Source: a virus (taxonomy: Duplodnaviria > Caudoviricetes). Taken from it: a stretch of 55,186 nt of DNA. Below the pieces are notes generated by a model. The model ran no database searches. It was not told the origin of the DNA and saw nothing but the letters and a program-made list of their open reading frames with translations. Position numbers and translations under genes: made by a program. Location: positions 1-55,186 of the IMG/VR virus record IMGVR_UViG_3300030099_006009; one strand, given 5' to 3'. This document shows positions 1 through 55,186 of this stretch, one piece after another; positions within the stretch are counted from its first letter, which is position 1, and each line of letters starts with the position of its first letter.

Positions 1-298
1 ATGTTGCACCACCATATTCAAGTTCGTAACTTACTGAGATTTTTTTTCCAGGTGTTTTACCTTCTTTTCTCGCACAAATCACACCACCACCAAATTGAGT
101 TGCAAGTGCCGATGAAAATAAATAACCACGAGAGTCTATACCAACCCAATAATCAGGATTTCTAACTCTTCTACCCATATCAACTATGGCTTCTAAAAAC
201 ATTTGTTGATCTGCCAGTAATGGTGATATGTCTTTAAAATTTACACCTTTAATTGGAAAGTCTGGTACTTCTTTTATAAATCTTTTATACCCATCCAT
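1..298 (-). CDS. apt: Adenine phosphoribosyltransferase (3'-truncated by window edge; not in ORF track)
   Basis: Manual translation MDGYKRFIKEVPDFPIKGVNFKDISPLL...GIDSRGY...ARKEGKTPG...SYELEYG matches the APRT motifs PDFP-G-FKDI-PLL, GxxSRG, RKxGKxPG and YxLEYG. Confidence 0.92.
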   Translation of the reverse strand, partial: MDGYKRFIKEVPDFPIKGVNFKDISPLLADQQMFLEAIVDMGRRVRNPDYWVGIDSRGYLFSSALATQFGGGVICARKEGKTPGKKISVSYELEYGGAT

Positions 299-1010
299 GA
301 GCTTCACTCCATAATTTAGTTGTTTTTGGAAACACTTCTTTCATTTGTTTTAACAATACTTTAGCATACTCCTGTATTTCCCATTGCGATGTCTTTTCAT
401 TTCTTAATTCGATAAAATTCATCACGGCTTGAAAAGATGCTGTCCAATATACTTCTGTATATTGTGATAAGGGTAAGACTACCCTGGCTTGTTCTTTAGC
501 CACACCTACATCTATCAAACTTTCATAATACATCTTAACTTGTTTCATAAGTGAATGATACATATGGTCTGGTCTAGGATCAACTATCTCGGTGCCATCT
601 TCCTTAACAAACATGACCTGACCTTCACTTGCCTGTTTATTATCTTCTGATTGTTTTCTCCAAACATCAGGAACATAAAAATCCTCAACCTCTACATATC
701 TACCACTTATCTCGTTCCAAGCATGGTCTTTCGCGGATGAGTTAGATGTAGTCTCAATACCAACCACATGTTTGTACCATTGTCTCATTACAAACTCTGG
801 TGCTTTGATATGAAACTGAACTTGTAGATGTCTGAATGGAGAATAGTGTTTGTGTTTTGCCAAATAACGAACTAATCTTTCATCTGACTTGTCCCACTTT
901 TCTTTTCTTTTACCAAATGATACACGAGCAGAATTAACTACGGTCAAATCATTACCGAGTGAATCAACGACCTCTATGAAACCCTTGTCCAAAACATCGG
1001 ATTTAATCAT
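285..1010 (-). CDS. thyX: FAD-dependent thymidylate synthase
   Basis: VNSARVSF, KHYSPF, NEISGRY, AKEQARVVLP, LRN..SQWEIQ motifs of ThyX. Confidence 0.95.
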   Translation of the reverse strand: MIKSDVLDKGFIEVVDSLGNDLTVVNSARVSFGKRKEKWDKSDERLVRYLAKHKHYSPFRHLQVQFHIKAPEFVMRQWYKHVVGIETTSNSSAKDHAWNEISGRYVEVEDFYVPDVWRKQSEDNKQASEGQVMFVKEDGTEIVDPRPDHMYHSLMKQVKMYYESLIDVGVAKEQARVVLPLSQYTEVYWTASFQAVMNFIELRNEKTSQWEIQEYAKVLLKQMKEVFPKTTKLWSEAHGWV

Positions 1011-1153
1011 CTACCTTGTCCTCTGTATTTTTTCTTAAATCTCTTTGAACCAACTTTTGTACTAAACTTTGTACCTCGGCCTTGTCCTTGTCTTGTTTTC
1101 TTTTTGGCTTTGGTTACTCTTTCAGCACCAAAACCACCTTTAGCTTTTGCCAT
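1007..1153 (-). CDS. 48-aa highly basic peptide ending KKKYRGQGR (not in ORF track)
   Basis: Manual translation MAKAKGGFGAERVTKAKKKTRQGQGRGTKFSTKVGSKRFKKKYRGQGR; GAGG RBS upstream; stop overlaps the thyX ATG (ATGA). Confidence 0.8.
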   Translation of the reverse strand: MAKAKGGFGAERVTKAKKKTRQGQGRGTKFSTKVGSKRFKKKYRGQGR

Positions 1154-1234
1154 ATAACCTCTTATTTTTTATTTATTTTACCGAAATTTAGTTTGGGTGA
1201 ACCTACTCTTCTTTTCAGTTCTAATAACGAAATA

Positions 1235-1621
1235 TCACCCACCAAAGACTTTTTTCTTTTCGCCGTGGTACTCGTAGGCATGTCCATTCTCCTTTAATAA
1301 TTCATTAACTGACTTCTCGTGTCCTTTAACGAATATCTCTCCGAGAACACGACCATACTTACCTTTACCGTGTGATATGATACTGAACTTACCCTCGTCT
1401 GAATTTTCTAACAGGTCTTTAACATATGCTTTTGCTTCCAAACCTTTAGCTTTTTCCTCTAAGTCTCTTGTCCTCGATTCCCAAGTATCTACACCATAAA
1501 ATCTGATTCTATTTTTTACCCAAACATCAAATCCTAAATCTATCATTGCGTCACAAGTGTCACCATCGACAACCCTAACTAACTTACAACTATAACCATG
1601 TTTTTTTACTTGTTTACCCAT
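1235..1621 (-). CDS. Thermonuclease (SNase-fold) family protein
   Basis: VVDGDT, RFYGVDTWES, GKYGRVLG motifs. Confidence 0.88.
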   Translation of the reverse strand: MGKQVKKHGYSCKLVRVVDGDTCDAMIDLGFDVWVKNRIRFYGVDTWESRTRDLEEKAKGLEAKAYVKDLLENSDEGKFSIISHGKGKYGRVLGEIFVKGHEKSVNELLKENGHAYEYHGEKKKVFGG

Positions 1622-2018
1622 TACTATCTCCTAATTTATATCCATCTTGTTGCCATTTCGTAACTCCACCTTCAAGTAAATGTACATCTTCAAAACCCAT
1701 GTCTTGTAATAGTTTTCCACCTATTGCAGCACATAGACCAAGTCCACAAGTCATAACGACTTTTTTTGACCTGTCTTGTATTCTATTATCTTTAAAATCA
1801 TCCGGCACAGAAGCATCAGCTTTATAATATAAAGTTCCTAAAGAAATATTTATGGCACCATCGATCATTCCTCGAGCATCTACCTCTTCTTTGTCATTAA
1901 CATCTAAGATTACCATGTCTTCTTTATTTTCAATCATACTATTCAATTCGTCTGAATTTATTACATTTAATTCATTAACGGCATCTCCAACTATTGTATT
2001 GAAGTCTGTTTTGTTCAT
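1614..2018 (-). CDS. Rhodanese-like domain protein
   Basis: VILDV..G.IDGAINI, active-site loop CGLGLC, GFEDVHLLEGGVTKW. Confidence 0.88.
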   Translation of the reverse strand: MNKTDFNTIVGDAVNELNVINSDELNSMIENKEDMVILDVNDKEEVDARGMIDGAINISLGTLYYKADASVPDDFKDNRIQDRSKKVVMTCGLGLCAAIGGKLLQDMGFEDVHLLEGGVTKWQQDGYKLGDSNG

Positions 2019-2054
2019 TTTGTCCTCTTGGGTTTTTATTATTTAAATACTAAA

Positions 2055-2498
2055 TTAAATTTTTTTATTATTTAATTTATTTTTTGCTTTCTTTAAAACT
2101 TTCTTTTTCTTTTCGTGTCTTGCTAAAAGTATTTCCTCTTTAGTTCTACGTTTTGCTTTCTTTTTGGGTTTTATTTTGGTAGGTGGTAGTGTGCCTTTCA
2201 AATCTGACTGCTCCTTACCCTTATGAAAAACATTTCCATCCTTATCAACAAATTCATTCATAAAGTGCCAACCTGATGGACGACCTGTTTTAACTCTTGT
2301 GGGTTTACTTTGTTCAGGAAACATTTTGTTCATTCGAACCGTTAGGGCTCTACTACCCATAACAGATGTAGCCTCCACACCTACGTTACGAACTGGTTCG
2401 CCTGTTATCTTACAATCCATATATGGGATTCCATCAATAAAATAACCACCATTCATTTCAAATCTCCTTTCTTTGTTTTCTGGTTGTTTTTGTTTCAT
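2055..2498 (-). CDS. Hypothetical protein with Lys-rich C-terminal tail
   Basis: 147-aa ORF behind a sigma70-like promoter; GRPSGWHF..EFVDKDGNVFHKG core and a very basic tail. Confidence 0.75.
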   Translation of the reverse strand: MKQKQPENKERRFEMNGGYFIDGIPYMDCKITGEPVRNVGVEATSVMGSRALTVRMNKMFPEQSKPTRVKTGRPSGWHFMNEFVDKDGNVFHKGKEQSDLKGTLPPTKIKPKKKAKRRTKEEILLARHEKKKKVLKKAKNKLNNKKI

Positions 2499-2504
2499 AA
2501 CAAT

Positions 2505-2534
2505 AATATACTTTTAAATAACTATATAAGTCAA
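2505..2534 (-). promoter_or_regulatory. Sigma70-like promoter TTGACT-N18-TATATT
   Basis: Intergenic; same motif recurs at five other gene starts. Confidence 0.7.
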
Positions 2535-2539
2535 GTATT

Positions 2540-2821
2540 TTATTCATATTTTATTAACTCTATTTTGTTACCACTTGGATCTTCAATGTACTTACTTACA
2601 CTACCATCTCTGTGTTTTTTACCAACAACTTCCTCCACTTCGAATGCTATATGATAAGGATGCTCGTCTTCTGTAACTAATGCTAATTTAATATTGTCGA
2701 ACTGTAAAAATGCCCATGTATCGTCACTATATAAAATTCGACAATCGTAATTATCATGATACCAAGCAACAGATTCTTTAATATTATTTACTTGAATGGC
2801 AATATGATCAATTTTTTTCAT
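2540..2821 (-). CDS. VOC/glyoxalase family protein
   Basis: IDHIAIQV, HIAFEV, YIEDPSGNKIEL; start moved to MKKIDH. Confidence 0.88.
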   Translation of the reverse strand: MKKIDHIAIQVNNIKESVAWYHDNYDCRILYSDDTWAFLQFDNIKLALVTEDEHPYHIAFEVEEVVGKKHRDGSVSKYIEDPSGNKIELIKYE

Positions 2822-2990
2822 AAAATTCTGTGTCAATTATTTTCATACATACATACCAATCATTATCTTTTCGTAAAATAGTGTCGGCCAATCTCCATTG
2901 ACTCTTTAACTCTTCAGTAGAGAACGAAGTATTGACCGACACAACACCGAGAACGATATAACCATTATCTCCTACGGAGACTATTTTCAC
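2808..2990 (-). CDS. Hypothetical protein (60 aa)
   Basis: GTG start overlaps the hsp20 stop; fills the operon gap. Confidence 0.65.
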   Translation of the reverse strand: MKIVSVGDNGYIVLGVVSVNTSFSTEELKSQWRLADTILRKDNDWYVCMKIIDTEFYEKN

Positions 2991-3463
2991 TTGATTTTCA
3001 CGATGTTCTTCTTCGGTAGTTCGGGTTCTACTTTCGGAATTTCTACTGAAAGGATTCCATCCTTGAAATTAGCAGAGATATTATCTCCATCTAATAATTC
3101 CCCCAAGGTGAATGACCTTTTAAATGAAGAGTGTTTCAACTCTCTACGAAGCACTTTAGCTTTTGCTTCATCAAATACACCACGATGTTTCTCACCTGAT
3201 ATAGTTAGAGTTCCATCTTCTACTTCAACGTTTAAGTCCTTCTTATCAAGACCAGGAATCTCAGCAACTAAACCAACCTTATCATCGTATTCGTATACGT
3301 TGACTTTTGGATATGCTGAATTACTAAAAGGTGTAACTCCGACTTGTTCATTGATTTGTGGAAAAGATGTTGATACTATATCATCAAACATCTTATCGAA
3401 TGGTGTTAAAAATGATTCCCTATCGATTACAGGCAATCCTCTATGAAATGTGACTTTTGTCAT
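2987..3463 (-). CDS. Hsp20/alpha-crystallin small heat-shock protein
   Basis: PKVNVYE, AEIPGLDKKD, LTISGEK, FKRSFTL, ISANFKDGILSVEIPK. Confidence 0.95.
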   Translation of the reverse strand: MTKVTFHRGLPVIDRESFLTPFDKMFDDIVSTSFPQINEQVGVTPFSNSAYPKVNVYEYDDKVGLVAEIPGLDKKDLNVEVEDGTLTISGEKHRGVFDEAKAKVLRRELKHSSFKRSFTLGELLDGDNISANFKDGILSVEIPKVEPELPKKNIVKIK

Positions 3464-3533
3464 TGTACTACTCCTATGTTATTCATTTGAACTAACGACA
3501 TCCCACTTTGTGGCGATGTTCTTACCTATATAG

Positions 3534-3575
3534 TACAATAACTGTTCCAATAATTTTTTAATGACAATATGACAG
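3534..3575 (-). promoter_or_regulatory. Putative sigma54-type promoter (TGGAACA-N4-TTGTA) with upstream TGTCA-N4-TGTCA repeat
   Basis: Matches TGGCACG-N4-TTGCW spacing with 3 mismatches; lies upstream of hsp20. Confidence 0.5.
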
Positions 3576-3579
3576 AGTT

Positions 3580-3828
3580 TTATGGTTTATCTATGTCAAG
3601 GTATGACTCTTCGTCTTTCCACCATTCATACTGTTTATTTTGTAGTGTAGCTCTGAAAACAGATTCATACTCTTCATCGGACATAACTTTCCATAATTTA
3701 TCAAAAGAACTTTCCTCTATTCTTTTTCTACCAACAAAATACATTTTTGCTGCTTTTTTACCGTAACCAGAGTGTAACTCTGTTGTATCAACGATATTAT
3801 CATGTTTATCAATTAATACCCATCTCAT
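3580..3828 (-). CDS. Hypothetical protein
   Basis: 82-aa ORF with GGAG RBS. Confidence 0.7.
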   Translation of the reverse strand: MRWVLIDKHDNIVDTTELHSGYGKKAAKMYFVGRKRIEESSFDKLWKVMSDEEYESVFRATLQNKQYEWWKDEESYLDIDKP

Positions 3829-3838
3829 CTTTTGTCTC

Positions 3839-4261
3839 CTACTCGCTGTCTACAACCTCTACCTTTACAGAGTCTATTTTTTCGTGACCGTGGTCGTCTA
3901 TGTAACTGCCATAAATAGTTATGGTTGAATCTATAAATTCTTCCCAAACAGCAAAAACTATATGAGCATTACCATCTTCATCGGTCATACTTGACGGATT
4001 AACTAAATTAATCCGGTCATACCCAATTTGATAAATTTCTTTTGATTCCCATGATATGTGTTGAGCCCAACCACATTCCGTTGTGATGTCTAAAACTGAA
4101 TAGGTTTGTTGTAGGTTATGATTAAATTCTAATTGATATACACCACCAACCGATGGCAAAGTTGACGTTATTTCAAATACACACTCACAATCCTCTTCAA
4201 CTGCAACTGGATTTGAACAACCGATAACTAAAAAAACTAATGACAAAAATAACCTTATCAT
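3839..4261 (-). CDS. Putative lipoprotein
   Basis: Start moved to MIRLFLSLVFLVIG-C (GGAG RBS; hydrophobic signal plus lipobox-like Cys). Confidence 0.7.
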   Translation of the reverse strand: MIRLFLSLVFLVIGCSNPVAVEEDCECVFEITSTLPSVGGVYQLEFNHNLQQTYSVLDITTECGWAQHISWESKEIYQIGYDRINLVNPSSMTDEDGNAHIVFAVWEEFIDSTITIYGSYIDDHGHEKIDSVKVEVVDSE

Positions 4262-4263
4262 TG

Positions 4264-4482
4264 CTACTCCTTTTCTATTTTTACATCCTTCATTTTTATA
4301 ATCTTTAATTTGGTTTCCTCTAACCATTGTATCCACTCATCAATCTGAGTTATAATTTTAATCTTATTAACATCGTGATCTTCATTATCAAGTATTCTAT
4401 CTACCCATTTCTTTATCATAGCAAGATAACCTGACAACCATGTGGCAATTTCTTTTCTTTCTGTTTCCCAAACACTCATCAT
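4264..4482 (-). CDS. Hypothetical helical protein
   Basis: Start moved to MMSVWE, preceded by GGAG RBS. Confidence 0.7.
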   Translation of the reverse strand: MMSVWETERKEIATWLSGYLAMIKKWVDRILDNEDHDVNKIKIITQIDEWIQWLEETKLKIIKMKDVKIEKE

Positions 4483-4492
4483 ATTACTCCTA

Positions 4493-4522
4493 AAGTTAAC
4501 GCTAAATATCATTAATAGTCAA
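4493..4522 (-). promoter_or_regulatory. Sigma70-like promoter TTGACT-N18-TAACTT
   Basis: CTTGAC -35 as in the other copies; weaker -10. Confidence 0.5.
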
Positions 4523-4619
4523 GCACTTTGTAAACTATTTTTATTTTGTAAGAAGTGGTTATCGTCCACTTATTTACTAACGGAGTAAAGGATTGATCTT
4601 TTGAATTTTTTACTTTCAT
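4512..4619 (-). CDS. 35-aa micro-ORF MKVKNSKDQSFTPLVNKWTITTSYKIKIVYKVLDY
   Basis: Manual translation; GGTGAGGA RBS and TATTTATA motif upstream. Confidence 0.55.
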   Translation of the reverse strand: MKVKNSKDQSFTPLVNKWTITTSYKIKIVYKVLDY

Positions 4620-4636
4620 TTCCTCACCTATAAATA

Positions 4637-5227
4637 TCAAAATGAATATTCAAAACCTATTTTAGCCTTGTAGAACTGTTTACCTTGTAACTTAGAGATT
4701 TCTCCAAGATTGTATATTCGTATCTTATCAGTAAGTTTCCAGCTTACTTTAAATTTATCCTCAAACTCAAATGTATCTCTATCTTCTTCTTCGTTTGGTG
4801 GGAAGTATCCATCGAATGTAATCTCAACTTCTATCTTATCGTTATGATACTTTTTCTTTTTACTCATACCAAAAGATATGAATGTTACAAAATTTTGACT
4901 AAGAATATTATCTTCATCATTACGACTTGTAAATCCAAACGACCAATCTTTCCACTTACTTCGCCAGTCAATCTTTAGATACTTGACATTACGACTCTGT
5001 TTATTCATGTACTCAGGCTTGAAATATATTTGATTGTCTAGTTTCAACCAAATTAAATCATCAACATAAGGTTCACCAAGTTCCCTCTCCCATTGTCTAT
5101 TGACGTAAAAATTTTCATGATTTAATCCGACACTAATTTCATAGTCATCAGGATTAGGTTCGACATTGGCTGTCCTTGCCGCGAATGAACTGAATAACAT
5201 TACACCGGCTAATAAACTATCTAACAT
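4637..5227 (-). CDS. Putative small outer-membrane beta-barrel protein
   Basis: Signal-peptide-like N-terminus, alternating aromatic/hydrophobic strands, C-terminal beta-signal KAKIGFEYSF. Confidence 0.55.
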   Translation of the reverse strand: MLDSLLAGVMLFSSFAARTANVEPNPDDYEISVGLNHENFYVNRQWERELGEPYVDDLIWLKLDNQIYFKPEYMNKQSRNVKYLKIDWRSKWKDWSFGFTSRNDEDNILSQNFVTFISFGMSKKKKYHNDKIEVEITFDGYFPPNEEEDRDTFEFEDKFKVSWKLTDKIRIYNLGEISKLQGKQFYKAKIGFEYSF

Positions 5228-5349
5228 TACTTTAATCTCCGATTGAAAAACTCATCAATGAAACCTTTACCAACATACATAATTGTTATCCATAATGATA
5301 TTTCAAATACCTCTCCATATCCAAGATAATTTAAAGTCTCAATGTCCAT
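5227..5349 (-). CDS. 40-aa putative membrane micro-protein
   Basis: MDIETLNYLGYGEVFEISLWITIMYVGKGFIDEFFNRRLK; AGGAG RBS; TAATG overlaps on both sides. Confidence 0.65.
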   Translation of the reverse strand: MDIETLNYLGYGEVFEISLWITIMYVGKGFIDEFFNRRLK

Positions 5350-5495
5350 TACTTTCTCCTATCCGATTTTATACCGGCTTTTCTTTTCTCGTATTTTCTT
5401 TTTCGTGGTTTCTTTTTTCTTCTGTCTTCACCACTTCTTTTATCTATACCTATCCATCGTTTTAGTGTCTCTATTGCTTTCATGAATTTACTCAT
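5349..5495 (-). CDS. 48-aa Arg/Lys-rich peptide with two DRR motifs
   Basis: MSKFMKAIETLKRWIGIDKRSGEDRRKKKPRKRKYEKRKAGIKSDRRK; AGGAG RBS. Confidence 0.68.
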   Translation of the reverse strand: MSKFMKAIETLKRWIGIDKRSGEDRRKKKPRKRKYEKRKAGIKSDRRK

Positions 5496-5510
5496 TGTTT
5501 TCTCCTAGCT

Positions 5511-5717
5511 TTAAATTCCTAATATATCCTCATCTTTTTCTTGTTTTGGGTATTCTACAAACTTAGGTTTATAACCCACAGACTCTAATAAATATCTAAA
5601 TATCTTATTTAATGTAAATGAAATATGATAAAGACCATTTGAAAATAAATAAGACAAAAAAATAACCAATAACTTACCTATCTCATTAATTGATTGATGC
5701 TCTAGTTCTAACTTCAT
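5511..5717 (-). CDS. Hypothetical membrane protein
   Basis: Start moved to MKLELEHQ (TAATG overlap with the upstream micro-ORF); hydrophobic segment. Confidence 0.6.
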   Translation of the reverse strand: MKLELEHQSINEIGKLLVIFLSYLFSNGLYHISFTLNKIFRYLLESVGYKPKFVEYPKQEKDEDILGI

Positions 5718-5839
5718 TACGCCCAACCCATTATAACAAAATGAAAGTACAAATACCCTAATATTAACCAAACAAAACCTTTAAAATACTCCCACCTTAC
5801 GTCCGCTTCGGTTACACTTCTTTTTGATTTACTTTTCAT
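5717..5839 (-). CDS. 40-aa single-TM micro-protein
   Basis: MKSKSKRSVTEADVRWEYFKGFVWLILGYLYFHFVIMGWA; TAATG coupling at both ends. Confidence 0.65.
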   Translation of the reverse strand: MKSKSKRSVTEADVRWEYFKGFVWLILGYLYFHFVIMGWA

Positions 5840-5940
5840 TACCACTCTTCTCTTCTACCGAAATCATTCTTTTCGATTCTCTTTTTCAGATGTCTTTTAT
5901 ATTTCCAAAGAAATATTAACTTCTGTAACCTATCAACCAT
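5839..5940 (-). CDS. 33-aa basic micro-protein
   Basis: MVDRLQKLIFLWKYKRHLKKRIEKNDFGRREEW; overlaps the uvsE end and couples to the next ORF. Confidence 0.55.
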   Translation of the reverse strand: MVDRLQKLIFLWKYKRHLKKRIEKNDFGRREEW

Positions 5941-6871
5941 GTAGTTCAAGATACTTAGCAACAGCCAACTCCTTGTGTTTAGCCTCTACCATGATATCAA
6001 CATCATTACCATAAGTGTCAATATAATCGTAGACGTAATCAGAATGGGCTTGAGGTCTAATTGATTCGTCAAGTCGTTCTTTACTCCGACTCTCGCTATA
6101 GTGTACAACTGGTGTGATACCCTCCGGCCAAGTTGATATAGCCAACTCCAAAGCCTCTTGTTCACTAAGCCCCCCATCACAAAAACGGTGGTGATGGTAG
6201 TCGAACACAATGGGCACGCCAATTCTACTGTATACTCCATGATATAACTCCTTAACTGAATACATACTTGATTTATCATCATTCTCTACCGTCAAACGAG
6301 ACTTAACTCTATCCGGTAGTCTTTCAAAATTTTTACAAAACCTTTCCATTGATTTTGGTTTGTCACCATAAGCACCACCGATGTGAATATTAATTTTGTT
6401 GTATGGTGTTCTACTGAGATTCATCATATCAAATGTATCGCCATGCATCGTCAAGTCACCAACACAATTTTCAACAACATGTTCGTGTGGCGAAGTCAAT
6501 ACATTGAAAGGACCTGGATGAGATGTAATCCTAACACCATGTGTATCTACCTTAACACCAGCAGAATGTAAATATCTTTTAATCCACTTCAAATCTTTTA
6601 AGTCTTCCCATTCATACTCCGACTTCCAAGGTGCAAGTCCACTAGTAATACGAAAAAACTTATAACCATTTAAAATGTTCCAATCGATAATTTTATCTAA
6701 GTCCATGGCATTTGCCAGTGCAAGTTCACTCGCATAATCCACACCTTTGGACTCAAACGTTCTCTTAATCATACTACGACCTGTAGTGATTGGTTTAACT
6801 CCCTTTTCTTTACCACCCCACTTTTGTGGATATGATAATTGCATGTTTATACACGCATAACCTATGTTCAT
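5933..6871 (-). CDS. uvsE: UV damage endonuclease (UVDE)
   Basis: IGYACIN, FFRITS, HPGPFNVL, INIHIGG, LTVENDD, VFDYHHH, VHYSES, AHSD, MVEAKHKE. Confidence 0.95.
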   Translation of the reverse strand: MNIGYACINMQLSYPQKWGGKEKGVKPITTGRSMIKRTFESKGVDYASELALANAMDLDKIIDWNILNGYKFFRITSGLAPWKSEYEWEDLKDLKWIKRYLHSAGVKVDTHGVRITSHPGPFNVLTSPHEHVVENCVGDLTMHGDTFDMMNLSRTPYNKINIHIGGAYGDKPKSMERFCKNFERLPDRVKSRLTVENDDKSSMYSVKELYHGVYSRIGVPIVFDYHHHRFCDGGLSEQEALELAISTWPEGITPVVHYSESRSKERLDESIRPQAHSDYVYDYIDTYGNDVDIMVEAKHKELAVAKYLELHG

Positions 6872-7179
6872 AATAAGTTACTCCATCTTTTTAATTTTTT
6901 CTTTTTAACTTCTACTCTTTCGTAGACATCTTCCCAACTTATAAGGTCATATTCATGCATCAATTCCATCATACACACAACATCACCAACCTCTTTGATG
7001 AGTTTTTCATTGTCATGGTAATTATCACACCTTATAGCTTTACTACATTGTTGTATAAGTTCACCACACTCTTCCATAGTAATGGTCATTAATTCTTGTA
7101 GTTGATCTTCCATTTCATGTTTTTTATCTTTTAATTCCATAGCCATCCCCTCTATCCAATTGCTTGGTTTTTTTTTCAT
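6868..7179 (-). CDS. MazG-like NTP pyrophosphohydrolase
   Basis: EECGEL...EVGDV acidic motif. Confidence 0.75.
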   Translation of the reverse strand: MKKKPSNWIEGMAMELKDKKHEMEDQLQELMTITMEECGELIQQCSKAIRCDNYHDNEKLIKEVGDVVCMMELMHEYDLISWEDVYERVEVKKKKLKRWSNLL

Positions 7180-7805
7180 TCCATCACCCAGCCTTGATTT
7201 AAAAGAGTTTGTGCCTTCTTGTATTTTAATACTTTAACTGCATCATCTTTTTTGATAGTAACTAATTGATTACGACCTATTTTCTTTTCAACTTGGACAG
7301 TAGTATCTACTTTTCTATCCATACATACAACACCGTTGAGATGGTCGATTTCATGTTGAACACAGACAGACTCCAAGGTTCTTAACTCTGCATCTTGTTT
7401 TTTACTTCGTTGTTTTTCCCAACTACCTTTAGTGTCGGTAGGTGTTTCTGCTCCACTAAAATACCAATCACTTTCTGATTGTTCTGTGGATATAATCACA
7501 TCTCTGTATCGTTTGGTGTGTACTCCTTTGCCTGGATAAGATAAACAACCCTCGTAAAAAGGTATTTCATTTTCTTTTGAAATGATTTTCGGATTGATGA
7601 GTACCAAAGGTTCACGAACATTGACAACGGCCACTTGTGCATCAATACCCACTTGATTAGCTGCCAACCCAATACCGTCCCCTCTTTTGTTAAGTATCTG
7701 AAATAGTTCTGTTGCGATAGATAGTCCTTCTTCAACTGAGACCTCACGAAGTTTTTTGTTTATAATAGGGTTGTGTTCTTTTATACAATTAATTACTTTC
7801 TTCAT
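7176..7805 (-). CDS. def: Peptide deformylase
   Basis: GIGLAANQVG, EGCLS and QHEIDHLNG all intact. Confidence 0.95.
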   Translation of the reverse strand: MKKVINCIKEHNPIINKKLREVSVEEGLSIATELFQILNKRGDGIGLAANQVGIDAQVAVVNVREPLVLINPKIISKENEIPFYEGCLSYPGKGVHTKRYRDVIISTEQSESDWYFSGAETPTDTKGSWEKQRSKKQDAELRTLESVCVQHEIDHLNGVVCMDRKVDTTVQVEKKIGRNQLVTIKKDDAVKVLKYKKAQTLLNQGWVME

Positions 7806-7811
7806 ACTATT

Positions 7812-7840
7812 AATATACGAAGAAATAATGTATATGTCAA
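7812..7840 (-). promoter_or_regulatory. Sigma70-like promoter TTGACA-N17-TATATT
   Basis: Near-consensus, directly upstream of def. Confidence 0.75.
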
Positions 7841-8007
7841 GGAATTAATTTAACGATATGTGATGGGATGACATAGATGGCACCTGTATCAGTTGTCACT
7901 CTGATAAAACCCTCAGCAGCCTTACCCTCAATAATTACTTTATCTCCACGATGTAGAGCACCCTTATCGTTAAAAAAGTCTTTAATTAACATTGCTTTTT
8001 GTTTCAT
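7837..8007 (-). CDS. 56-aa hypothetical protein, possibly SH3-like (not in ORF track)
   Basis: MKQKAMLIKDFFNDKGALHRGDKVIIEGKAAEGFIRVTTDTGAIYVIPSHIVKLIP; ATGA overlap with the upstream gene. Confidence 0.65.
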   Translation of the reverse strand: MKQKAMLIKDFFNDKGALHRGDKVIIEGKAAEGFIRVTTDTGAIYVIPSHIVKLIP

Positions 8008-8510
8008 TTGTAAAACCTCTCTGACGATGGCATATGTCCGTTATGTGAAAGGAAACAATTAGGACATAACAATCTCAGATTTTCTAATGTGTTGTTTGTT
8101 ACATCTCCGTCCACATAATCTAAACGAAGAGCAACTGATTCTTTACCTATGATAATTTCATTGTACCCACAAGAACTACATTCTTCTTCAACCCACTTGT
8201 CTTTAAGTAGTCGTTTCTTAATGTACCCAGCCCTCATACGATACTTTTTAGTGCCATCAAGAATTTGGTCAAGTGATTTTATCCATCTACCATAACCTTT
8301 TTTAATGCCGACACCTGATGGATTTAGATGCCCCTCAAACAAGCCGTATGTTTTAGCATACTTACGGTAAGTTAGGTAACTTACACCTAACCAACGAGCA
8401 GCTGCCATATTAGATTTAGTCTGAGATTGAGCATCTTCAATCATCTTCTTGGTAAGAACGAGTTTCTTACCTTTGATTCTTATCGGCTTTTGAAAGTTAC
8501 GACTTGACAT
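8004..8510 (-). CDS. Fis-like HTH fused to degenerate HNH domain
   Basis: SNMAAARWLGVSYLTYRKYAKTYGL; CSSCG...LRLDYVDGDVTNNTLENLRLLCPNCF. Confidence 0.75.
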   Translation of the reverse strand: MSSRNFQKPIRIKGKKLVLTKKMIEDAQSQTKSNMAAARWLGVSYLTYRKYAKTYGLFEGHLNPSGVGIKKGYGRWIKSLDQILDGTKKYRMRAGYIKKRLLKDKWVEEECSSCGYNEIIIGKESVALRLDYVDGDVTNNTLENLRLLCPNCFLSHNGHMPSSERFYK

Positions 8511-8718
8511 AGATTTCGTCTTTATCTCCTAACTGAACTTCTTTTAGTTCTTTCACATCAAGTGCAACTCCATCTTTAACTTTACGAAAAGTCTTAGCTT
8601 GACTATTTGGTCTTAGTCTAAATACTTCTCCGATATTCACATCACCAAAGAATTCTTTGTCAAAATCACTACCAACTTTTGGTGGATCATATCTGTCTTG
8701 AGCGTGATCGTTTGCCAT
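8497..8718 (-). CDS. Hypothetical protein
   Basis: 73-aa ORF with GGAGG RBS. Confidence 0.7.
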   Translation of the reverse strand: MANDHAQDRYDPPKVGSDFDKEFFGDVNIGEVFRLRPNSQAKTFRKVKDGVALDVKELKEVQLGDKDEIYVKS

Positions 8719-8719
8719 A

Positions 8720-8947
8720 TTAATCCTCCACCCTTTGAGAATCTTGTAAATCTCTGACTATTTTTGAAATGTACTCGAAGTTCTCTGATACAAGATCAAA
8801 GGGTTTTACTTCTGAATAACTCACCTTAGCACCTAGATTTTTTTTGTACAAAGTTATATTTAACTTATCGTACATGTTGTCAATAGCAGCTCTAAGTTTT
8901 TTTAACTCTACTGATGCTTCATCACTTATTTTCATTTTTGTCTCCAA
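8720..8947 (-). CDS. Hypothetical protein
   Basis: 75-aa ORF in operon; start uncertain. Confidence 0.65.
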   Translation of the reverse strand: METKMKISDEASVELKKLRAAIDNMYDKLNITLYKKNLGAKVSYSEVKPFDLVSENFEYISKIVRDLQDSQRVED

Positions 8948-9155
8948 ACTTAATTTCTAATTGATTTTTGTTTTCATTTTCGTCATTCCAAGGACCATCT
9001 TCCATTTCATCTATGTATCCAAATATAAAACCGGTGATGTCTTTTTCTAAGCTAGTCAATTCATTGAAGGCTAGCTTTCTGACAAAAAATCTTTCTTCTT
9101 TATCTACTATCGTGGTCATCAAGTTATTGATATAAGAACCTAATTTATTTTCCAT
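8922..9155 (-). CDS. Hypothetical protein
   Basis: 77-aa ORF; GAGG RBS and TATTTATA upstream. Confidence 0.7.
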   Translation of the reverse strand: MENKLGSYINNLMTTIVDKEERFFVRKLAFNELTSLEKDITGFIFGYIDEMEDGPWNDENENKNQLEIKFGDKNENK

Positions 9156-9183
9156 TATAACCTCATATTACACTTATAAATAG

Positions 9184-10107
9184 TTAGTTAGTCTTACAAA
9201 CAACATAGTTTTCTTCGATAAATTTAATAATATCTCCACTAGGTTTCCAACCTAAGACATCTTTAGCTTTTGTGTCTTTATTTAGTGTCTCTCTTATTTC
9301 ACCAGGTCTGGCATCAATATATTCTGTGGGATAATCTCCAAAAGCTTTAGCTATTTCATTTATGGAGTAGTTTTTACCATTACCCAACTCAAATGATTGT
9401 CCATTTACATCTTTGTTACCCCAAACATCTAAATGAGCCTCTCCACATCTAATTAAACCGTCAACAATATCACCGACATGAGTAAAGTCTCTTCTCTGTT
9501 CTCCGTCACCAGTAATTGTTAATGGATTTCCTTTTTTAAACTTTCTCTGAAAAATACCTAGTACATTACAATAGCTACCTTCACTTGCTTGATATTCACC
9601 ATATACATTGTAAAATCTACATATCGAAGTTGGAAGTTGGTATATTTTGTTATACAAGTCCAATAAGTGTTCATTCTGCCATTTGGTGAATGTATAAGGG
9701 TTAGCAAACACATCTCCGGTAACAGATGAAGAACCAGCGTATATGACAGGCGTTTCCCAATGTCTAGCCCACTCTAATACATTAATTGTTGCCATCGGAC
9801 CTGACTTGAAGGTATCTACTGGTTTTTTAAAAGATGGCACTATTCTTGGTAGTGCTGCTAAATGAAATATAATATCAACAGGCTCTATTTGACAATCACA
9901 AGTAATATCACATTCACAAGTATTCCACAAAGACCACCATATAGTATCTGATAAATCTTTATCATAATATAAACAACCCTCTTGTTCATTTTCCTTCTTT
10001 CCCGTTGAATAGTTGTCTACGGATATGACTTCATGTCCATCTTTTAATAATCTTTTTATTAAGTTAGTGCCTACAAATCCAGCACCACCTGTAACTAATG
10101 CTCGCAT
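9184..10107 (-). CDS. NAD-dependent epimerase/dehydratase (extended SDR)
   Basis: TGGAGFVG, YTFTK, RFYNVYG, GDGEQRRDFTHV. Confidence 0.92.
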   Translation of the reverse strand: MRALVTGGAGFVGTNLIKRLLKDGHEVISVDNYSTGKKENEQEGCLYYDKDLSDTIWWSLWNTCECDITCDCQIEPVDIIFHLAALPRIVPSFKKPVDTFKSGPMATINVLEWARHWETPVIYAGSSSVTGDVFANPYTFTKWQNEHLLDLYNKIYQLPTSICRFYNVYGEYQASEGSYCNVLGIFQRKFKKGNPLTITGDGEQRRDFTHVGDIVDGLIRCGEAHLDVWGNKDVNGQSFELGNGKNYSINEIAKAFGDYPTEYIDARPGEIRETLNKDTKAKDVLGWKPSGDIIKFIEENYVVCKTN

Positions 10108-11321
10108 GTTATTAACTCCTTCTCATATGTTTTTAAAGAGTTGATGTGAAATTTGAATATATCAAGTTCCATCTTCCCCAACTCTCCACTTTGTTGTAAT
10201 ATTTCTGATAAATTGACAATGGTTTGAAAATTTTGATTGTTCAATTGATTACAATCAAACTCAACTATTATGTTATTTTTTAAGTCTCGTGGTTTTTTAT
10301 TTCCATACATCCATATCTTATTGTCTAAATTAAACTGAGTATTTGATTGCTCCTCCATTCGATACTCATTTGAGTATCTACCTACCGAACCATAATCTAG
10401 ATAAATGTCACTACACCAAGGTTCTAATTCATACAACATTTGTTTATCACAATTGTATGCAACAAATCCTATGTCATATTTTGGTGGTATGATAGGTTTC
10501 AAATACTCATCGTGTTTCACCATATGTCCCCACTTACGAATAAAATTACGAGTTGACCTAAGATTCTGAGCTAACCACTCTGACGATTCTCTACCCTTCA
10601 TAAACACTTGACCTGCTGGATTTCTCATAGCTCCATCTTTAAATCGTGAACCTCTACAAGTCATATGATATACATAGCCTTGCCAAGTCTGTATCGTTTC
10701 GTATCCAGCCAATACAAACCTATTAAATATATCAGAGTCCTCTTTTGATTGTGGAGCATACAACGGGTCGTGTCCACCAATACTTGTAAAGTCATCTTTA
10801 TATATTGCCCAAGGAGCAAAGATACCATCTGTAACTTTATCTTCACCTTGTTTATCATCATCAAGAAACTTTAACAAACCTAACTCGTCAAACTCTTCTG
10901 GTTCTATACCAAAGTCTTGTAGTATCTTTTCAGGACCATCAGGATGTAGTGGTGGTTCAATACGAGTCGCACTAACTACTTTACCTCGTTCCAAATGTTT
11001 TAGAACTTCTTCATCCATTTTAGGACAGGCATACATATCAGCATGATAAATCATTACGATATCACTTGTCGCCATGTCTACTAACGTATCGTAAAGTATC
11101 GTGTGACCTAACCTCGTAGGTCCTTCGTTACGATGTATCTTTATATTACCATCTTTTTCAGCAATCTCTTGCATCCACTCCCAAGTCCCATCATCGGAGA
11201 AATCATCAGCCCAACATATTTCATGTCGGTATCCTAAGTTCTTTCTGATACTATTGTAAGACCACTTAAGGTACTTTAGATTGTTTCTACTTGGTTGTAT
11301 AAAACTTATTACCTTATCCAT
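10095..11321 (-). CDS. Glycosyltransferase family 2
   Basis: ADDFSDDGT, HADM, EDSD. Confidence 0.88.
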   Translation of the reverse strand: MDKVISFIQPSRNNLKYLKWSYNSIRKNLGYRHEICWADDFSDDGTWEWMQEIAEKDGNIKIHRNEGPTRLGHTILYDTLVDMATSDIVMIYHADMYACPKMDEEVLKHLERGKVVSATRIEPPLHPDGPEKILQDFGIEPEEFDELGLLKFLDDDKQGEDKVTDGIFAPWAIYKDDFTSIGGHDPLYAPQSKEDSDIFNRFVLAGYETIQTWQGYVYHMTCRGSRFKDGAMRNPAGQVFMKGRESSEWLAQNLRSTRNFIRKWGHMVKHDEYLKPIIPPKYDIGFVAYNCDKQMLYELEPWCSDIYLDYGSVGRYSNEYRMEEQSNTQFNLDNKIWMYGNKKPRDLKNNIIVEFDCNQLNNQNFQTIVNLSEILQQSGELGKMELDIFKFHINSLKTYEKELITCEH

Positions 11322-12294
11322 TATGTAATTCCTCTAATATATTAGTTATGTATGGCACAAAATTACTCTCCGTATACAATGAACTTTCGTAGTGAGCCAT
11401 TGTGCTAGCACTACAATGTTTGTAAAATGTTTCGTTTTTTAATTGTTTTGCTAATTCAATTGCACCTTGTAAATCTCCATCCTCTACCGTTAATGTTGGA
11501 TGTAACTCTTCTTGTGTGTCTAAACCACTATATCCAATACAAGGTATACCGTGAAAAGAACAGTTTAATGCAAATGTTCCAGCAGCGTGAGTTGGCATTA
11601 AATGAACTCCAACATGGTATTGACTTAAATTATTCATCCAATCCACCCAAGTCATGTAAGGTAGATGTTGTATATCCATCTCATCTTCTCTATCTATTTT
11701 TCTACCCATTGATGGAGCAACAATTGGCATGTTAAATTCTTGAGCTACTATATAAGAATCAAACCCACCATACCACCTAACCATATTACCACCAATAATC
11801 ACAGCATCACTCCACTCATTTCGTGGCGTGATACCCAACCTTTCAGCTAACATTAGTGTTGGCATTTTATGTACAGGTTTGTTTGTGATACCTCTGTAAT
11901 AGTTTACATCTTTATGATTATGAGCAAACAACATATCAAATTCTGTAAGAGCATTAAACCACCAAATCTGCTGTTCCATTGTGTAATCTTGGAAATACCA
12001 ATGAGGACCCTCCTGCATTGATATGGTTTTTTTACATAGTTTTTTCAAATCACCCAACATATCAAATGTCATCAATTTATCAACATTTGTTTTAGGTAGT
12101 GTTACTATGCCAAAGTCAAAATGATTATCACCAAAGTGTTGTAACACCTGTGGTAATTGAAAGATGGGATAATGTTCAGCACCCAAGATATATTTTGTAG
12201 ATACGTCATTTCTCATATTAGGATTATCTAATGAAACCTTACCTTGCCAACCACCTTCGGTAAACCAAGCTATTTTGTAGTTACTTAACCCCAT
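11314..12294 (-). CDS. Putative GT-B-fold glycosyltransferase-like protein
   Basis: C-terminal HLM..AGTFALNCSFHGIPCIG resembles a GT-B donor-binding segment; island context. Confidence 0.5.
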   Translation of the reverse strand: MGLSNYKIAWFTEGGWQGKVSLDNPNMRNDVSTKYILGAEHYPIFQLPQVLQHFGDNHFDFGIVTLPKTNVDKLMTFDMLGDLKKLCKKTISMQEGPHWYFQDYTMEQQIWWFNALTEFDMLFAHNHKDVNYYRGITNKPVHKMPTLMLAERLGITPRNEWSDAVIIGGNMVRWYGGFDSYIVAQEFNMPIVAPSMGRKIDREDEMDIQHLPYMTWVDWMNNLSQYHVGVHLMPTHAAGTFALNCSFHGIPCIGYSGLDTQEELHPTLTVEDGDLQGAIELAKQLKNETFYKHCSASTMAHYESSLYTESNFVPYITNILEELHNG

Positions 12295-13187
12295 ACTAAT
12301 TTCTTCATTTCTTCTTTGGTCATTTTTTCAGCACTAGCAGAGTTATAAGGTTCAGATAGTTTGTTATTACCTTCGTTTTTTTCCATCCTTATGTGAATAT
12401 CATCTCCGTAAATAAAAGTATTTGATATTTCTCTTTCTGATATTAAATCTTCATCTGTTTTTTCGCCTGGTCTTTTACCAACTATTTCTATGTCATCAGA
12501 AATAACTTTAGCTAAATCTAACATGTTTACGCATTTCATTTTATACGACTTTACAAAACCACCACCATTTTCTCTAGTAAACCATATCGTTCTATTGATT
12601 AAACCAGCTGCATCTTCTTTAGTGAATATTAATCTATTCATGTTTGAATCTGTAAGTTTAAGTGGTTTACCTTCTTTTTTTAACTTCAACCAAAATGGTA
12701 ATACCGAACCAGCACTATGTGCCACATTAGCAAATCTAGTCAACGCAAATCTATTGTCGTATGTGTTAGTGTTCATAAAAACCCTCTCCATTAGATACTT
12801 TGAAGCACCATAAACACTCTCTGACAAACAGGCTTTGTCTGTACTGACACCAACTGTAATTGGAATATCATTTATGACACTAGCCTCTACCACATTTAAA
12901 CTACCCATCACATTTACATTACACCCAGCAATTGGATTAGTCTCCATCAAATCAATGTGTTTCATAGCAGCTGAATGAACCACTACATCTGGTTTTACTT
13001 CTTTGAATACTCTAAGTAGTAAAGATTTATCCTCTATATTACCCACATAACATTTAACATTTGGATACTCTCTTTTTAAATTTGTTATGTTTTCTTCATT
13101 TCTACTAATACTAATGTACTCATTATCATTCTGTGCTATTATGGCTTTCCCTACAGTTCCTGTTCCACCTGTTATTAATATCTTCAT
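12285..13187 (-). CDS. NDP-sugar 4,6-dehydratase (PseB/CapD-like polysaccharide biosynthesis protein)
   Basis: TGGTGTVG, AAMKH, STDKA, YGASK, RPGEK. Confidence 0.88.
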   Translation of the reverse strand: MKILITGGTGTVGKAIIAQNDNEYISISRNEENITNLKREYPNVKCYVGNIEDKSLLLRVFKEVKPDVVVHSAAMKHIDLMETNPIAGCNVNVMGSLNVVEASVINDIPITVGVSTDKACLSESVYGASKYLMERVFMNTNTYDNRFALTRFANVAHSAGSVLPFWLKLKKEGKPLKLTDSNMNRLIFTKEDAAGLINRTIWFTRENGGGFVKSYKMKCVNMLDLAKVISDDIEIVGKRPGEKTDEDLISEREISNTFIYGDDIHIRMEKNEGNNKLSEPYNSASAEKMTKEEMKKLVWG

Positions 13188-13188
13188 A

Positions 13189-13920
13189 TCAACTCCTAAA
13201 TGCCATTTGGTTATCGTAATCTACTTTTAACCTTGGATAAAACTTTTTTTCTATATATCTAAATACGTCTTGATCTTGAGAACCTTTAGGATAGTCTTTA
13301 GGATTGGTTTTTAACCATTCATGATATTCCCCCATAGTCACACCGTGTGGAATAGCATATTTCATAGTCTCCTCTATCATTTCCTTTATAAAAGATGTTT
13401 TACCTATGTAAACTCCACTATTCAAATATCTTCCTGATTTATTAATAGTATCCACCCATTTTTTTATCTCTGGCATACAACTATAACCATCTATCGAATG
13501 TGTTGACATAAAAAGAGCATCACAATCAAAAGACTTAAATATATCCATTACTTTTTGTGGTTCATCAACCCATATCACATCTATGGCATCTAAACACATA
13601 AAGTATTCTGTTTTACATTCATCTGAATTCAAATAGTTATGTAACATCTCAAACTTAAATGTATTTCTCCACGGAAGTCTAGCATCTCTAAGAACAACTA
13701 AATCCATTCCTAAATACTCCATATTTCTTTCCAATATAGATTGTTCCTCATAACCTGATAGATGTGGTATTATTCTATCAGATAATGTTCCCTCATTTCT
13801 ACAAGTAACTATAGTCAAATCATCTGGCTTCTCAAACTGTACAGGTCCACTTTGAATCAACTGTTCCATAGCTTGTTTTACTATGTGTCTATCGTGAATT
13901 ATTGGTTGTGTTATATCCAT
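13189..13920 (-). CDS. PLOD (procollagen lysyl hydroxylase)-type glycosyltransferase domain protein
   Basis: LDAIDV, RYLNSGVYIG and QDQ match PLOD-GT F.DxYDV / YLNSGxFIG / DDQ. Confidence 0.7.
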   Translation of the reverse strand: MDITQPIIHDRHIVKQAMEQLIQSGPVQFEKPDDLTIVTCRNEGTLSDRIIPHLSGYEEQSILERNMEYLGMDLVVLRDARLPWRNTFKFEMLHNYLNSDECKTEYFMCLDAIDVIWVDEPQKVMDIFKSFDCDALFMSTHSIDGYSCMPEIKKWVDTINKSGRYLNSGVYIGKTSFIKEMIEETMKYAIPHGVTMGEYHEWLKTNPKDYPKGSQDQDVFRYIEKKFYPRLKVDYDNQMAFRS

Positions 13921-14807
13921 CCTATATCCTTCAATAGTTTTTGTATGTTTTCTAAGTAGTCCTCACCAGCTCTAAAATTACTGACAAATCCTCTCTCACC
14001 CTCAATGCAATATTTACTAATTCTTTTTGTGTTAGAAAACCACCTAGTTTTGTTTACTAACTCTAACTCTCCCAAACCACTATATAAAAAATCTCTAAAT
14101 GTTCCAGCGTGTGTGTTCCAAGCTTTAATACCATCATAACCAACACTATCAGTTCTTCCCTCTCTATTCACAATACCTAGTCCACCATCCTCAGACATAT
14201 TGAATTTATTGTCGGGTAACAAATCTATTAATTCTTTTTTATAAAAACTAAATGAACCTCTTGGTGTAAAAGCTTTTGGAATGTCCTCTGAATAACCATT
14301 GTCTAAAAAGTACCAATCATTATCATTTTTTACTAATTCAATTTTAAATTTATCTCTTCCAACTCTTGATTCTTTTATTGGCTTATAAAGTTCGATGTTA
14401 GTATCGACAATATCTAAAAATATTTTTTCAGACATTATAAGATTGTCATCATGAGTTATACAAATAATGTCATACTCCTTATAGTCGTAATATTCAGACC
14501 ATTGATTGAAACACTCCATGTCACCGACAGTATTTTCTTCAAGCATAAAATGCCAACCCAAACTAGATATCTGCTGAGTGGTTATTGGATACTCATACAT
14601 CATTTGATTTAATTGATTTAAGAAATCATCACCATCTGAGTTTCTGACATCTTCTTTTTCTTGAACAGTATTATCATCTTCTGGAAGTCTGTGTGCTACA
14701 CAAAAATAATCCACGCTCCAACCTTCAGGAACTTCTTGTTTAATCATACTCTCATAGAAATGAGAACTGAAATGCCAGCCTGTAGCTATCACCAATATCT
14801 TTTTCAC
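13911..14807 (-). CDS. Putative GT-A-fold protein
   Basis: YDIICITHDDN DXD-like motif; island context. Confidence 0.5.
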   Translation of the reverse strand: MKKILVIATGWHFSSHFYESMIKQEVPEGWSVDYFCVAHRLPEDDNTVQEKEDVRNSDGDDFLNQLNQMMYEYPITTQQISSLGWHFMLEENTVGDMECFNQWSEYYDYKEYDIICITHDDNLIMSEKIFLDIVDTNIELYKPIKESRVGRDKFKIELVKNDNDWYFLDNGYSEDIPKAFTPRGSFSFYKKELIDLLPDNKFNMSEDGGLGIVNREGRTDSVGYDGIKAWNTHAGTFRDFLYSGLGELELVNKTRWFSNTKRISKYCIEGERGFVSNFRAGEDYLENIQKLLKDIGWI

Positions 14808-16267
14808 AATACTTTAACTCCGTAAAACTTTTCAAAGTCTCTACCATCTTGTTTTGTATTAACTATCGGTTGACCTTTTATGTTAAGACTTGTATTCAAT
14901 ACCATAGGACATCCTGTTTCTTTGTAAAACCTCTTTATCAAATCATAGTATCCACGATTCTCTTTTCTGTTAATAGTCTGAACTCTTGAAGTACCATCAA
15001 CATGACATATAGCTGGATACTTTTTTGGATATTTACATTTAGCAGTAAATTGCATGTAAGAAGCTCTATTTACAGGTAAATCAAATATTTCGTGTGCATG
15101 TTCTTCCAACACAGATGGAGCAAATGGTCTAAACTTTTGTCTTTTCTTAATTACATTAACCTTATCTTTAATATCATCACCTCTTGGATCTGCGATTAAA
15201 GAACGATTTCCCAATGCTCTAGGTCCAAATTCCGCTCTTCCATTTGCTATACCAACAATCTCACCTTTTAGTAATAAATCAACACCTCTTCTAACTGGAT
15301 AACTACCTTTTATATCAGTTCCTAAGAATGTGTGAACCCAATTTATTTTTCTACCATACACTCTAGCAGCTGAACCGAGAGATGAACCGGCATCACCAGG
15401 ATTAGGCATTATCCAAATACCATCCCAATCTTTAGCTATCTTTTCATTAGCGACACAATTAAGAGCAACACCACCCATAAAGACTAGATTATTTGATTCA
15501 GGAACTATTTGTTTAGCTTTATTCATTACCTTCATTATCTCCTCTTCACATACCCATTGTGTGTTGGATGCTATGTCAAACTTCCATTGTTCCGAACCAT
15601 CATCTTTGTAAAAATCTAAATCCCACCATCTACATCCTTTATGAAGATTTATATTACTATCTACCAAATCACTATGTATTTTGTTCTTTATTTTTTCATC
15701 TCTATTTCCCCAAGCATCCATACCCATAAGGATGTACTCATCCTCTTGTGGTTTCAATCCTAACCGTTGAGTCATAGCCGAATAAAAAAGACCTATGGAT
15801 TTTGGATATTTTTGACTCCATCTCTTTTCTAACTTATCACCATTACCATACCATATCGTAACAGTTTCCCACTCACCTATAGCATCAATAACAACAATAC
15901 AAGCTTCATCAAATTTTGATGTGTAGTATCCAGCAGAAGCATGACTTTCGTGATGTTGCACATACTGAATTTGTTTGTCACCTATCCATCTTTTCAGATA
16001 CTCTTTAGGAGTATTATCTCTCCTAAACACTTCATCGTATTGCCCAGCGTATAACTGACGAGATTTCTTTAACCAAGGTCTTTCAAAATATGAAACCACA
16101 TCTGGCTCACCATACGATAGAGCTTCATTCATTATTTCATCATTCAAAAGATAGTCATTTTTCTTTCTACTATATCTCTCAGAATGTGCTGCGAACTTTA
16201 TCTCACCATCCTCTAAAACGGCAACTGCAGCATCGTGATTTAAAGCGTTTACTCCTAATATCCTCAC
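14804..16267 (-). CDS. Carbamoyltransferase (NodU/CmcH family) 1
   Basis: HDAAVA, ERYSRKK, HHESHA, GGVALNC, GDAG, EFGPRALGNRS, FRPFAP, HVDGTSRVQ, LNTSLN. Confidence 0.95.
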   Translation of the reverse strand: MRILGVNALNHDAAVAVLEDGEIKFAAHSERYSRKKNDYLLNDEIMNEALSYGEPDVVSYFERPWLKKSRQLYAGQYDEVFRRDNTPKEYLKRWIGDKQIQYVQHHESHASAGYYTSKFDEACIVVIDAIGEWETVTIWYGNGDKLEKRWSQKYPKSIGLFYSAMTQRLGLKPQEDEYILMGMDAWGNRDEKIKNKIHSDLVDSNINLHKGCRWWDLDFYKDDGSEQWKFDIASNTQWVCEEEIMKVMNKAKQIVPESNNLVFMGGVALNCVANEKIAKDWDGIWIMPNPGDAGSSLGSAARVYGRKINWVHTFLGTDIKGSYPVRRGVDLLLKGEIVGIANGRAEFGPRALGNRSLIADPRGDDIKDKVNVIKKRQKFRPFAPSVLEEHAHEIFDLPVNRASYMQFTAKCKYPKKYPAICHVDGTSRVQTINRKENRGYYDLIKRFYKETGCPMVLNTSLNIKGQPIVNTKQDGRDFEKFYGVKVL

Positions 16268-16276
16268 ATGTAACTC

Positions 16277-16381
16277 CTATTTATATATGAAATGATCTGG
16301 ATCATTCATTTTTTTCATTCTTTTTTTGAATTTTCTTTTTTTATTCCAATTTTTAAAATAATCAACTATCTTTTTTATCAT
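16277..16381 (-). CDS. 34-aa basic peptide ending DPDHFIYK (not in ORF track)
   Basis: MIKKIVDYFKNWNKKRKFKKRMKKMNDPDHFIYK; GGAGG RBS upstream; fills the gap before carbamoyltransferase 1. Confidence 0.72.
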   Translation of the reverse strand: MIKKIVDYFKNWNKKRKFKKRMKKMNDPDHFIYK

Positions 16382-17063
16382 TCTGACCTCCTGTAATATA
16401 GTTACAAATCATATCCAAAGCTAATTTATCAGCTTTTTTATTCGGATGTGGATCTATACTAATCCAATTTTTAGGTGAAATTATACTCCAATACTTTTTA
16501 AAATCCTTATCCGATTGGTTCTTGGGATTGTTAATGTGATAATATTCCCAAAACTCTAAATCATCACATTTTGTTTCATTTAAACCATATCCCGCAATCC
16601 CTTCAAACGACAAATTAATATGAGATAATTTAGCTTTTTTAAAAAAATCCACCATCTTATTATCAATATCCTTTCCATAATCATACGGATGTCTGAATGG
16701 ATAACCACCAACATTATATAAAAAGAAAACTATATTTTTGTGAATCTTATTTATATCTATAATTTTTTGTTTATATTCAGTTAACCATTTATTAGCAGCT
16801 ACTTTCTCACCCATTTTTTTAATATCACCAATAAATTCATTAAACTTTTCTGTAGTAGATACTGAATTAATTTCGTTTCTAACTGGAGTTGGTAGTTGCA
16901 CAAATATAAAATCAAAAGTATCTTTTTGAATACCTTTTAAATAACTTTCAATAGTCCACAACCCTTGACCACCAAAAGATTTTAAATCAATATCTATATC
17001 TTTTGGATAATTTTGTTTGTCCATCCTTTGAACCCAACTACAACCTGTTATTAAAATTTTCAT
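16362..17063 (-). CDS. SGNH/GDSL-hydrolase-like protein
   Basis: N-terminal ILITGCSW (block I Ser) and C-terminal DPHPN (block V). Confidence 0.6.
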   Translation of the reverse strand: MKILITGCSWVQRMDKQNYPKDIDIDLKSFGGQGLWTIESYLKGIQKDTFDFIFVQLPTPVRNEINSVSTTEKFNEFIGDIKKMGEKVAANKWLTEYKQKIIDINKIHKNIVFFLYNVGGYPFRHPYDYGKDIDNKMVDFFKKAKLSHINLSFEGIAGYGLNETKCDDLEFWEYYHINNPKNQSDKDFKKYWSIISPKNWISIDPHPNKKADKLALDMICNYITGGQNDKKDS

Positions 17064-17617
17064 TCAAAGTCCATATCATAGATTTTAGAATCATATATTG
17101 TGGACGCAGAGTATTTTATATTTTCAGTTAGTATTTCATATCCTATTTTATCTTTTACATCATACATATTTTTACCACTCACGCCATGTAAGTCTCTCTC
17201 TTTAGAACCACCTTCAAAGAAAACAACCGAACCATTTTTTATTTGGTCTTTTACACCATTATATAAAATCTCTAACTTTTCTCCAGTATTATCCACATCA
17301 AAGTACAAAAAATCAAATTCCTCAGGCTCTTTAACCCACTCAAAGAAATCTATTCTATCCAAAGTAATATAATCAGTAACACCCCATTCTTTGTATGTAT
17401 TCTGTGTTGTAGAACTATCTCCCCAATACTCATCAACCCACATATCATAAGACTTTATATGTCCATCTATATTATAATCACTAAGAGCCTTGGCCATGGT
17501 TACTGTAGTGAATCCTCTTCCTGGTCCAAACTCCACTATCTTTTTTGGTTTCACAGAAGCTACAAATCTGTACAATATTGGTAACCATTGGTACTTTCCA
17601 TGATGTGGTATTCTCAC
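17060..17617 (-). CDS. Class I SAM-dependent (O-)methyltransferase
   Basis: IVEFGPGRGFTT, FDFLYFD. Confidence 0.85.
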   Translation of the reverse strand: MRIPHHGKYQWLPILYRFVASVKPKKIVEFGPGRGFTTVTMAKALSDYNIDGHIKSYDMWVDEYWGDSSTTQNTYKEWGVTDYITLDRIDFFEWVKEPEEFDFLYFDVDNTGEKLEILYNGVKDQIKNGSVVFFEGGSKERDLHGVSGKNMYDVKDKIGYEILTENIKYSASTIYDSKIYDMDFE

Positions 17618-18549
17618 TACAAGTTCTCCTTAACTTTGTCTACTATATATTCTGTTTCTAAAAATGAAAGACTTTCATTCATAGGTAAACTAACGGTTCT
17701 TTTTTCTAACTTCTCTGATTTTGGACAATTAAATTGTAAACCATTATTATATATTGGATTTTTATGTAATGCCGGATAATGAATACCACATATTATTCCA
17801 GCATCTTTCATATTCTGAATGAACTTTTCGTTATCTAAAACCTCTATTGTGTATAAGTGTTTACTTTTGTTTTCGTAACCAAACTCTTTATTATATATAT
17901 TAACTAACTTTCCCAAGACCTTCATTTTTTGATTAAAACTTTTAAAGTTGTTCATGACTATTTTTGCTTGCATCGAGTTCATATAAAACTTATAACCAGG
18001 AAAAGAAATCCCCCTTTCCCAATTATTTTCAGCAAATGTAGTTCCATTTAGAACAGCTTCTTTCATCCACTTATATTTGTTGTAATCATCTGTAACGATT
18101 ACTCCACCATCAGCTCCACCTAAAGGTTTTGTTGGATAGTGACTAAAAAACATAATATCATCTGGTTCACACTCTTTTCTGAATTGTTGTGGTTCTAATT
18201 TTTGAGCAGAATCAATTACTTTGAATTTTCTAAATTTATGTAAAATGTAAGAGTCACCAACCCAATCCACATCGTCATTAAATCTAACTATATTACCACT
18301 TGTTATAATAGCGTTAGCAACAACAGGTGGAATTATACTCGGTATGGTTATCTTACGAGGATTGAGAAACTCTTCCATTTTAAATATTAAAAATATCGCA
18401 TTGGTGGCACTATTGATGGCACATGCATATTTAGCACCAACATAATTAGCTATCTCTTTTTCGTATTCGATTACTATTTCATCGTGTAGTAAATTACTAA
18501 ACTGTGAAGTATCTATTGTATGATTATTTATGTGAAACAGTTGAATCAT
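17617..18549 (-). CDS. DegT/DnrJ/EryC1/StrS sugar aminotransferase
   Basis: NSATNA, IDSAQ, SHYPTKPLGGADGG (PLP Lys), GIHY, VSLP. Confidence 0.9.
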   Translation of the reverse strand: MIQLFHINNHTIDTSQFSNLLHDEIVIEYEKEIANYVGAKYACAINSATNAIFLIFKMEEFLNPRKITIPSIIPPVVANAIITSGNIVRFNDDVDWVGDSYILHKFRKFKVIDSAQKLEPQQFRKECEPDDIMFFSHYPTKPLGGADGGVIVTDDYNKYKWMKEAVLNGTTFAENNWERGISFPGYKFYMNSMQAKIVMNNFKSFNQKMKVLGKLVNIYNKEFGYENKSKHLYTIEVLDNEKFIQNMKDAGIICGIHYPALHKNPIYNNGLQFNCPKSEKLEKRTVSLPMNESLSFLETEYIVDKVKENL

Positions 18550-19255
18550 TTATAACTTTTTTCATTTTTGTTGTATCCATAGAACAATCTGTTGCCATAT
18601 TAACATCGGATATGTCTTTTAAATAAATAGGCTCTATACTACTATTTTCATTTTTTACGAAGTCGTAAACAGATTGTGATTCACCACCTACATTAATTAT
18701 ACCTTTTTTATCTAACAATCTCAAAGTAATCTTAGCAGCATCCTTTATCCACATCAAACTCTTTTTCATATCTTTAATAGCTTTCGGATGTGGAAATGGT
18801 TTTTTGTTCATAGCCATTCTTAGTATCAAATGTTTGTCATACATTTGAACTGCACACTCACCACCTAATTTAGACCATCCATATTTTGTAAATGGTTTCA
18901 TAGCATCAGTTTCTTTGTAGTTTCCATCCTTACCTTCATAGACATAATCAGTAGATATATAAATTATTTTCTTATTATATCTTTCACACATTAGAACGGT
19001 ATTGGCAGTTCCAACTATATTTGTCTGTATACTTAACGATGGATTATCCTCGTGTATAACCATAGGTCTAGTTATAGCAGCTGCGTGTATTACAATATCA
19101 AATTCCGATTGGTGTGTGTAAAAGTATCTATCTAGTTTCCAATAGTCTCTTATATCAGCATCATCTTTAGTTGGTGTAAGAAACGAGTGTTCTTTACCTT
19201 GTTTAACCAGATGTTTACAAAAATCACCCTCTCCTCCAGTAATTAATATTCTCAA
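18524..19255 (-). CDS. RmlD-like NDP-4-keto-sugar reductase
   Basis: YISTDYVY.G..GNYKETD, YGWSKLGGE. Confidence 0.88.
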   Translation of the reverse strand: MRILITGGEGDFCKHLVKQGKEHSFLTPTKDDADIRDYWKLDRYFYTHQSEFDIVIHAAAITRPMVIHEDNPSLSIQTNIVGTANTVLMCERYNKKIIYISTDYVYEGKDGNYKETDAMKPFTKYGWSKLGGECAVQMYDKHLILRMAMNKKPFPHPKAIKDMKKSLMWIKDAAKITLRLLDKKGIINVGGESQSVYDFVKNENSSIEPIYLKDISDVNMATDCSMDTTKMKKVINDSTVSHK

Positions 19256-19896
19256 TCAAACTCCAAATTATTATTAAACTTGGCTTTAATTTGTTCACCC
19301 TCTACATCTTTAGACCAAAACATAACACCTAATGTTTTCCTATCCATACCTTTAGTAATTTCAGGTAATCCATGCCAAGAATTTTCTGAACATTTAAATA
19401 TATTTAATTGATTAAATTTATATGGTATAGTTCCATGCTCCTCTCCGTTATGAACTCTCAAGTCAAAAGAAGAATCATATTCCTCTGACAAACAAAGTAT
19501 TGCACTAAATTCTCTTTTCCAATCTTTGTGTATTCCGTGATGACTGGCATCAACATGCATTCCTAAGTAACCACCCTCTCCATTTTTGTTAGGTGTAACC
19601 ATCATACCACCACCATAATGAGACATGTCAGGAAAACATTTAGTATTGAATCCCATCATCATATCGGGATTACAATGTGTTGCTATATAATCTAACAAAA
19701 GTAAAGCTGGAGTTGGAACATTCTCACGACCTAACTTAGAACAATACTGAATCTGTCCAGCATCATCTCCACCATACTTAACCCAATCTTCAACCTCATC
19801 AAAACTCTCAGCAGCTGCTCTTACCATTGCCTCTGAAGGATGAAAATTTTCTATTGTCATCGCTGGATATGGTTTTTCTATTTTAGTTACTTTCAT
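19252..19896 (-). CDS. 2OG-Fe(II) oxygenase
   Basis: GGYLGMHVD (HxD), NSWHG, distal R. Confidence 0.85.
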   Translation of the reverse strand: MKVTKIEKPYPAMTIENFHPSEAMVRAAAESFDEVEDWVKYGGDDAGQIQYCSKLGRENVPTPALLLLDYIATHCNPDMMMGFNTKCFPDMSHYGGGMMVTPNKNGEGGYLGMHVDASHHGIHKDWKREFSAILCLSEEYDSSFDLRVHNGEEHGTIPYKFNQLNIFKCSENSWHGLPEITKGMDRKTLGVMFWSKDVEGEQIKAKFNNNLEFD

Positions 19897-19912
19897 TTTA
19901 AATATTCAACAT

Positions 19913-19941
19913 AATATACAAATAAATAATCATTAAGTCAA
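19913..19941 (-). promoter_or_regulatory. Sigma70-like promoter TTGACT-N17-TATATT inside the glycan island
   Basis: Intergenic, upstream of the 2OG oxygenase. Confidence 0.7.
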
Positions 19942-19944
19942 GAA

Positions 19945-20364
19945 TTATGACGATAAGTTATTTTTTATTTTTTTGAAATCACTATAATTTTCTATGTAAT
20001 CTTTTACGTTATAATGTGTGTTTGCTAAAACTAATAAGACAGAATTTTCGTTTTCATAAATTTGTTCATCCCAAATTAGTTCAGGAATATATAATGCCTT
20101 TTCAGGCCTATCTAACACATAATTTTTTATATTTTTACCATCATCACATAAAACAGTTACTTTACCACTCAAAGCAATTAGAATTTGTTTAGTTTTTAGA
20201 TGACTATGTTTTCCTCTATCATTTTGATTTTGAACACCATATACATAAAACATTCTTTTGACTCTAAATGGTATATCTCTATCTAACTCAATTGGTGTTA
20301 ATTTACCATCTGGCTCAATAAATGTTTTTAACGTAAATTCTTTTACATCGTCTATCGTTATCAT
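19945..20364 (-). CDS. FdtA/QdtA-family sugar 3,4-ketoisomerase (cupin)
   Basis: IPFRVKRMFYVY, RGKHSH, VLLVLA..Y...DYI. Confidence 0.9.
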   Translation of the reverse strand: MITIDDVKEFTLKTFIEPDGKLTPIELDRDIPFRVKRMFYVYGVQNQNDRGKHSHLKTKQILIALSGKVTVLCDDGKNIKNYVLDRPEKALYIPELIWDEQIYENENSVLLVLANTHYNVKDYIENYSDFKKIKNNLSS

Positions 20365-20744
20365 TTATTCTCCGTTGTCCACTCTTCTCCAAAGTGTCCG
20401 ACTGGTACTCTGAACTCATCCTTTGGATTATATTTTTCTGTTAGATAATACAATAAAATAGAGTTTGGTTCTAATGCTCTATATCCATGATATACTCCTG
20501 GTTTCATTTCAATGACTCTCGGATTCTTATCAGATAGATAAACAAATTCACAACCATCTTCTTCTGTAGCCATTCCTACTTTGAAAGAACCTTTTATACA
20601 AGTCCAATAATCAGATTGTATATCGTGTTTGTGCCAAGCCACAATGTGTTCTGTGCTATTAACATAGGAAACATTTATCTGCCCATCTATGACTTCAAAT
20701 ACATCTAATAACCTTTGAGCTCTATCGTCTTCATTATAATACAT
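20361..20744 (-). CDS. RmlC-like sugar epimerase (cupin)
   Basis: AWHKH..Q.D, PGVYHGY, YNPKDEFR. Confidence 0.82.
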   Translation of the reverse strand: MYYNEDDRAQRLLDVFEVIDGQINVSYVNSTEHIVAWHKHDIQSDYWTCIKGSFKVGMATEEDGCEFVYLSDKNPRVIEMKPGVYHGYRALEPNSILLYYLTEKYNPKDEFRVPVGHFGEEWTTENK

Positions 20745-20753
20745 AAAATTCTC

Positions 20754-21941
20754 CTATGAAAATGACATTACTCGTGGCACATGAGTTATAAACTGTCCAC
20801 CATTCTCTACGAATTTTCTCTCACTATTAGCTATGAAATCTTTAAAGTTCCAAGCTCCCAAAAAAACATAGTCGTATTCATTTAAATCTACAGACTCCCT
20901 ATCGACCACAGGTATGTGGCTACCAGGTGCTAATAAATTCTGTTTATCTGGCGTAGTATCAGTAATACAGTCTATTAGAGAACTATCGATTCCACAGTAG
21001 TTAAACACCGTTGTGGACTTAGATGTAGCTCCAACACTCACAACCCTCTTTCCGTTTAATTTAAAATCTCTTAGTAATTCAATTAACTCTTTTTTTGATT
21101 GTTCAACTCTTTTTGCAAATTCCACATAAGTTTCAAACTCATTGATTCCAAATAGTTTCTCATTGAGAATATTATCTCTTACACTTTCTTTGACTGTGTT
21201 ATTAGATGGAATATTTGGCTTCTTAACGTATATCCTATTAGAACCACCATGAACTGATAAGTTGTCAACATCAAAAATAATCAAACCATTCTTTCTTAAA
21301 ATACTGTCAAGTGCTGTGACTGAAAATACATGTGCATGTTCATCATATATTTGGTCATACGAACCTCTCTCTAACATTGTCAATAGTGATGGATCTTCAA
21401 AAACAAACACACCATTATCACTAAGTAAGTTTTCAACTGCCGAAAAACAATCATCTAAATCTTGTATGTGACAAATACAATTAGCAGCATAAATCAAATC
21501 CATACTCCCAACAGAACTTTTAATATCATTAGATAATCTTTTTGTCCAAAATTGTGTCCAAGTTTTATATCCCTTATTACCAGTTATTTTAGCAAAATTA
21601 TCACATGGCTCTACACAAAAAGAGTTTTCTGGTTCAAACTTTGATATAAAAGAACCATCATTTGAACCTATCTCTAAAACTTTTTTCGGACTAAATTCAG
21701 AATCTAACATTTCAGCGGTGCTTTTGAAATGATTTACCATAGGTGTTGATAATGAAGTATTGTATTTATAATCTTTATTAAACATCATTTCTGGTCGCAC
21801 AAACTCTTTCATAGAAACCAACTTAGTTTCCTCATCAAAAACTACTTTTAAATCAAAGAAGAACTCATCATTAATTTCTTCTTCCTTTAAAAACTTATTT
21901 GCTATAGGTTGTCTGCCTAAATCTAAAAACTCTTTTTTCAT
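20754..21941 (-). CDS. NDP-hexose C-methyltransferase (NovU/TylC3/TcaB9-like)
   Basis: LDLGRQPIAN, EIGSNDG, YDQIYDEH, VHGGSNR, DTTPDKQ..LAPGSHIPV, AWNF. Confidence 0.92.
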   Translation of the reverse strand: MKKEFLDLGRQPIANKFLKEEEINDEFFFDLKVVFDEETKLVSMKEFVRPEMMFNKDYKYNTSLSTPMVNHFKSTAEMLDSEFSPKKVLEIGSNDGSFISKFEPENSFCVEPCDNFAKITGNKGYKTWTQFWTKRLSNDIKSSVGSMDLIYAANCICHIQDLDDCFSAVENLLSDNGVFVFEDPSLLTMLERGSYDQIYDEHAHVFSVTALDSILRKNGLIIFDVDNLSVHGGSNRIYVKKPNIPSNNTVKESVRDNILNEKLFGINEFETYVEFAKRVEQSKKELIELLRDFKLNGKRVVSVGATSKSTTVFNYCGIDSSLIDCITDTTPDKQNLLAPGSHIPVVDRESVDLNEYDYVFLGAWNFKDFIANSERKFVENGGQFITHVPRVMSFS

Positions 21942-22591
21942 CTAATTAACTCCTTGCTTGTAAATAACAAATCTTTTTGAACTATAGTTTCTCCATCATA
22001 ATGCTCACCGATACTCATTCTTTTTTCAAAACCAATATTATTCATATAATTAATAGTCTCTTCAGCTGTTGGTGCTCCTAAATTATATTCAATAAAAGCT
22101 ACCTCTAATATTATAGCAGTTGATTTACTAACTAAATTTTTACCACCTTTTAATATATCTAACTCAGAACCTTGTGTATCTATTTTTATCAAGTCAAATG
22201 AAGAATCATCTTCAAATAAATTATCTAATACTTGTAATCTCACTTTATTTTTTTGAACTAGATTTTGTATATCCCAATAATTAGCCTCTTCATAATACGA
22301 ATTTCCCTCTGTATGTGGTTTGTCACTTCTAGTATAAAAAGTAACTTCTCTTTCTTCATCACCTAAAGCAGCTATGAGGTATTCATCTTCCACCATGAAA
22401 GTCATACTCTTTAATTGTTGGTCGTGTAGAGGATTAGCCTCTATCATAAAAATAGGAGTGGTTGGCCAAACTTCTTTTGACCACCTATAAAATTGTCCTG
22501 AGTGTGCACCGATGTCTAAAATATTATTCGGCTCTATACCCAAATCTCTAACATCGCCTAATCTCATTGTTTGACCTTTTCTATAGGACAT
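21938..22591 (-). CDS. FkbM-family methyltransferase
   Basis: LDIGAHSG, IEAN, IKIDTQGSEL. Confidence 0.9.
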   Translation of the reverse strand: MSYRKGQTMRLGDVRDLGIEPNNILDIGAHSGQFYRWSKEVWPTTPIFMIEANPLHDQQLKSMTFMVEDEYLIAALGDEEREVTFYTRSDKPHTEGNSYYEEANYWDIQNLVQKNKVRLQVLDNLFEDDSSFDLIKIDTQGSELDILKGGKNLVSKSTAIILEVAFIEYNLGAPTAEETINYMNNIGFEKRMSIGEHYDGETIVQKDLLFTSKELIR

Positions 22592-22592
22592 A

Positions 22593-24200
22593 CTATACCT
22601 TTTTAACTAGCAACCCAAAATCTCTAAAATACAAATAATCTATGTTTGTTCTCAAAAAGCAATCTAATGCATGTTCTGGAGTTTCAACAATGGGTTCTCT
22701 ATCATTAAAACTTGTATTGAGAACAATAGGAACTCCTGTTCTTTCACCAAACTTTTTAATAAAATTATGATACCATTTATTATCTTCTTCATCAACACTC
22801 TGTAACCTAGCAGTTCCATCATTGTGTGTTACTGCTGGAACTTTATCAGCCATACCATCTTTAAACTTTAATGCTATACTCATGTAAGGACTATCTACAT
22901 CGTGTACAAACCAATTTGAAACCTCTTCTCTTAATATCGATGGAGCGAATGGTCTAAACCATTGTCTGTGCTTTACCTTATCATTTATAATGTCCTTCAT
23001 TTTAAGACTTCTTGGATCAGCTAATATACTTCTATTACCCAACGCTCTTCTACCCGACTCCGATCCACCACCATAAACTGATATTACGTTGTCATCTTCT
23101 GTCAATAAGTCTACCACAAAATCATCATCCGTTTGACTGAAAGTACACTCATTATCACGCGCTCTCAGAGCCTTCTGTATATCATCATCATCATAAGTTT
23201 TTCCTAAATATGGACTTCTATTTTGTGGATTGTTGTATATTCTTGGATTATCTAACACATGATGCCAAACATATCTACACCCACCTAATGTTAAACCAGC
23301 ATCATATGGTATCGGATCACAATATATATTCGTATCTGGAAACCAATCAAACATCTTACCCACCATAACACAATTTAAACTAACCCCACCAGACAAACAA
23401 ATGTTCTTTGGTTTATACTTTTCTATATAAGAACCAAATAATTCTTTACAAACATTCTCTGTTTCTAATTGAAGCGAAGCAGCTATATCAAACTTATTCT
23501 GCTCCGATTTGCATACCTGATAATGTAATTCCCTTGTATCTACTGGTCCTGTACCACCCGAACCCATATTTTTAAAGTGATTAATGTACTTATCTGGATT
23601 ACCAAAAGCAGCCATTCCCATGACAGTTCCCTCTTCACCCCTCTTAACTGGATTTCTATTCAAACCAAATATATGATATGTACAATGATCCCAATACACC
23701 CCAACATTTAACTTAACTCTATCAATTATCTCAATAGGTTCTATTTTATTGTCTCTACCTAACCAAAATGTTGTAGCTGTAACAGTAGCACCAGGTTTAG
23801 GCCATTCATCTAAGTCAGACCAACTATTTTCTCTACCATCATTATAGTCCACACCACCACCATCTATTGTAATTATCAAAGCATCTTTAAAAGGACTAGT
23901 ATAAAATGAGTTAGCGGCATGTGCCTGATGATGGTTGGTTATAAATAATTTAGCAGATGGAACAGCAGACTTAAACTGGTCCTCTGAATAACTAAAGTAT
24001 TGTTTAAATTTACCTGTTCTATTAGTTACAATATAACCAAAATCCCTATCGGTTTCTTGTTCTAAAAATAACTTTAAAGAATCACCCTTACAACCCTTTT
24101 GCCTGTTAAATCTTTCAAGTTCATTATGCACTACTGGAACACCATCTTCTAAAATAGCATAAGCAGAATCGTGTCCACCATGTAATCCTAATATTTTCAT
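22593..24200 (-). CDS. Carbamoyltransferase (NodU/CmcH family) 2
   Basis: GHDS, ERFNRQK, HHQAHA, GGVSLNC, RALGNRS, WFRPFAP, DGTARLQ, LNTSFN. Confidence 0.95.
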   Translation of the reverse strand: MKILGLHGGHDSAYAILEDGVPVVHNELERFNRQKGCKGDSLKLFLEQETDRDFGYIVTNRTGKFKQYFSYSEDQFKSAVPSAKLFITNHHQAHAANSFYTSPFKDALIITIDGGGVDYNDGRENSWSDLDEWPKPGATVTATTFWLGRDNKIEPIEIIDRVKLNVGVYWDHCTYHIFGLNRNPVKRGEEGTVMGMAAFGNPDKYINHFKNMGSGGTGPVDTRELHYQVCKSEQNKFDIAASLQLETENVCKELFGSYIEKYKPKNICLSGGVSLNCVMVGKMFDWFPDTNIYCDPIPYDAGLTLGGCRYVWHHVLDNPRIYNNPQNRSPYLGKTYDDDDIQKALRARDNECTFSQTDDDFVVDLLTEDDNVISVYGGGSESGRRALGNRSILADPRSLKMKDIINDKVKHRQWFRPFAPSILREEVSNWFVHDVDSPYMSIALKFKDGMADKVPAVTHNDGTARLQSVDEEDNKWYHNFIKKFGERTGVPIVLNTSFNDREPIVETPEHALDCFLRTNIDYLYFRDFGLLVKKV

Positions 24201-24204
24201 TCTT

Positions 24205-24981
24205 TTACTCCTGTAAGTTTCTTAATGTTTCTACACCTTCACAAACTAATTTAATATTATGCCACGCACCGCCTTTATTTGCCCAAGGTTTATGAATACC
24301 AAATGGAGCTTTCATATCAAGTGGTGAAATATATCCATTGTCTATTGCGAAAGTTATTACATCTCTAGTGGTTGGTTTAGTGACATACTCTGAAAAGAAA
24401 TAATCTTCTGAATAAGGTTTTCCTGCAGCAAGATATTCATCGAAATGATTCTTAACTAAATCCAACATAACCTCTTTATTTCTTATAGATAGAGCACCAT
24501 TCATTGGTAATACTTGTGGTCCATTGTATGGTGCAGAGTATGCACCTCCAGGTTTTAGTGTTGGGTATAAATCATCTAACGGTTCGTATAGTTGCGATCC
24601 CCAATAACCACCTATATAATCATAGTTTTCAAACTGACTAATTTCATACTCTGAATTTGGACATAGCATAGTGTCACACTCAAATTTTAATAATATGTCC
24701 CCATTGATATTGTCCCAAAAACCCTCTGTTCTTAGTAAATCACTTTCATCTTTATGTGTCATATTTTCAACACCTAAATTATGTAACACAAACCTTTCAT
24801 TAGAATTAGCATTAGATATTATTTCACTTTCGTCTATTATACCTTTTATATAATCAATGTTGTGAGTACCGTGGTTTATTTGAACACCCCATTCTTTTGG
24901 CAAAACACTCAAGAAATTTTCCAAGACAAATTTCAATGCTTTGTGTCTTCTCGGTTCGGTTAAAAATGCTATCTTTCTCAT
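24205..24981 (-). CDS. DUF5672-like putative glycosyltransferase
   Basis: YDYIGGYW, NGALSIR, EDYFFS, PFGIHKPW. Confidence 0.7.
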   Translation of the reverse strand: MRKIAFLTEPRRHKALKFVLENFLSVLPKEWGVQINHGTHNIDYIKGIIDESEIISNANSNERFVLHNLGVENMTHKDESDLLRTEGFWDNINGDILLKFECDTMLCPNSEYEISQFENYDYIGGYWGSQLYEPLDDLYPTLKPGGAYSAPYNGPQVLPMNGALSIRNKEVMLDLVKNHFDEYLAAGKPYSEDYFFSEYVTKPTTRDVITFAIDNGYISPLDMKAPFGIHKPWANKGGAWHNIKLVCEGVETLRNLQE

Positions 24982-25577
24982 TTACTTGCCTCTAAAGTAA
25001 AAGTCTCTAGTTGTAAAATTTCTGGTGTAAGACCATATTTTACATTAACTGAATCTGAACAATTTTCTAAATCTTTTAGATTTTCATCTTCACTCTCATT
25101 TATCAAATATGATTTCACTTTAGTAAACCCAACTGATTCAAGTAAATCTTTAAGCACTTTTTTATCATATATGAAAACATGTCCCCAAGCCCTAACAAAA
25201 TTATTAATAACATAAGTATCTATTGCAGTAAAAACATCATAAGCCGGATGATTAACATTATAATCAATGTACTTCTTCTGTAAGTCTGTCTTATTGTCGT
25301 TATAGAGTTCGATAAAAAACTTCAAATCAGGTGTTGAAATTCTAATTTTACCATCATTTTTTAAAACCCTAAAAGATTCCTCTAACATAAATTTACCGTC
25401 TTGCAGACTTATGTGCTCAATCATATGTTCAGAAAATATATAATCAACACTATTATCTTCATAAGGAAATTTTTCAGTAACATCTAAATATTTACATCTT
25501 CTTAAAGATTTATCAGAGTCGGTATTTATCCACCCATTAATAATATTTCTACCACAACCCAAATGTAATTTTATCAT
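24978..25577 (-). CDS. SAM-dependent methyltransferase (type 11-like)
   Basis: LHLGCG, SEHMIEH, RVLK..G.IRISTPD. Confidence 0.88.
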   Translation of the reverse strand: MIKLHLGCGRNIINGWINTDSDKSLRRCKYLDVTEKFPYEDNSVDYIFSEHMIEHISLQDGKFMLEESFRVLKNDGKIRISTPDLKFFIELYNDNKTDLQKKYIDYNVNHPAYDVFTAIDTYVINNFVRAWGHVFIYDKKVLKDLLESVGFTKVKSYLINESEDENLKDLENCSDSVNVKYGLTPEILQLETFTLEASK

Positions 25578-26428
25578 TTACCTATCACCTTTTCTACATA
25601 TTCTTTTAAACTGTGTTTTGGTTTCCAACCAAGTTTCAACTCTGCTACAGCATAATCACATAATGTTCTATCATACTCACCCTTACGTGCTGGAAGATAC
25701 TCTCTAGGATAATCCTTACCAAACATGTCTGCTACTTCATTAATTGAAAAATTAACTCCGGTACCCAACTCGAAAAATTGAGCTTTAAATTCATGATTAA
25801 CACATCTTACTAAACCATCTACAATATCTTCAACATGAGTAAAGTCTCTTCTCTGTTGACCATCAGCAGTAATTGTCAATGACTCACCATTTCTATATTG
25901 TTTTTCAAAAATACCTAAAACCGTTGAATAATCTCCATCCTCTAATTGGTAAGGTCCATAAACATTGTAAAATCTACATATAGAAGTTGTAAGGTCATAT
26001 ACACTACTATATAGTTTACATAACTCTTCACCACTCCATTTTGACCAAGCATATGGACTCTCATATAATCCATGATGAAACGAACTAGAACCAGCATAAA
26101 CAACTGGTATATTTTTTAGTCTCGCATATTCCAATACATTAAGAGTTGATATAAAATTGTTTTCTATATGTGGAGCAGGATCTGTTAATGATGGTTGAAT
26201 TCTAGCTAAAGCTCCTATGTGAAATATTACATCTACATTATCCATAAAAAATGTATAGTCTTTGGTTTCAGATAAATCTACATCAAAATACTGACAACCA
26301 TCTTGTTCATTTTCTTTTTTACCTGTCGAGTAATTGTCTAAAGAAACCACTTTATGTCCGTCTTTCAATAACCTCTTTACTAAATTTGTACCTATGAATC
26401 CGGCACCTCCTGTAACTATAGCTCTCAT
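25574..26428 (-). CDS. NAD-dependent epimerase/dehydratase (paralog of 9184..10107)
   Basis: TGGAGFIG, YAWSK, RFYNVYG, RRDFTHV. Confidence 0.92.
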   Translation of the reverse strand: MRAIVTGGAGFIGTNLVKRLLKDGHKVVSLDNYSTGKKENEQDGCQYFDVDLSETKDYTFFMDNVDVIFHIGALARIQPSLTDPAPHIENNFISTLNVLEYARLKNIPVVYAGSSSFHHGLYESPYAWSKWSGEELCKLYSSVYDLTTSICRFYNVYGPYQLEDGDYSTVLGIFEKQYRNGESLTITADGQQRRDFTHVEDIVDGLVRCVNHEFKAQFFELGTGVNFSINEVADMFGKDYPREYLPARKGEYDRTLCDYAVAELKLGWKPKHSLKEYVEKVIGK

Positions 26429-26440
26429 AACCTTTTTCCC

Positions 26441-27211
26441 CTATTGATCTTCAATTGAATGAATTCTTGTTCTTTTGTCTTTATCTCTAAATAAATAGTT
26501 TTTAAAATCAACTAATTCAAATTTTATTTTATTATTTTCTAAATGTCTTTGTAATATTTGTTCATGCCCCATATTATCTGGCTTATCACAATAATGAGCT
26601 GTATGTATTCCGTCTTGATGAGAATTTATAATATCCACAATATTAGGAAAAACATCAGAATAAACATCCATATTTTTACTTGAACCTATTGCAAATTGAT
26701 CATTAAACCCATAGTTATGACTATTGTCATCTGGAGCATATATTACAGATTTGTCCAATCTGTCAAGGTTCAAAGGTTCAGATAAACCAAAGTCTGACCT
26801 TGTTCTTATAACCCAATCATATTCAAAATTATTTTCTATTTCAAATTCCTTTTTCAACTGATTGCATTTATATATACTATATAAACTACTGCAAACACCA
26901 AAGGTATGAGTGTATTGTAATTTTCTTTGTTCTAATACTTCAGGAACATCTAAGTCAACTTGTTTCTCAATAATCATTTTATTAATGTTAAAATTTTCAT
27001 ATAATTTTCCCACCCAATCATTATTCATAGGCTCACTTACTTCATCTTCTCTACCATCATAAAGTATTTTTTTAAATGTTTTTTGATTAGAGTTAGTATC
27101 CCACCAAGCATGGACAAAAACTTCAAAATCAAATTTCATATTATCAGTAATATTTTGTATACCTCTGTACACATTTCTTGGTTGTCCTGATAAACATAAA
27201 GCTACTCTCAT
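26441..27211 (-). CDS. Putative glycan-related protein (GT-like)
   Basis: VALCLSGQPR, YDWVIRTRSD and NDQFAIG motifs, of a kind I recall from phage/giant-virus glycan loci. Confidence 0.55.
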   Translation of the reverse strand: MRVALCLSGQPRNVYRGIQNITDNMKFDFEVFVHAWWDTNSNQKTFKKILYDGREDEVSEPMNNDWVGKLYENFNINKMIIEKQVDLDVPEVLEQRKLQYTHTFGVCSSLYSIYKCNQLKKEFEIENNFEYDWVIRTRSDFGLSEPLNLDRLDKSVIYAPDDNSHNYGFNDQFAIGSSKNMDVYSDVFPNIVDIINSHQDGIHTAHYCDKPDNMGHEQILQRHLENNKIKFELVDFKNYLFRDKDKRTRIHSIEDQ

Positions 27212-27627
27212 ATATACCTCACTATATAATCACTACAAATTCCAGCACAACCATCAACATCAATTGTTTGTAATTCTGGCAAAACACAAATTGATTTTTC
27301 TGTGAGTGGTTGTGTTGGATAAGTCCAAATGTATTCTTGGGATGTCAATGTTACATTATCGTTTTGATGAAAAAAACAATGAGCACCTAATTCTAACAAC
27401 TCCTTTAATGCCTTAACATTTTTAGCATGACACCAAACTTCTTTCTTTAATAAAAAATCAGAATCTACTCTATATTGTGGTCTATCATGACCAGTCCACC
27501 AAGTATCTGTATACCAAACATCAAGTTCAATATTAAATCCTTGTGCGATAGCTTCTTCACAATACTTTTGTCCATTTTCATACTCATTCGGACCATTCAT
27601 ATTTCCTCTATGTGCTATTAAAATCAT
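27208..27627 (-). CDS. PLC-like/GDPD-like phosphodiesterase-fold protein
   Basis: LIAHRGN..EN, ELDVW, GHD, WCHAKN, GICSD. Confidence 0.75.
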   Translation of the reverse strand: MILIAHRGNMNGPNEYENGQKYCEEAIAQGFNIELDVWYTDTWWTGHDRPQYRVDSDFLLKKEVWCHAKNVKALKELLELGAHCFFHQNDNVTLTSQEYIWTYPTQPLTEKSICVLPELQTIDVDGCAGICSDYIVRYI

Positions 27628-28984
27628 TTATATACCTCTCTAAATCTTCTGGTGTTCCTAATCCCCACATTTTTTCAATTGGGAATATTTTAATTTTCTT
27701 TTCATCCTCAATAGATTCATTGTAAACAGGACAAACATAAAATTCATTATTAGTTCGTATGTCTTTTTCAATCATTTGTTCAGCATACTTTACATAATCA
27801 GAACCCTTTCTCCAATAATAAACACCAACAGTAGCAATATTAGAAATAGGTTTCTTTTCAGCAACTTCAGTTACAAATCCATTTTCACCTAACTTAGCAA
27901 ATGACCACTTAGGATGAGTTGCTTCAAATGAAACAATGCCACCATCAACATCATCAGCAACCATAGAGTACATAAACTCATTACTATCCCACTCTAAAAA
28001 TTGATCTGAATTAGCCATTACTAATGGTTCATCATTATCTATTAATTCTTTTGCCAATAAAGTTGTACAAGCAGCTCCCTCTGTTATCCCATCCACTTGA
28101 ACAATCTCACAATTATTATCGGTTATTAAATTTAACAGATACTTTAAATTATATTTTTTATAATGATTCTTTTGAACAATAAATATATGTTTAGCATCTA
28201 TATTCAAATTCTCAACTACAACTTGTATCATCGGTTTACCATTAACCTCAATCAAAGGTTTTGGAAATGTATAACCTGCTTGTTCAAATCTTGAACCGGC
28301 ACCTGCCATTGGTATTAATACATTCATATCTCCACCTTGCCATTTTGGTTTAACCTCTCCATTTTTATTAGCCAAATCTATGACTCTCTTTACCTTTTCA
28401 TAAGAAACATCGTTACTATCTTCCACCGCACATAAATGAGCACCACTACTTAAAGCACCTTTTCTGCCTATATGCGAATCCTCTATTATAACAGTTTCAT
28501 TCGGATTAACTTCGGCTTTAATCATGCATCTTAAATATATTTCCGAATTAGGTTTTGGGTTTTTTACATCTTGATTTGTGTATAAAAAATCAATGTGTTC
28601 AAAGAAACCCTTTCTTATGAGTTGTAATTTAGCAGTTTTTCTAATTGAATTTGTAGCACAAGCTATTATATAACCTTCTGACTTTAAGCTTCTTAATATA
28701 CTTTGTATTCTATCATCGACTGAAAACCCATCGATTATTTTTAAAGTCATATCCTGTTTCATATTATGTATGGTATCGTGTAGTTTCTCTGACAAATCTT
28801 TGTTTTTAGATAACATTTTAAGTTTTCTCGTAGTTGTTAACCCATCGTATGTAGAAAGATGCTCATCTCTTTGAATTATATATTTTTCATCAATAGAACC
28901 TAATGCTTTATTTAATGCTTTGTAATGTAACTCCCTAGCATCAACCAAAACACCATCTAAATCAAATATTATAAGTTTTATCAT
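27608..28984 (-). CDS. HAD phosphatase / sugar-phosphate nucleotidyltransferase fusion
   Basis: FDLDGVL, KPNSEIY, IEDS; then IPMAGAGSRF, PKPLI, EKKPIS, LGTPEDL. Confidence 0.9.
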   Translation of the reverse strand: MIKLIIFDLDGVLVDARELHYKALNKALGSIDEKYIIQRDEHLSTYDGLTTTRKLKMLSKNKDLSEKLHDTIHNMKQDMTLKIIDGFSVDDRIQSILRSLKSEGYIIACATNSIRKTAKLQLIRKGFFEHIDFLYTNQDVKNPKPNSEIYLRCMIKAEVNPNETVIIEDSHIGRKGALSSGAHLCAVEDSNDVSYEKVKRVIDLANKNGEVKPKWQGGDMNVLIPMAGAGSRFEQAGYTFPKPLIEVNGKPMIQVVVENLNIDAKHIFIVQKNHYKKYNLKYLLNLITDNNCEIVQVDGITEGAACTTLLAKELIDNDEPLVMANSDQFLEWDSNEFMYSMVADDVDGGIVSFEATHPKWSFAKLGENGFVTEVAEKKPISNIATVGVYYWRKGSDYVKYAEQMIEKDIRTNNEFYVCPVYNESIEDEKKIKIFPIEKMWGLGTPEDLERYINDFNST

Positions 28985-29730
28985 ATTCTACTCTCCAGGT
29001 AATGGTCTTGTACATCAACATGACCTACATGAAGTATAATTTCATTTCCACATCCTATGTAACCACTACCAACTCCCCATTGCTGTGGCATTGAATAAGG
29101 ATGTATACCGATATTCCAACTAGCTCTACTCATCTGTAGTGGTGCTCTTTTTGGATTAGTCTCCATCAATCTACAGAACTCACTCAACCAAGCTCTACCC
29201 CTATTATCACTCACATCAAAACTACACCACCATAAATCATAGGTTAATAAATTACCCTTACTTTCATCTTCATTCAAATGATAATCACCATCGTTTCCTC
29301 TTGTGTGTATGCCATCAACTTTTACCATCTGTCTTTCATTGGTTGGAACACAAACACCAAACCTTTTTGTTATTGGTAATATGGTTCTCACATCTGGTGA
29401 AACAAACATAAGGTCCGAATCAACTGATATAGCAACGTCAGCAGTTGACTCCAATAAACCTTTAGCTTCGTAGTAATCACAACAATGCCAGCCCCATCTA
29501 TGATTAGACTTTGTAAAAGGACTTTCGTCTATATCAACTAACCTCACTTCAACATCAGGATAGTTTTTACCTAACTCTTCAATATCAGTATACAATGTTA
29601 ACTTAGCTTCTGGAAAGAATTTTTTCACAGAAGAATATGTTGGATCTAATCTAAACTCATCAGTAAAACTTCCTGGTTGATTAGCAGTAGACCTAGAACC
29701 AAATTCTGAAAATATAAACTCTACATTCAT
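28981..29730 (-). CDS. Putative GT-A-fold protein
   Basis: LYTD and SVDSDLMF (DXD); island context. Confidence 0.5.
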   Translation of the reverse strand: MNVEFIFSEFGSRSTANQPGSFTDEFRLDPTYSSVKKFFPEAKLTLYTDIEELGKNYPDVEVRLVDIDESPFTKSNHRWGWHCCDYYEAKGLLESTADVAISVDSDLMFVSPDVRTILPITKRFGVCVPTNERQMVKVDGIHTRGNDGDYHLNEDESKGNLLTYDLWWCSFDVSDNRGRAWLSEFCRLMETNPKRAPLQMSRASWNIGIHPYSMPQQWGVGSGYIGCGNEIILHVGHVDVQDHYLESRI

Positions 29731-30155
29731 TACCCTCTCTCCTCTATAATTTTAGCTATGGTATTAGTAGTGCTATAATCATGATCTCTACTATTGAATA
29801 TTATATCGATTGGCAAATCATCTCCTGTAAATGGTTTTCCTTTATGGTCTGCTCCTAATATACGGACATCAATAAATCCTACATTGTTGGATAGGTATTT
29901 ATATAGTGCTGGTTCACCATCGTATAAAAAAGCATCGTCAACATGCCTATTTGATTTTACCATTAACAACCTTTCTTCAGCTGTCCAAATAGGTTCATTT
30001 TTAATTCTGCCATCTGGCTGACTAATTTTAGTTTTATATTCATTAACTGCTACTATTAAATGGTCACAGTATTGTGTACATTCTTTTAACATCATAACAT
30101 GACCAGGATGCATGATATCGAAGTATCCGCTAGTAAATCCTATTTTCTGTATCAA
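29730..30155 (-). CDS. Cytidylyltransferase (TagD/RfaE-like, HIGH superfamily)
   Basis: GYFDIMHPGH, LIVAV, ER, YSTT. Confidence 0.88.
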   Translation of the reverse strand: MIQKIGFTSGYFDIMHPGHVMMLKECTQYCDHLIVAVNEYKTKISQPDGRIKNEPIWTAEERLLMVKSNRHVDDAFLYDGEPALYKYLSNNVGFIDVRILGADHKGKPFTGDDLPIDIIFNSRDHDYSTTNTIAKIIEERG

Positions 30156-30955
30156 AATAACTCCTCATAAACTCTCTTCATCCAATAAGTCCTATCTCTA
30201 CCCATATCATTGTGAGGTATAGCATTGAATTGGTAAACCCAACCCGAATTATACAAATTAGTTAAGCTATCTTCCCAATAACATTTTGGATGATGATAAA
30301 ACAAATTCTTTCTAACCATATCCATCATACCAAATTGTCTTGGTAGTAAGTTCAGCTCTAAGTTAAACTCTTTTCTCATGCAATTTATCAATGCTATATC
30401 ACTTCCAGTAAGTAGTATATCATAAGATTCTATAATTTTTTTTCTATTTTTTTCATAAAAATCAAAAACTTTATCAAAAAACCATTTGTGTTTCTTACTA
30501 ATAATCACAAAGCCAGTTTGAAAAAACTCATAAGATGGTATACAAAACCCTTTGTTCCAAAACATTTTAGAGTAACCATTGATAGCTCTATTTACCCACT
30601 CATAATCACCATCAGTAAGAACACTTGTGAATTGATTATTTGTTAATTCAAAAAAATCAGGACAATTAGGATGAACTATAGAATCAGCATCAACAACTAA
30701 TACTTGGTCATACTCTATTTGATTGTGCTCTAGTATATCTAAAACACGCCATCTCTGCCAAGTTATTAACATATGAGATTCTGGACATAATAACTCTGAC
30801 ATAATGTAAACCTCGTGTCCATTTTTTTCAGCCCAAGCTTTCCAAGAGTTTATTCCATATTCATAACCTTGATGTCTATTTGAATGACCTATACTTGATT
30901 GAGCAGTTACATTTTTTTCTCTTTTTATATAAGGTATAAAAATTATATTCTTCAT
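30152..30955 (-). CDS. GT-A glycosyltransferase (GT8/GT34-like)
   Basis: YDQVLVVDADS, FFQTGFV. Confidence 0.7.
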   Translation of the reverse strand: MKNIIFIPYIKREKNVTAQSSIGHSNRHQGYEYGINSWKAWAEKNGHEVYIMSELLCPESHMLITWQRWRVLDILEHNQIEYDQVLVVDADSIVHPNCPDFFELTNNQFTSVLTDGDYEWVNRAINGYSKMFWNKGFCIPSYEFFQTGFVIISKKHKWFFDKVFDFYEKNRKKIIESYDILLTGSDIALINCMRKEFNLELNLLPRQFGMMDMVRKNLFYHHPKCYWEDSLTNLYNSGWVYQFNAIPHNDMGRDRTYWMKRVYEELF

Positions 30956-31638
30956 TTTTTACCTGTATGTTTGTCTAAGTAAAAATATAAATTGTCTCTA
31001 CAATCACTATTCATATAATTAAATTTAAATTTATTTTTCCAAGCAACGTAATTAAAACTCAATTGATCTCTCTTACTACCATATTTAATTTCTTTCCACC
31101 AATCTTCCATAACCTTAATACAATCTTTCTCATTATGTCTTCTTAATATTACACCACCAGTTATTAATCCATTCTGTTCAGGATAATTATCATTCATATA
31201 TCTTTCCATTTGATTTATTATGACTTTTGGATTATCTTTATAATTTTTCATTCCTCTTTCAGGAGTTATTTTCATATTTTTTTCACCGAACATCAGAATA
31301 GTTCTAGCCTCATCATAAATACAATTTCTTTTATCATAGGCCGGTTGTGAATCATGATTATGAAAAACTGCATTAACATTATTTAAATATTTATCTACTA
31401 ACTCATTAACATCTCTCTTTATTATATAATTACCATCTATGTAAATACTGATTTCATATCCTTCGAGAAACCTATGTGGTAGTATCTTATATCGTTTAGC
31501 ATTTCTCATGTTATCTTCATATATAGGTAAACTATTTTGCTCACTAAAACACTTCCAATCCCAACCTTCCGGTAACTGTGGTTCTACTACATCATCATAG
31601 TTTCCAAATACAGAAGTATATACAATTTTTTTGTTCAC
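30952..31638 (-). CDS. DUF616 (TOD1/MUCI70-like) glycosyltransferase
   Basis: VYTSVFGNYD, KILPH, YIDGN, RNCIYDE, RDQLSFNY. Confidence 0.85.
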   Translation of the reverse strand: MNKKIVYTSVFGNYDDVVEPQLPEGWDWKCFSEQNSLPIYEDNMRNAKRYKILPHRFLEGYEISIYIDGNYIIKRDVNELVDKYLNNVNAVFHNHDSQPAYDKRNCIYDEARTILMFGEKNMKITPERGMKNYKDNPKVIINQMERYMNDNYPEQNGLITGGVILRRHNEKDCIKVMEDWWKEIKYGSKRDQLSFNYVAWKNKFKFNYMNSDCRDNLYFYLDKHTGKK

Positions 31639-32504
31639 AGATAGGTTTCCCCTTCTACAAAATTATGTGCTATTGGAAATTGTCTTTGTACCTCATAACA
31701 ATCTGAGTATCTGGCAACGATGTGATTAGCACCACATTGATTACTTATATTCACTTTGGCTTTAGATTTTATATAAAGCTGTATTCTCAAATGCATATGT
31801 TTCATATCTAAAGCTTTATCAACCGTTTTATACCCTATATCATCCAAGTCCTTATAGCTCCAATAAAAATATGGAAGTTTATTATCGTTTAAAAATTTAT
31901 CTATTTTAGTATAGTCATTTTTGTAAGATTCTTCATCATACTTACCATACTGTGTGCCAAATCTGTCTGATATTAACAAACAACCAAACTCTTTATTACC
32001 AACATATTCACTAATGATAGCATCACCCAATTCCCTTTCCTCATCAGACCAATATACCTCTGGTTGAGAATCTTTTATTTCCTCCTTATTGAATTGCCAA
32101 AAAGTTAGCATTTGTTTTACTAATGGTATGTTTGGATTATCTTTATCATATATTCTGTAATGGTCGTGGTATACTTCACCATCTATTTTATCAACAAACT
32201 CATCTATATATGGATTATTGTCAAATGTTATATGAACATTATTATGTTCTTGTCCGAATAATTTTTTTAAAAGTTTTTTAGATGGTACGACCACTTTACA
32301 ATTAGGATACTTTTCTTTAAGTAATCTTGGCATAGCTGTCACAATGCCCCAATCACCAATACCACTAGCAGTCTTCATAACCATAAATTCTTGCCTATCT
32401 AAATACTCATCTGGTATAAATAAACCCTCAGATTTTTCGAAACCTAAATTATCAGTTTCTTTAACATGATATAAATTATTGTCTAAAATTCGAAGAAAAA
32501 TCAT
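31635..32504 (-). CDS. GT9-like glycosyltransferase
   Basis: GIGD, LKEKYP, NNPYIDE, G..HI. Confidence 0.65.
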   Translation of the reverse strand: MIFLRILDNNLYHVKETDNLGFEKSEGLFIPDEYLDRQEFMVMKTASGIGDWGIVTAMPRLLKEKYPNCKVVVPSKKLLKKLFGQEHNNVHITFDNNPYIDEFVDKIDGEVYHDHYRIYDKDNPNIPLVKQMLTFWQFNKEEIKDSQPEVYWSDEERELGDAIISEYVGNKEFGCLLISDRFGTQYGKYDEESYKNDYTKIDKFLNDNKLPYFYWSYKDLDDIGYKTVDKALDMKHMHLRIQLYIKSKAKVNISNQCGANHIVARYSDCYEVQRQFPIAHNFVEGETYL

Positions 32505-33133
32505 TTGATACTGTTTATTTCTTCATTATAAAATCTATTCTGCTCTACTTGTCTCTGTATTGTTTTTGGGTGAACAATAGAATACTTTTGCTCCATCGGT
32601 AAATGTGCATAAGTTTGAAATCCCACTATCTGTTCGTGGACAGGTTTTTCCCAACGTATGTTTGGTCGGTTACGAAAGATACGACCTTGCCAGTCAGGAT
32701 AGTTTATCCATCCCTTTTCATTTATTTGATACCCATACATTCTACAATGCTCTTCCGTTATCCCATCTACCGTGTTTATTCTTGGAACATATATCAAATC
32801 AACTTCATTACCATCAAGTATCTCATGTATATCTTTCATGAACCAATGTGAAACCATTTCATCCGCATCCAAATTAAAACTATAATCACCAGAACACATA
32901 TTCTTAAGGTAGTTTTTTTGACTGGCAAAATCATGTAATAGATTTCTTTGGTCTAATACAACATCCTCTGCTGATGAATAATAATCCAAAATAGCTTTGG
33001 TTTTTTCCTCAGTAGAATAATCATCTAATACAACGATCTCGTCCTGTGGTTGTTTAAATTTTACTAAAAATTCTAATAATTTTTCAAGAGTGTCGGTTTC
33101 ATTATGAACCAACATTGAGTAACTAATTTTCAT
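32501..33133 (-). CDS. Glycosyltransferase family 2
   Basis: HNE, DDYS, LDADE, YPDWQGR, VHE. Confidence 0.9.
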   Translation of the reverse strand: MKISYSMLVHNETDTLEKLLEFLVKFKQPQDEIVVLDDYSTEEKTKAILDYYSSAEDVVLDQRNLLHDFASQKNYLKNMCSGDYSFNLDADEMVSHWFMKDIHEILDGNEVDLIYVPRINTVDGITEEHCRMYGYQINEKGWINYPDWQGRIFRNRPNIRWEKPVHEQIVGFQTYAHLPMEQKYSIVHPKTIQRQVEQNRFYNEEINSIK

Positions 33134-33588
33134 TGAATAAATTGAGTATTTATTTGTGTAACTTTTAGTGAGGTCAATTTACCTATTTTATAAGCTCTAT
33201 ATGCTTCTTTAAAAAATTTATCAGATAATATTACATCACTATAAAATCTTTTGGTGGACATTGCAGACCTTTTCTTTGGGTTAGAAATCTGAATCCTAAA
33301 ATAATCATCAGTTAAATTAATTAGATTTTCGACTTCATCCAACTTAGTTTTTTTGAAATCCATTACTTGGAATAATTTTTTTAACTTAGTTGGGTTAAGA
33401 TAATTTAAATTTAAACCTTCAATATTTTTTGTCTTACTGTCTTCATGTAAAAAAAGTAAAATAGGACGAGGATCCATAACACCTTGTTCAGAATAGTTAA
33501 ATGTGACTATCATACCAGGTATTAGCCTACGAGATGGGACTGTTTGAATTGACTTAATTATCCGTCTGTTGTTGTATCGTCTTGCCAA
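33130..33588 (-). CDS. T4 gp2-like DNA end protector homolog (tentative)
   Basis: PGMIVTFNY..DPRPILL..IEGLNLNYL resembles gp2 G.MY.F.Y..YD.FPL..GLNLHYL. Confidence 0.55.
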   Translation of the reverse strand: MARRYNNRRIIKSIQTVPSRRLIPGMIVTFNYSEQGVMDPRPILLFLHEDSKTKNIEGLNLNYLNPTKLKKLFQVMDFKKTKLDEVENLINLTDDYFRIQISNPKKRSAMSTKRFYSDVILSDKFFKEAYRAYKIGKLTSLKVTQINTQFIQ

Positions 33589-33955
33589 GAACTTTCTCCA
33601 TTTTTTCTACCATTTTATAAGCATCAGAAAATAGTGGGACCACCACCTCTGTCTCAGGACTCTGATGAGCAAATATTCTCCATTTTAATACACCATCATC
33701 AACCATAGGAATAACATTATAGTTTTCCGTGGTGAACACCGATGGTGCCCAATATCTACCCTTATCTGTTTCTATACATACATCTTTAAAATCTTCAGGA
33801 AAGGGTTTGATGTGAGTTTTCATTTTACTATTAGAAGCGTACCCACAGGCTAAACATTGCATATTTTGTTCACCATCACCTAACAATACCATTGACTCTT
33901 CTATCTCACTACAAGTTTCTAGTGGACACTTAACTCTTAACACAAAATCTTCCAT
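33554..33955 (-). CDS. Hypothetical Zn-ribbon protein
   Basis: CPLETC...CLACG. Confidence 0.65.
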   Translation of the reverse strand: MEDFVLRVKCPLETCSEIEESMVLLGDGEQNMQCLACGYASNSKMKTHIKPFPEDFKDVCIETDKGRYWAPSVFTTENYNVIPMVDDGVLKWRIFAHQSPETEVVVPLFSDAYKMVEKMEKVLGKTIQQQTDN

Positions 33956-35310
33956 TATGTTACCTTCTTTAATTTTGGTAATTTAAGTTTTGGTGGTTGT
34001 GGATTTTCGCCATCAACTTTTTTAAGTTTTGGTAATTTTAGACTAACAGCTTGTGGTGTTTCTTTTAACACATCATTAATAATACCATTAAATTTATTTG
34101 CCATAGCTTTTAGAGAAAACTCTCTTCTGTTTTTTTTACCTAAACGAGTAGCTTTCTTTTGTATTAATTTTCTTTTCTTGTGAAAAGTTCTAATTTTTCT
34201 AACTACATCCGCTTCATTTACATTAAACCACTTTGACGGTTCTACAATAATTGGTTTCCACAAAGCCGATTTAGGAACTTCTTTTAGAAACCCATCAATC
34301 AACATAGATTCTGAATCTGTAAGAAAGTCAAGATGACCACTCCATTTAGTAGCAATCACAGGTAAGTCACAGCAACTGGCTTCTAACATAGGTCTTCCAA
34401 ATCCCTCACCATGAGTACAAGTAATGAAAGCGGCAATCTTTGGATGATTGTAAAGTGTTGACATTTCTTCAATAGTAAAGTCACCGTGTATTAAATAAAT
34501 ATTAGGTAAGTCTACACCCGTAAACATATCTTTTACTTTTTGTATTTTCTTCTTTGTTTCGTCTCTATCAAGAATACTAAAGTTGGCACCACTGGTTTTA
34601 AGAACAAGTGCTGGTGGATTAATAATATTAGAAAATGCTTTCAAAAATGATTTTATTAAAACTCCGATGTTTTTTCTATCTTCACCAAAACCACCCTTAC
34701 CCCATTGCCCTACATGTAGATAAGCATAATCTTCTTTAATAAGTTCATTTAATTCTTGATACACATTTTTTTCTAATTCATGTTTTTCTTTAGGAAAATA
34801 TATGTCTGTATCAACTCCCTCGAACAATACAGCTATAGGTTTTTCATTCTTTATCTCACCGGCTTTTTGTTTTTGACCATTGGGTAAATCTTGCATCTTA
34901 TCGTATGTACAACGATTGAAAGTATCTGCCGTAAATTTAGATGGAACTATATTAAAGTTCATTCGATTCATACCCTCTAAAAATTCAGGAGACACAACAT
35001 CTGTTTCTACACCAGCAGTTATACCGATATTGACCTTAGCACCACTGGCAAACTCATTAGGTATCCGGATATCAATAAGAACGTCTGGTTGACCTTGTAT
35101 TTGTTCTTGATTTACAAAACTATCTAATAACTTTCTATGTCTTGGAACTTCAGGTCTTAGATGATTTCGTGGTGTGTTTCCCCACTTAACATCAAGACAT
35201 TTAATATCCAAATCTTCCCTATCCATAATAGAATAAAAAAGAGAACGAGCATGGTCACCATAACCACTACGGGTATTAAAAGGTGCAATCATAACTACTG
35301 AACGTTTCAT
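33955..35310 (-). CDS. Glycosyltransferase family 4-like
   Basis: SGYG, RKN, GEGFGRPMLEA, WSGHLDF. Confidence 0.9.
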   Translation of the reverse strand: MKRSVVMIAPFNTRSGYGDHARSLFYSIMDREDLDIKCLDVKWGNTPRNHLRPEVPRHRKLLDSFVNQEQIQGQPDVLIDIRIPNEFASGAKVNIGITAGVETDVVSPEFLEGMNRMNFNIVPSKFTADTFNRCTYDKMQDLPNGQKQKAGEIKNEKPIAVLFEGVDTDIYFPKEKHELEKNVYQELNELIKEDYAYLHVGQWGKGGFGEDRKNIGVLIKSFLKAFSNIINPPALVLKTSGANFSILDRDETKKKIQKVKDMFTGVDLPNIYLIHGDFTIEEMSTLYNHPKIAAFITCTHGEGFGRPMLEASCCDLPVIATKWSGHLDFLTDSESMLIDGFLKEVPKSALWKPIIVEPSKWFNVNEADVVRKIRTFHKKRKLIQKKATRLGKKNRREFSLKAMANKFNGIINDVLKETPQAVSLKLPKLKKVDGENPQPPKLKLPKLKKVT

Positions 35311-36668
35311 ACTGCCTCCATATGATATTTAGGTTGTGGTTTCCAATTATCAAAAGCATCATTCATAGAATCAATAAATCTCTGTCCCATAGCTTTTGAT
35401 GTCATTAGATTTTCTTTACAAAACTCAGTTCCTAACGAACCAAGTCTTTTTCTCTCTTCTCTACCCAAGTCGTATAGTTTTCTCAACTGAACAGCAGCAT
35501 CTTCGGGTTGACATCTGTCATCCCAAATGTAAGGTGTCATAGGAGAACCTTGTAAAGACCTGTTAGTTGGATAAACAGGAAATACCCATTCACCATGTTC
35601 GGTATAAGTTCCTTCATGATTAGAACCTAACTCTATATAATCATCAGGTGTTAATAACTCCCCATCTTTTCTAAAACCACATTGGTCTTGTAGACCACCA
35701 GTAACATTTACGATGATTGGTGTTCCAACGGTAAGTGCTTCACAACTACCTAATCCAAAACCCTCATTACTGGCAAGGTTGATATAAACATCAGACGAGT
35801 TAAATAATAAATTCATTTCATCATCATTGAAAGGTCTATTATCTATATTATAAGTAAAACAAATATCGTAGTCAGGACATAAATGTTTATGAACTCTTGG
35901 TAAATCTGTACCGTTTTCATCTATTGGAGAACAGTGAAAGATGAGAACACATTTTTCTCTTTGTTCAGGTGTTAATCCATCCATAAAATATTTGTATGCC
36001 AATAGAACATCACCTGGCATTTTTCTACGAATGTTTCTATTACTATAAAGTATCTTAAAGGTCTTATCAGATAAACCATACTTTACATCAAAATCCAATA
36101 GTGAAGTATTATCATCTTCTATCTTATGAAATCTTCTATTTGATATACCATGAGGTACATAAGTTATCTGCCAGTCATCATAATGAGGTAATAATCTTTT
36201 GTTAATACCATAAGTTTGTTTTGATATACCCATCAACAAATCACAACTTTTATAGTAGTTAGTATTGTATTGTGGATCTGGTAAGTCATCCCAAATGTTA
36301 TAGTAAAATATTGGAATATCTCTACGAATCTCAGATTCCATATTATAAAACCAAATCCAAAAACGAGGATCTGTATAGTGGAGTATCGCATCAGGTTTTT
36401 CCATTTCCATAACTTGTCTAAGTAAGTCTTCATTACCGTATCCACTCACTGGATATATTCTAAGATATCCATTTTTTATGCCAAAATCTTTTTCAAGACC
36501 TTCAGACATATCAACAATCTTTCCCTCTTCCGGATGTTTGATAGCTCCACCTAGTTGAACCCAATCGTATTCATTTAGTGTTTCAAACACAATGTCTTTT
36601 GATACAGTAGCTACTCCACTATGCATCCTTAAGTCATCAGACATCAATAATATTTTTTTCTTAGCCAT
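35307..36668 (-). CDS. Glycosyltransferase family 4-like
   Basis: VPHG, NRNIRRK, NEGFGLGSCEA, TGG. Confidence 0.9.
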   Translation of the reverse strand: MAKKKILLMSDDLRMHSGVATVSKDIVFETLNEYDWVQLGGAIKHPEEGKIVDMSEGLEKDFGIKNGYLRIYPVSGYGNEDLLRQVMEMEKPDAILHYTDPRFWIWFYNMESEIRRDIPIFYYNIWDDLPDPQYNTNYYKSCDLLMGISKQTYGINKRLLPHYDDWQITYVPHGISNRRFHKIEDDNTSLLDFDVKYGLSDKTFKILYSNRNIRRKMPGDVLLAYKYFMDGLTPEQREKCVLIFHCSPIDENGTDLPRVHKHLCPDYDICFTYNIDNRPFNDDEMNLLFNSSDVYINLASNEGFGLGSCEALTVGTPIIVNVTGGLQDQCGFRKDGELLTPDDYIELGSNHEGTYTEHGEWVFPVYPTNRSLQGSPMTPYIWDDRCQPEDAAVQLRKLYDLGREERKRLGSLGTEFCKENLMTSKAMGQRFIDSMNDAFDNWKPQPKYHMEAV

Positions 36669-36903
36669 TTATCAACTTCCTTGTGTCATCACCTTGATAA
36701 TCTTTAGGAAAATATTTATTCAGAACACTTAATTTATCATCATATTCGGCGATAAATTCTAACTCTTTTTCTATAGTTTCCATGATGTCAGCGTGTTCTG
36801 CCACACCGACTGAATTGTGTAATAGATTCTCAACATTAATACGATGTTTTTCTATGTGTGCCTCAAAATGTATTTTACTAGCTTTAATTAATTCTTCTCT
36901 CAT
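36661..36903 (-). CDS. Conserved hypothetical phage protein
   Basis: KHRINVE..L..VGVAEH..I.ETIE.EL pattern that I recall from marine T4-like phages. Confidence 0.7.
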   Translation of the reverse strand: MREELIKASKIHFEAHIEKHRINVENLLHNSVGVAEHADIMETIEKELEFIAEYDDKLSVLNKYFPKDYQGDDTRKLING

Positions 36904-37106
36904 CAGAATTGACTCCCACTTACATGAAGTTGGTCATAAGTTTCTATTTGTTCCTGAATAGTATTGTCATGTATGTATTGATGAATAGAACGATTGACTA
37001 ACTTTTGTAAATTCATTGATGAGTTGACAGTTTTAAACTTAAATTGTTCATATAGTGATTTAAGTATTTTTACAGATGTCAACTTTGTTAAACTATCTCT
37101 TTTCAT
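36903..37106 (-). CDS. Small putative DNA-binding protein (ribbon-helix-helix-like)
   Basis: KLTSVKI..LYEQFK...NLQKLVNRSI strand-helix-helix pattern. Confidence 0.55.
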   Translation of the reverse strand: MKRDSLTKLTSVKILKSLYEQFKFKTVNSSMNLQKLVNRSIHQYIHDNTIQEQIETYDQLHVSGSQF

Positions 37107-37148
37107 AACCGATTCCTTGTTTATAACTCGTATATATAAATATATGAC

Positions 37149-37565
37149 TCAATTAATAACAAGGGTTTTTTTTCCAAATTTCTTAGCATAATTTATGGTT
37201 GATACAGAACCTGGTGATTCAACTCCTCTTGGAATAAATGCCACAACATACTCTGAATGAATGGCAATCTGTTTATTACGAGCAAAGAAGTTTTTAACAC
37301 TATAAGGTTTACCATAATTCCTCTCATGTAGTGGACAATATAAATTATGTGCCTGATGTGCTGGTGGATACTCTTCATATTGTAATCCCAATTCAAGAGC
37401 ATACTTTTTAGCATAAAAATCAGCTCCTTTGGGACAACCACCACTCACGATGATTGTGGTGAGACCTTTCTCTTCTTTTAATTTAAAAATAAATTCTTTT
37501 ATCTTCTTTCGGTTTTCGTATTCTCGACTACCGACAATTCCTACCTTTAAAGGATTTTCCCCCAT
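37149..37565 (-). CDS. SLOG-superfamily protein (DprA/YspA/DUF2493-like)
   Basis: VGIVGSR, IVSGG..GAD, RNKQI, VVAF, G..STI. Confidence 0.8.
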   Translation of the reverse strand: MGENPLKVGIVGSREYENRKKIKEFIFKLKEEKGLTTIIVSGGCPKGADFYAKKYALELGLQYEEYPPAHQAHNLYCPLHERNYGKPYSVKNFFARNKQIAIHSEYVVAFIPRGVESPGSVSTINYAKKFGKKTLVIN

Positions 37566-38410
37566 TTACAATGCTCCGTATCATAAAATTCACAAAACTT
37601 ACATACCTTACCTGGCTTCGCAGCGTAAGTTCTTTCTAATAGATATTTACCCTTATCATCAAACACACCTTTTCTAAACTCATCAAACTTAGTCATAACC
37701 TTATTAATACTTGGAACTCCGTTTGCCGGTTCAAACTTCTGGAGTCTTGTGATTAGAAAATCAGAATTCTTAGCTATCTTTCTTTTTAGAATCAAAAACA
37801 TTACATCTATCTTATCTAACGGAACATCAAATAGTTCTGAGTAATATTTCTTGTAAAGCAATAACTGAGACTTCTTATTGAAATCCTTCTTCTGATAATC
37901 TGTCCAACCACGAGTAGCAGTTTTTAGGTCAACGATAACCACCTTACCTGATATCTTGTTTCGTAAAACAACATCCAGGAAACCCATCATTTCCACACCC
38001 TCTTGGACATCTTTTAGGATTGGAACTTCTATACCAACTAACTCCCAATTCTGTTTCATAAAGTATTTATTACGATACTTTCTGAAATGTTCTAAGATAG
38101 CAAGACCATCTTGATAGAACTCCATCATTTCGTCTTGACTACAAGGTAACACATTTTGACTTTCTTTTATCTTAGTAAACTCGGCAACCATCTCTTCTTT
38201 TAACCGAGACTCCATATTAATCTTCTCAGCAGCAACAATAGATTTATTGTACATTACCGATAGATACTCTTGTATTACGGTGTGCATTGCTGAACCAAAG
38301 AGAGTATGTATGTTACCTACGAAAGTTCCTAACTTATCTATATAACGAAGTTTCCATTTAAGGTTACAATCGTTATAAGTGGTAAACTGACTATGTGATA
38401 TATGTGCCAT
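37547..38410 (-). CDS. PD-(D/E)XK nuclease (RecB/Cas4-like)
   Basis: SHSQ..C, FGSAMH, GFLD, VDLKT, QLLLY, CKFCEF...C. Confidence 0.88.
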   Translation of the reverse strand: MAHISHSQFTTYNDCNLKWKLRYIDKLGTFVGNIHTLFGSAMHTVIQEYLSVMYNKSIVAAEKINMESRLKEEMVAEFTKIKESQNVLPCSQDEMMEFYQDGLAILEHFRKYRNKYFMKQNWELVGIEVPILKDVQEGVEMMGFLDVVLRNKISGKVVIVDLKTATRGWTDYQKKDFNKKSQLLLYKKYYSELFDVPLDKIDVMFLILKRKIAKNSDFLITRLQKFEPANGVPSINKVMTKFDEFRKGVFDDKGKYLLERTYAAKPGKVCKFCEFYDTEHCKWGKIL

Positions 38411-39003
38411 TAAATAATTTCATCAATCATTCCATATTCTAAACAAGTTTTAGCATCCCACATCAAATCGTGTTTTAGTATTTCGTTGAGTTTCTTCATT
38501 GGTATCTTTGTGTATTCTTTATAGATGTTCTTAATATTCTTCATCATCAAATCCAAGTTTTGCTTCTCATCCTCGAAGTTTGAGTATGTGCCCCAAAATG
38601 TAGTAGATAATTGATGAACCAACATATAAGAATTCCTACTCATATATCTTTTCTTACCAACTACCGTTAAGAATGTCGCGGCACTAGCAGAAAAACCATC
38701 AACATATGTCTCAACAGGAACTTTACATCTCAATATAGTATCCATAGAAGCAATACCACTAACTATAGTTCCACCACCTGAATTAATAAATATTTTTACT
38801 GACGGTGGTAATATACCAAGAGTTTTTGATAATGTCAAGCTTTTACTTTCTAATTCACCAATCTTTTTATTTAACTCTACACAAGAATTCCTATTTACGC
38901 CGGAGTAAAAATATATTTTATTATCTTGTACTGATATGTGTTTTTCACCAGTAGAAGTATCAGCTTTTCTTGGTTTTTGTTTCTCTCCCCAATGTCTTTC
39001 CAT
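38410..39003 (-). CDS. ClpP-like serine protease
   Basis: INSGGG, ASAAT (catalytic Ser), MLVHQ (His), YGMIDEI. Confidence 0.88.
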   Translation of the reverse strand: MERHWGEKQKPRKADTSTGEKHISVQDNKIYFYSGVNRNSCVELNKKIGELESKSLTLSKTLGILPPSVKIFINSGGGTIVSGIASMDTILRCKVPVETYVDGFSASAATFLTVVGKKRYMSRNSYMLVHQLSTTFWGTYSNFEDEKQNLDLMMKNIKNIYKEYTKIPMKKLNEILKHDLMWDAKTCLEYGMIDEII

Positions 39004-39383
39004 TATTTACCCCATTTTCCATTTTTAACGATTGTTGCCATAATACCATAGTTAGATACATCCAAATAAGCATCTTCCATAGGTTCACCTTGTACTGCAT
39101 TATCTCTACCACTCATTAGTAAAGTCTTAAGTCTTTGTATCTTGTCATTCATTCTAAACCAAAGACCTGTAAGTGATAGGTGTATTTCCTCTTCAGTTTG
39201 TAACATAGTACCAACTGAAATATTACCAGGACCATAGTCGTGTTGTTTCTTTAAGAACAACTCGTATTGTTGTCTTTGTAATCTTTTGAACTCTTTTGTC
39301 ATAACTGGCCATTCCTTTTCCATTTGTTCTACAACTGGATGAATGTCCTCTACAACTTCTAGTTCTCTTTCTTTTATATTCAT
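39003..39383 (-). CDS. DUF1599 (nucleotide-modification-associated, MazG-like) protein
   Basis: KQHDYG, RMNDKIQRL, EDAYLDVSNY. Confidence 0.75.
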   Translation of the reverse strand: MNIKERELEVVEDIHPVVEQMEKEWPVMTKEFKRLQRQQYELFLKKQHDYGPGNISVGTMLQTEEEIHLSLTGLWFRMNDKIQRLKTLLMSGRDNAVQGEPMEDAYLDVSNYGIMATIVKNGKWGK

Positions 39384-39384
39384 G

Positions 39385-39735
39385 TTATACCTTTATTACA
39401 TTTGTTAATTGTATTAAAATAATTGATATCGCTAATAATATACTTATTAATGTTTTAAGTGTAGGAATTTCACCAATTAGTAACCAAGCTAGTAGACCAA
39501 ACACAATCGTACTAATACCAAATCCAGCCAATCTCATGTTCCAAAAAGCACCAAAGTATTCATAAGACCATTTGGTGCTCCAAAAGAATAGTGGTGCTAT
39601 AACAAGACTTGTAGCGTACATCCACCAGATAGATTGTAACCATTGTTTATTCCACACAACCCATCCTTGTAACTGAAAAAATGCGAATAATGAACCAATC
39701 AATTGAGCAATAATTGCCATCCATAACTTACTCAT
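39385..39735 (-). CDS. 4-TM membrane protein (SMR/EamA-like)
   Basis: Four hydrophobic segments; GE.PTLK..I motif. Confidence 0.6.
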   Translation of the reverse strand: MSKLWMAIIAQLIGSLFAFFQLQGWVVWNKQWLQSIWWMYATSLVIAPLFFWSTKWSYEYFGAFWNMRLAGFGISTIVFGLLAWLLIGEIPTLKTLISILLAISIILIQLTNVIKV

Positions 39736-40151
39736 TTAACACCCATCTTTTTTATTTCCTTTTCTGTTTTACCATACTTGGTTAGTAAAGACTTTAACTC
39801 GTCTTTGTTCATCAGTCGATAGTATTCACCGGCTTGTATCTTGCTGACCTCAAAGTATTCTTGAATAAAAGGAACAACCTTTTCATTGACCTTTGTTTTT
39901 TTACCACTAAGGTATCTTAGATATGTTTTCTTGTTTGGAAGTAAAGAACAATAAAACTTGTAGACAGCCGAATGTGGCATCACCTCGATTGTTAACTTCT
40001 GAAAGTGATTAACAATAGGTAAGAAATCATCACTCATACTTAAATAACGATTAACCATGAACGGACTAAACTTCTTTTGCTCTTCTTCCGAAAAACTATC
40101 CCAAGGTCTTTTTTTGGTAAATAGTTCATCTATCCACTTAAATAAGTTCAT
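39732..40151 (-). CDS. Clamp loader small subunit (T4 gp62-like)
   Basis: FSPFMVNRYLS; synteny with the gp44/gp45 homologs. Confidence 0.8.
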   Translation of the reverse strand: MNLFKWIDELFTKKRPWDSFSEEEQKKFSPFMVNRYLSMSDDFLPIVNHFQKLTIEVMPHSAVYKFYCSLLPNKKTYLRYLSGKKTKVNEKVVPFIQEYFEVSKIQAGEYYRLMNKDELKSLLTKYGKTEKEIKKMGVK

Positions 40152-40377
40152 CTAATTCCTGTAGTGGTAACATCTCCCCACAATTTCCACAATTAAAAAC
40201 TTGGATTGGAGCGATAACTTCTTTACCAGTAGGTGAAACAATAGCAGATATTTTCTTTATAACATAACCTTGTATAAAGATACTATTCCCACACGATTGA
40301 CACTTCATAGTATCAGCATCCTTCAAATCAACTTGAACTTGTTGTTGTGGTAATGGTTTTTTTGGTTTCATATTCAT
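40138..40377 (-). CDS. Zn-ribbon hypothetical protein
   Basis: CQSCG...SPTG...CGNCG. Confidence 0.7.
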   Translation of the reverse strand: MNMKPKKPLPQQQVQVDLKDADTMKCQSCGNSIFIQGYVIKKISAIVSPTGKEVIAPIQVFNCGNCGEMLPLQELDELI

Positions 40378-41285
40378 TGTAGTCTCCTAAGTATGTTAGA
40401 GATGGTAGCCATAAAATTTATTTCTTTATCTACGACCAATACATCTTGATAAGAACCATTTGATATATCAACGATAATCTCTGGTAGTTTCTCTACAGAA
40501 ATATTCTCTACCTCATCATATAGGAAACGATACAGCTCTGTGTAATCTGTAAAGTTACTATCGGCCACAAACTTACGAATAGTTCTTAAATCAACACCTT
40601 GTTTTATCATATCTAAGAACTGAAGTTTGAACTCGTTATGTAACATTCCATCTTTGTCTATCTTTAACTGACCATCAATCGCCTGTCTCTGTAAATCATT
40701 GATGACTTTTCTTAAGTCAGGATATCCTGCAGTTACCACGAGTGCCAAATCGTCTAAATCAAAAGAGATATTCTCTTCTTCCAAGATATACTTGGCGTGA
40801 ACAGCAACATCTTTCTTTGATGGTGGGATAATCTTATAGGTCTGACATCTACTTTGTATCGGGTCAATAATTTTCTCAACATAGTTACAAGTCAAGATGA
40901 ATCGACAATGTTGTGAGAATGTCTCCATAAGATTACGAAGAGCCGGTTGAGCTGAGTTAACATTAAGATAATCAGCCTCATCCAAGATTACAATTTTGTT
41001 TGGTTTAAAACCAACAGAAGAAGCAAAGTTCTTAAGTTTATCTCTTACCAAGTCTATGTTTCGTTCATCCGAAGCATTAATATAGAGATAGTCACATTCA
41101 ATAGCATTTACGATAATCTTGGCAAGGGTTGTTTTACCCCCACCGGCTCTACCATACAATAATAGGTGTGGAACGTTTTGTTCCTCTATGAACCTCTCGA
41201 CTTTTGTCTTGAGAGTTTCATTACCAACATATGTATCTAATGTCGATGGACGATATCGTTCCACCCATAATCCATGTGAACTCAT
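40374..41285 (-). CDS. Clamp loader AAA+ subunit (T4 gp44/RFC-like)
   Basis: WVERYRP, GGGKTT, NASD, LDEAD, QSRC, DLR. Confidence 0.95.
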   Translation of the reverse strand: MSSHGLWVERYRPSTLDTYVGNETLKTKVERFIEEQNVPHLLLYGRAGGGKTTLAKIIVNAIECDYLYINASDERNIDLVRDKLKNFASSVGFKPNKIVILDEADYLNVNSAQPALRNLMETFSQHCRFILTCNYVEKIIDPIQSRCQTYKIIPPSKKDVAVHAKYILEEENISFDLDDLALVVTAGYPDLRKVINDLQRQAIDGQLKIDKDGMLHNEFKLQFLDMIKQGVDLRTIRKFVADSNFTDYTELYRFLYDEVENISVEKLPEIIVDISNGSYQDVLVVDKEINFMATISNILRRLQ

Positions 41286-41286
41286 A

Positions 41287-42009
41287 CTATACCTGTTGTG
41301 ATACTAAGTAATATTTAACAGAAAAGTCATCTATCTTAAACTCAATATGAGCAAGACCACCTGAACTTACTTGAAGAACTGCCTTAGAACATTCTTTGTT
41401 CGCATTTAGAACTTCCTTAAATAAGTTGGCGTTGAAGACGATTGGTTCAGTTAGTTTTACAGCACCACTCTGAACTTTGATACTAATACGATTTGAGTTG
41501 ATGTCACTAAAACCAATGACGAACTCTACACCACCATCTGTTGGTTGTATAGAAAAATGTTCTACATCGGATAAAGCACCTTTACCACGAATAAAAGAAT
41601 TGATGAACTGAGAATCGATATTGATAAGAGTATCAAACTCAGGTATGTTCTTTAGTTCTGGCACATCAGGAATTACACCAAGAGCAGCAAGAACATAACT
41701 TACAGATATTTTACCATCTGAAAATCCAAATGCTACAGGTTGTGATTCATCTGCTGGTGACTTAATTACATTGAAATCAATCTTATCAGCAAGAGTTCCT
41801 AACATTTTAGAAAGAAGTGGTGTGTCATAAACACCTACCTCAAAGTTTGGAAGTGATTGTTTACTAAGTGATAATTCACCCAAAAGACTTTTGTCTGGTG
41901 ATATAAAACGAGTAGAAAGTGTATCGCCATTTGACTCCCACTTTACTGAATTTATACTACCACCAAGATTGTATTTTTGGATAAATGTATCTAATGTGAT
42001 TTTATTCAT
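41287..42009 (-). CDS. Sliding clamp (T4 gp45/PCNA-like)
   Basis: 240 aa between PolB and the clamp loader; C-terminal GLAHIEF...YYLV. Confidence 0.75.
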   Translation of the reverse strand: MNKITLDTFIQKYNLGGSINSVKWESNGDTLSTRFISPDKSLLGELSLSKQSLPNFEVGVYDTPLLSKMLGTLADKIDFNVIKSPADESQPVAFGFSDGKISVSYVLAALGVIPDVPELKNIPEFDTLINIDSQFINSFIRGKGALSDVEHFSIQPTDGGVEFVIGFSDINSNRISIKVQSGAVKLTEPIVFNANLFKEVLNANKECSKAVLQVSSGGLAHIEFKIDDFSVKYYLVSQQV

Positions 42010-42036
42010 TATTGTTATTCTCCATATTAATATATT

Positions 42037-42065
42037 AATTTACTAACTATTTGACTAAAAGTCAA
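42037..42065 (-). promoter_or_regulatory. Sigma70-like promoter TTGACT-N17-TAAATT whose -35 is half of palindrome TTGACT-N3-AGTCAA
   Basis: Intergenic between polB and the clamp gene. Confidence 0.55.
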
Positions 42066-42066
42066 G

Positions 42067-44592
42067 TTAAAAAAACTTTTCAATTGTATTTTTCTTTTCT
42101 ACTGGCATATCCCAAGACATAGCATCATAAAACATCTTAATCTTTTTACTAAGGGCTTTATCAAATAATTTATCTCGGTCAATATATTGATTGATAAAAT
42201 CTATGATTTGTTTAGGATCGTCATAACCTTTGTAAGCCAAACCATCAATATTATAAGGATTTTGTTTTAGATAAACCCAACGAACCTTGTTACCATTTGA
42301 AATAGGTTCGTGGTTAGTAACCTTGAAATGTCTAAGTAAGTCATTGTAAATAACAGAAGCTTTGGTGTGAACTGGTGCTCCTTTCTTCATTGATGTAAAC
42401 ATTGTCTTACTCTGAAATCCATTTTTTGATTTATCAATGTATTTATTCATACCTTTAACACCTGTTGGAAGAGCAATCTTATCTAACTCCTCATCCTTTA
42501 GATTATTTTTAAAATTTAGAATAAACTCATCAATCTTTTCTTTTGGAACTTTGGCAAGGATAGCTTTTAGAACCTTAGTCATGAAGTCACGAAATGCTGG
42601 TGGAAATGAACTACGAACAATATCTAAACCTTTAACATCAAGTTTCTCTACTTCCAAACCACCATCGTTGATAATCCATTGACCATATCTTTTCTTGGTA
42701 ACCCAAAAAGCAGATTTAGCAATCATCTCTTGTTTAATCTCAAAACGATGGTCGCCTCTGATATTTAAAAACTTACTACTGAAGTAATTGTAAGATTTAT
42801 TAATATAGTCTTGAACCTCACCAGCAATCTTAAGGATTTGTTCTGTCATAAACTTATCATCTTCGACATCAGCATTCGGAAACCTATTCTTAACAAGTGG
42901 TAGAGCAGAGTAGAAAACTGAGTCTGTATCTGTGTAAATACAATAATCTTCCTTCGTGTTTAGTATCTTATTATAGTAACTATTAGCAATCGTTTCTGTA
43001 AATTGAATCAATTTCTGACCTGTTGTTGTCGTACCTTCAGCGTTGTCAATATCATAAAACCTAAATACTGTCAATCCTAAAACTCCGTACAAACTATTTA
43101 GAAGAATTTTCTGTACCAATTGTCGTCTGTCAAAATAACCGTGTAGTTCGTCATTCCCTTCTTCACCATACTTCTTTGCCAGTTTTCTATACTCTACTCT
43201 TTCGTTAAACCACTTCTCAAGTATTGCTGGTATAACACCCTTTTGTTTGAGGTCATACAAAACACCATTTGATGAAATGGATACTTCATTCTTGTTAAAG
43301 AAATCTTTAAGTTGTCCACTTGTAAAGGTTCTGATTGTCTTACCACCCTTATCTACAGAATAGTGTTTCTCTTCACCTTTAATAAATTCTTCCGCATCCC
43401 AACCATTTATCTTACCTATTTTAGTTTCTGGCGACATATTCAAAGACATAATGATACTTGGATACATAGATGTTAAGTCTAAATCAAATACCCAATCATA
43501 ACGACCTGGTATTGGTGATTTAACATACGCACCACTAAATCTACCCTCCGAACCGTCATATGTCACATTAGCTCCTTTACTCGGAGCAACTAAACCTAAA
43601 CTACGAAGATATACTAACATAGCACCCTCAATGTATCGAGAACTAAAGTAAACCTCTTCGTAAGGTATCCTACCCAAGTGAGATACAGCTCTAGCTAAAT
43701 CCAAAAATTTAAACTTTTGGTCAAGTGCCTTAACTATCTCAACATCGTTTAGGTTGTATTCAATAAACTTATCAATGTCATCTCTGTATAAATCATCTAA
43801 TGTACCTTCATACTCGACCTTACCTAACCCTACCTCTATTGTTCCGATATGGTCTAAACGATAACTTGATTGTTGTGTATATGTAAATTTTCTGTATAAA
43901 TCCATATAATCTAAAGAACTAACACCAGCAATTCTATACATCTTTTTGTTTGGATTATATTTAACGATTTGTATTGGTGATAGAGCATTAGCAAACTCCT
44001 CACCTAAAACTTTTGAAAGACGATTATATAAATAAGGAATATCAAAGCCATTAGTGTTCCAACCAGTAACACAAGTCGGTTGAACCTTTATCCAATATCT
44101 TAAAAACTCTTTGAGTAACTCTGACTCTGTAGAATAAAAACGAATGTCTACTTCGTCTTTGATATTGTTTTGTCCCTCTCCTAAAACATAAACACGATAC
44201 TTTCCATCGTGTTTGGTATACATAGCAACCGAGGTAACTTTGTTTTGTGCTTTAGATGGTTCAGGAAAACCATCGGTAACTTCTACCTCGATATCAAAAA
44301 ATAATTCTCTGTGGTTTTTAGATGGTTCATCAGAGTCTTCGTACCTATCCAAAAGGATACGAGTTTCTAATGGAACATCAGACTCGAACACACGACCAGT
44401 CTTAAAATCTTCCTCTGTCCAATATGTGACTTTCTTAAGTTTGTCTCCATAGATAGAGCGATATGTGCCACTTCCATCTCGAACATAGGCGTAATTCTTA
44501 AATATAAAATTTTGATAACCAGCTACATCATCCCAAAGATGAACTTCTACTTGATTACCACCTCTTTTTTCACACCAAATATTTTGATACAT
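42067..44592 (-). CDS. Family B DNA polymerase (T4 gp43-like)
   Basis: DIE, FDIPY, YNLND, DLTSMYPS, KILLNSLYG, YTDTDS, KKRY. Confidence 0.97.
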   Translation of the reverse strand: MYQNIWCEKRGGNQVEVHLWDDVAGYQNFIFKNYAYVRDGSGTYRSIYGDKLKKVTYWTEEDFKTGRVFESDVPLETRILLDRYEDSDEPSKNHRELFFDIEVEVTDGFPEPSKAQNKVTSVAMYTKHDGKYRVYVLGEGQNNIKDEVDIRFYSTESELLKEFLRYWIKVQPTCVTGWNTNGFDIPYLYNRLSKVLGEEFANALSPIQIVKYNPNKKMYRIAGVSSLDYMDLYRKFTYTQQSSYRLDHIGTIEVGLGKVEYEGTLDDLYRDDIDKFIEYNLNDVEIVKALDQKFKFLDLARAVSHLGRIPYEEVYFSSRYIEGAMLVYLRSLGLVAPSKGANVTYDGSEGRFSGAYVKSPIPGRYDWVFDLDLTSMYPSIIMSLNMSPETKIGKINGWDAEEFIKGEEKHYSVDKGGKTIRTFTSGQLKDFFNKNEVSISSNGVLYDLKQKGVIPAILEKWFNERVEYRKLAKKYGEEGNDELHGYFDRRQLVQKILLNSLYGVLGLTVFRFYDIDNAEGTTTTGQKLIQFTETIANSYYNKILNTKEDYCIYTDTDSVFYSALPLVKNRFPNADVEDDKFMTEQILKIAGEVQDYINKSYNYFSSKFLNIRGDHRFEIKQEMIAKSAFWVTKKRYGQWIINDGGLEVEKLDVKGLDIVRSSFPPAFRDFMTKVLKAILAKVPKEKIDEFILNFKNNLKDEELDKIALPTGVKGMNKYIDKSKNGFQSKTMFTSMKKGAPVHTKASVIYNDLLRHFKVTNHEPISNGNKVRWVYLKQNPYNIDGLAYKGYDDPKQIIDFINQYIDRDKLFDKALSKKIKMFYDAMSWDMPVEKKNTIEKFF

Positions 44593-44624
44593 TTAGATTA
44601 TAAAATCCCCATTTTCGATATGTA

Positions 44625-44654
44625 AATATAATAATAAAACCATATATAAGTCAA
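44625..44654 (-). promoter_or_regulatory. Sigma70-like promoter TTGACT-N18-TATATT
   Basis: Upstream of polB; shares CTTGACTTATATA with the copy at 2505-2534. Confidence 0.7.
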
Positions 44655-44661
44655 GTGTTTT

Positions 44662-45162
44662 TTAATCCATTAAAAAAATTTCTTGTGAATCTATCAATGT
44701 GTTTTGTATACTCCAATACAATCTCATTTCACTACCAGAGCCTTTATTTTGCATAACCTGTGTTGGACTTAATAAGTTATAAAAATATCCTAGACTGTCA
44801 ACTATAGAATATCTATTAGTAGTCCATCTCAAAGTGTCTACATTTACATTCATTGTATCTCTATTACCAAAGTTATCATACCATATTGCTTTAGTTCTAC
44901 TATTAGACAATAATCTGTAATGTCCACTTGAGTCATCTTCATCCCAATACATATTACTCCACCAATGCACCACTAATCTTTCTAAAGGTATGCTATCTTC
45001 GGAATGTAAATGTCCCCATATTGGTGTTGACGTAATCCATGTGTTATCTAATATTTCTATTCTAGGAACTCTTAGCATTGTAACTATGATATTTGATTTA
45101 TTTTGCTCTTCAATCCTATCATCACATCCGAATAATAATAATAAAAATAATAACTTTTTCAT
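44662..45162 (-). CDS. Putative lipoprotein
   Basis: MKKLLFLLLLFG-C lipoprotein signal. Confidence 0.72.
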   Translation of the reverse strand: MKKLLFLLLLFGCDDRIEEQNKSNIIVTMLRVPRIEILDNTWITSTPIWGHLHSEDSIPLERLVVHWWSNMYWDEDDSSGHYRLLSNSRTKAIWYDNFGNRDTMNVNVDTLRWTTNRYSIVDSLGYFYNLLSPTQVMQNKGSGSEMRLYWSIQNTLIDSQEIFLMD

Positions 45163-45177
45163 TTAAATACCTTTGAT

Positions 45178-45205
45178 AAAAAGGGGGATATATTTCAATC
45201 CCCCT
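45178..45205 (-). terminator. Rho-independent terminator after the TonB receptor
   Basis: GGGGGAT-loop-ATCCCCC followed by TTTTT on the minus strand. Confidence 0.85.
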
Positions 45206-45217
45206 AAATTTATCGTT

Positions 45218-47947
45218 TTAGAAATTAACAGAAAGTCCTAAGTTAAAATGTCTTGGTGTTCCCAAGAATACTTCGGCATTATGAGCAAGGTGAAGTTTAT
45301 CACCGTAGCCATTGTACTTACTGTTATCAACAGCATCTTGAACATATACATCGTCAAGTGCATTAAATACATGACCTGAAAGTGTCATGTTCAAACCAGC
45401 AATTTCTGGTAGTTTATAAGATAGATGTAAATCTAACTTACCATAAGATGGAGATTTCCATACTTGTGCTCTATCAGCATCACCGTCAACCTCACGAGAA
45501 TCAGGACTCCAATCAGCATAGTGATTATCATACCACCTGTAAAGACCTTGTACTCTTAATCCATCGATAGGTTTAACAGTTAATCCACCAACATAAGAAG
45601 TTTGTGGCATGTCTCCAACTTTGAGATTATTAAGAGCATATTCATACTCTGTAGAAGTCTGACCTATAATCTGACCTTCTTCATTGTATTCCATCTCTTG
45701 ATAATCACCTTTGGCGTCCCCATCAAAATACCAATCACCTATACTCACAGCTACATCTAAATCAACCATCTCGTGAAGAGCAATCTTAGATTCGACCTCT
45801 ACACCAGAGTGTGATTGATTTACACCTGTAAGATAAATGATGTCTGTATCGCCAGAATCACCTTGACCTGTGGTTACAGATTTAGTAAGGTTTCTATCAT
45901 TCCATTTGGTATTATAATAACTACCTTTGATAGCAACCGATTCACTTCTGTATTCCCCACCGATTTCAGTAGATGTAAATTTCTCATTATCAGGATCCGT
46001 TGAAACAGTTCCATCATAAGCAATTACATTATCTAAAATGGGTGGTTTTTGGACATATCCAACATTAGCAAATGCTGAAAGCCTGTCGTCAAGATTATAT
46101 CTACCACCACCTTTTACTTGGAAAGTAGTAATAGCATCGGCTTTTACAAGTTCTTTCTCAACAGAGAAATGGTCTTTGTAAGTATATCCAATGGTTGAAA
46201 TACCACCCATACCATAAAGATTAATCTTCTCTGTATCGTACTGTCCTTGTAAAAAAGCACCAAACCAATCAACTGTGGTATTGTTGTGATAAGCAATAAT
46301 ATCACCCAATCCAACTTTCTTACCGTCAGCATAATTGTCATCAGCATAGTCTACATAGTAGTCTCCACCAAGTAAGTCACGAACTTCTCTAGCATGTTCG
46401 ATACCAGCAGTTCTCCAATCAATACCAATCTGAACTTCAAGTTCGTCTGATACATCATAGTTTAACTTTGAAATCAAACCATAAGTATCTTGTCTATTGA
46501 TTGAGTTTCTAAGGATACCAGTGGAGCGGTTTTCGGTTTCTGACCATGCTGAATCTACATTAGTAGAGTTTTCTGCAATCTCGCCATCCCAATCCCATCT
46601 CCAAGGTGAACTCGCCCACCATTGATTACCTTCAACAGCAGGAAGTCTTTTTACACTTCCATAAGTTCCTGTACCACCACCAGAACCACCTGACCAATAA
46701 AGAACAGATGATAATCTAACATCTTCATTGATATCATAAAAATGATTTAGGTTTACAAGTGGTTTGTGAAAGAAGTTCTCTCTCTCGTTCAAAAGAGTAG
46801 GACTGTATCTATCCACAATGTTTGCACCATACATATACCAATATTGTTTTCCCTTATAGTCTGAACTAACGGGAGCCCAATTTTGGTTAAAGAACCTACC
46901 AGCTTCATGTTGAAACTTTTCACCTTCCGCAAAAGCAGTGACATCATATCCATCAATATCACCTGCTAACTCTTGTGAATAAGTAGCTATGTTCTGTTTG
47001 TATAGGTTCTGACCATGACGCTGTGGAGCACCAATGGCATACAACTCGAATCTTTGGTCATCACTTACCGCATAAGATGTACCAAGATAATAAGCCCAAG
47101 CGTCTGTCCATGTTCCGTCTATAAAACCATCACCGGTTTTACGAACAATCGTTCCACTTACTGCCAGTTTATCATTGATTAGACCTGAGTTATAATTCAA
47201 GGTAGATTTTAGAAATCCACCCTCACCGACTTCCTGTTTGAACTTTCCACCCTTTTCTTGGGCAGCAGGATCGGTGATTATATTCATAGTTCCACCAATA
47301 GATGGTGTTGCTAGATTTACGGCTGATAGACCTCTTTGCATCTGAATTGAAGAAGTGGCATCACCCACTCCATCCCAATTAGACCAATAAACCCATCCGT
47401 TCTCCATGTCATTTTGGGGAACACCGTTTATCATTACTGCAACGTTTCTCTGATTGAATCCACGAACATTGATACGGGCATCTCCCGCACCACCACCTTG
47501 TTGTGTAGCATAAACACTTGGTGTCGTATTAAGAATCATTGGTATGTCTTGTGAACCAAGACGAACTTCCATTTCCTCTTTACTGACATTAGTGTAAGCT
47601 ACAGGTGTTGTTTCATCTGCACGAGAAGCAAGAACTTCAAGTGCTGTGAGAGCAACAACATCAGTTTCTAAGTCGAAACTAACACTCCCAACTATGTCCC
47701 CAACCCTTACACTTTTGGTTTGGGATACATAACCGATGTATGAAGCAGTAAGATCGAAAGTACCTGTACCCGTCTCTATGACGAACTTACCCTCAGCGTC
47801 TGTTACGCCACCGAGTTCAGTACCTTCTATAACTACGTTTGCTCCAACAAGTGGTTCTTCTCCGTTTCCAACAAAACCAGTTACGGCTTGTCCAAAGACA
47901 AGACCAACTGACATCATCAGAACAGAGATAAGATTACGATAATTCAT
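45218..47947 (-). CDS. TonB-dependent receptor with N-terminal carboxypeptidase-regulatory-like domain
   Basis: Signal peptide MNYRNL..VFG; EPLVGANV..TDAEGKF..SYIGY; plug INVRGF..VMINGVP..QMQRG..GGTMNIIT; C-terminal PRHFNLGLSVNF; AGGAG RBS supports the start at 47947. Confidence 0.93.
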   Translation of the reverse strand: MNYRNLISVLMMSVGLVFGQAVTGFVGNGEEPLVGANVVIEGTELGGVTDAEGKFVIETGTGTFDLTASYIGYVSQTKSVRVGDIVGSVSFDLETDVVALTALEVLASRADETTPVAYTNVSKEEMEVRLGSQDIPMILNTTPSVYATQQGGGAGDARINVRGFNQRNVAVMINGVPQNDMENGWVYWSNWDGVGDATSSIQMQRGLSAVNLATPSIGGTMNIITDPAAQEKGGKFKQEVGEGGFLKSTLNYNSGLINDKLAVSGTIVRKTGDGFIDGTWTDAWAYYLGTSYAVSDDQRFELYAIGAPQRHGQNLYKQNIATYSQELAGDIDGYDVTAFAEGEKFQHEAGRFFNQNWAPVSSDYKGKQYWYMYGANIVDRYSPTLLNERENFFHKPLVNLNHFYDINEDVRLSSVLYWSGGSGGGTGTYGSVKRLPAVEGNQWWASSPWRWDWDGEIAENSTNVDSAWSETENRSTGILRNSINRQDTYGLISKLNYDVSDELEVQIGIDWRTAGIEHAREVRDLLGGDYYVDYADDNYADGKKVGLGDIIAYHNNTTVDWFGAFLQGQYDTEKINLYGMGGISTIGYTYKDHFSVEKELVKADAITTFQVKGGGRYNLDDRLSAFANVGYVQKPPILDNVIAYDGTVSTDPDNEKFTSTEIGGEYRSESVAIKGSYYNTKWNDRNLTKSVTTGQGDSGDTDIIYLTGVNQSHSGVEVESKIALHEMVDLDVAVSIGDWYFDGDAKGDYQEMEYNEEGQIIGQTSTEYEYALNNLKVGDMPQTSYVGGLTVKPIDGLRVQGLYRWYDNHYADWSPDSREVDGDADRAQVWKSPSYGKLDLHLSYKLPEIAGLNMTLSGHVFNALDDVYVQDAVDNSKYNGYGDKLHLAHNAEVFLGTPRHFNLGLSVNF

Positions 47948-47976
47948 AATCTGTCTCCTAGCTTTGTTATTGTTAA

Positions 47977-48012
47977 GACACATTTTTAATCACAGGTGTG
48001 TCGTCTGCCTGT
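47977..48012 (-). promoter_or_regulatory. Predicted H-type RNA pseudoknot in the TonB-receptor leader
   Basis: ACAGG-CAGAC-GACACA-CCUGU-GAUUAAAAA-UGUGUC: 5-bp and 6-bp Watson-Crick stems. Confidence 0.55.
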
Positions 48013-48022
48013 CCGCATTTCA

Positions 48023-50035
48023 TTAGTTGGCATAATCCTGGTCATCATTATCACCATGCATTGGTGGAATTTCACAACTATCGTTGTTACAGAACTTATC
48101 GACATCAGCCTCTTCATTCTTTATCACACCAAATGATAACTTACCAAGTTTTGCAACTTCTTTGTTGTAAGTTTCTTCGTCAATCGCTTCATAAGGCATT
48201 TGTGGATATGCTCCCCAATCATGTCTCGGTAATAAACTAATACCCTTTAGATGATACTGATAATAGTTTAAACAAGGAGCAATCTGATTTGCCTCTGTTT
48301 CAGGATTAAATGTAACCGTACAACTTACTTGGTTGTCAGCCCAATGTCGTTGTAAAAACGCAGCAAGTGAGAATTGTTCCCAAATGGAGAGTTCGGAAGC
48401 AGTTCTGATTCCCTCTCCTACATCTACGGGCACATCGACAACCATAGTAGTTTCTTCAGAACCAAAAGCTGGTTCTAACTTATATCCAGCTTTCTCCAAT
48501 GGTTCTAATAATTCTGAGTGTTTTGATAACCTTATTCTTCTTATGTAAAATCTTGATTCAGGATAGTGAAGTCCTGGTGTAGCACCAGCAAGTAATGATA
48601 CAGTTCCACTTGGTTTAACTGAAGTGGTTTTGATACTTCTTGGAACTGCCATCCAATCTGAATATTGTTTATCCCATTGTTGGATAACATCGTACCCATC
48701 GTTTAACCACTCCTTAAACTCATCTAATCCTCTGTTGGTAACAAACTGAGCAACACCACTCACAGAACAACCTATTCTTCTATTTCTTAACATCACTCTG
48801 TTTGTATCACTCCAATGAGTTCTACCAAGTGTTACTGTTTTGGCATATAGATAAGCATACTTAAGAGTTTTCGCATAGTCTTCGAAATCATCGTGGTTGT
48901 TAGGAAATGTTTCCACTAAACAACACAACTCGTATGACTCTAAGGTTTGTTCCAAACAAGGATTACCACCCATAGCACGATGGTCTTTATTATCTCCACC
49001 ATTTTTCATACGAGAATACTTTCTCATATTATCTAACCAAGCAAAGCCAGGCTCACCATTATCCACGATTCGTTTGGCAGCCTCTGTATAATCCATACCC
49101 AACTCTGCGAATATACTATTATTACTTGTCCATCCATATGTTTCTCTATGTGGGTTTACTTTATAATTCTTTAAATCTAAATATTCTTCTGAGTGTGAAT
49201 TACCAAAGACAATTTCAGCAGTTCTTCTTACGTTACCAGCCACAACACATTTTCCGATAAGATTCATAATGTCAACTATTGTCGTGATAGTGATTGGTTC
49301 TCCACTATTTTTTTCTAATACCTTTCTAATGTCTTCATGTACTTCTTCTAATGGTTCATGTCCACTTGATACACCACCAAAACCACTTATTGGTTCTCCT
49401 GCTGGTCTTATCTTTGTGTAATCAAACTCTATTGGAGCTTGTCCGTGAAAGTAACTTTCTAATAGTAGTCTTAAAGATTCAACCCAACCCTCACGAGTAT
49501 CAGGTATTTCGTATACTTGTTCTTCTCTATTTTCTTGTATACCTTTAACTACTATCTCCCCAGCACCTTTTGTATCAAACCCCACACCGACACCTAACAT
49601 ACTCGCATCCATAAGGAAACAGAAAGGTTTAGCATAGTCTTCTTTTAGTGTTTTGGTTGATACGAAGGCACAATTGTTTAGGGCGGCATATAAACCCTTT
49701 TTCTCTGTGATAGGTGTTCCCATAGCCCACAGACCGCGTCCAGGCGGCAAAAACTTCATATTGAAAATTCGGTCATACATATCTTGAGCCGACTTTTGAG
49801 CTTGCCACGCATTCCACCCTAATTGATGTGATTCAATCCAATTCATTTGCATATTGTAAGTCCCCTCTACAACACGCTGTACGGTTTCCCACCATCTTTC
49901 ATTTTTACCATTATCTTTGATTCTTGAGTAAGTTCTCATATAAACTAATTCACCCAAACCATTGAAACCAAACGGAGCTTTTTTTCTTTTGTATTTGCTT
50001 ATAAAGTTCTCCGATAAAACAAACTTTTTACTCAT
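48023..50035 (-). CDS. nrdJ: Class II (adenosylcobalamin-dependent) ribonucleotide reductase, monomeric type
   Basis: PPGRGLW, LNNC, GNVRRTA, NPCLEQ, TSVKPSGT, C-terminal FCNNDSC; no beta subunit nearby. Confidence 0.93.
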   Translation of the reverse strand: MSKKFVLSENFISKYKRKKAPFGFNGLGELVYMRTYSRIKDNGKNERWWETVQRVVEGTYNMQMNWIESHQLGWNAWQAQKSAQDMYDRIFNMKFLPPGRGLWAMGTPITEKKGLYAALNNCAFVSTKTLKEDYAKPFCFLMDASMLGVGVGFDTKGAGEIVVKGIQENREEQVYEIPDTREGWVESLRLLLESYFHGQAPIEFDYTKIRPAGEPISGFGGVSSGHEPLEEVHEDIRKVLEKNSGEPITITTIVDIMNLIGKCVVAGNVRRTAEIVFGNSHSEEYLDLKNYKVNPHRETYGWTSNNSIFAELGMDYTEAAKRIVDNGEPGFAWLDNMRKYSRMKNGGDNKDHRAMGGNPCLEQTLESYELCCLVETFPNNHDDFEDYAKTLKYAYLYAKTVTLGRTHWSDTNRVMLRNRRIGCSVSGVAQFVTNRGLDEFKEWLNDGYDVIQQWDKQYSDWMAVPRSIKTTSVKPSGTVSLLAGATPGLHYPESRFYIRRIRLSKHSELLEPLEKAGYKLEPAFGSEETTMVVDVPVDVGEGIRTASELSIWEQFSLAAFLQRHWADNQVSCTVTFNPETEANQIAPCLNYYQYHLKGISLLPRHDWGAYPQMPYEAIDEETYNKEVAKLGKLSFGVIKNEEADVDKFCNNDSCEIPPMHGDNDDQDYAN

Positions 50036-50095
50036 AGACTTTCCTTATGTTAACATCTTTGTGTGGACACATTCATAAATATTAAGAACAATCTT

Positions 50096-51172
50096 TTAAT
50101 TCTTCTTAAATACAAAAATCGGTTCATATTTATATCCCGCACCCATCACACTTGATAATGTTAGTTGTAGTGTATCATTTTGAACAAACCCAAGTTCCTT
50201 TGCTATTCTCTGAGTCTCTTCCTCTATGAACTTATACTTTGGTGTATTAGCAATATTGATTAACATATATTTACCACCCTTTAAACCTCTGTAGCAGTTC
50301 TCTATTGTTTTTCTTAAAAAACCATTTACCCACTCTTGCTTTGTCGGAAACTTTATGTAACTTTGTGTATCCTCGTCACTATACTTCTCTGTATCAAAAT
50401 AAGGAGGCGATGTAAAACATAAATCCAAAGAATTTCTATCTGGTATAAACTCTTCACTTCCTAATTTATGTAATTCTACTGACTTTTTCAAGTAAAAAAA
50501 ATCTTTTTTTATTTTTTGCAATCCCTCGAATGTCAAACTCGATGGTTCTGTACCAATGTACTTTTTTCGTGAACTTGCCAGAAAACCTATGAGTCTTCCA
50601 CCCCATCCACACGACATATCCCAAATATTATCACCACCAAACTTCTCATATATCAGTTTAGCAGCAGTTGGTCTAAAATTACTGACAGATTGTGTACCTG
50701 TGTATATCTTTATGGATTGTCTGAGTCTATTTTCTTTAAAAGTGTTTTTTTCCATACCCTCTTCACCTTTAAAATGTGTCGTATTCCACTTCCAACACTT
50801 ACGAATTGTCTTTTTGAATTTTTCATCGTCATTATAGATGTCCATAGGTGACATTTTAGCACCACCACATTTAACTTCCCAAAAATGTGGAAAGTATGTC
50901 CAAGCTAACCTCAAACAATGCATTGTCTGAACTATCTTATCCTCATCTAATATGGTATCAATATTAAACTTCTGTAACTTTCTCATATGGTCGTGTTTTT
51001 CTTCTTCGCGAATTGTGTAGTGGGGAAACCCATGTCTTCTGTAGTAATCAAAGACAACTTCTATCCCATACTCAATATCAACATTACGAATATCGTTTAC
51101 AACTCTATCAAACTCAACATCTCGTTCATCATATCCAAAGACATTTGTTAATATATCGGGATTACTATTCAC
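50096..51172 (-). CDS. DNA amino-methyltransferase (m4C/m6A)
   Basis: DMSCGWGGR (SAM motif) and FTSPPYF (catalytic). Confidence 0.88.
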   Translation of the reverse strand: MNSNPDILTNVFGYDERDVEFDRVVNDIRNVDIEYGIEVVFDYYRRHGFPHYTIREEEKHDHMRKLQKFNIDTILDEDKIVQTMHCLRLAWTYFPHFWEVKCGGAKMSPMDIYNDDEKFKKTIRKCWKWNTTHFKGEEGMEKNTFKENRLRQSIKIYTGTQSVSNFRPTAAKLIYEKFGGDNIWDMSCGWGGRLIGFLASSRKKYIGTEPSSLTFEGLQKIKKDFFYLKKSVELHKLGSEEFIPDRNSLDLCFTSPPYFDTEKYSDEDTQSYIKFPTKQEWVNGFLRKTIENCYRGLKGGKYMLINIANTPKYKFIEEETQRIAKELGFVQNDTLQLTLSSVMGAGYKYEPIFVFKKN

Positions 51173-52526
51173 TCATTAAATCCTCATAACGAGCAGACAA
51201 CATTTGTTTAGTTTGGTTGTCTCTATTGTTGATTCTATGTTGAACATCTTTACCTTGAACTGAATTACTCTCAAAAATCTCAATCTTACCGATGTTTGTG
51301 TTGATTCTTGCTGGATAAGTTAATCCATCAGGACCAAATCTGTTCTTTATCACATGAAATCTACCAGTATTACCTATCTTATCTTCTATCTTACGACTTA
51401 ACGACATTACGAAGTCTGCTGTCATCACTTTCGCATAAGATTCAGCAACTTTAGTTGCCTCAATCACATCCTCATCCAATGCACTTCTGTTTGCCTGTGA
51501 TGCTGTCCATATTGGAACTTGTAATTCACCAGCCAAACCTCGTAAGTCCTCATAGATGTTACCAAGAGCATGTCTCATCTCACTTGACTTGTGAACATCT
51601 CTCATGATGTCAGCATAATCTACTAAAACCATATCTACTTTATCACCAAATGTAACCACTTTTTTCAGATGAGCGGAAAGAGTATTAACAGTACAAGATT
51701 TGGTTGGATAGTATTTGATAGTCAAGTTACCTTTTAGATTGAACAGTTTTTCCATCACTTCTTCTTTATGATATTTTAGGTTCTGACTTTCCACACCACT
51801 AAAAATACTATCATATCTTAATCCAACATAAGCCTCGTTTAACTCCAAAGTATAATGAACTACATTTAGTCCTTGTGATAAAGCATAAGCACCCATAGCA
51901 CTTAACACCCAAGACTTACCAATACCAGCAGGTGCCACAACAACACCAAGTTCTCCACCACCTAAACCACCTTGCATCAACTCGTTCATAATATCCCAAG
52001 GTGTTGGTGATGTCACACGAGCAGACTCCTCGTATCTTTGCTCTATATCTTGTAAGTAGTCGTGTCCTAAGTTTCTCTCAACACCAGCTTGCATAGCAGA
52101 GTCGATAAGGGATTTTATTTCATCAGTATTACCATCAACCTCTAATATCTTAGCAGATTGGATAACAGCATCTTTTAAAACTTGTGTTTTGTGGAAGTCT
52201 AATGCCTTATCTTTGATATATTCCAAGTCTTCGGCTTCCATATGTTTGTAGACTTCTTTCAAAGAGTCCTTTACATTTACTTGTAGTAAATCCGAATCAA
52301 TATCTTTTATCTTTATCTTAAATACTTCCATCGTGATGTTTGTTTTGTATTCTTGATAATACTCACGAATAGCTTTTACAATCCACTTGAAACCATCATT
52401 AGTTATATACTTCTCATCTAAGATGTCTACAATTTGCTCTAAAAAAAGTTTATCACTAATTAAACATACGACAAACTTTACTTGAAAATTATATCCAAAC
52501 TCTGATATGTTTTTTGTCTTACTCAT
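51165..52526 (-). CDS. Replicative DnaB-like helicase (T4 gp41-like)
   Basis: APAGIGKS, TLEL, VDYAD, TASQANR, KNRFG; start at MSKTKN (ATGA overlap). Confidence 0.95.
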   Translation of the reverse strand: MSKTKNISEFGYNFQVKFVVCLISDKLFLEQIVDILDEKYITNDGFKWIVKAIREYYQEYKTNITMEVFKIKIKDIDSDLLQVNVKDSLKEVYKHMEAEDLEYIKDKALDFHKTQVLKDAVIQSAKILEVDGNTDEIKSLIDSAMQAGVERNLGHDYLQDIEQRYEESARVTSPTPWDIMNELMQGGLGGGELGVVVAPAGIGKSWVLSAMGAYALSQGLNVVHYTLELNEAYVGLRYDSIFSGVESQNLKYHKEEVMEKLFNLKGNLTIKYYPTKSCTVNTLSAHLKKVVTFGDKVDMVLVDYADIMRDVHKSSEMRHALGNIYEDLRGLAGELQVPIWTASQANRSALDEDVIEATKVAESYAKVMTADFVMSLSRKIEDKIGNTGRFHVIKNRFGPDGLTYPARINTNIGKIEIFESNSVQGKDVQHRINNRDNQTKQMLSARYEDLMSE

Positions 52527-53547
52527 TTTTTGTTCTTCCAATAGTGGTCAAGAATATTAAACTCTGTTAACCAGTTGTCAAAATTAGGTATTTGTCCCCA
52601 TAATTTATCCTTTACGAACAAAGTTTGCAACTGATATTTTACTAATTTTGGCGCCATTCCTCTGACCGAATCTCCGATTTTTAGTTTTGTCTGATTTTTG
52701 ATATCAGGATCTCCCAACTGCATTAGAAGATAGTTCCTCTTTATTATCAACTCATTATCTTGTATCATCTTTGATATTCTTGTGTTTCGTGATTTCGCCA
52801 TGTCTATAAGGTCTTTGGTATTAAACTCCCTATCCTCTACTAAAAGTGGGAACTCTTTTATTAAGGTTTTAACACCTATACCTCTAACACCAGGTATATC
52901 ATCTGATTTATCACCATCCACCACTCTACAAGTTAATACATTTTGCGGGTAAACTCCAAACTCTTTTTTTACTAATTCTCTATCATATAATATTTTTTTA
53001 GTAGGTGAATAAAGTTTCACCCTATCATCCACCAACTGATAGAAGTCTTTATCAGCTGACATAATCGTAAACTTACTATCTTTAAGAACAACACTTGGGA
53101 TATAACCGTTAGTGGAAGACATTCCAAATACTCAACAAGTCTCTTAAGTTGGAGAGCCATACTTTCTCGTTCATCATGAGGACCTCCACCCCAATCGACA
53201 AGACGATTCAAACGACTTCTAATCTTACGACCAGCTTTATATTGTGGATATATTTTTTGTCGTGGTTTGGAAGAGTTCTTACCGTCAAATACAATAATAC
53301 AACGAGTAGGTTTAAACTTGTTAATTGTATATCTTATCGATTTTAAAAACCCAACCAAACCACCAACATGAGCACCATCTTCGTTTAAGGAAGGATTGAC
53401 GCTGAAACTACGAATAAATGTATTGAAACCATCGACCAATAGAACATGATCGTTTAAGTTTTTAGTTTCAGGATTTACGTCAATCTCATCCTTAAATTCA
53501 TAGAATCTTTTATTTAATAGATTCTTATTGGCACTACCCATCGGCAA
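52523..53547 (-). pseudogene. T4 RNase H / 5'-3' flap exonuclease, split into two frames by an internal deletion (real or assembly artefact)
   Basis: N-half VDGFN, VFDG, YKAGR; C-half SADKDF, GDKSDDIPGVRGIG; the EADD motif is missing at the junction 53098-53107. Confidence 0.8.
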
Positions 53548-54631
53548 ACTCTTCGTCTGTAGTTACATCATCAATACCAAGTTGAGCAGAGTCATACTTT
53601 AGTATCAACTTTTCACAGATAGAGTCGTAGATGTATTCTTGAGTTTCTACATCAGATATAAGAGCACCGAAGTCTTTAGATTGGAACTTATGTTCTTCTC
53701 CATTTTGGTCAACGAAAGTATACCAAGCACCAGCTTGTTTTACTAACTTGTGGTCTTTCATTACAGTTAACCAACTCCCATAATCATCAATACCTTTATC
53801 AAAGAAAAGTGGAAACTCAGCACTTCTCAAAGGTGGACCTAATCGGTTCTTGATTACTTGAGCTCTTATTTTAATACCAATAGTATCTTTTTTGGTATCT
53901 TTGATTTGTCCCATATTCTTTAATCGAATACGAGTCGAGGCATGAAAAGGAAGAGCCTTACCACCAGAAGTAGTCCAAGGATCTCCAAACATCACACCTA
54001 ATTTTTGTCTTAACTGATTGGTAAAGATTAAACAAACTTTTTGACGAGCAATCATTTGAGTAATCTTTCTCATAGCTTTAGACAGAACGATGGCTTTACT
54101 TGTAGCCCAACCATCCTTGTCGAAGTCGGCATCCATCTCCACTTTGGTTGAAGCAGCAGCCAAACTATCGACTAATATTGTAACCAGTTTATCTTTACTT
54201 GATTCACGAATCTTTGTAACTATTGTTTCGATTGTATCAAATATATCCTCAATTGTTTCTAAGTGGACATATAACATACTATCAGTATTCACACCAATAG
54301 CCTGTAAGAACTCACTTGAAACAGCAGACTCGGTATCAATATAAACTGCAAGACCATCTTTTCTTTGGGTAGAAGCAAGAGCGTGAGCACCAATAAGTGA
54401 TTTACCACTTCCCTCTAATCCATTGATTTCTGTAATCCTTCCAGCAGCTAAACCACCGTGTGGTCTATTTGATATTGCCAAATCTAACAAGGTTGAACCT
54501 GTGCCAACCCAATCTGTTACATCGGTTGGAGTTTCTTGAACACCATCCAAGAAGTAAGCAACTTGGTTTGACTTGAATTGTTTGTTTAGTTCCCCAGCAA
54601 TTATATCCGCTAATTCATCTCTATTAGACAT
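53534..54631 (-). CDS. recA: RecA/UvsX recombinase
   Basis: TGS..LD, GLEGSGKS, IDTE, VDSLAA, NQLR, TSGGKALPF, KNR. Confidence 0.95.
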   Translation of the reverse strand: MSNRDELADIIAGELNKQFKSNQVAYFLDGVQETPTDVTDWVGTGSTLLDLAISNRPHGGLAAGRITEINGLEGSGKSLIGAHALASTQRKDGLAVYIDTESAVSSEFLQAIGVNTDSMLYVHLETIEDIFDTIETIVTKIRESSKDKLVTILVDSLAAASTKVEMDADFDKDGWATSKAIVLSKAMRKITQMIARQKVCLIFTNQLRQKLGVMFGDPWTTSGGKALPFHASTRIRLKNMGQIKDTKKDTIGIKIRAQVIKNRLGPPLRSAEFPLFFDKGIDDYGSWLTVMKDHKLVKQAGAWYTFVDQNGEEHKFQSKDFGALISDVETQEYIYDSICEKLILKYDSAQLGIDDVTTDEEFADG

Positions 54632-54634
54632 TTA

Positions 54635-54683
54635 TTTCTCCTAAAAATTGGGTGAGCCGGAAAAGGAGGAAACCAGCTCACCC
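54635..54683 (-). promoter_or_regulatory. 11-bp GC-rich hairpin with anti-SD loop next to the recA RBS (terminator and/or translational switch)
   Basis: GGGUGAGCUGG/CCGGCUCACCC stem, loop UUUCCUCCUUUU, then AAUUUUU-AGGAGAAA-UAA-AUG. Confidence 0.65.
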
Positions 54684-54694
54684 CACCGCACGGT

Positions 54695-55186
54695 TTATGA
54701 ATTAAATAACTTATCGAAATCATCTTCTACATTTGAAGAACCTTCAGTAGCAACCATTTCTGGTTCTTTTTCTGTTGTTTCTTCTGTAGAATCTGATGGG
54801 TTTAGAAAGTTAGAAAGATGACTCTTTAACTCATCAAAAGTTGGTTCTTGATACAACTCTTTGATGTCAGGTTGTTCATCTAACAATCTTTGTAGTAAGT
54901 TAGAATCATCGGAAAGTGCTGTAACGTTTGGTTTGACACGAATGGTAGTCTTACCATATTGGTTACCAGCTTCAGCAGGCGTTTGTCTTTCGACAACAAT
55001 ATCACGACCTGTTGTAGCATCGGATATATCACCATAGTCTGGATCGGCTATGATACCAAGAAGTTCTTGATATACAGTTTTACCAAATCCCCAAAACTTT
55101 ACACCTTCGGATTCTTCACCACGAACAACGACAGGAACAAAAGTTCTCATCTTTGGTTCGATTCTCTTACCTTGAATCCATTCATC
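54695..55186 (-). CDS. Single-stranded DNA-binding protein (T4 gp32-like), 5'-truncated
   Basis: GVKFWGFGKTVY, DYGDISD..TGRDI, acidic tail DDFDKLF; frame open to the window end. Confidence 0.85.
   Translation of the reverse strand, partial: DEWIQGKRIEPKMRTFVPVVVRGEESEGVKFWGFGKTVYQELLGIIADPDYGDISDATTGRDIVVERQTPAEAGNQYGKTTIRVKPNVTALSDDSNLLQRLLDEQPDIKELYQEPTFDELKSHLSNFLNPSDSTEETTEKEPEMVATEGSSNVEDDFDKLFNS

Follow-up and report, generated by a model that had tools for sequence, protein, structure and literature searches.

The nrdJ-transporter locus

The DNA analysed here, referred to throughout as the window, is a stretch of 55,186 nucleotides from an IMG/VR virus record (IMGVR_UViG_3300030099_006009; Caudoviricetes) with a CheckV completeness of about 30%. 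All genes of the region described below lie on the minus strand. The gene nrdJ (48023–50035, 670 aa) encodes a monomeric, class II, adenosylcobalamin (AdoCbl)-dependent ribonucleoside-triphosphate reductase of the RTPR type, scoring 370.9 bits against the NCBIfam model TIGR02505 (cut-off 340.05), with further matches to PF17975, PF21995, PF02867 and phrog_367 (E 4.9e-136). Behind it lies a gene for a TonB-dependent transporter (TBDT), characterized by Pfam, AlphaFold2, Foldseek and dN/dS analysis. Its full open reading frame covers 45218–47983 (921 aa), and from the likely start, the ATG at 47947, it encodes 909 aa (45218–47947). A Shine-Dalgarno motif, AGGAG (47955–47959), was read off the sequence 7 nt upstream of this ATG and is kept in related leaders. 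The nrdJ stop codon lies 75 nt before the same ATG, and an H-type RNA pseudoknot (47977–48016) occupies the TBDT leader.

The gene is closed by an intrinsic-terminator-like hairpin with a T-run (45182–45205; 8 pairs, five of them G-C) directly 3' of the TBDT stop. The terminator scan called no site between nrdJ and the TBDT gene; over the whole scan it called 5 sites against 3.5 ± 2.0 in shuffles, which is no enrichment. The hairpin itself is conserved in related loci (the same one recurs in L207 and L217) and is absent from the nrdJ-polB junctions of the TBDT-less loci L174, L175, L208 and L189. Next comes an optional neighbour, a lipoprotein-like frame of 166 aa with the lipobox LFGC (44662–45162), which has no Pfam, NCBIfam or PHROG match and is found 3' of the TBDT gene in the window and in only 7 of 80 related loci. 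A complex prediction for TBDT residues 105–909 with this lipoprotein scored 0.00, a "no answer" that is evidence neither way. The downstream edge of the site is formed by a promoter-like element (44597–44654; TTGACT-N18-TATATT and TTTACA-N18-TATAAT) and the family B DNA polymerase gene polB (42067–44592; PF00136, PF03104), whose product has its nearest cultured relative in Microcystis phage Mel-JY01 (45.9% identity). The surrounding replication block is T4-like, with PolB, clamp loader, methylase, DnaB, 5'-3' exonuclease, RecA and SSB. A preliminary description made from the sequence alone had seen an intact receptor of about 909 aa some 75 nt behind nrdJ, inside a replication block, with a terminator after it and none between the two genes; each of these observations was borne out.

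The encoded transporter

The protein begins with a stretch that looks signal-peptide-like by eye, followed by a CarboxypepD_reg-like domain (47645–47866; PF13715, CarbopepD_reg_2, residues 40–113 of the 921-aa frame, 55.2 bits, E 7.6e-15) and a plug (47288–47614; PF07715, residues 124–232 of the same frame, E 4.8e-14), the latter at 53.2 bits, well above the cut-off of 23.9. Just before the plug, a TonB-box-like stretch (residues 101–120) is 93% conserved. The AlphaFold2 model (pLDDT 88, pTM 0.83) places a beta-barrel around the plug, as does Foldseek, whose best PDB matches are all plug-and-barrel TBDTs with TM-scores up to 0.80–0.83 when normalised by target length. There are 466 PDB matches at E<=0.001, all of them TBDTs among the matches listed. 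PqqU ranks first (E 6e-43, TM 0.80 by target length), and Fiu, YncD and FhuA are also among the top folds; all PDB matches share only 12–15% identity. Reading a substrate from the fold was rejected, and so was reading one from a PDB profile search, in which matches cover the N-terminus and plug only; generic and partial matches of this kind cannot name the ligand.

In architecture the protein resembles SusC/RagA transporters of the FCB group (TIGR04056), which also carry a CarboxypepD_reg-like N-terminus and then a plug in a chain of near 900–1000 aa. It differs from them in scoring 53.7 bits, over the N-terminus only, where the family cut-off is 368.25. A SusD-like partner is absent from the 25 commonest families in 65 downstream and 52 upstream neighbourhoods of its cellular orthologues, and the downstream frame in the window is the family-less 166-aa lipoprotein rather than SusD.

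The gene is under purifying selection. Between the window copy and 13 phage copies, dN/dS is 0.07–0.20 and dS is 0.27–2.1, a depth of divergence on which a recent sweep of the cassette was rejected, and full-length open reading frames were obtained for 78 phage copies. Conservation of the plug among phage copies is 96%, with a phage consensus 93% the same as that of the host. Within the barrel, conservation differs little between the strands (0.88) and the segments outside them (0.86). With the near-host plug, this gives no hint of an arms race, or that the transporter has been crippled. The gene thus appears to encode a real, working outer-membrane transporter.

A conserved pseudoknot in the leader

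The leader pseudoknot consists of stem S1 (ACAGG/CCTGT), stem S2 (GACACA/TGTGTC) and an A-rich loop 3. Its alignment (A3) has 32 rows, namely the window copy and 31 distinct variants taken from 85 loci. Pairing holds in 98.6% of cells, and 5 of the 11 pairs change on both sides, a number reached by none of 500 shuffles. The motif is followed by the TBDT gene in all 67 loci with room downstream, and the model built on it (R1) finds one match per TBDT-bearing locus and none elsewhere in 553 kb. Rfam 15 gives no match at the gathering score, and at E<=10 only chance-level ones, the best (E 0.47) to a snoRNA. The pseudoknot is a new, compact RNA motif with compensatory changes, standing before every phage TBDT gene. 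A role as an nrdJ readthrough or frameshift signal was rejected, since the motif lies at no fixed distance from the nrdJ stop, genes may intervene, and it occurs without nrdJ, whereas its spacing from the TBDT start is held at 26–36 nt in the leaders measured.

The pseudoknot in the leader of the T4 gene 32 mRNA is a translational operator. The present motif is like it in being of the H type with zero nucleotides between the stems, and in leading through an unstructured, A-rich stretch (26–36 nt to the TBDT start, in leaders measured by eye) into the ribosome-binding site of a T4-like phage gene. It is unlike it in that the sequences are unrelated, it has no Rfam match, and the gene behind it encodes a transporter rather than a single-stranded DNA-binding protein.

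An accessory cassette linked to nrdJ

Relatives of the TBDT are encoded on 308 IMG/VR contigs. The TBDT-anchored set comprises 80 related loci, five of which end at the TBDT gene; in all 75 with upstream DNA, nrdJ lies directly upstream, an arrangement far beyond chance. A different angle is given by PolB-anchored relatives, where 42 of 60 informative loci carry the TBDT gene and 18 do not, and in 15 of the 60 nrdJ is directly followed by polB. Conversely, four of 67 cassette loci, on contigs of 24.7–57.1 kb, have neither nrdJ nor any large subunit of a ribonucleotide reductase (RNR). The linkage that the preliminary description wanted tested is thus confirmed as tight adjacency, but not as an obligate functional unit; unlinked copies, named there in advance as counter-evidence, make up a minority (4/67).

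What separates relatives with the TBDT gene from those without it is a clean indel whose boundaries are conserved, and in the TBDT-less L174, L175 and L208 the polB promoter-like element directly follows the nrdJ stop. The TBDT is an accessory, self-contained cassette of pseudoknot leader, Shine-Dalgarno motif, gene and terminator; host-derived, present or absent among close relatives and with regulatory ends of its own, it has the character of an auxiliary metabolic gene (AMG) or moron cassette. How similar a TBDT is to the window copy is unrelated to PolB identity (Spearman -0.01, n=63), whereas it does correlate with NrdJ identity (Spearman 0.51, n=42, p=6e-4). Accessory genes adjoining in related loci encode nucleotide enzymes, namely dUTPase, thymidylate synthase and a PNKP-type phosphatase.

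Megablast found no close phage relatives in GenBank, and a tblastn search with the TBDT turned up nothing but unannotated fragments of gut phages (about 30% identity) and partial megaphage matches. Contigs from RNA libraries (X19, X20, X21), mostly 88–95% alike, fall on the TBDT gene and nrdJ, and one of 418 nt covers 47673–48092, across the junction of the two; such contigs cannot give a single transcript, strand or level, DNA carry-over is possible, and stretches that no contig covers carry no information.

Origin in Marinimicrobia

A tree of 151 rows, built with FastTree only and with long branches flagged, places the 80 phage rows deep within a ladder of Fidelibacterota orthologues. The nearest cellular proteins (58–68% identity) belong to MAGs and SAGs of Marinimicrobia, where their genes have ordinary cellular surroundings; none of 80 cellular orthologue loci has nrdJ or polB adjoining, and a synteny of DnaG, CvpA, YqeY and deoxynucleoside kinase is kept across Marinimicrobia loci. 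This nesting names the likely host. Positions 1–20000 of the window, searched as DNA, match 13 of 301 genomes of the Marinimicrobia phylum and none of 301 Bacteroidota genomes (E<=1e-20), and a search of positions 1–40000 against the same 301 Marinimicrobia genomes gave no spacer-like (CRISPR-type) match, only matches of 24–30 nt at E about 1e-3, near chance. The TBDT gene was in all likelihood copied from a Marinimicrobia (SAR406/Fidelibacterota) host by an ancestor of these marine T4-like phages.

Marine T4-like phages are known to carry host-derived AMGs, such as psbA, pstS and phoA. The TBDT is like these in being a host gene under purifying selection, placed in a flexible region, that would relieve a bottleneck in phage production. 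It is unlike them in being an outer-membrane, TonB-energised channel instead of a cytoplasmic, periplasmic or thylakoid protein, and in its host clade, SAR406.

PMC9723777 reports a SusC TonB-dependent receptor as an AMG of the marine megaphage Mar_Mega_1 and of LR745206, and likewise proposes that a phage TBDT raises nutrient uptake during infection. The protein is not the one described here: LR745206 and LR75650x match only 17–24% of our query at 27–30% identity; phage type, presumed host and genomic setting differ, and the part of PMC9723777 considered here describes neither nrdJ adjacency nor an RNA leader.

A flavin or nucleotide lead to the substrate

The best clues to the substrate come from the neighbourhoods of the cellular orthologues. 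The commonest gene directly 3' of them encodes a nucleotide pyrophosphatase/phosphodiesterase (PF01663; 8 of 65 loci, with three more behind a second TBDT), and deoxynucleoside kinase (3/65) and Exo_endo_phos (2/65) are next. M16 peptidases, ABC transporters and SRAP also recur. Across the 51 orthologue loci scanned for riboswitches, FMN is the only riboswitch linked to any orthologue, and the link is found in two loci, both in Bacteroidota. One (L118) reads FMN riboswitch, second TBDT, orthologue, pyrophosphatase; the other (L109) reads FMN riboswitch, four rib genes, orthologue, pyrophosphatase. The two FMN-linked TBDTs are 56% identical to each other and 47–50% to the phage protein. The ten Marinimicrobia orthologue loci nearest to the phage copies have no riboswitch and no adjoining pyrophosphatase.

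In the Marinimicrobia host order, that of genome G001, 14 of 61 genomes have RibH, against 58 of 61 with flavokinase. The order thus mostly lacks RibH, and its members are mostly predicted to be unable to make riboflavin. The orthologue is present in 26 of 47 RibH-less genomes versus 4 of 14 RibH-bearing ones, a weak association that runs in the expected direction but is uncorrected for kinship. The window also encodes a flavin-dependent thymidylate synthase, ThyX, outside the cassette (285–1010, minus strand; PF02511, 152 bits, on 327–971), which is context for the flavin lead. Taken together, these observations make flavin or nucleotide-type cofactors the best substrate lead, though a weak to moderate one.

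A vitamin-specific TBDT in the FCB group has a precedent in OMthi, the thiamine TBDT of Bacteroides (PMC6977713), which was found by the same logic of riboswitch and gene neighbours. Vitamin and protein differ from the present case, and the part of PMC6977713 considered here describes no TonB-dependent flavin transporter. Our literature search found no paper on an FMN-riboswitch-controlled TBDT.

Proposed explanation

We lean, by a little, towards the following explanation as a whole: the phages carry a host-derived, working TBDT cassette that adds uptake of the substrate of the host orthologue, with flavin or nucleotide-type compounds as the best lead and not cobalamin. An ancestor of these phages would have taken the TBDT gene from a Marinimicrobia host, and the cassette would usually have gone in behind the nrdJ stop codon and ahead of the polB promoter. 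As it lacks a promoter-like site there, transcription would reach it by readthrough from nrdJ. In the infected cell, the Sec and BAM machinery of the host would export the protein and host TonB-ExbBD would energise it, so as to add to, or keep up, uptake of the orthologue's substrate. The best lead for this substrate is flavin nucleotides, riboflavin or related nucleotide-type organophosphates, which would feed the supply of cofactors and precursors for phage DNA synthesis in hosts most of which are predicted to be unable to make riboflavin.

A bolder and tentative extension, which we think rather improbable in all its parts together, is that the cassette represents the first recognised family of outer-membrane flavin (FAD/FMN/riboflavin) transporters, and its pseudoknot a new translational switch, responsive to a ligand or a protein, by which synthesis is timed. 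SAR406 phages would then carry the cassette because their hosts are mostly riboflavin auxotrophs and ThyX needs flavin, and the same data would give first access, at the level of genomes, to a large group of T4-like phages of SAR406 that is spread worldwide.

Alternative explanations

A transporter for some other scarce nutrient, unrelated to flavins and nucleotides (a peptide or small protein, a metal complex or another vitamin), is a possible though not a probable alternative. Pairs of M16 peptidases occur near orthologues in four loci, most orthologue loci hold no substrate clue, and the top folds include PqqU/YncD and siderophore receptors. Yet siderophore, heme, SusD and periplasmic vitamin-binding families are absent from the 25 commonest neighbouring Pfam families, and the sole riboswitch linked to an orthologue is that for FMN.

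We think it unlikely that the gene has a receptor-related role, in which the host orthologue is the phage receptor and the phage copy serves as replacement, decoy or superinfection control. TBDTs are classical phage receptors, and phage T5 encodes a lipoprotein that blocks FhuA (PDB 8a60, which is among our fold matches); the lipoprotein-like frame directly after the TBDT gene might act in the way that T5 Llp acts on FhuA, and the conserved synteny of the host orthologue also fits this idea. Against it, non-strand segments of the barrel are as conserved as its strands, the plug is nearly identical to that of the host, the lipoprotein is confined to 7 of 80 related loci, and the phage tail proteins show no link to this receptor.

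The preliminary description proposed that the phage may import its own cofactor, cobalamin, or another scarce nutrient, for dNTP synthesis. A phage import gene in a nucleotide-metabolism corner of the genome stands; cobalamin as its cargo does not, and we regard a TBDT that imports B12 to load the AdoCbl-dependent NrdJ as very unlikely. In its favour are the nrdJ gene upstream at 75 of 75 loci, the covariation of TBDT and NrdJ identities (rho 0.51) and a host RNR that is likewise B12-dependent (TIGR02504, 553.7 bits), so that B12 does matter in this system. Like the cobalamin transporter BtuB (TIGR01779; PDB 1nqe), the protein has the plug-and-barrel superfamily fold and would depend on TonB. 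Unlike BtuB, it has no match to the family models TIGR01779 and NF007926 at E<=0.01, it is about 300 aa longer with its N-terminal CarboxypepD_reg domain, and BtuB stands only 29th by fold, at 14% identity. No cobalamin riboswitch was found in the window, nor in any of the 51 cellular orthologue loci scanned with Rfam (of 80), and the 25 commonest families neighbouring the orthologues include none for B12.

The candidate hosts hold a separate, BtuB-like gene: four of five Marinimicrobia genomes have a single cobalamin riboswitch before a different TBDT of 681–705 aa (one copy is truncated by a contig end). The best family match of these proteins is TonB-B12, they reach the BtuB model at 48–104 bits, below its cut-off, and they share 26% identity with the phage TBDT over the N-terminus and plug only. 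Since they too match the N-terminal part of SusC/RagA in the region of the extension, the N-terminal extension, which the preliminary description called atypical of proteobacterial BtuB, does not discriminate. Moreover, nrdJ is kept without the TBDT in 15 of 60 loci and the cassette without nrdJ in 4 of 67. The substrate is most likely not cobalamin.

That the gene is mere passenger DNA, either captured recently from a host or produced by faulty binning or assembly, and plays no part in infection, is hardly credible: a G+C of 0.40 across nrdJ-TBDT against about 0.33 in the flanks would suit foreign DNA, but the gene occupies the same site in the 308 viral contigs, has been kept for a long time on the evidence of its dS and dN/dS, and has a phage-specific leader and terminator.

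Significance

We found no paper on an nrdJ-TBDT cassette or on a TBDT of SAR406 phages. Several by-products of the analysis may be of use in their own right, including a candidate flavin/nucleotide TBDT family that goes with nucleotide pyrophosphatase in some of the phyla sampled in and around the FCB group, the widespread absence of RibH from a Marinimicrobia order, and the compact new pseudoknot motif with its compensatory changes. In the dark ocean, few uncultured bacteria are as abundant as SAR406/Marinimicrobia, and a host-derived marker nested within them connects hundreds of T4-like viral contigs with this host.

In a widespread group of marine T4-like phages, an intact import channel derived from SAR406 stands after a B12-dependent nrdJ, and the evidence speaks against B12 as what it imports. 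Spending about 2.7 kb on a TonB-energised outer-membrane channel implies long infections that would rely on continued uptake from sea water, and it bears on how viruses may redirect fluxes of vitamins and organic phosphorus.

Organization of the nrdJ-TBDT Segment

All genes of the window lie on the minus strand, including nrdJ (48023..50035) and the gene for a TonB-dependent transporter (TBDT; 45218..47947) that follows it. The 670-aa nrdJ product belongs to the monomeric class II ribonucleotide reductases (RNRs), which depend on adenosylcobalamin, and scores 370.9 bits against TIGR02505 RTPR (cut-off 340.05). The longest TBDT frame opens at 47983 and spans 921 aa, and the ATG at 47947, preceded by AGGAG, gives a protein of 909 aa at a spacing of 75 nt from nrdJ. 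The terminator scan called no site between the two genes, and placed a G+C-rich, terminator-like hairpin with a T-run (45205-45182, minus strand) directly 3' of the TBDT stop codon. The flanking genes encode PolB, a clamp loader, a methylase, DnaB, a 5'-3' exonuclease, RecA and SSB (54695-55150). The preliminary description of this anatomy, namely the open reading frames, the gap, the placement of the terminator and the replication setting, was right in all particulars.

The transporter starts with a signal-peptide-like stretch, and a domain search placed a CarboxypepD_reg-like domain and a Plug domain in it. Its AlphaFold2 model (pLDDT 88, pTM 0.83, with 73 sequences in the alignment) matched only TonB-dependent transporters among the solved structures listed. 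The window PolB shares 45.9% identity with its counterpart in Microcystis phage Mel-JY01 and about 31-33% with the polymerases of cyanomyoviruses; the CheckV completeness of the IMG/VR record is about 30%. The G+C content is about 0.40 over the TBDT and nrdJ genes (46001-49000), compared with 0.30-0.35 in most of the window.

An Accessory Cassette beside a Core nrdJ

Relatives of the TBDT are encoded on 308 IMG/VR contigs, the best 80 being 74-97% identical to the window's copy, and the protein database holds at least 6419 matches at E<=0.001 among 8000 scored. Within the best 80 of the 308, nrdJ stands immediately 5' of the TBDT gene in all 75 loci with upstream DNA, the other five ending at the TBDT gene itself. 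The gap is at most 105 nt in 70 of these 75 loci; the remaining five have 575-1080 nt, with a glutamine-synthetase-like ORF or a peroxiredoxin gene inside.

The best 80 PolB relatives give a view of the same junction from its other side. Among the 60 with informative upstream DNA, the TBDT gene precedes polB in 42, nrdJ is followed by polB without a TBDT gene in 15, and neither arrangement is seen in 3. Two loci, one with the TBDT gene (L207) and one without (L208), differ little in their identities to the window's genes, both having 73% for PolB, with NrdJ identities of 92% and 91%, respectively. Since 15 of 60 loci also keep nrdJ alone, the TBDT gene is accessory and nrdJ is core in these phages. 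Comparison of the junctions shows a clean cassette: where the TBDT gene is absent, a conserved promoter-like element before polB directly abuts the nrdJ stop, and where it is present, an insertion made up of a conserved leader, the gene itself and the terminator hairpin lies ahead of that element. The nrdJ-polB interval of related loci also accepts genes for a dUTPase, thymidylate synthase, a PNKP-type HAD phosphatase, DNA methylases and an AhpC/TSA peroxiredoxin, and a short glutamine-synthetase-like ORF, the latter sometimes between nrdJ and TBDT (accessory-gene loci L009 6561-7547, L035 1497-2066, L008 3184-3693, L062 12929-14288 and L007 5103-5867). The interval is a flexible nucleotide-metabolism corner and an accessory-gene hot spot in these phages.

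A Pseudoknot Leader Marks the Cassette

A motif of some 38-40 nt (47977-48016 in the window) stands in front of every phage TBDT gene; in leaders measured by eye, 26-36 nt separate its end from the start codon. The motif is predicted to fold into an H-type pseudoknot, with a stem 1 of five pairs, a loop of five bases, a stem 2 of six pairs that abuts stem 1, and an invariant, A-rich third loop. In an alignment of 32 rows, comprising the window's copy and 31 different variants taken from 85 loci, pairing holds in 98.6% of cells and 5 of the 11 pairs change on both sides. These pairing and covariation values were reached by none of 500 shuffles, and slid controls paired in 17-55% of cells. No Rfam family matched the pseudoknot. 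Run over 553 kb, a covariance model found one copy per TBDT-bearing locus, and none in either host loci or phage loci without the TBDT gene. The layout appears similar to that of the T4 gene 32 translational operator; the pseudoknot may be an operator of that kind or, equally, a small ligand-sensing switch. In many phage loci (e.g., L018, L030, L034 and L048), the word TTCACATA(C) recurs a few bases 5' of the pseudoknot, and two host orthologues (L083 and L084) also have it upstream; it may be a promoter element, an operator element or a product of chance.

The leader also serves to find cassettes elsewhere. A motif scan of IMG/VR matched at least 120 stretches, including 74 new loci; the TBDT gene lies directly 3' of the motif in all 67 with room downstream, and nrdJ lies upstream in 70 of the 74. 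The other four (L257, L268, L279 and L311) encode neither the phage NrdJ nor a Ribonuc_red_lgC domain anywhere on their contigs of 24.7-57.1 kb. Their TBDTs are 67-70% identical to that of the window, and their neighbours include Hsp20, peptide deformylase and a dehydrogenase. For a minority, the transporter thus occurs at unlinked loci, a pattern that the preliminary description had named as one that would speak against its service to NrdJ.

Selection and Exchange

Comparison of the window's copy with 13 phage copies gave a dN/dS of 0.07-0.20 at a dS of 0.27-2.1, and the TBDT gene is therefore old in these phages and strongly constrained. Across the TBDT-anchored loci, the median identity to the window's proteins is 87% for NrdJ, 82% for TBDT, 71% for RecA, 55% for DnaB, 54% for PolB and 44% for the exonuclease. 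The identity of TBDT tracks that of NrdJ (Spearman 0.51, n=42, p=6e-4) and not that of PolB (Spearman -0.01, n=63), a pattern consistent with recombination that moves the nrdJ-TBDT segment between lineages.

A receptor-related role for the phage transporter is improbable. Phage copies show 96% conservation in the plug, where their consensus agrees at 93% with that of nine orthologues of Marinimicrobia type, and non-strand segments of the barrel are conserved at 0.86 versus 0.88 for the strands. Neither decay nor hypervariable surface loops are visible in plug or barrel, and loop conservation thus lends the receptor role no support. The same applies to the gene that adjoins the terminator downstream, a lipoprotein-like ORF of 166 aa (44662-45162, minus strand) with no family matches. 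It is well conserved (50-86% identity among six aligned copies), but sporadic: just 7 of the 80 related loci have it (L003, L004, L007, L009, L010, L016 and L025).

Cellular Origin and Host

Eighty cellular loci came out of an alignment-based search that covered one genome for each prokaryote species. As nrdJ, polB or other window genes adjoin the orthologue in none of them, these are genuine cellular contexts. The nearest orthologues, at 58-68% identity, come mostly from Marinimicrobia (Neomarinimicrobiota/Fidelibacterota) MAGs and SAGs, with one locus labelled Winogradskyella; a next tier at about 50% comprises Calditrichia, Ignavibacteria, Rhodothermales, Gemmatimonadota and Bacteroidota. 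Ekhidna sp. To15, a cultured bacterium of the FCB group, also has an orthologue (L121). In a tree of 151 rows, built with FastTree, a quick method, and with long branches flagged, orthologues of Fidelibacterota branch off in a ladder, with the 80 phage sequences at its tip. The first TBDT of a 4.3-kb Marinimicrobia MAG contig (L082) falls inside the phage clade; this contig lacks the phage leader and carries two tandem TBDT genes with near-identical signal peptides beside a DegT-type aminotransferase.

As a DNA query, window positions 1-20000 matched 13 of 301 Marinimicrobia-phylum genomes and none of 301 Bacteroidota genomes at E<=1e-20. Among the matched parts are the thyX region and a gene for a rhodanese-like protein. 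Marinimicrobia are the likely host of these phages, to judge from the tree and the DNA matches.

The window encodes ThyX, the flavin-dependent thymidylate synthase (285-1010, minus strand; PF02511, 152 bits), which two of four related large viral records also carry; several Marinimicrobia genomes have thyX-region DNA that is 68-76% identical to the window's. The rhodanese-like gene (1614-2018, minus strand; PDB 6mxv, E 8e-19) is 72-77% identical in DNA to genes in four Marinimicrobia-phylum genomes. A large sugar-modification block, unusual in a phage, occupies about 14800-36700 on the minus strand, with two Nol-like carbamoyltransferases (14804-16267 and 22593-24200), a HAD-hydrolase fusion (27608-28984) and two glycosyltransferases (33955-35310 and 35307-36668). 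Window positions 32514-36671 are 73% identical over 4.2 kb to a short Marinimicrobia MAG contig (G271:C19).

The Cobalamin Proposal

The preliminary description proposed that the transporter imports cobalamin for NrdJ, and this is probably not the case. The phage TBDT matched no BtuB family model, and BtuB ranks only 29th by fold, at the 12-15% identity found for all other TBDTs. An Rfam scan of the window found nothing, and none of 51 cellular orthologue loci scanned has a cobalamin riboswitch. Four of five Marinimicrobia genomes with the orthologue have exactly one such riboswitch, directly preceding a different, shorter, BtuB-like TBDT of 681-705 aa (L166 4512-6629, minus; L167 4848-6941, minus; L169 340-2385, plus; L168 3-1415, minus; one of the four copies being truncated at a contig end). 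The best family match of these proteins is TonB-B12, at 48-104 bits, under the cut-off; they match the SusC/RagA model as well, in its N-terminal part, and are 26% identical to the phage TBDT in the N-terminal part only. The RNR of one host genome (G002) is itself B12-dependent (TIGR02504, 553.7 bits). Since the lone cobalamin riboswitch fronts the BtuB-like transporter and not the orthologue, the host cells already own a dedicated B12 route, and the phage took over a different transporter. Cobalamin as its cargo is very improbable.

A Flavin or Nucleotide Lead

The substrate is inferred from neighbouring genes. The commonest family among the 65 immediate downstream neighbours of cellular orthologues is the PF01663 type I phosphodiesterase/nucleotide pyrophosphatase (8 of 65), which also lies behind an interposed second TBDT in three more loci. 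A deoxynucleoside kinase follows in three, all Marinimicrobia-type, and Exo_endo_phos in two; B12, siderophore and SusD families are absent from the 25 commonest downstream families. Upstream neighbours are heterogeneous.

In two Bacteroidota loci, the orthologue follows an FMN riboswitch, in a gene row that ends with a PF01663 nucleotide pyrophosphatase. One (L118, 4883-11960) has the order FMN riboswitch, paralogous TBDT, orthologue, pyrophosphatase; in the other (L109, 3914-11984), four genes separate riboswitch and orthologue, homologous to a riboswitch-led rib operon (genome G005) whose last gene matches lumazine synthase. FMN-riboswitch operons of the FCB group (these two and L365 1499-7856) include or precede TBDT genes of at least two families. 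Cleavage of FAD to FMN and AMP is established chemistry of the nucleotide pyrophosphatase family, and such an enzyme could perform it here. The riboswitch link covers two of 51 orthologue loci, and neither a riboswitch nor an adjacent pyrophosphatase was found at the nearest host orthologues.

Within the Marinimicrobia order of genome G001 (minimum completeness of 80 requested), lumazine synthase (RibH) occurs in 14 of 61 genomes and flavokinase in 58 of 61. With RibH scarce and flavokinase near-universal, most bacteria of this order seem to salvage riboflavin rather than make it, which suggests widespread auxotrophy. The orthologue is weakly commoner in RibH-less genomes (26 of 47 versus 4 of 14). 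The PF01663 neighbours, the FMN riboswitches, the scarcity of RibH and the phage ThyX, taken together, point to flavin nucleotides or, in a wider sense, to nucleotide-type organophosphates as the best lead on the cargo; the case is thin, and we rate such a cargo as less likely than not.

Proposed Role of the Cassette

The 75-nt spacer before the TBDT gene holds no promoter-like site and a terminator lies behind the gene, so the cassette would be transcribed from upstream, through nrdJ, and end at its own terminator. Contigs from RNA libraries span the nrdJ-TBDT junction, although contigs cannot prove co-transcription. The pseudoknot leader may then set translation of the transporter.

Earlier mentions of TBDT genes in phages include one in a marine megaphage (PMC9723777), whose protein is unrelated in detail to that of the window. 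In the literature searched, we found no nrdJ-adjacent, host-derived TBDT cassette in T4-like phages, no tie between such phages and SAR406 (Marinimicrobia), no pseudoknot leader of this kind, and no FMN-riboswitch-linked arrangement of TBDT and pyrophosphatase.

The cassette is an auxiliary metabolic gene, and its cofactor story, unproven, differs from the cobalamin proposal. The transporter shows the typical features of an exported channel driven by TonB, and purifying selection acts on it. We give somewhat better than even odds to the reading of a host-derived TBDT cassette, read through from nrdJ, that supports uptake of the orthologue's substrate. Placed in the host outer membrane, the phage transporter would raise or maintain this uptake during a presumably long infection.

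Follow-up and report, generated by a model that had tools for sequence, protein, structure and literature searches.

A conserved and covarying H-type pseudoknot in the leader of a TonB-dependent-receptor-like gene of marine T4-like phages

Immediately upstream of a gene for a TonB-dependent-receptor-like protein, a phage genome fragment carries a compact pseudoknot of the H type, whose two stems are conserved and covary in related phages. This knot is very probably a functional cis element, and it constitutes a strongly supported structured RNA outside Rfam 15, found in a large and widespread group of marine T4-like phages. It probably sets the amount of importer that the phage makes. The window referred to throughout is the whole stretch of DNA that was analysed, 55,186 nucleotides of the IMG/VR record IMGVR_UViG_3300030099_006009, a viral record that is about 30% complete.

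Read from the sequence, the 36-base pseudoknot occupies positions 48012 to 47977 of the minus strand, where it had originally been predicted, and 11 of its 11 pairs are of the Watson-Crick type. The 5' strand of S1 (ACAGG, 48008-48012) pairs over five positions with the 3' strand (CCTGT, 47992-47996), which abuts S2 and leaves an L2 of 0 nt; the 5' strand of S2 (GACACA, 47997-48002) pairs over six with TGTGTC at 47977-47982. L1 (CAGAC, 5 nt) lies at 48003-48007 and the A-rich L3 (GATTAAAAA, 9 nt) at 47983-47991, the last A of L3 forming a conserved AUG with the S2 3' strand. The distances given in the original prediction also hold: S1 begins 10 nt after the nrdJ stop codon (TAA, 48025-48023), and an unstructured, A/C-rich spacer of 17 nt (47960-47976) separates S2 from the Shine-Dalgarno sequence (SD) of the receptor gene (AGGAGA, 47959-47954), which is conserved in the leader alignment along with the receptor start codon (ATG, 47947-47945), all on the minus strand. 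The knot is thus contained within the 76-nt spacer between the nrdJ stop and the receptor start. The surrounding patch is indeed enriched in GC (0.45 at the knot against 0.33 for the whole window), and the free energy of each stem alone amounts to only -4.4 to -4.7 kcal/mol.

The downstream gene (45218-47947, minus strand) encodes a protein of 909 aa with CarbopepD_reg_2 and Plug domains, and the upstream gene, nrdJ (48023-50035, minus strand), encodes an adenosylcobalamin-dependent ribonucleoside-triphosphate reductase whose TIGR02505 score, 370.9 bits, exceeds the cut-off of 340. The two are likely to belong to the same transcription unit, whose end is marked by an intrinsic-terminator-like hairpin with a T-run after the receptor gene (45182-45205, minus strand). 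Every gene of the window lies on the minus strand, and since these include genes for a T4 gp43-type polymerase, a DnaB-like helicase, a methylase and gp32, the window can be assigned to a distant T4-like phage. A DNA search of a phage database with the window returned no match, and a gut-phage contig whose receptor is 30% identical is devoid of the motif.

The strongest evidence for the knot comes from related phages. Querying IMG/VR with the receptor and nrdJ gave 160 loci (the best 80 of at least 320 relatives and the best 80 of at least 599), and the motif is found in 143 of the 144 loci having a receptor start, the sole exception retaining just 3 nt upstream. In an alignment (A1) of 80 distinct 52-nt versions and the window, 81 sequences altogether, pairing is kept in 98.4% of the 891 pair cells and both-sided, double compensatory changes are seen at six of the 11 pairs, three in each stem and 36 cells overall; none of 500 shuffles attained any of the observed pairing or covariation values. 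When the 3' partners are slid by 1-3 columns, pairing falls to 18-57%, and the G.U intermediates (4 + 1 cells) are compatible with the sense strand only. On a maximum-likelihood tree of the first 900 nt of the receptor gene (75 rows, six rows shorter than 600 nt having been omitted), four covarying pairs require at least 14, 9, 3 and 3 state changes, counts that tree error or recombination could inflate; as the tree demands repeated changes at these pairs, the compensations have recurred. Conservation and covariation in homologous leaders, which had been proposed as the check on the fold, therefore speak clearly in its favour. The flanks on both sides of the knot have diverged freely in the relatives.

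The distribution of the changes within the knot is itself informative. Three of the five S1 pairs show compensatory double changes and its two junction-side G are invariant; three of the six S2 pairs covary, and those on the junction side are invariant or nearly so. L1 begins invariantly with C and A, followed by G in at least 90% of the sequences, and the 3' A-run of L3, its final four or five A, hardly changes if at all, the 5' part of this loop being variable in length (9 nt in the window, 7 in most relatives and 4 in one). All the invariant and near-invariant positions cluster around the helix junction, and from these junction, L1 and L3 bases we infer a putative triple-helix core. The invariance of the loops and of the junction favours a role in specific recognition or in tertiary packing over a generic stable hairpin. 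The stretch between S2 and the start codon, on the other side, varies among the relatives in both sequence and length (24-37 nt, median 30), with the SD sitting 10-22 nt beyond S2.

Judged by the sequence of the window alone, the knot is not significant. With loop limits similar to those of the knot, the window contains 15 instances of a 5 + 6 Watson-Crick H-type pattern, where 30 dinucleotide shuffles give 8.4 ± 3.8, and with at least six G-C pairs, the G-C thresholds having been set after seeing the case, one instance against 0.13 ± 0.34. The nested minimum free energy of the leader is likewise ordinary (z = -0.69, 55 of 200 shuffles being equally stable). It is because the knot is conserved and covaries in related phages that it rises above chance.

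The knot belongs to the receptor gene rather than to the gap in which it was noticed. It had been described as lying between nrdJ and the TonB receptor, and the position is right; what does not stand is the notion of a generic spacer element, since the knot is part of the receptor leader. The two genes are adjacent in 142 of the 160 loci (143 when L001, the copy of the window itself, is counted), and in the nine loci with an insert of 0.6-1.1 kb after nrdJ the knot is directly 5' of the receptor gene in all nine, so that its distance from the nrdJ stop ranges from about 3 to more than 1000 nt. A pattern scan of IMG/VR for the motif gave at least 120 stretches, representing 80 loci; among the matches listed, a receptor start comes no more than 80 nt after the motif in 72 of the 80, in eight the motif is too near the end of the locus to judge, and none stands in another context. 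Thirteen loci had nrdJ without a receptor match. Four of these, with at least 2 kb downstream (L087, L095, L101 and L159), lack both gene and knot, nrdJ leading directly to a terminator or to the gp43 leader; in L101, nrdJ is immediately followed by a terminator like the one that follows the receptor gene in the window. Three others contain a knot variant and a receptor-like start that the filters had overlooked, four end within about 170 nt past nrdJ (three of them showing the knot and one its first bases), and two have a different gene next. As the knot tracks the receptor both in the loci with inserts and in those without receptor, knot and receptor form one cassette between nrdJ and the operon terminator. 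In L121 (6010-6150) and L135 (4694-4830), the gene following nrdJ has an overlapping SD and its product begins MHKLEYLWLDG, which we take to resemble N-termini of the glutamine-synthetase type; the receptor slot may here be occupied by a further gene of host origin.

A covariance model built from the motif (R1) and run with filters off finds a single match in the window, at 61.2 bits with the next best at 9.9 bits, and one true match in each of five contigs of 100-165 kb. One copy per genome rules out a dispersed repeat or a general phage promoter element.

The original prediction could match the knot to no known RNA class, and the models of Rfam 15 agree at three scales: there were 0 matches in the whole window at the gathering score and 0 on the 61-nt stretch, and at E ≤ 10 the 601 nt around the site gave nothing relevant, the snoRNA and S4-leader matches being noise (E 0.8-7). 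Run alone at E ≤ 10, the preQ1-I model (RF00522) likewise found nothing at 47977-48012, and its four matches elsewhere in the window reach at most 14.1 bits against a gathering score of 39 bits; SAM-II, SAM-V, preQ1-II, guanidine-III, fluoride and all the other Rfam 15 models are unmatched at the site. Full-text searching, with most subscription journals outside its coverage, found no paper describing the motif and none on a TonB receptor in T4-like SAR406 phages. As a real, conserved knot in a position typical of cis-regulatory RNA, the element nevertheless remains the cis-regulatory candidate that it had been taken for.

Several other kinds of element were considered for the same stretch and set aside. 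There is no terminator-like site at the element, and it follows the receptor, not nrdJ, which rejects an intrinsic terminator of nrdJ. In the window the ATG in S2 shares the reading frame of the receptor gene, and across the 80 versions it falls in frames 0, 1 and 2 in 21, 33 and 26 cases, so that an upstream ORF or an N-terminal extension was discarded. A stimulator of frameshifting or readthrough, which would call for a constant spacing of about 5-9 nt from a slippery site or stop codon within an extended reading frame, was rejected as well, the distance to the stop ranging from about 3 nt to over 1 kb and the downstream frames being unconserved. Folding the 81 leaders from the motif to +30 with RNAalifold left S2 as the only conserved nested helix; there is no conserved anti-SD or other alternative helix, and the pairing of UGUCU with the AGACA after the SD is specific to the window and lost in relatives.

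Some further features of the leader were noted. In the window, the start codon lies within a possible hairpin of eight pairs at 47924-47953 (minus strand), formed by AGAUUAUG with CGUAAUCU around a 6-nt loop; relatives retain just 3-5 of the eight pairs, and it is probably not a conserved feature. In 17 of the 81 leaders (for example L049, L054 and L123; columns 47-75 of alignment A3) the spacer between knot and SD holds a palindrome, TTC-R-T...A-Y-GAA, in which an A/T to G/C change on one arm is matched on the other; the window is without this palindrome, which might form an additional weak hairpin or serve as an operator. A 9-nt word, TTCACATAC, stands 2-14 nt 5' of the knot in many relatives (for example L019:1470-1500 and L050:3924-3940), its 8-nt core TCACATAC being present in 29 of 84 distinct spacers. 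The word is absent from the leader of the window and not enriched in the window, and a pairing with the 3' strand of S2 was rejected, there being no covariation when S2 changes. A similar word occurs in the chromosomal locus L172 at about -86 from the receptor ATG, and CACATA[CA]-like words are seen in 10 of 64 cellular orthologue leaders; TTCACATAC may be a remnant of a host leader or promoter.

The receptor gene points to a bacterial donor. Its closest cellular relatives, at 49-72% identity, are in MAGs of Marinimicrobia/SAR406 (Neomarinimicrobiota, Fidelibacterota), and the two Marinimicrobia orthologues inspected have ordinary chromosomal neighbours, RecO, rhomboid and peptidase S49 among them; uncultured SAR406/Marinimicrobia are likely to be the hosts of the knot-bearing phages. 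Across 80 cellular-orthologue loci R1 found the motif in L169 only, a contig of a MAG labelled Flavobacteriales that carries nrdJ, the knot and the receptor gene. With nrdJ upstream of knot and receptor, L169 is best read as a phage fragment binned into the MAG. Besides L169, 64 of the 65 cellular leaders with at least 161 nt upstream were scored, and by regex and a generic pseudoknot scan the knot is absent from all 64 of these chromosomal leaders; a match of 13.8 bits in L238 proved to be a word of 12 nt, lying 490 nt ahead of the gene, and was dismissed. The 151 sampled genomes of the Marinimicrobia phylum gave no true match, nine matches at 20-22 bits being at chance level, and none of the eight inspected makes both stems. 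Within the genomes searched, the knot is a phage innovation with no host leader carried along, which would mean that a phage builds its own post-transcriptional control for a host-derived gene, the leader of the host being replaced and not copied. The leader of L171 (labelled Winogradskyella) is nearly identical to that of the Marinimicrobia locus L172, which suggests a binning or labelling problem.

How the knot acts can be framed by analogy with the leader of gene 32 in T4, T2 and RB69. The preferred reading, held tentatively and at a little short of an even chance, is that the knot would serve as an operator like that leader, as a 5' stabiliser, or as both. The knot would have arisen with or after the insertion of a Marinimicrobia-derived receptor behind nrdJ and before the operon terminator; its 5 + 6 coaxially stacked pairs would be folded constitutively at or near the 5' end of a processed receptor message, which they may shield from 5'-end-dependent decay. 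A trans-acting protein might recognise the knot and, bound about 25-60 nt upstream of the AUG beside the unstructured spacer, set the access of ribosomes. On its 3' side the knot ends at -25 to -38 relative to the receptor start, which we take to be the upstream edge of the 30S contact region. Such a protein partner, the processing, the triplex and the direction of control are what we infer.

Contigs of RNA libraries bear on the processing step. The region is represented, at no less than 85% identity, by contigs of four marine metatranscriptome runs from three studies; two of them bridge nrdJ, knot and receptor gene (47673-48092 and 47962-48125), and one contig from the nrdJ side stops at 48019 and one from the receptor side at 48015. 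Both stops fall within 7 nt 5' of S1 and come from different studies, which hints, at most weakly, that the genes are transcribed together and the transcript is then cut immediately 5' of the knot, bearing in mind that contig ends cannot show RNA ends and that RNA libraries may hold DNA; uncovered parts and depth differences in these contigs carry no weight.

The likeness to gene 32 is one of architecture only. Both are leaders of T4-like phages in which a coaxial H-type knot would stand towards the 5' side and an A-rich, unstructured stretch leads from it to an SD outside the knot; the covarying knot found here is indeed on the 5' side of its leader, and the variable spacer behind it shows no conserved helix. 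The stable gene 32 mRNA of T4 starts, after processing, at the knot, to which the two contigs ending just 5' of the knot here may form a weak parallel. The differences are equally clear. The knot is not upstream of gene 32, the loop lengths differ (L1 has 5 nt here), and the downstream gene is receptor-like; as its product is an outer-membrane receptor and not a single-strand-binding protein, autoregulation does not come into question. It counts against the gene-32-like reading that the controlled gene encodes no RNA-binding protein and that the phages' own gp32 leaders differ. The gp32 gene, present in five of the five contigs some 6-7 kb upstream in the same gene block, is preceded by a plain hairpin and not by the receptor-leader pseudoknot. 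In the 100 nt upstream of four gp32 genes (L378-L381), a promoter-like TATATT, a hairpin of variable sequence and an A/U-rich spacer come before the SD. A Pfam search for RegA (PF01818) matched 0 of the five contigs, a silence shared by the control search. If a protein does bind the knot, the logic of gene-32-type operators would reach beyond autoregulation.

The knot might instead be a new mini-riboswitch, in which the junctional core binds a small molecule and its folding alters the translation or decay of the receptor mRNA, the ligand possibly being linked to the receptor's import cargo or to nucleotide metabolism. We regard this as rather unlikely, although much about the element fits: its size and H-type topology are those of known mini-riboswitches, the unpaired bases of L1 and L3 and the junction pairs are invariant while the stems covary, it stands once per genome in the 5' leader of a transporter-type gene, and the failure of every known family to match it would then mean a new class. 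Like preQ1-I (RF00522), the knot has about 34-36 nt, the H-type fold, a first stem of five pairs and an A-rich last loop that would sit in the minor groove of the first stem. In preQ1-I, however, the C that pairs with the ligand lies in the loop between the P2 5' and P1 3' strands, and the SD or terminator strand lies in or beside the P2 3' strand, whereas here an L2 of 0 leaves no junction loop of that type, S2 has six pairs, the SD is away from S2 by 17 nt in the window, and there is no queuosine gene. SAM-II, SAM-V, guanidine-III and preQ1-II are H-type knots too, with conserved loop bases that form triples with a stem, in leaders of transport or metabolic genes, but the 3' strand of their knots holds or abuts the SD, which is not so here. 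The variable spacer, the lack of an alternative helix and the distant SD give no support to a switch that sequesters the SD as preQ1-I or SAM-II do; with the SD 10-22 nt past S2, no anti-SD pairing and no terminator, no expression platform is apparent. Phage riboswitches are usually inherited along with the host gene, and this element is absent from the 64 cellular orthologue leaders and the 151 donor-phylum genomes; the missing platform and the phage-only distribution together tell somewhat against a riboswitch. A phage-evolved riboswitch of about 34-36 nt, among the smallest, that tunes an acquired importer to a host metabolite without SD sequestration is doubtful to the same degree, and its platform could be decay control or access to a standby site, for example. 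Should a ligand bind, a riboswitch class would be added.

It is also conceivable, though unlikely, that the knot is a passive barrier or insulator without a specific partner, which halts 5'-to-3' decay or the scanning of RNase E from nrdJ or, in a variant of the idea, prevents sequence further upstream from pairing with the ribosome-binding region of the receptor. An intercistronic position right before an unstructured spacer and a strong SD, arrival with the gene in a pre-existing operon and the low stability of the single stems, which makes the whole knot necessary for stability, suit such a role, and the contig breaks just 5' of the knot agree with it weakly. Against it stand the loop and junction bases, invariant although the receptor N-termini of knot-bearing phages are merely 34-50% identical: a barrier would tolerate sequence change, many hairpins could serve, and for a simple stabiliser such sequence conservation would be needless. 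That no RNA structure is involved at all, and that the pattern reflects a DNA promoter or operator, a coding feature or recent common descent, is very improbable. The ATG conserved in S2 and the word TTCACATAC upstream in many relatives would suit such a view, but the compensations preserve pairing and recur on the tree, the G.U cells suit one strand, the frames of the S2 ATG are mixed, the flanks have diverged freely and the leader of the window does without the word; covariation, mixed frames and repeated events on the tree largely refute it. For explanations other than the gene-32-like, riboswitch and passive-barrier readings taken together we see only a small chance.

In form, the knot also recalls the frameshift knots of luteoviruses such as beet western yellows virus, with which it shares about 5 + 6 pairs, an A-rich minor-groove loop and conserved junction bases suggestive of base triples; unlike them it is intergenic, lacks a slippery site and lies at a variable distance from the stop. 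At 36 nt, the knot is easy to test.

Finally, the segment beyond the receptor terminator has features of its own. Between the terminator and gp43 the window holds an ORF of 166 aa (44662-45162, minus strand) that has no match in Pfam, NCBIfam or PHROG and is missing together with the receptor gene in L087 and L095. The gp43 leader (window 44593-44661, minus strand) is strongly conserved in comparison with the receptor-less L087, L095 and L159, where a promoter-like TTGAC..17 nt..TATATT stands ahead of it, and this conserved leader might be an operator of gp43 comparable to the one in T4.
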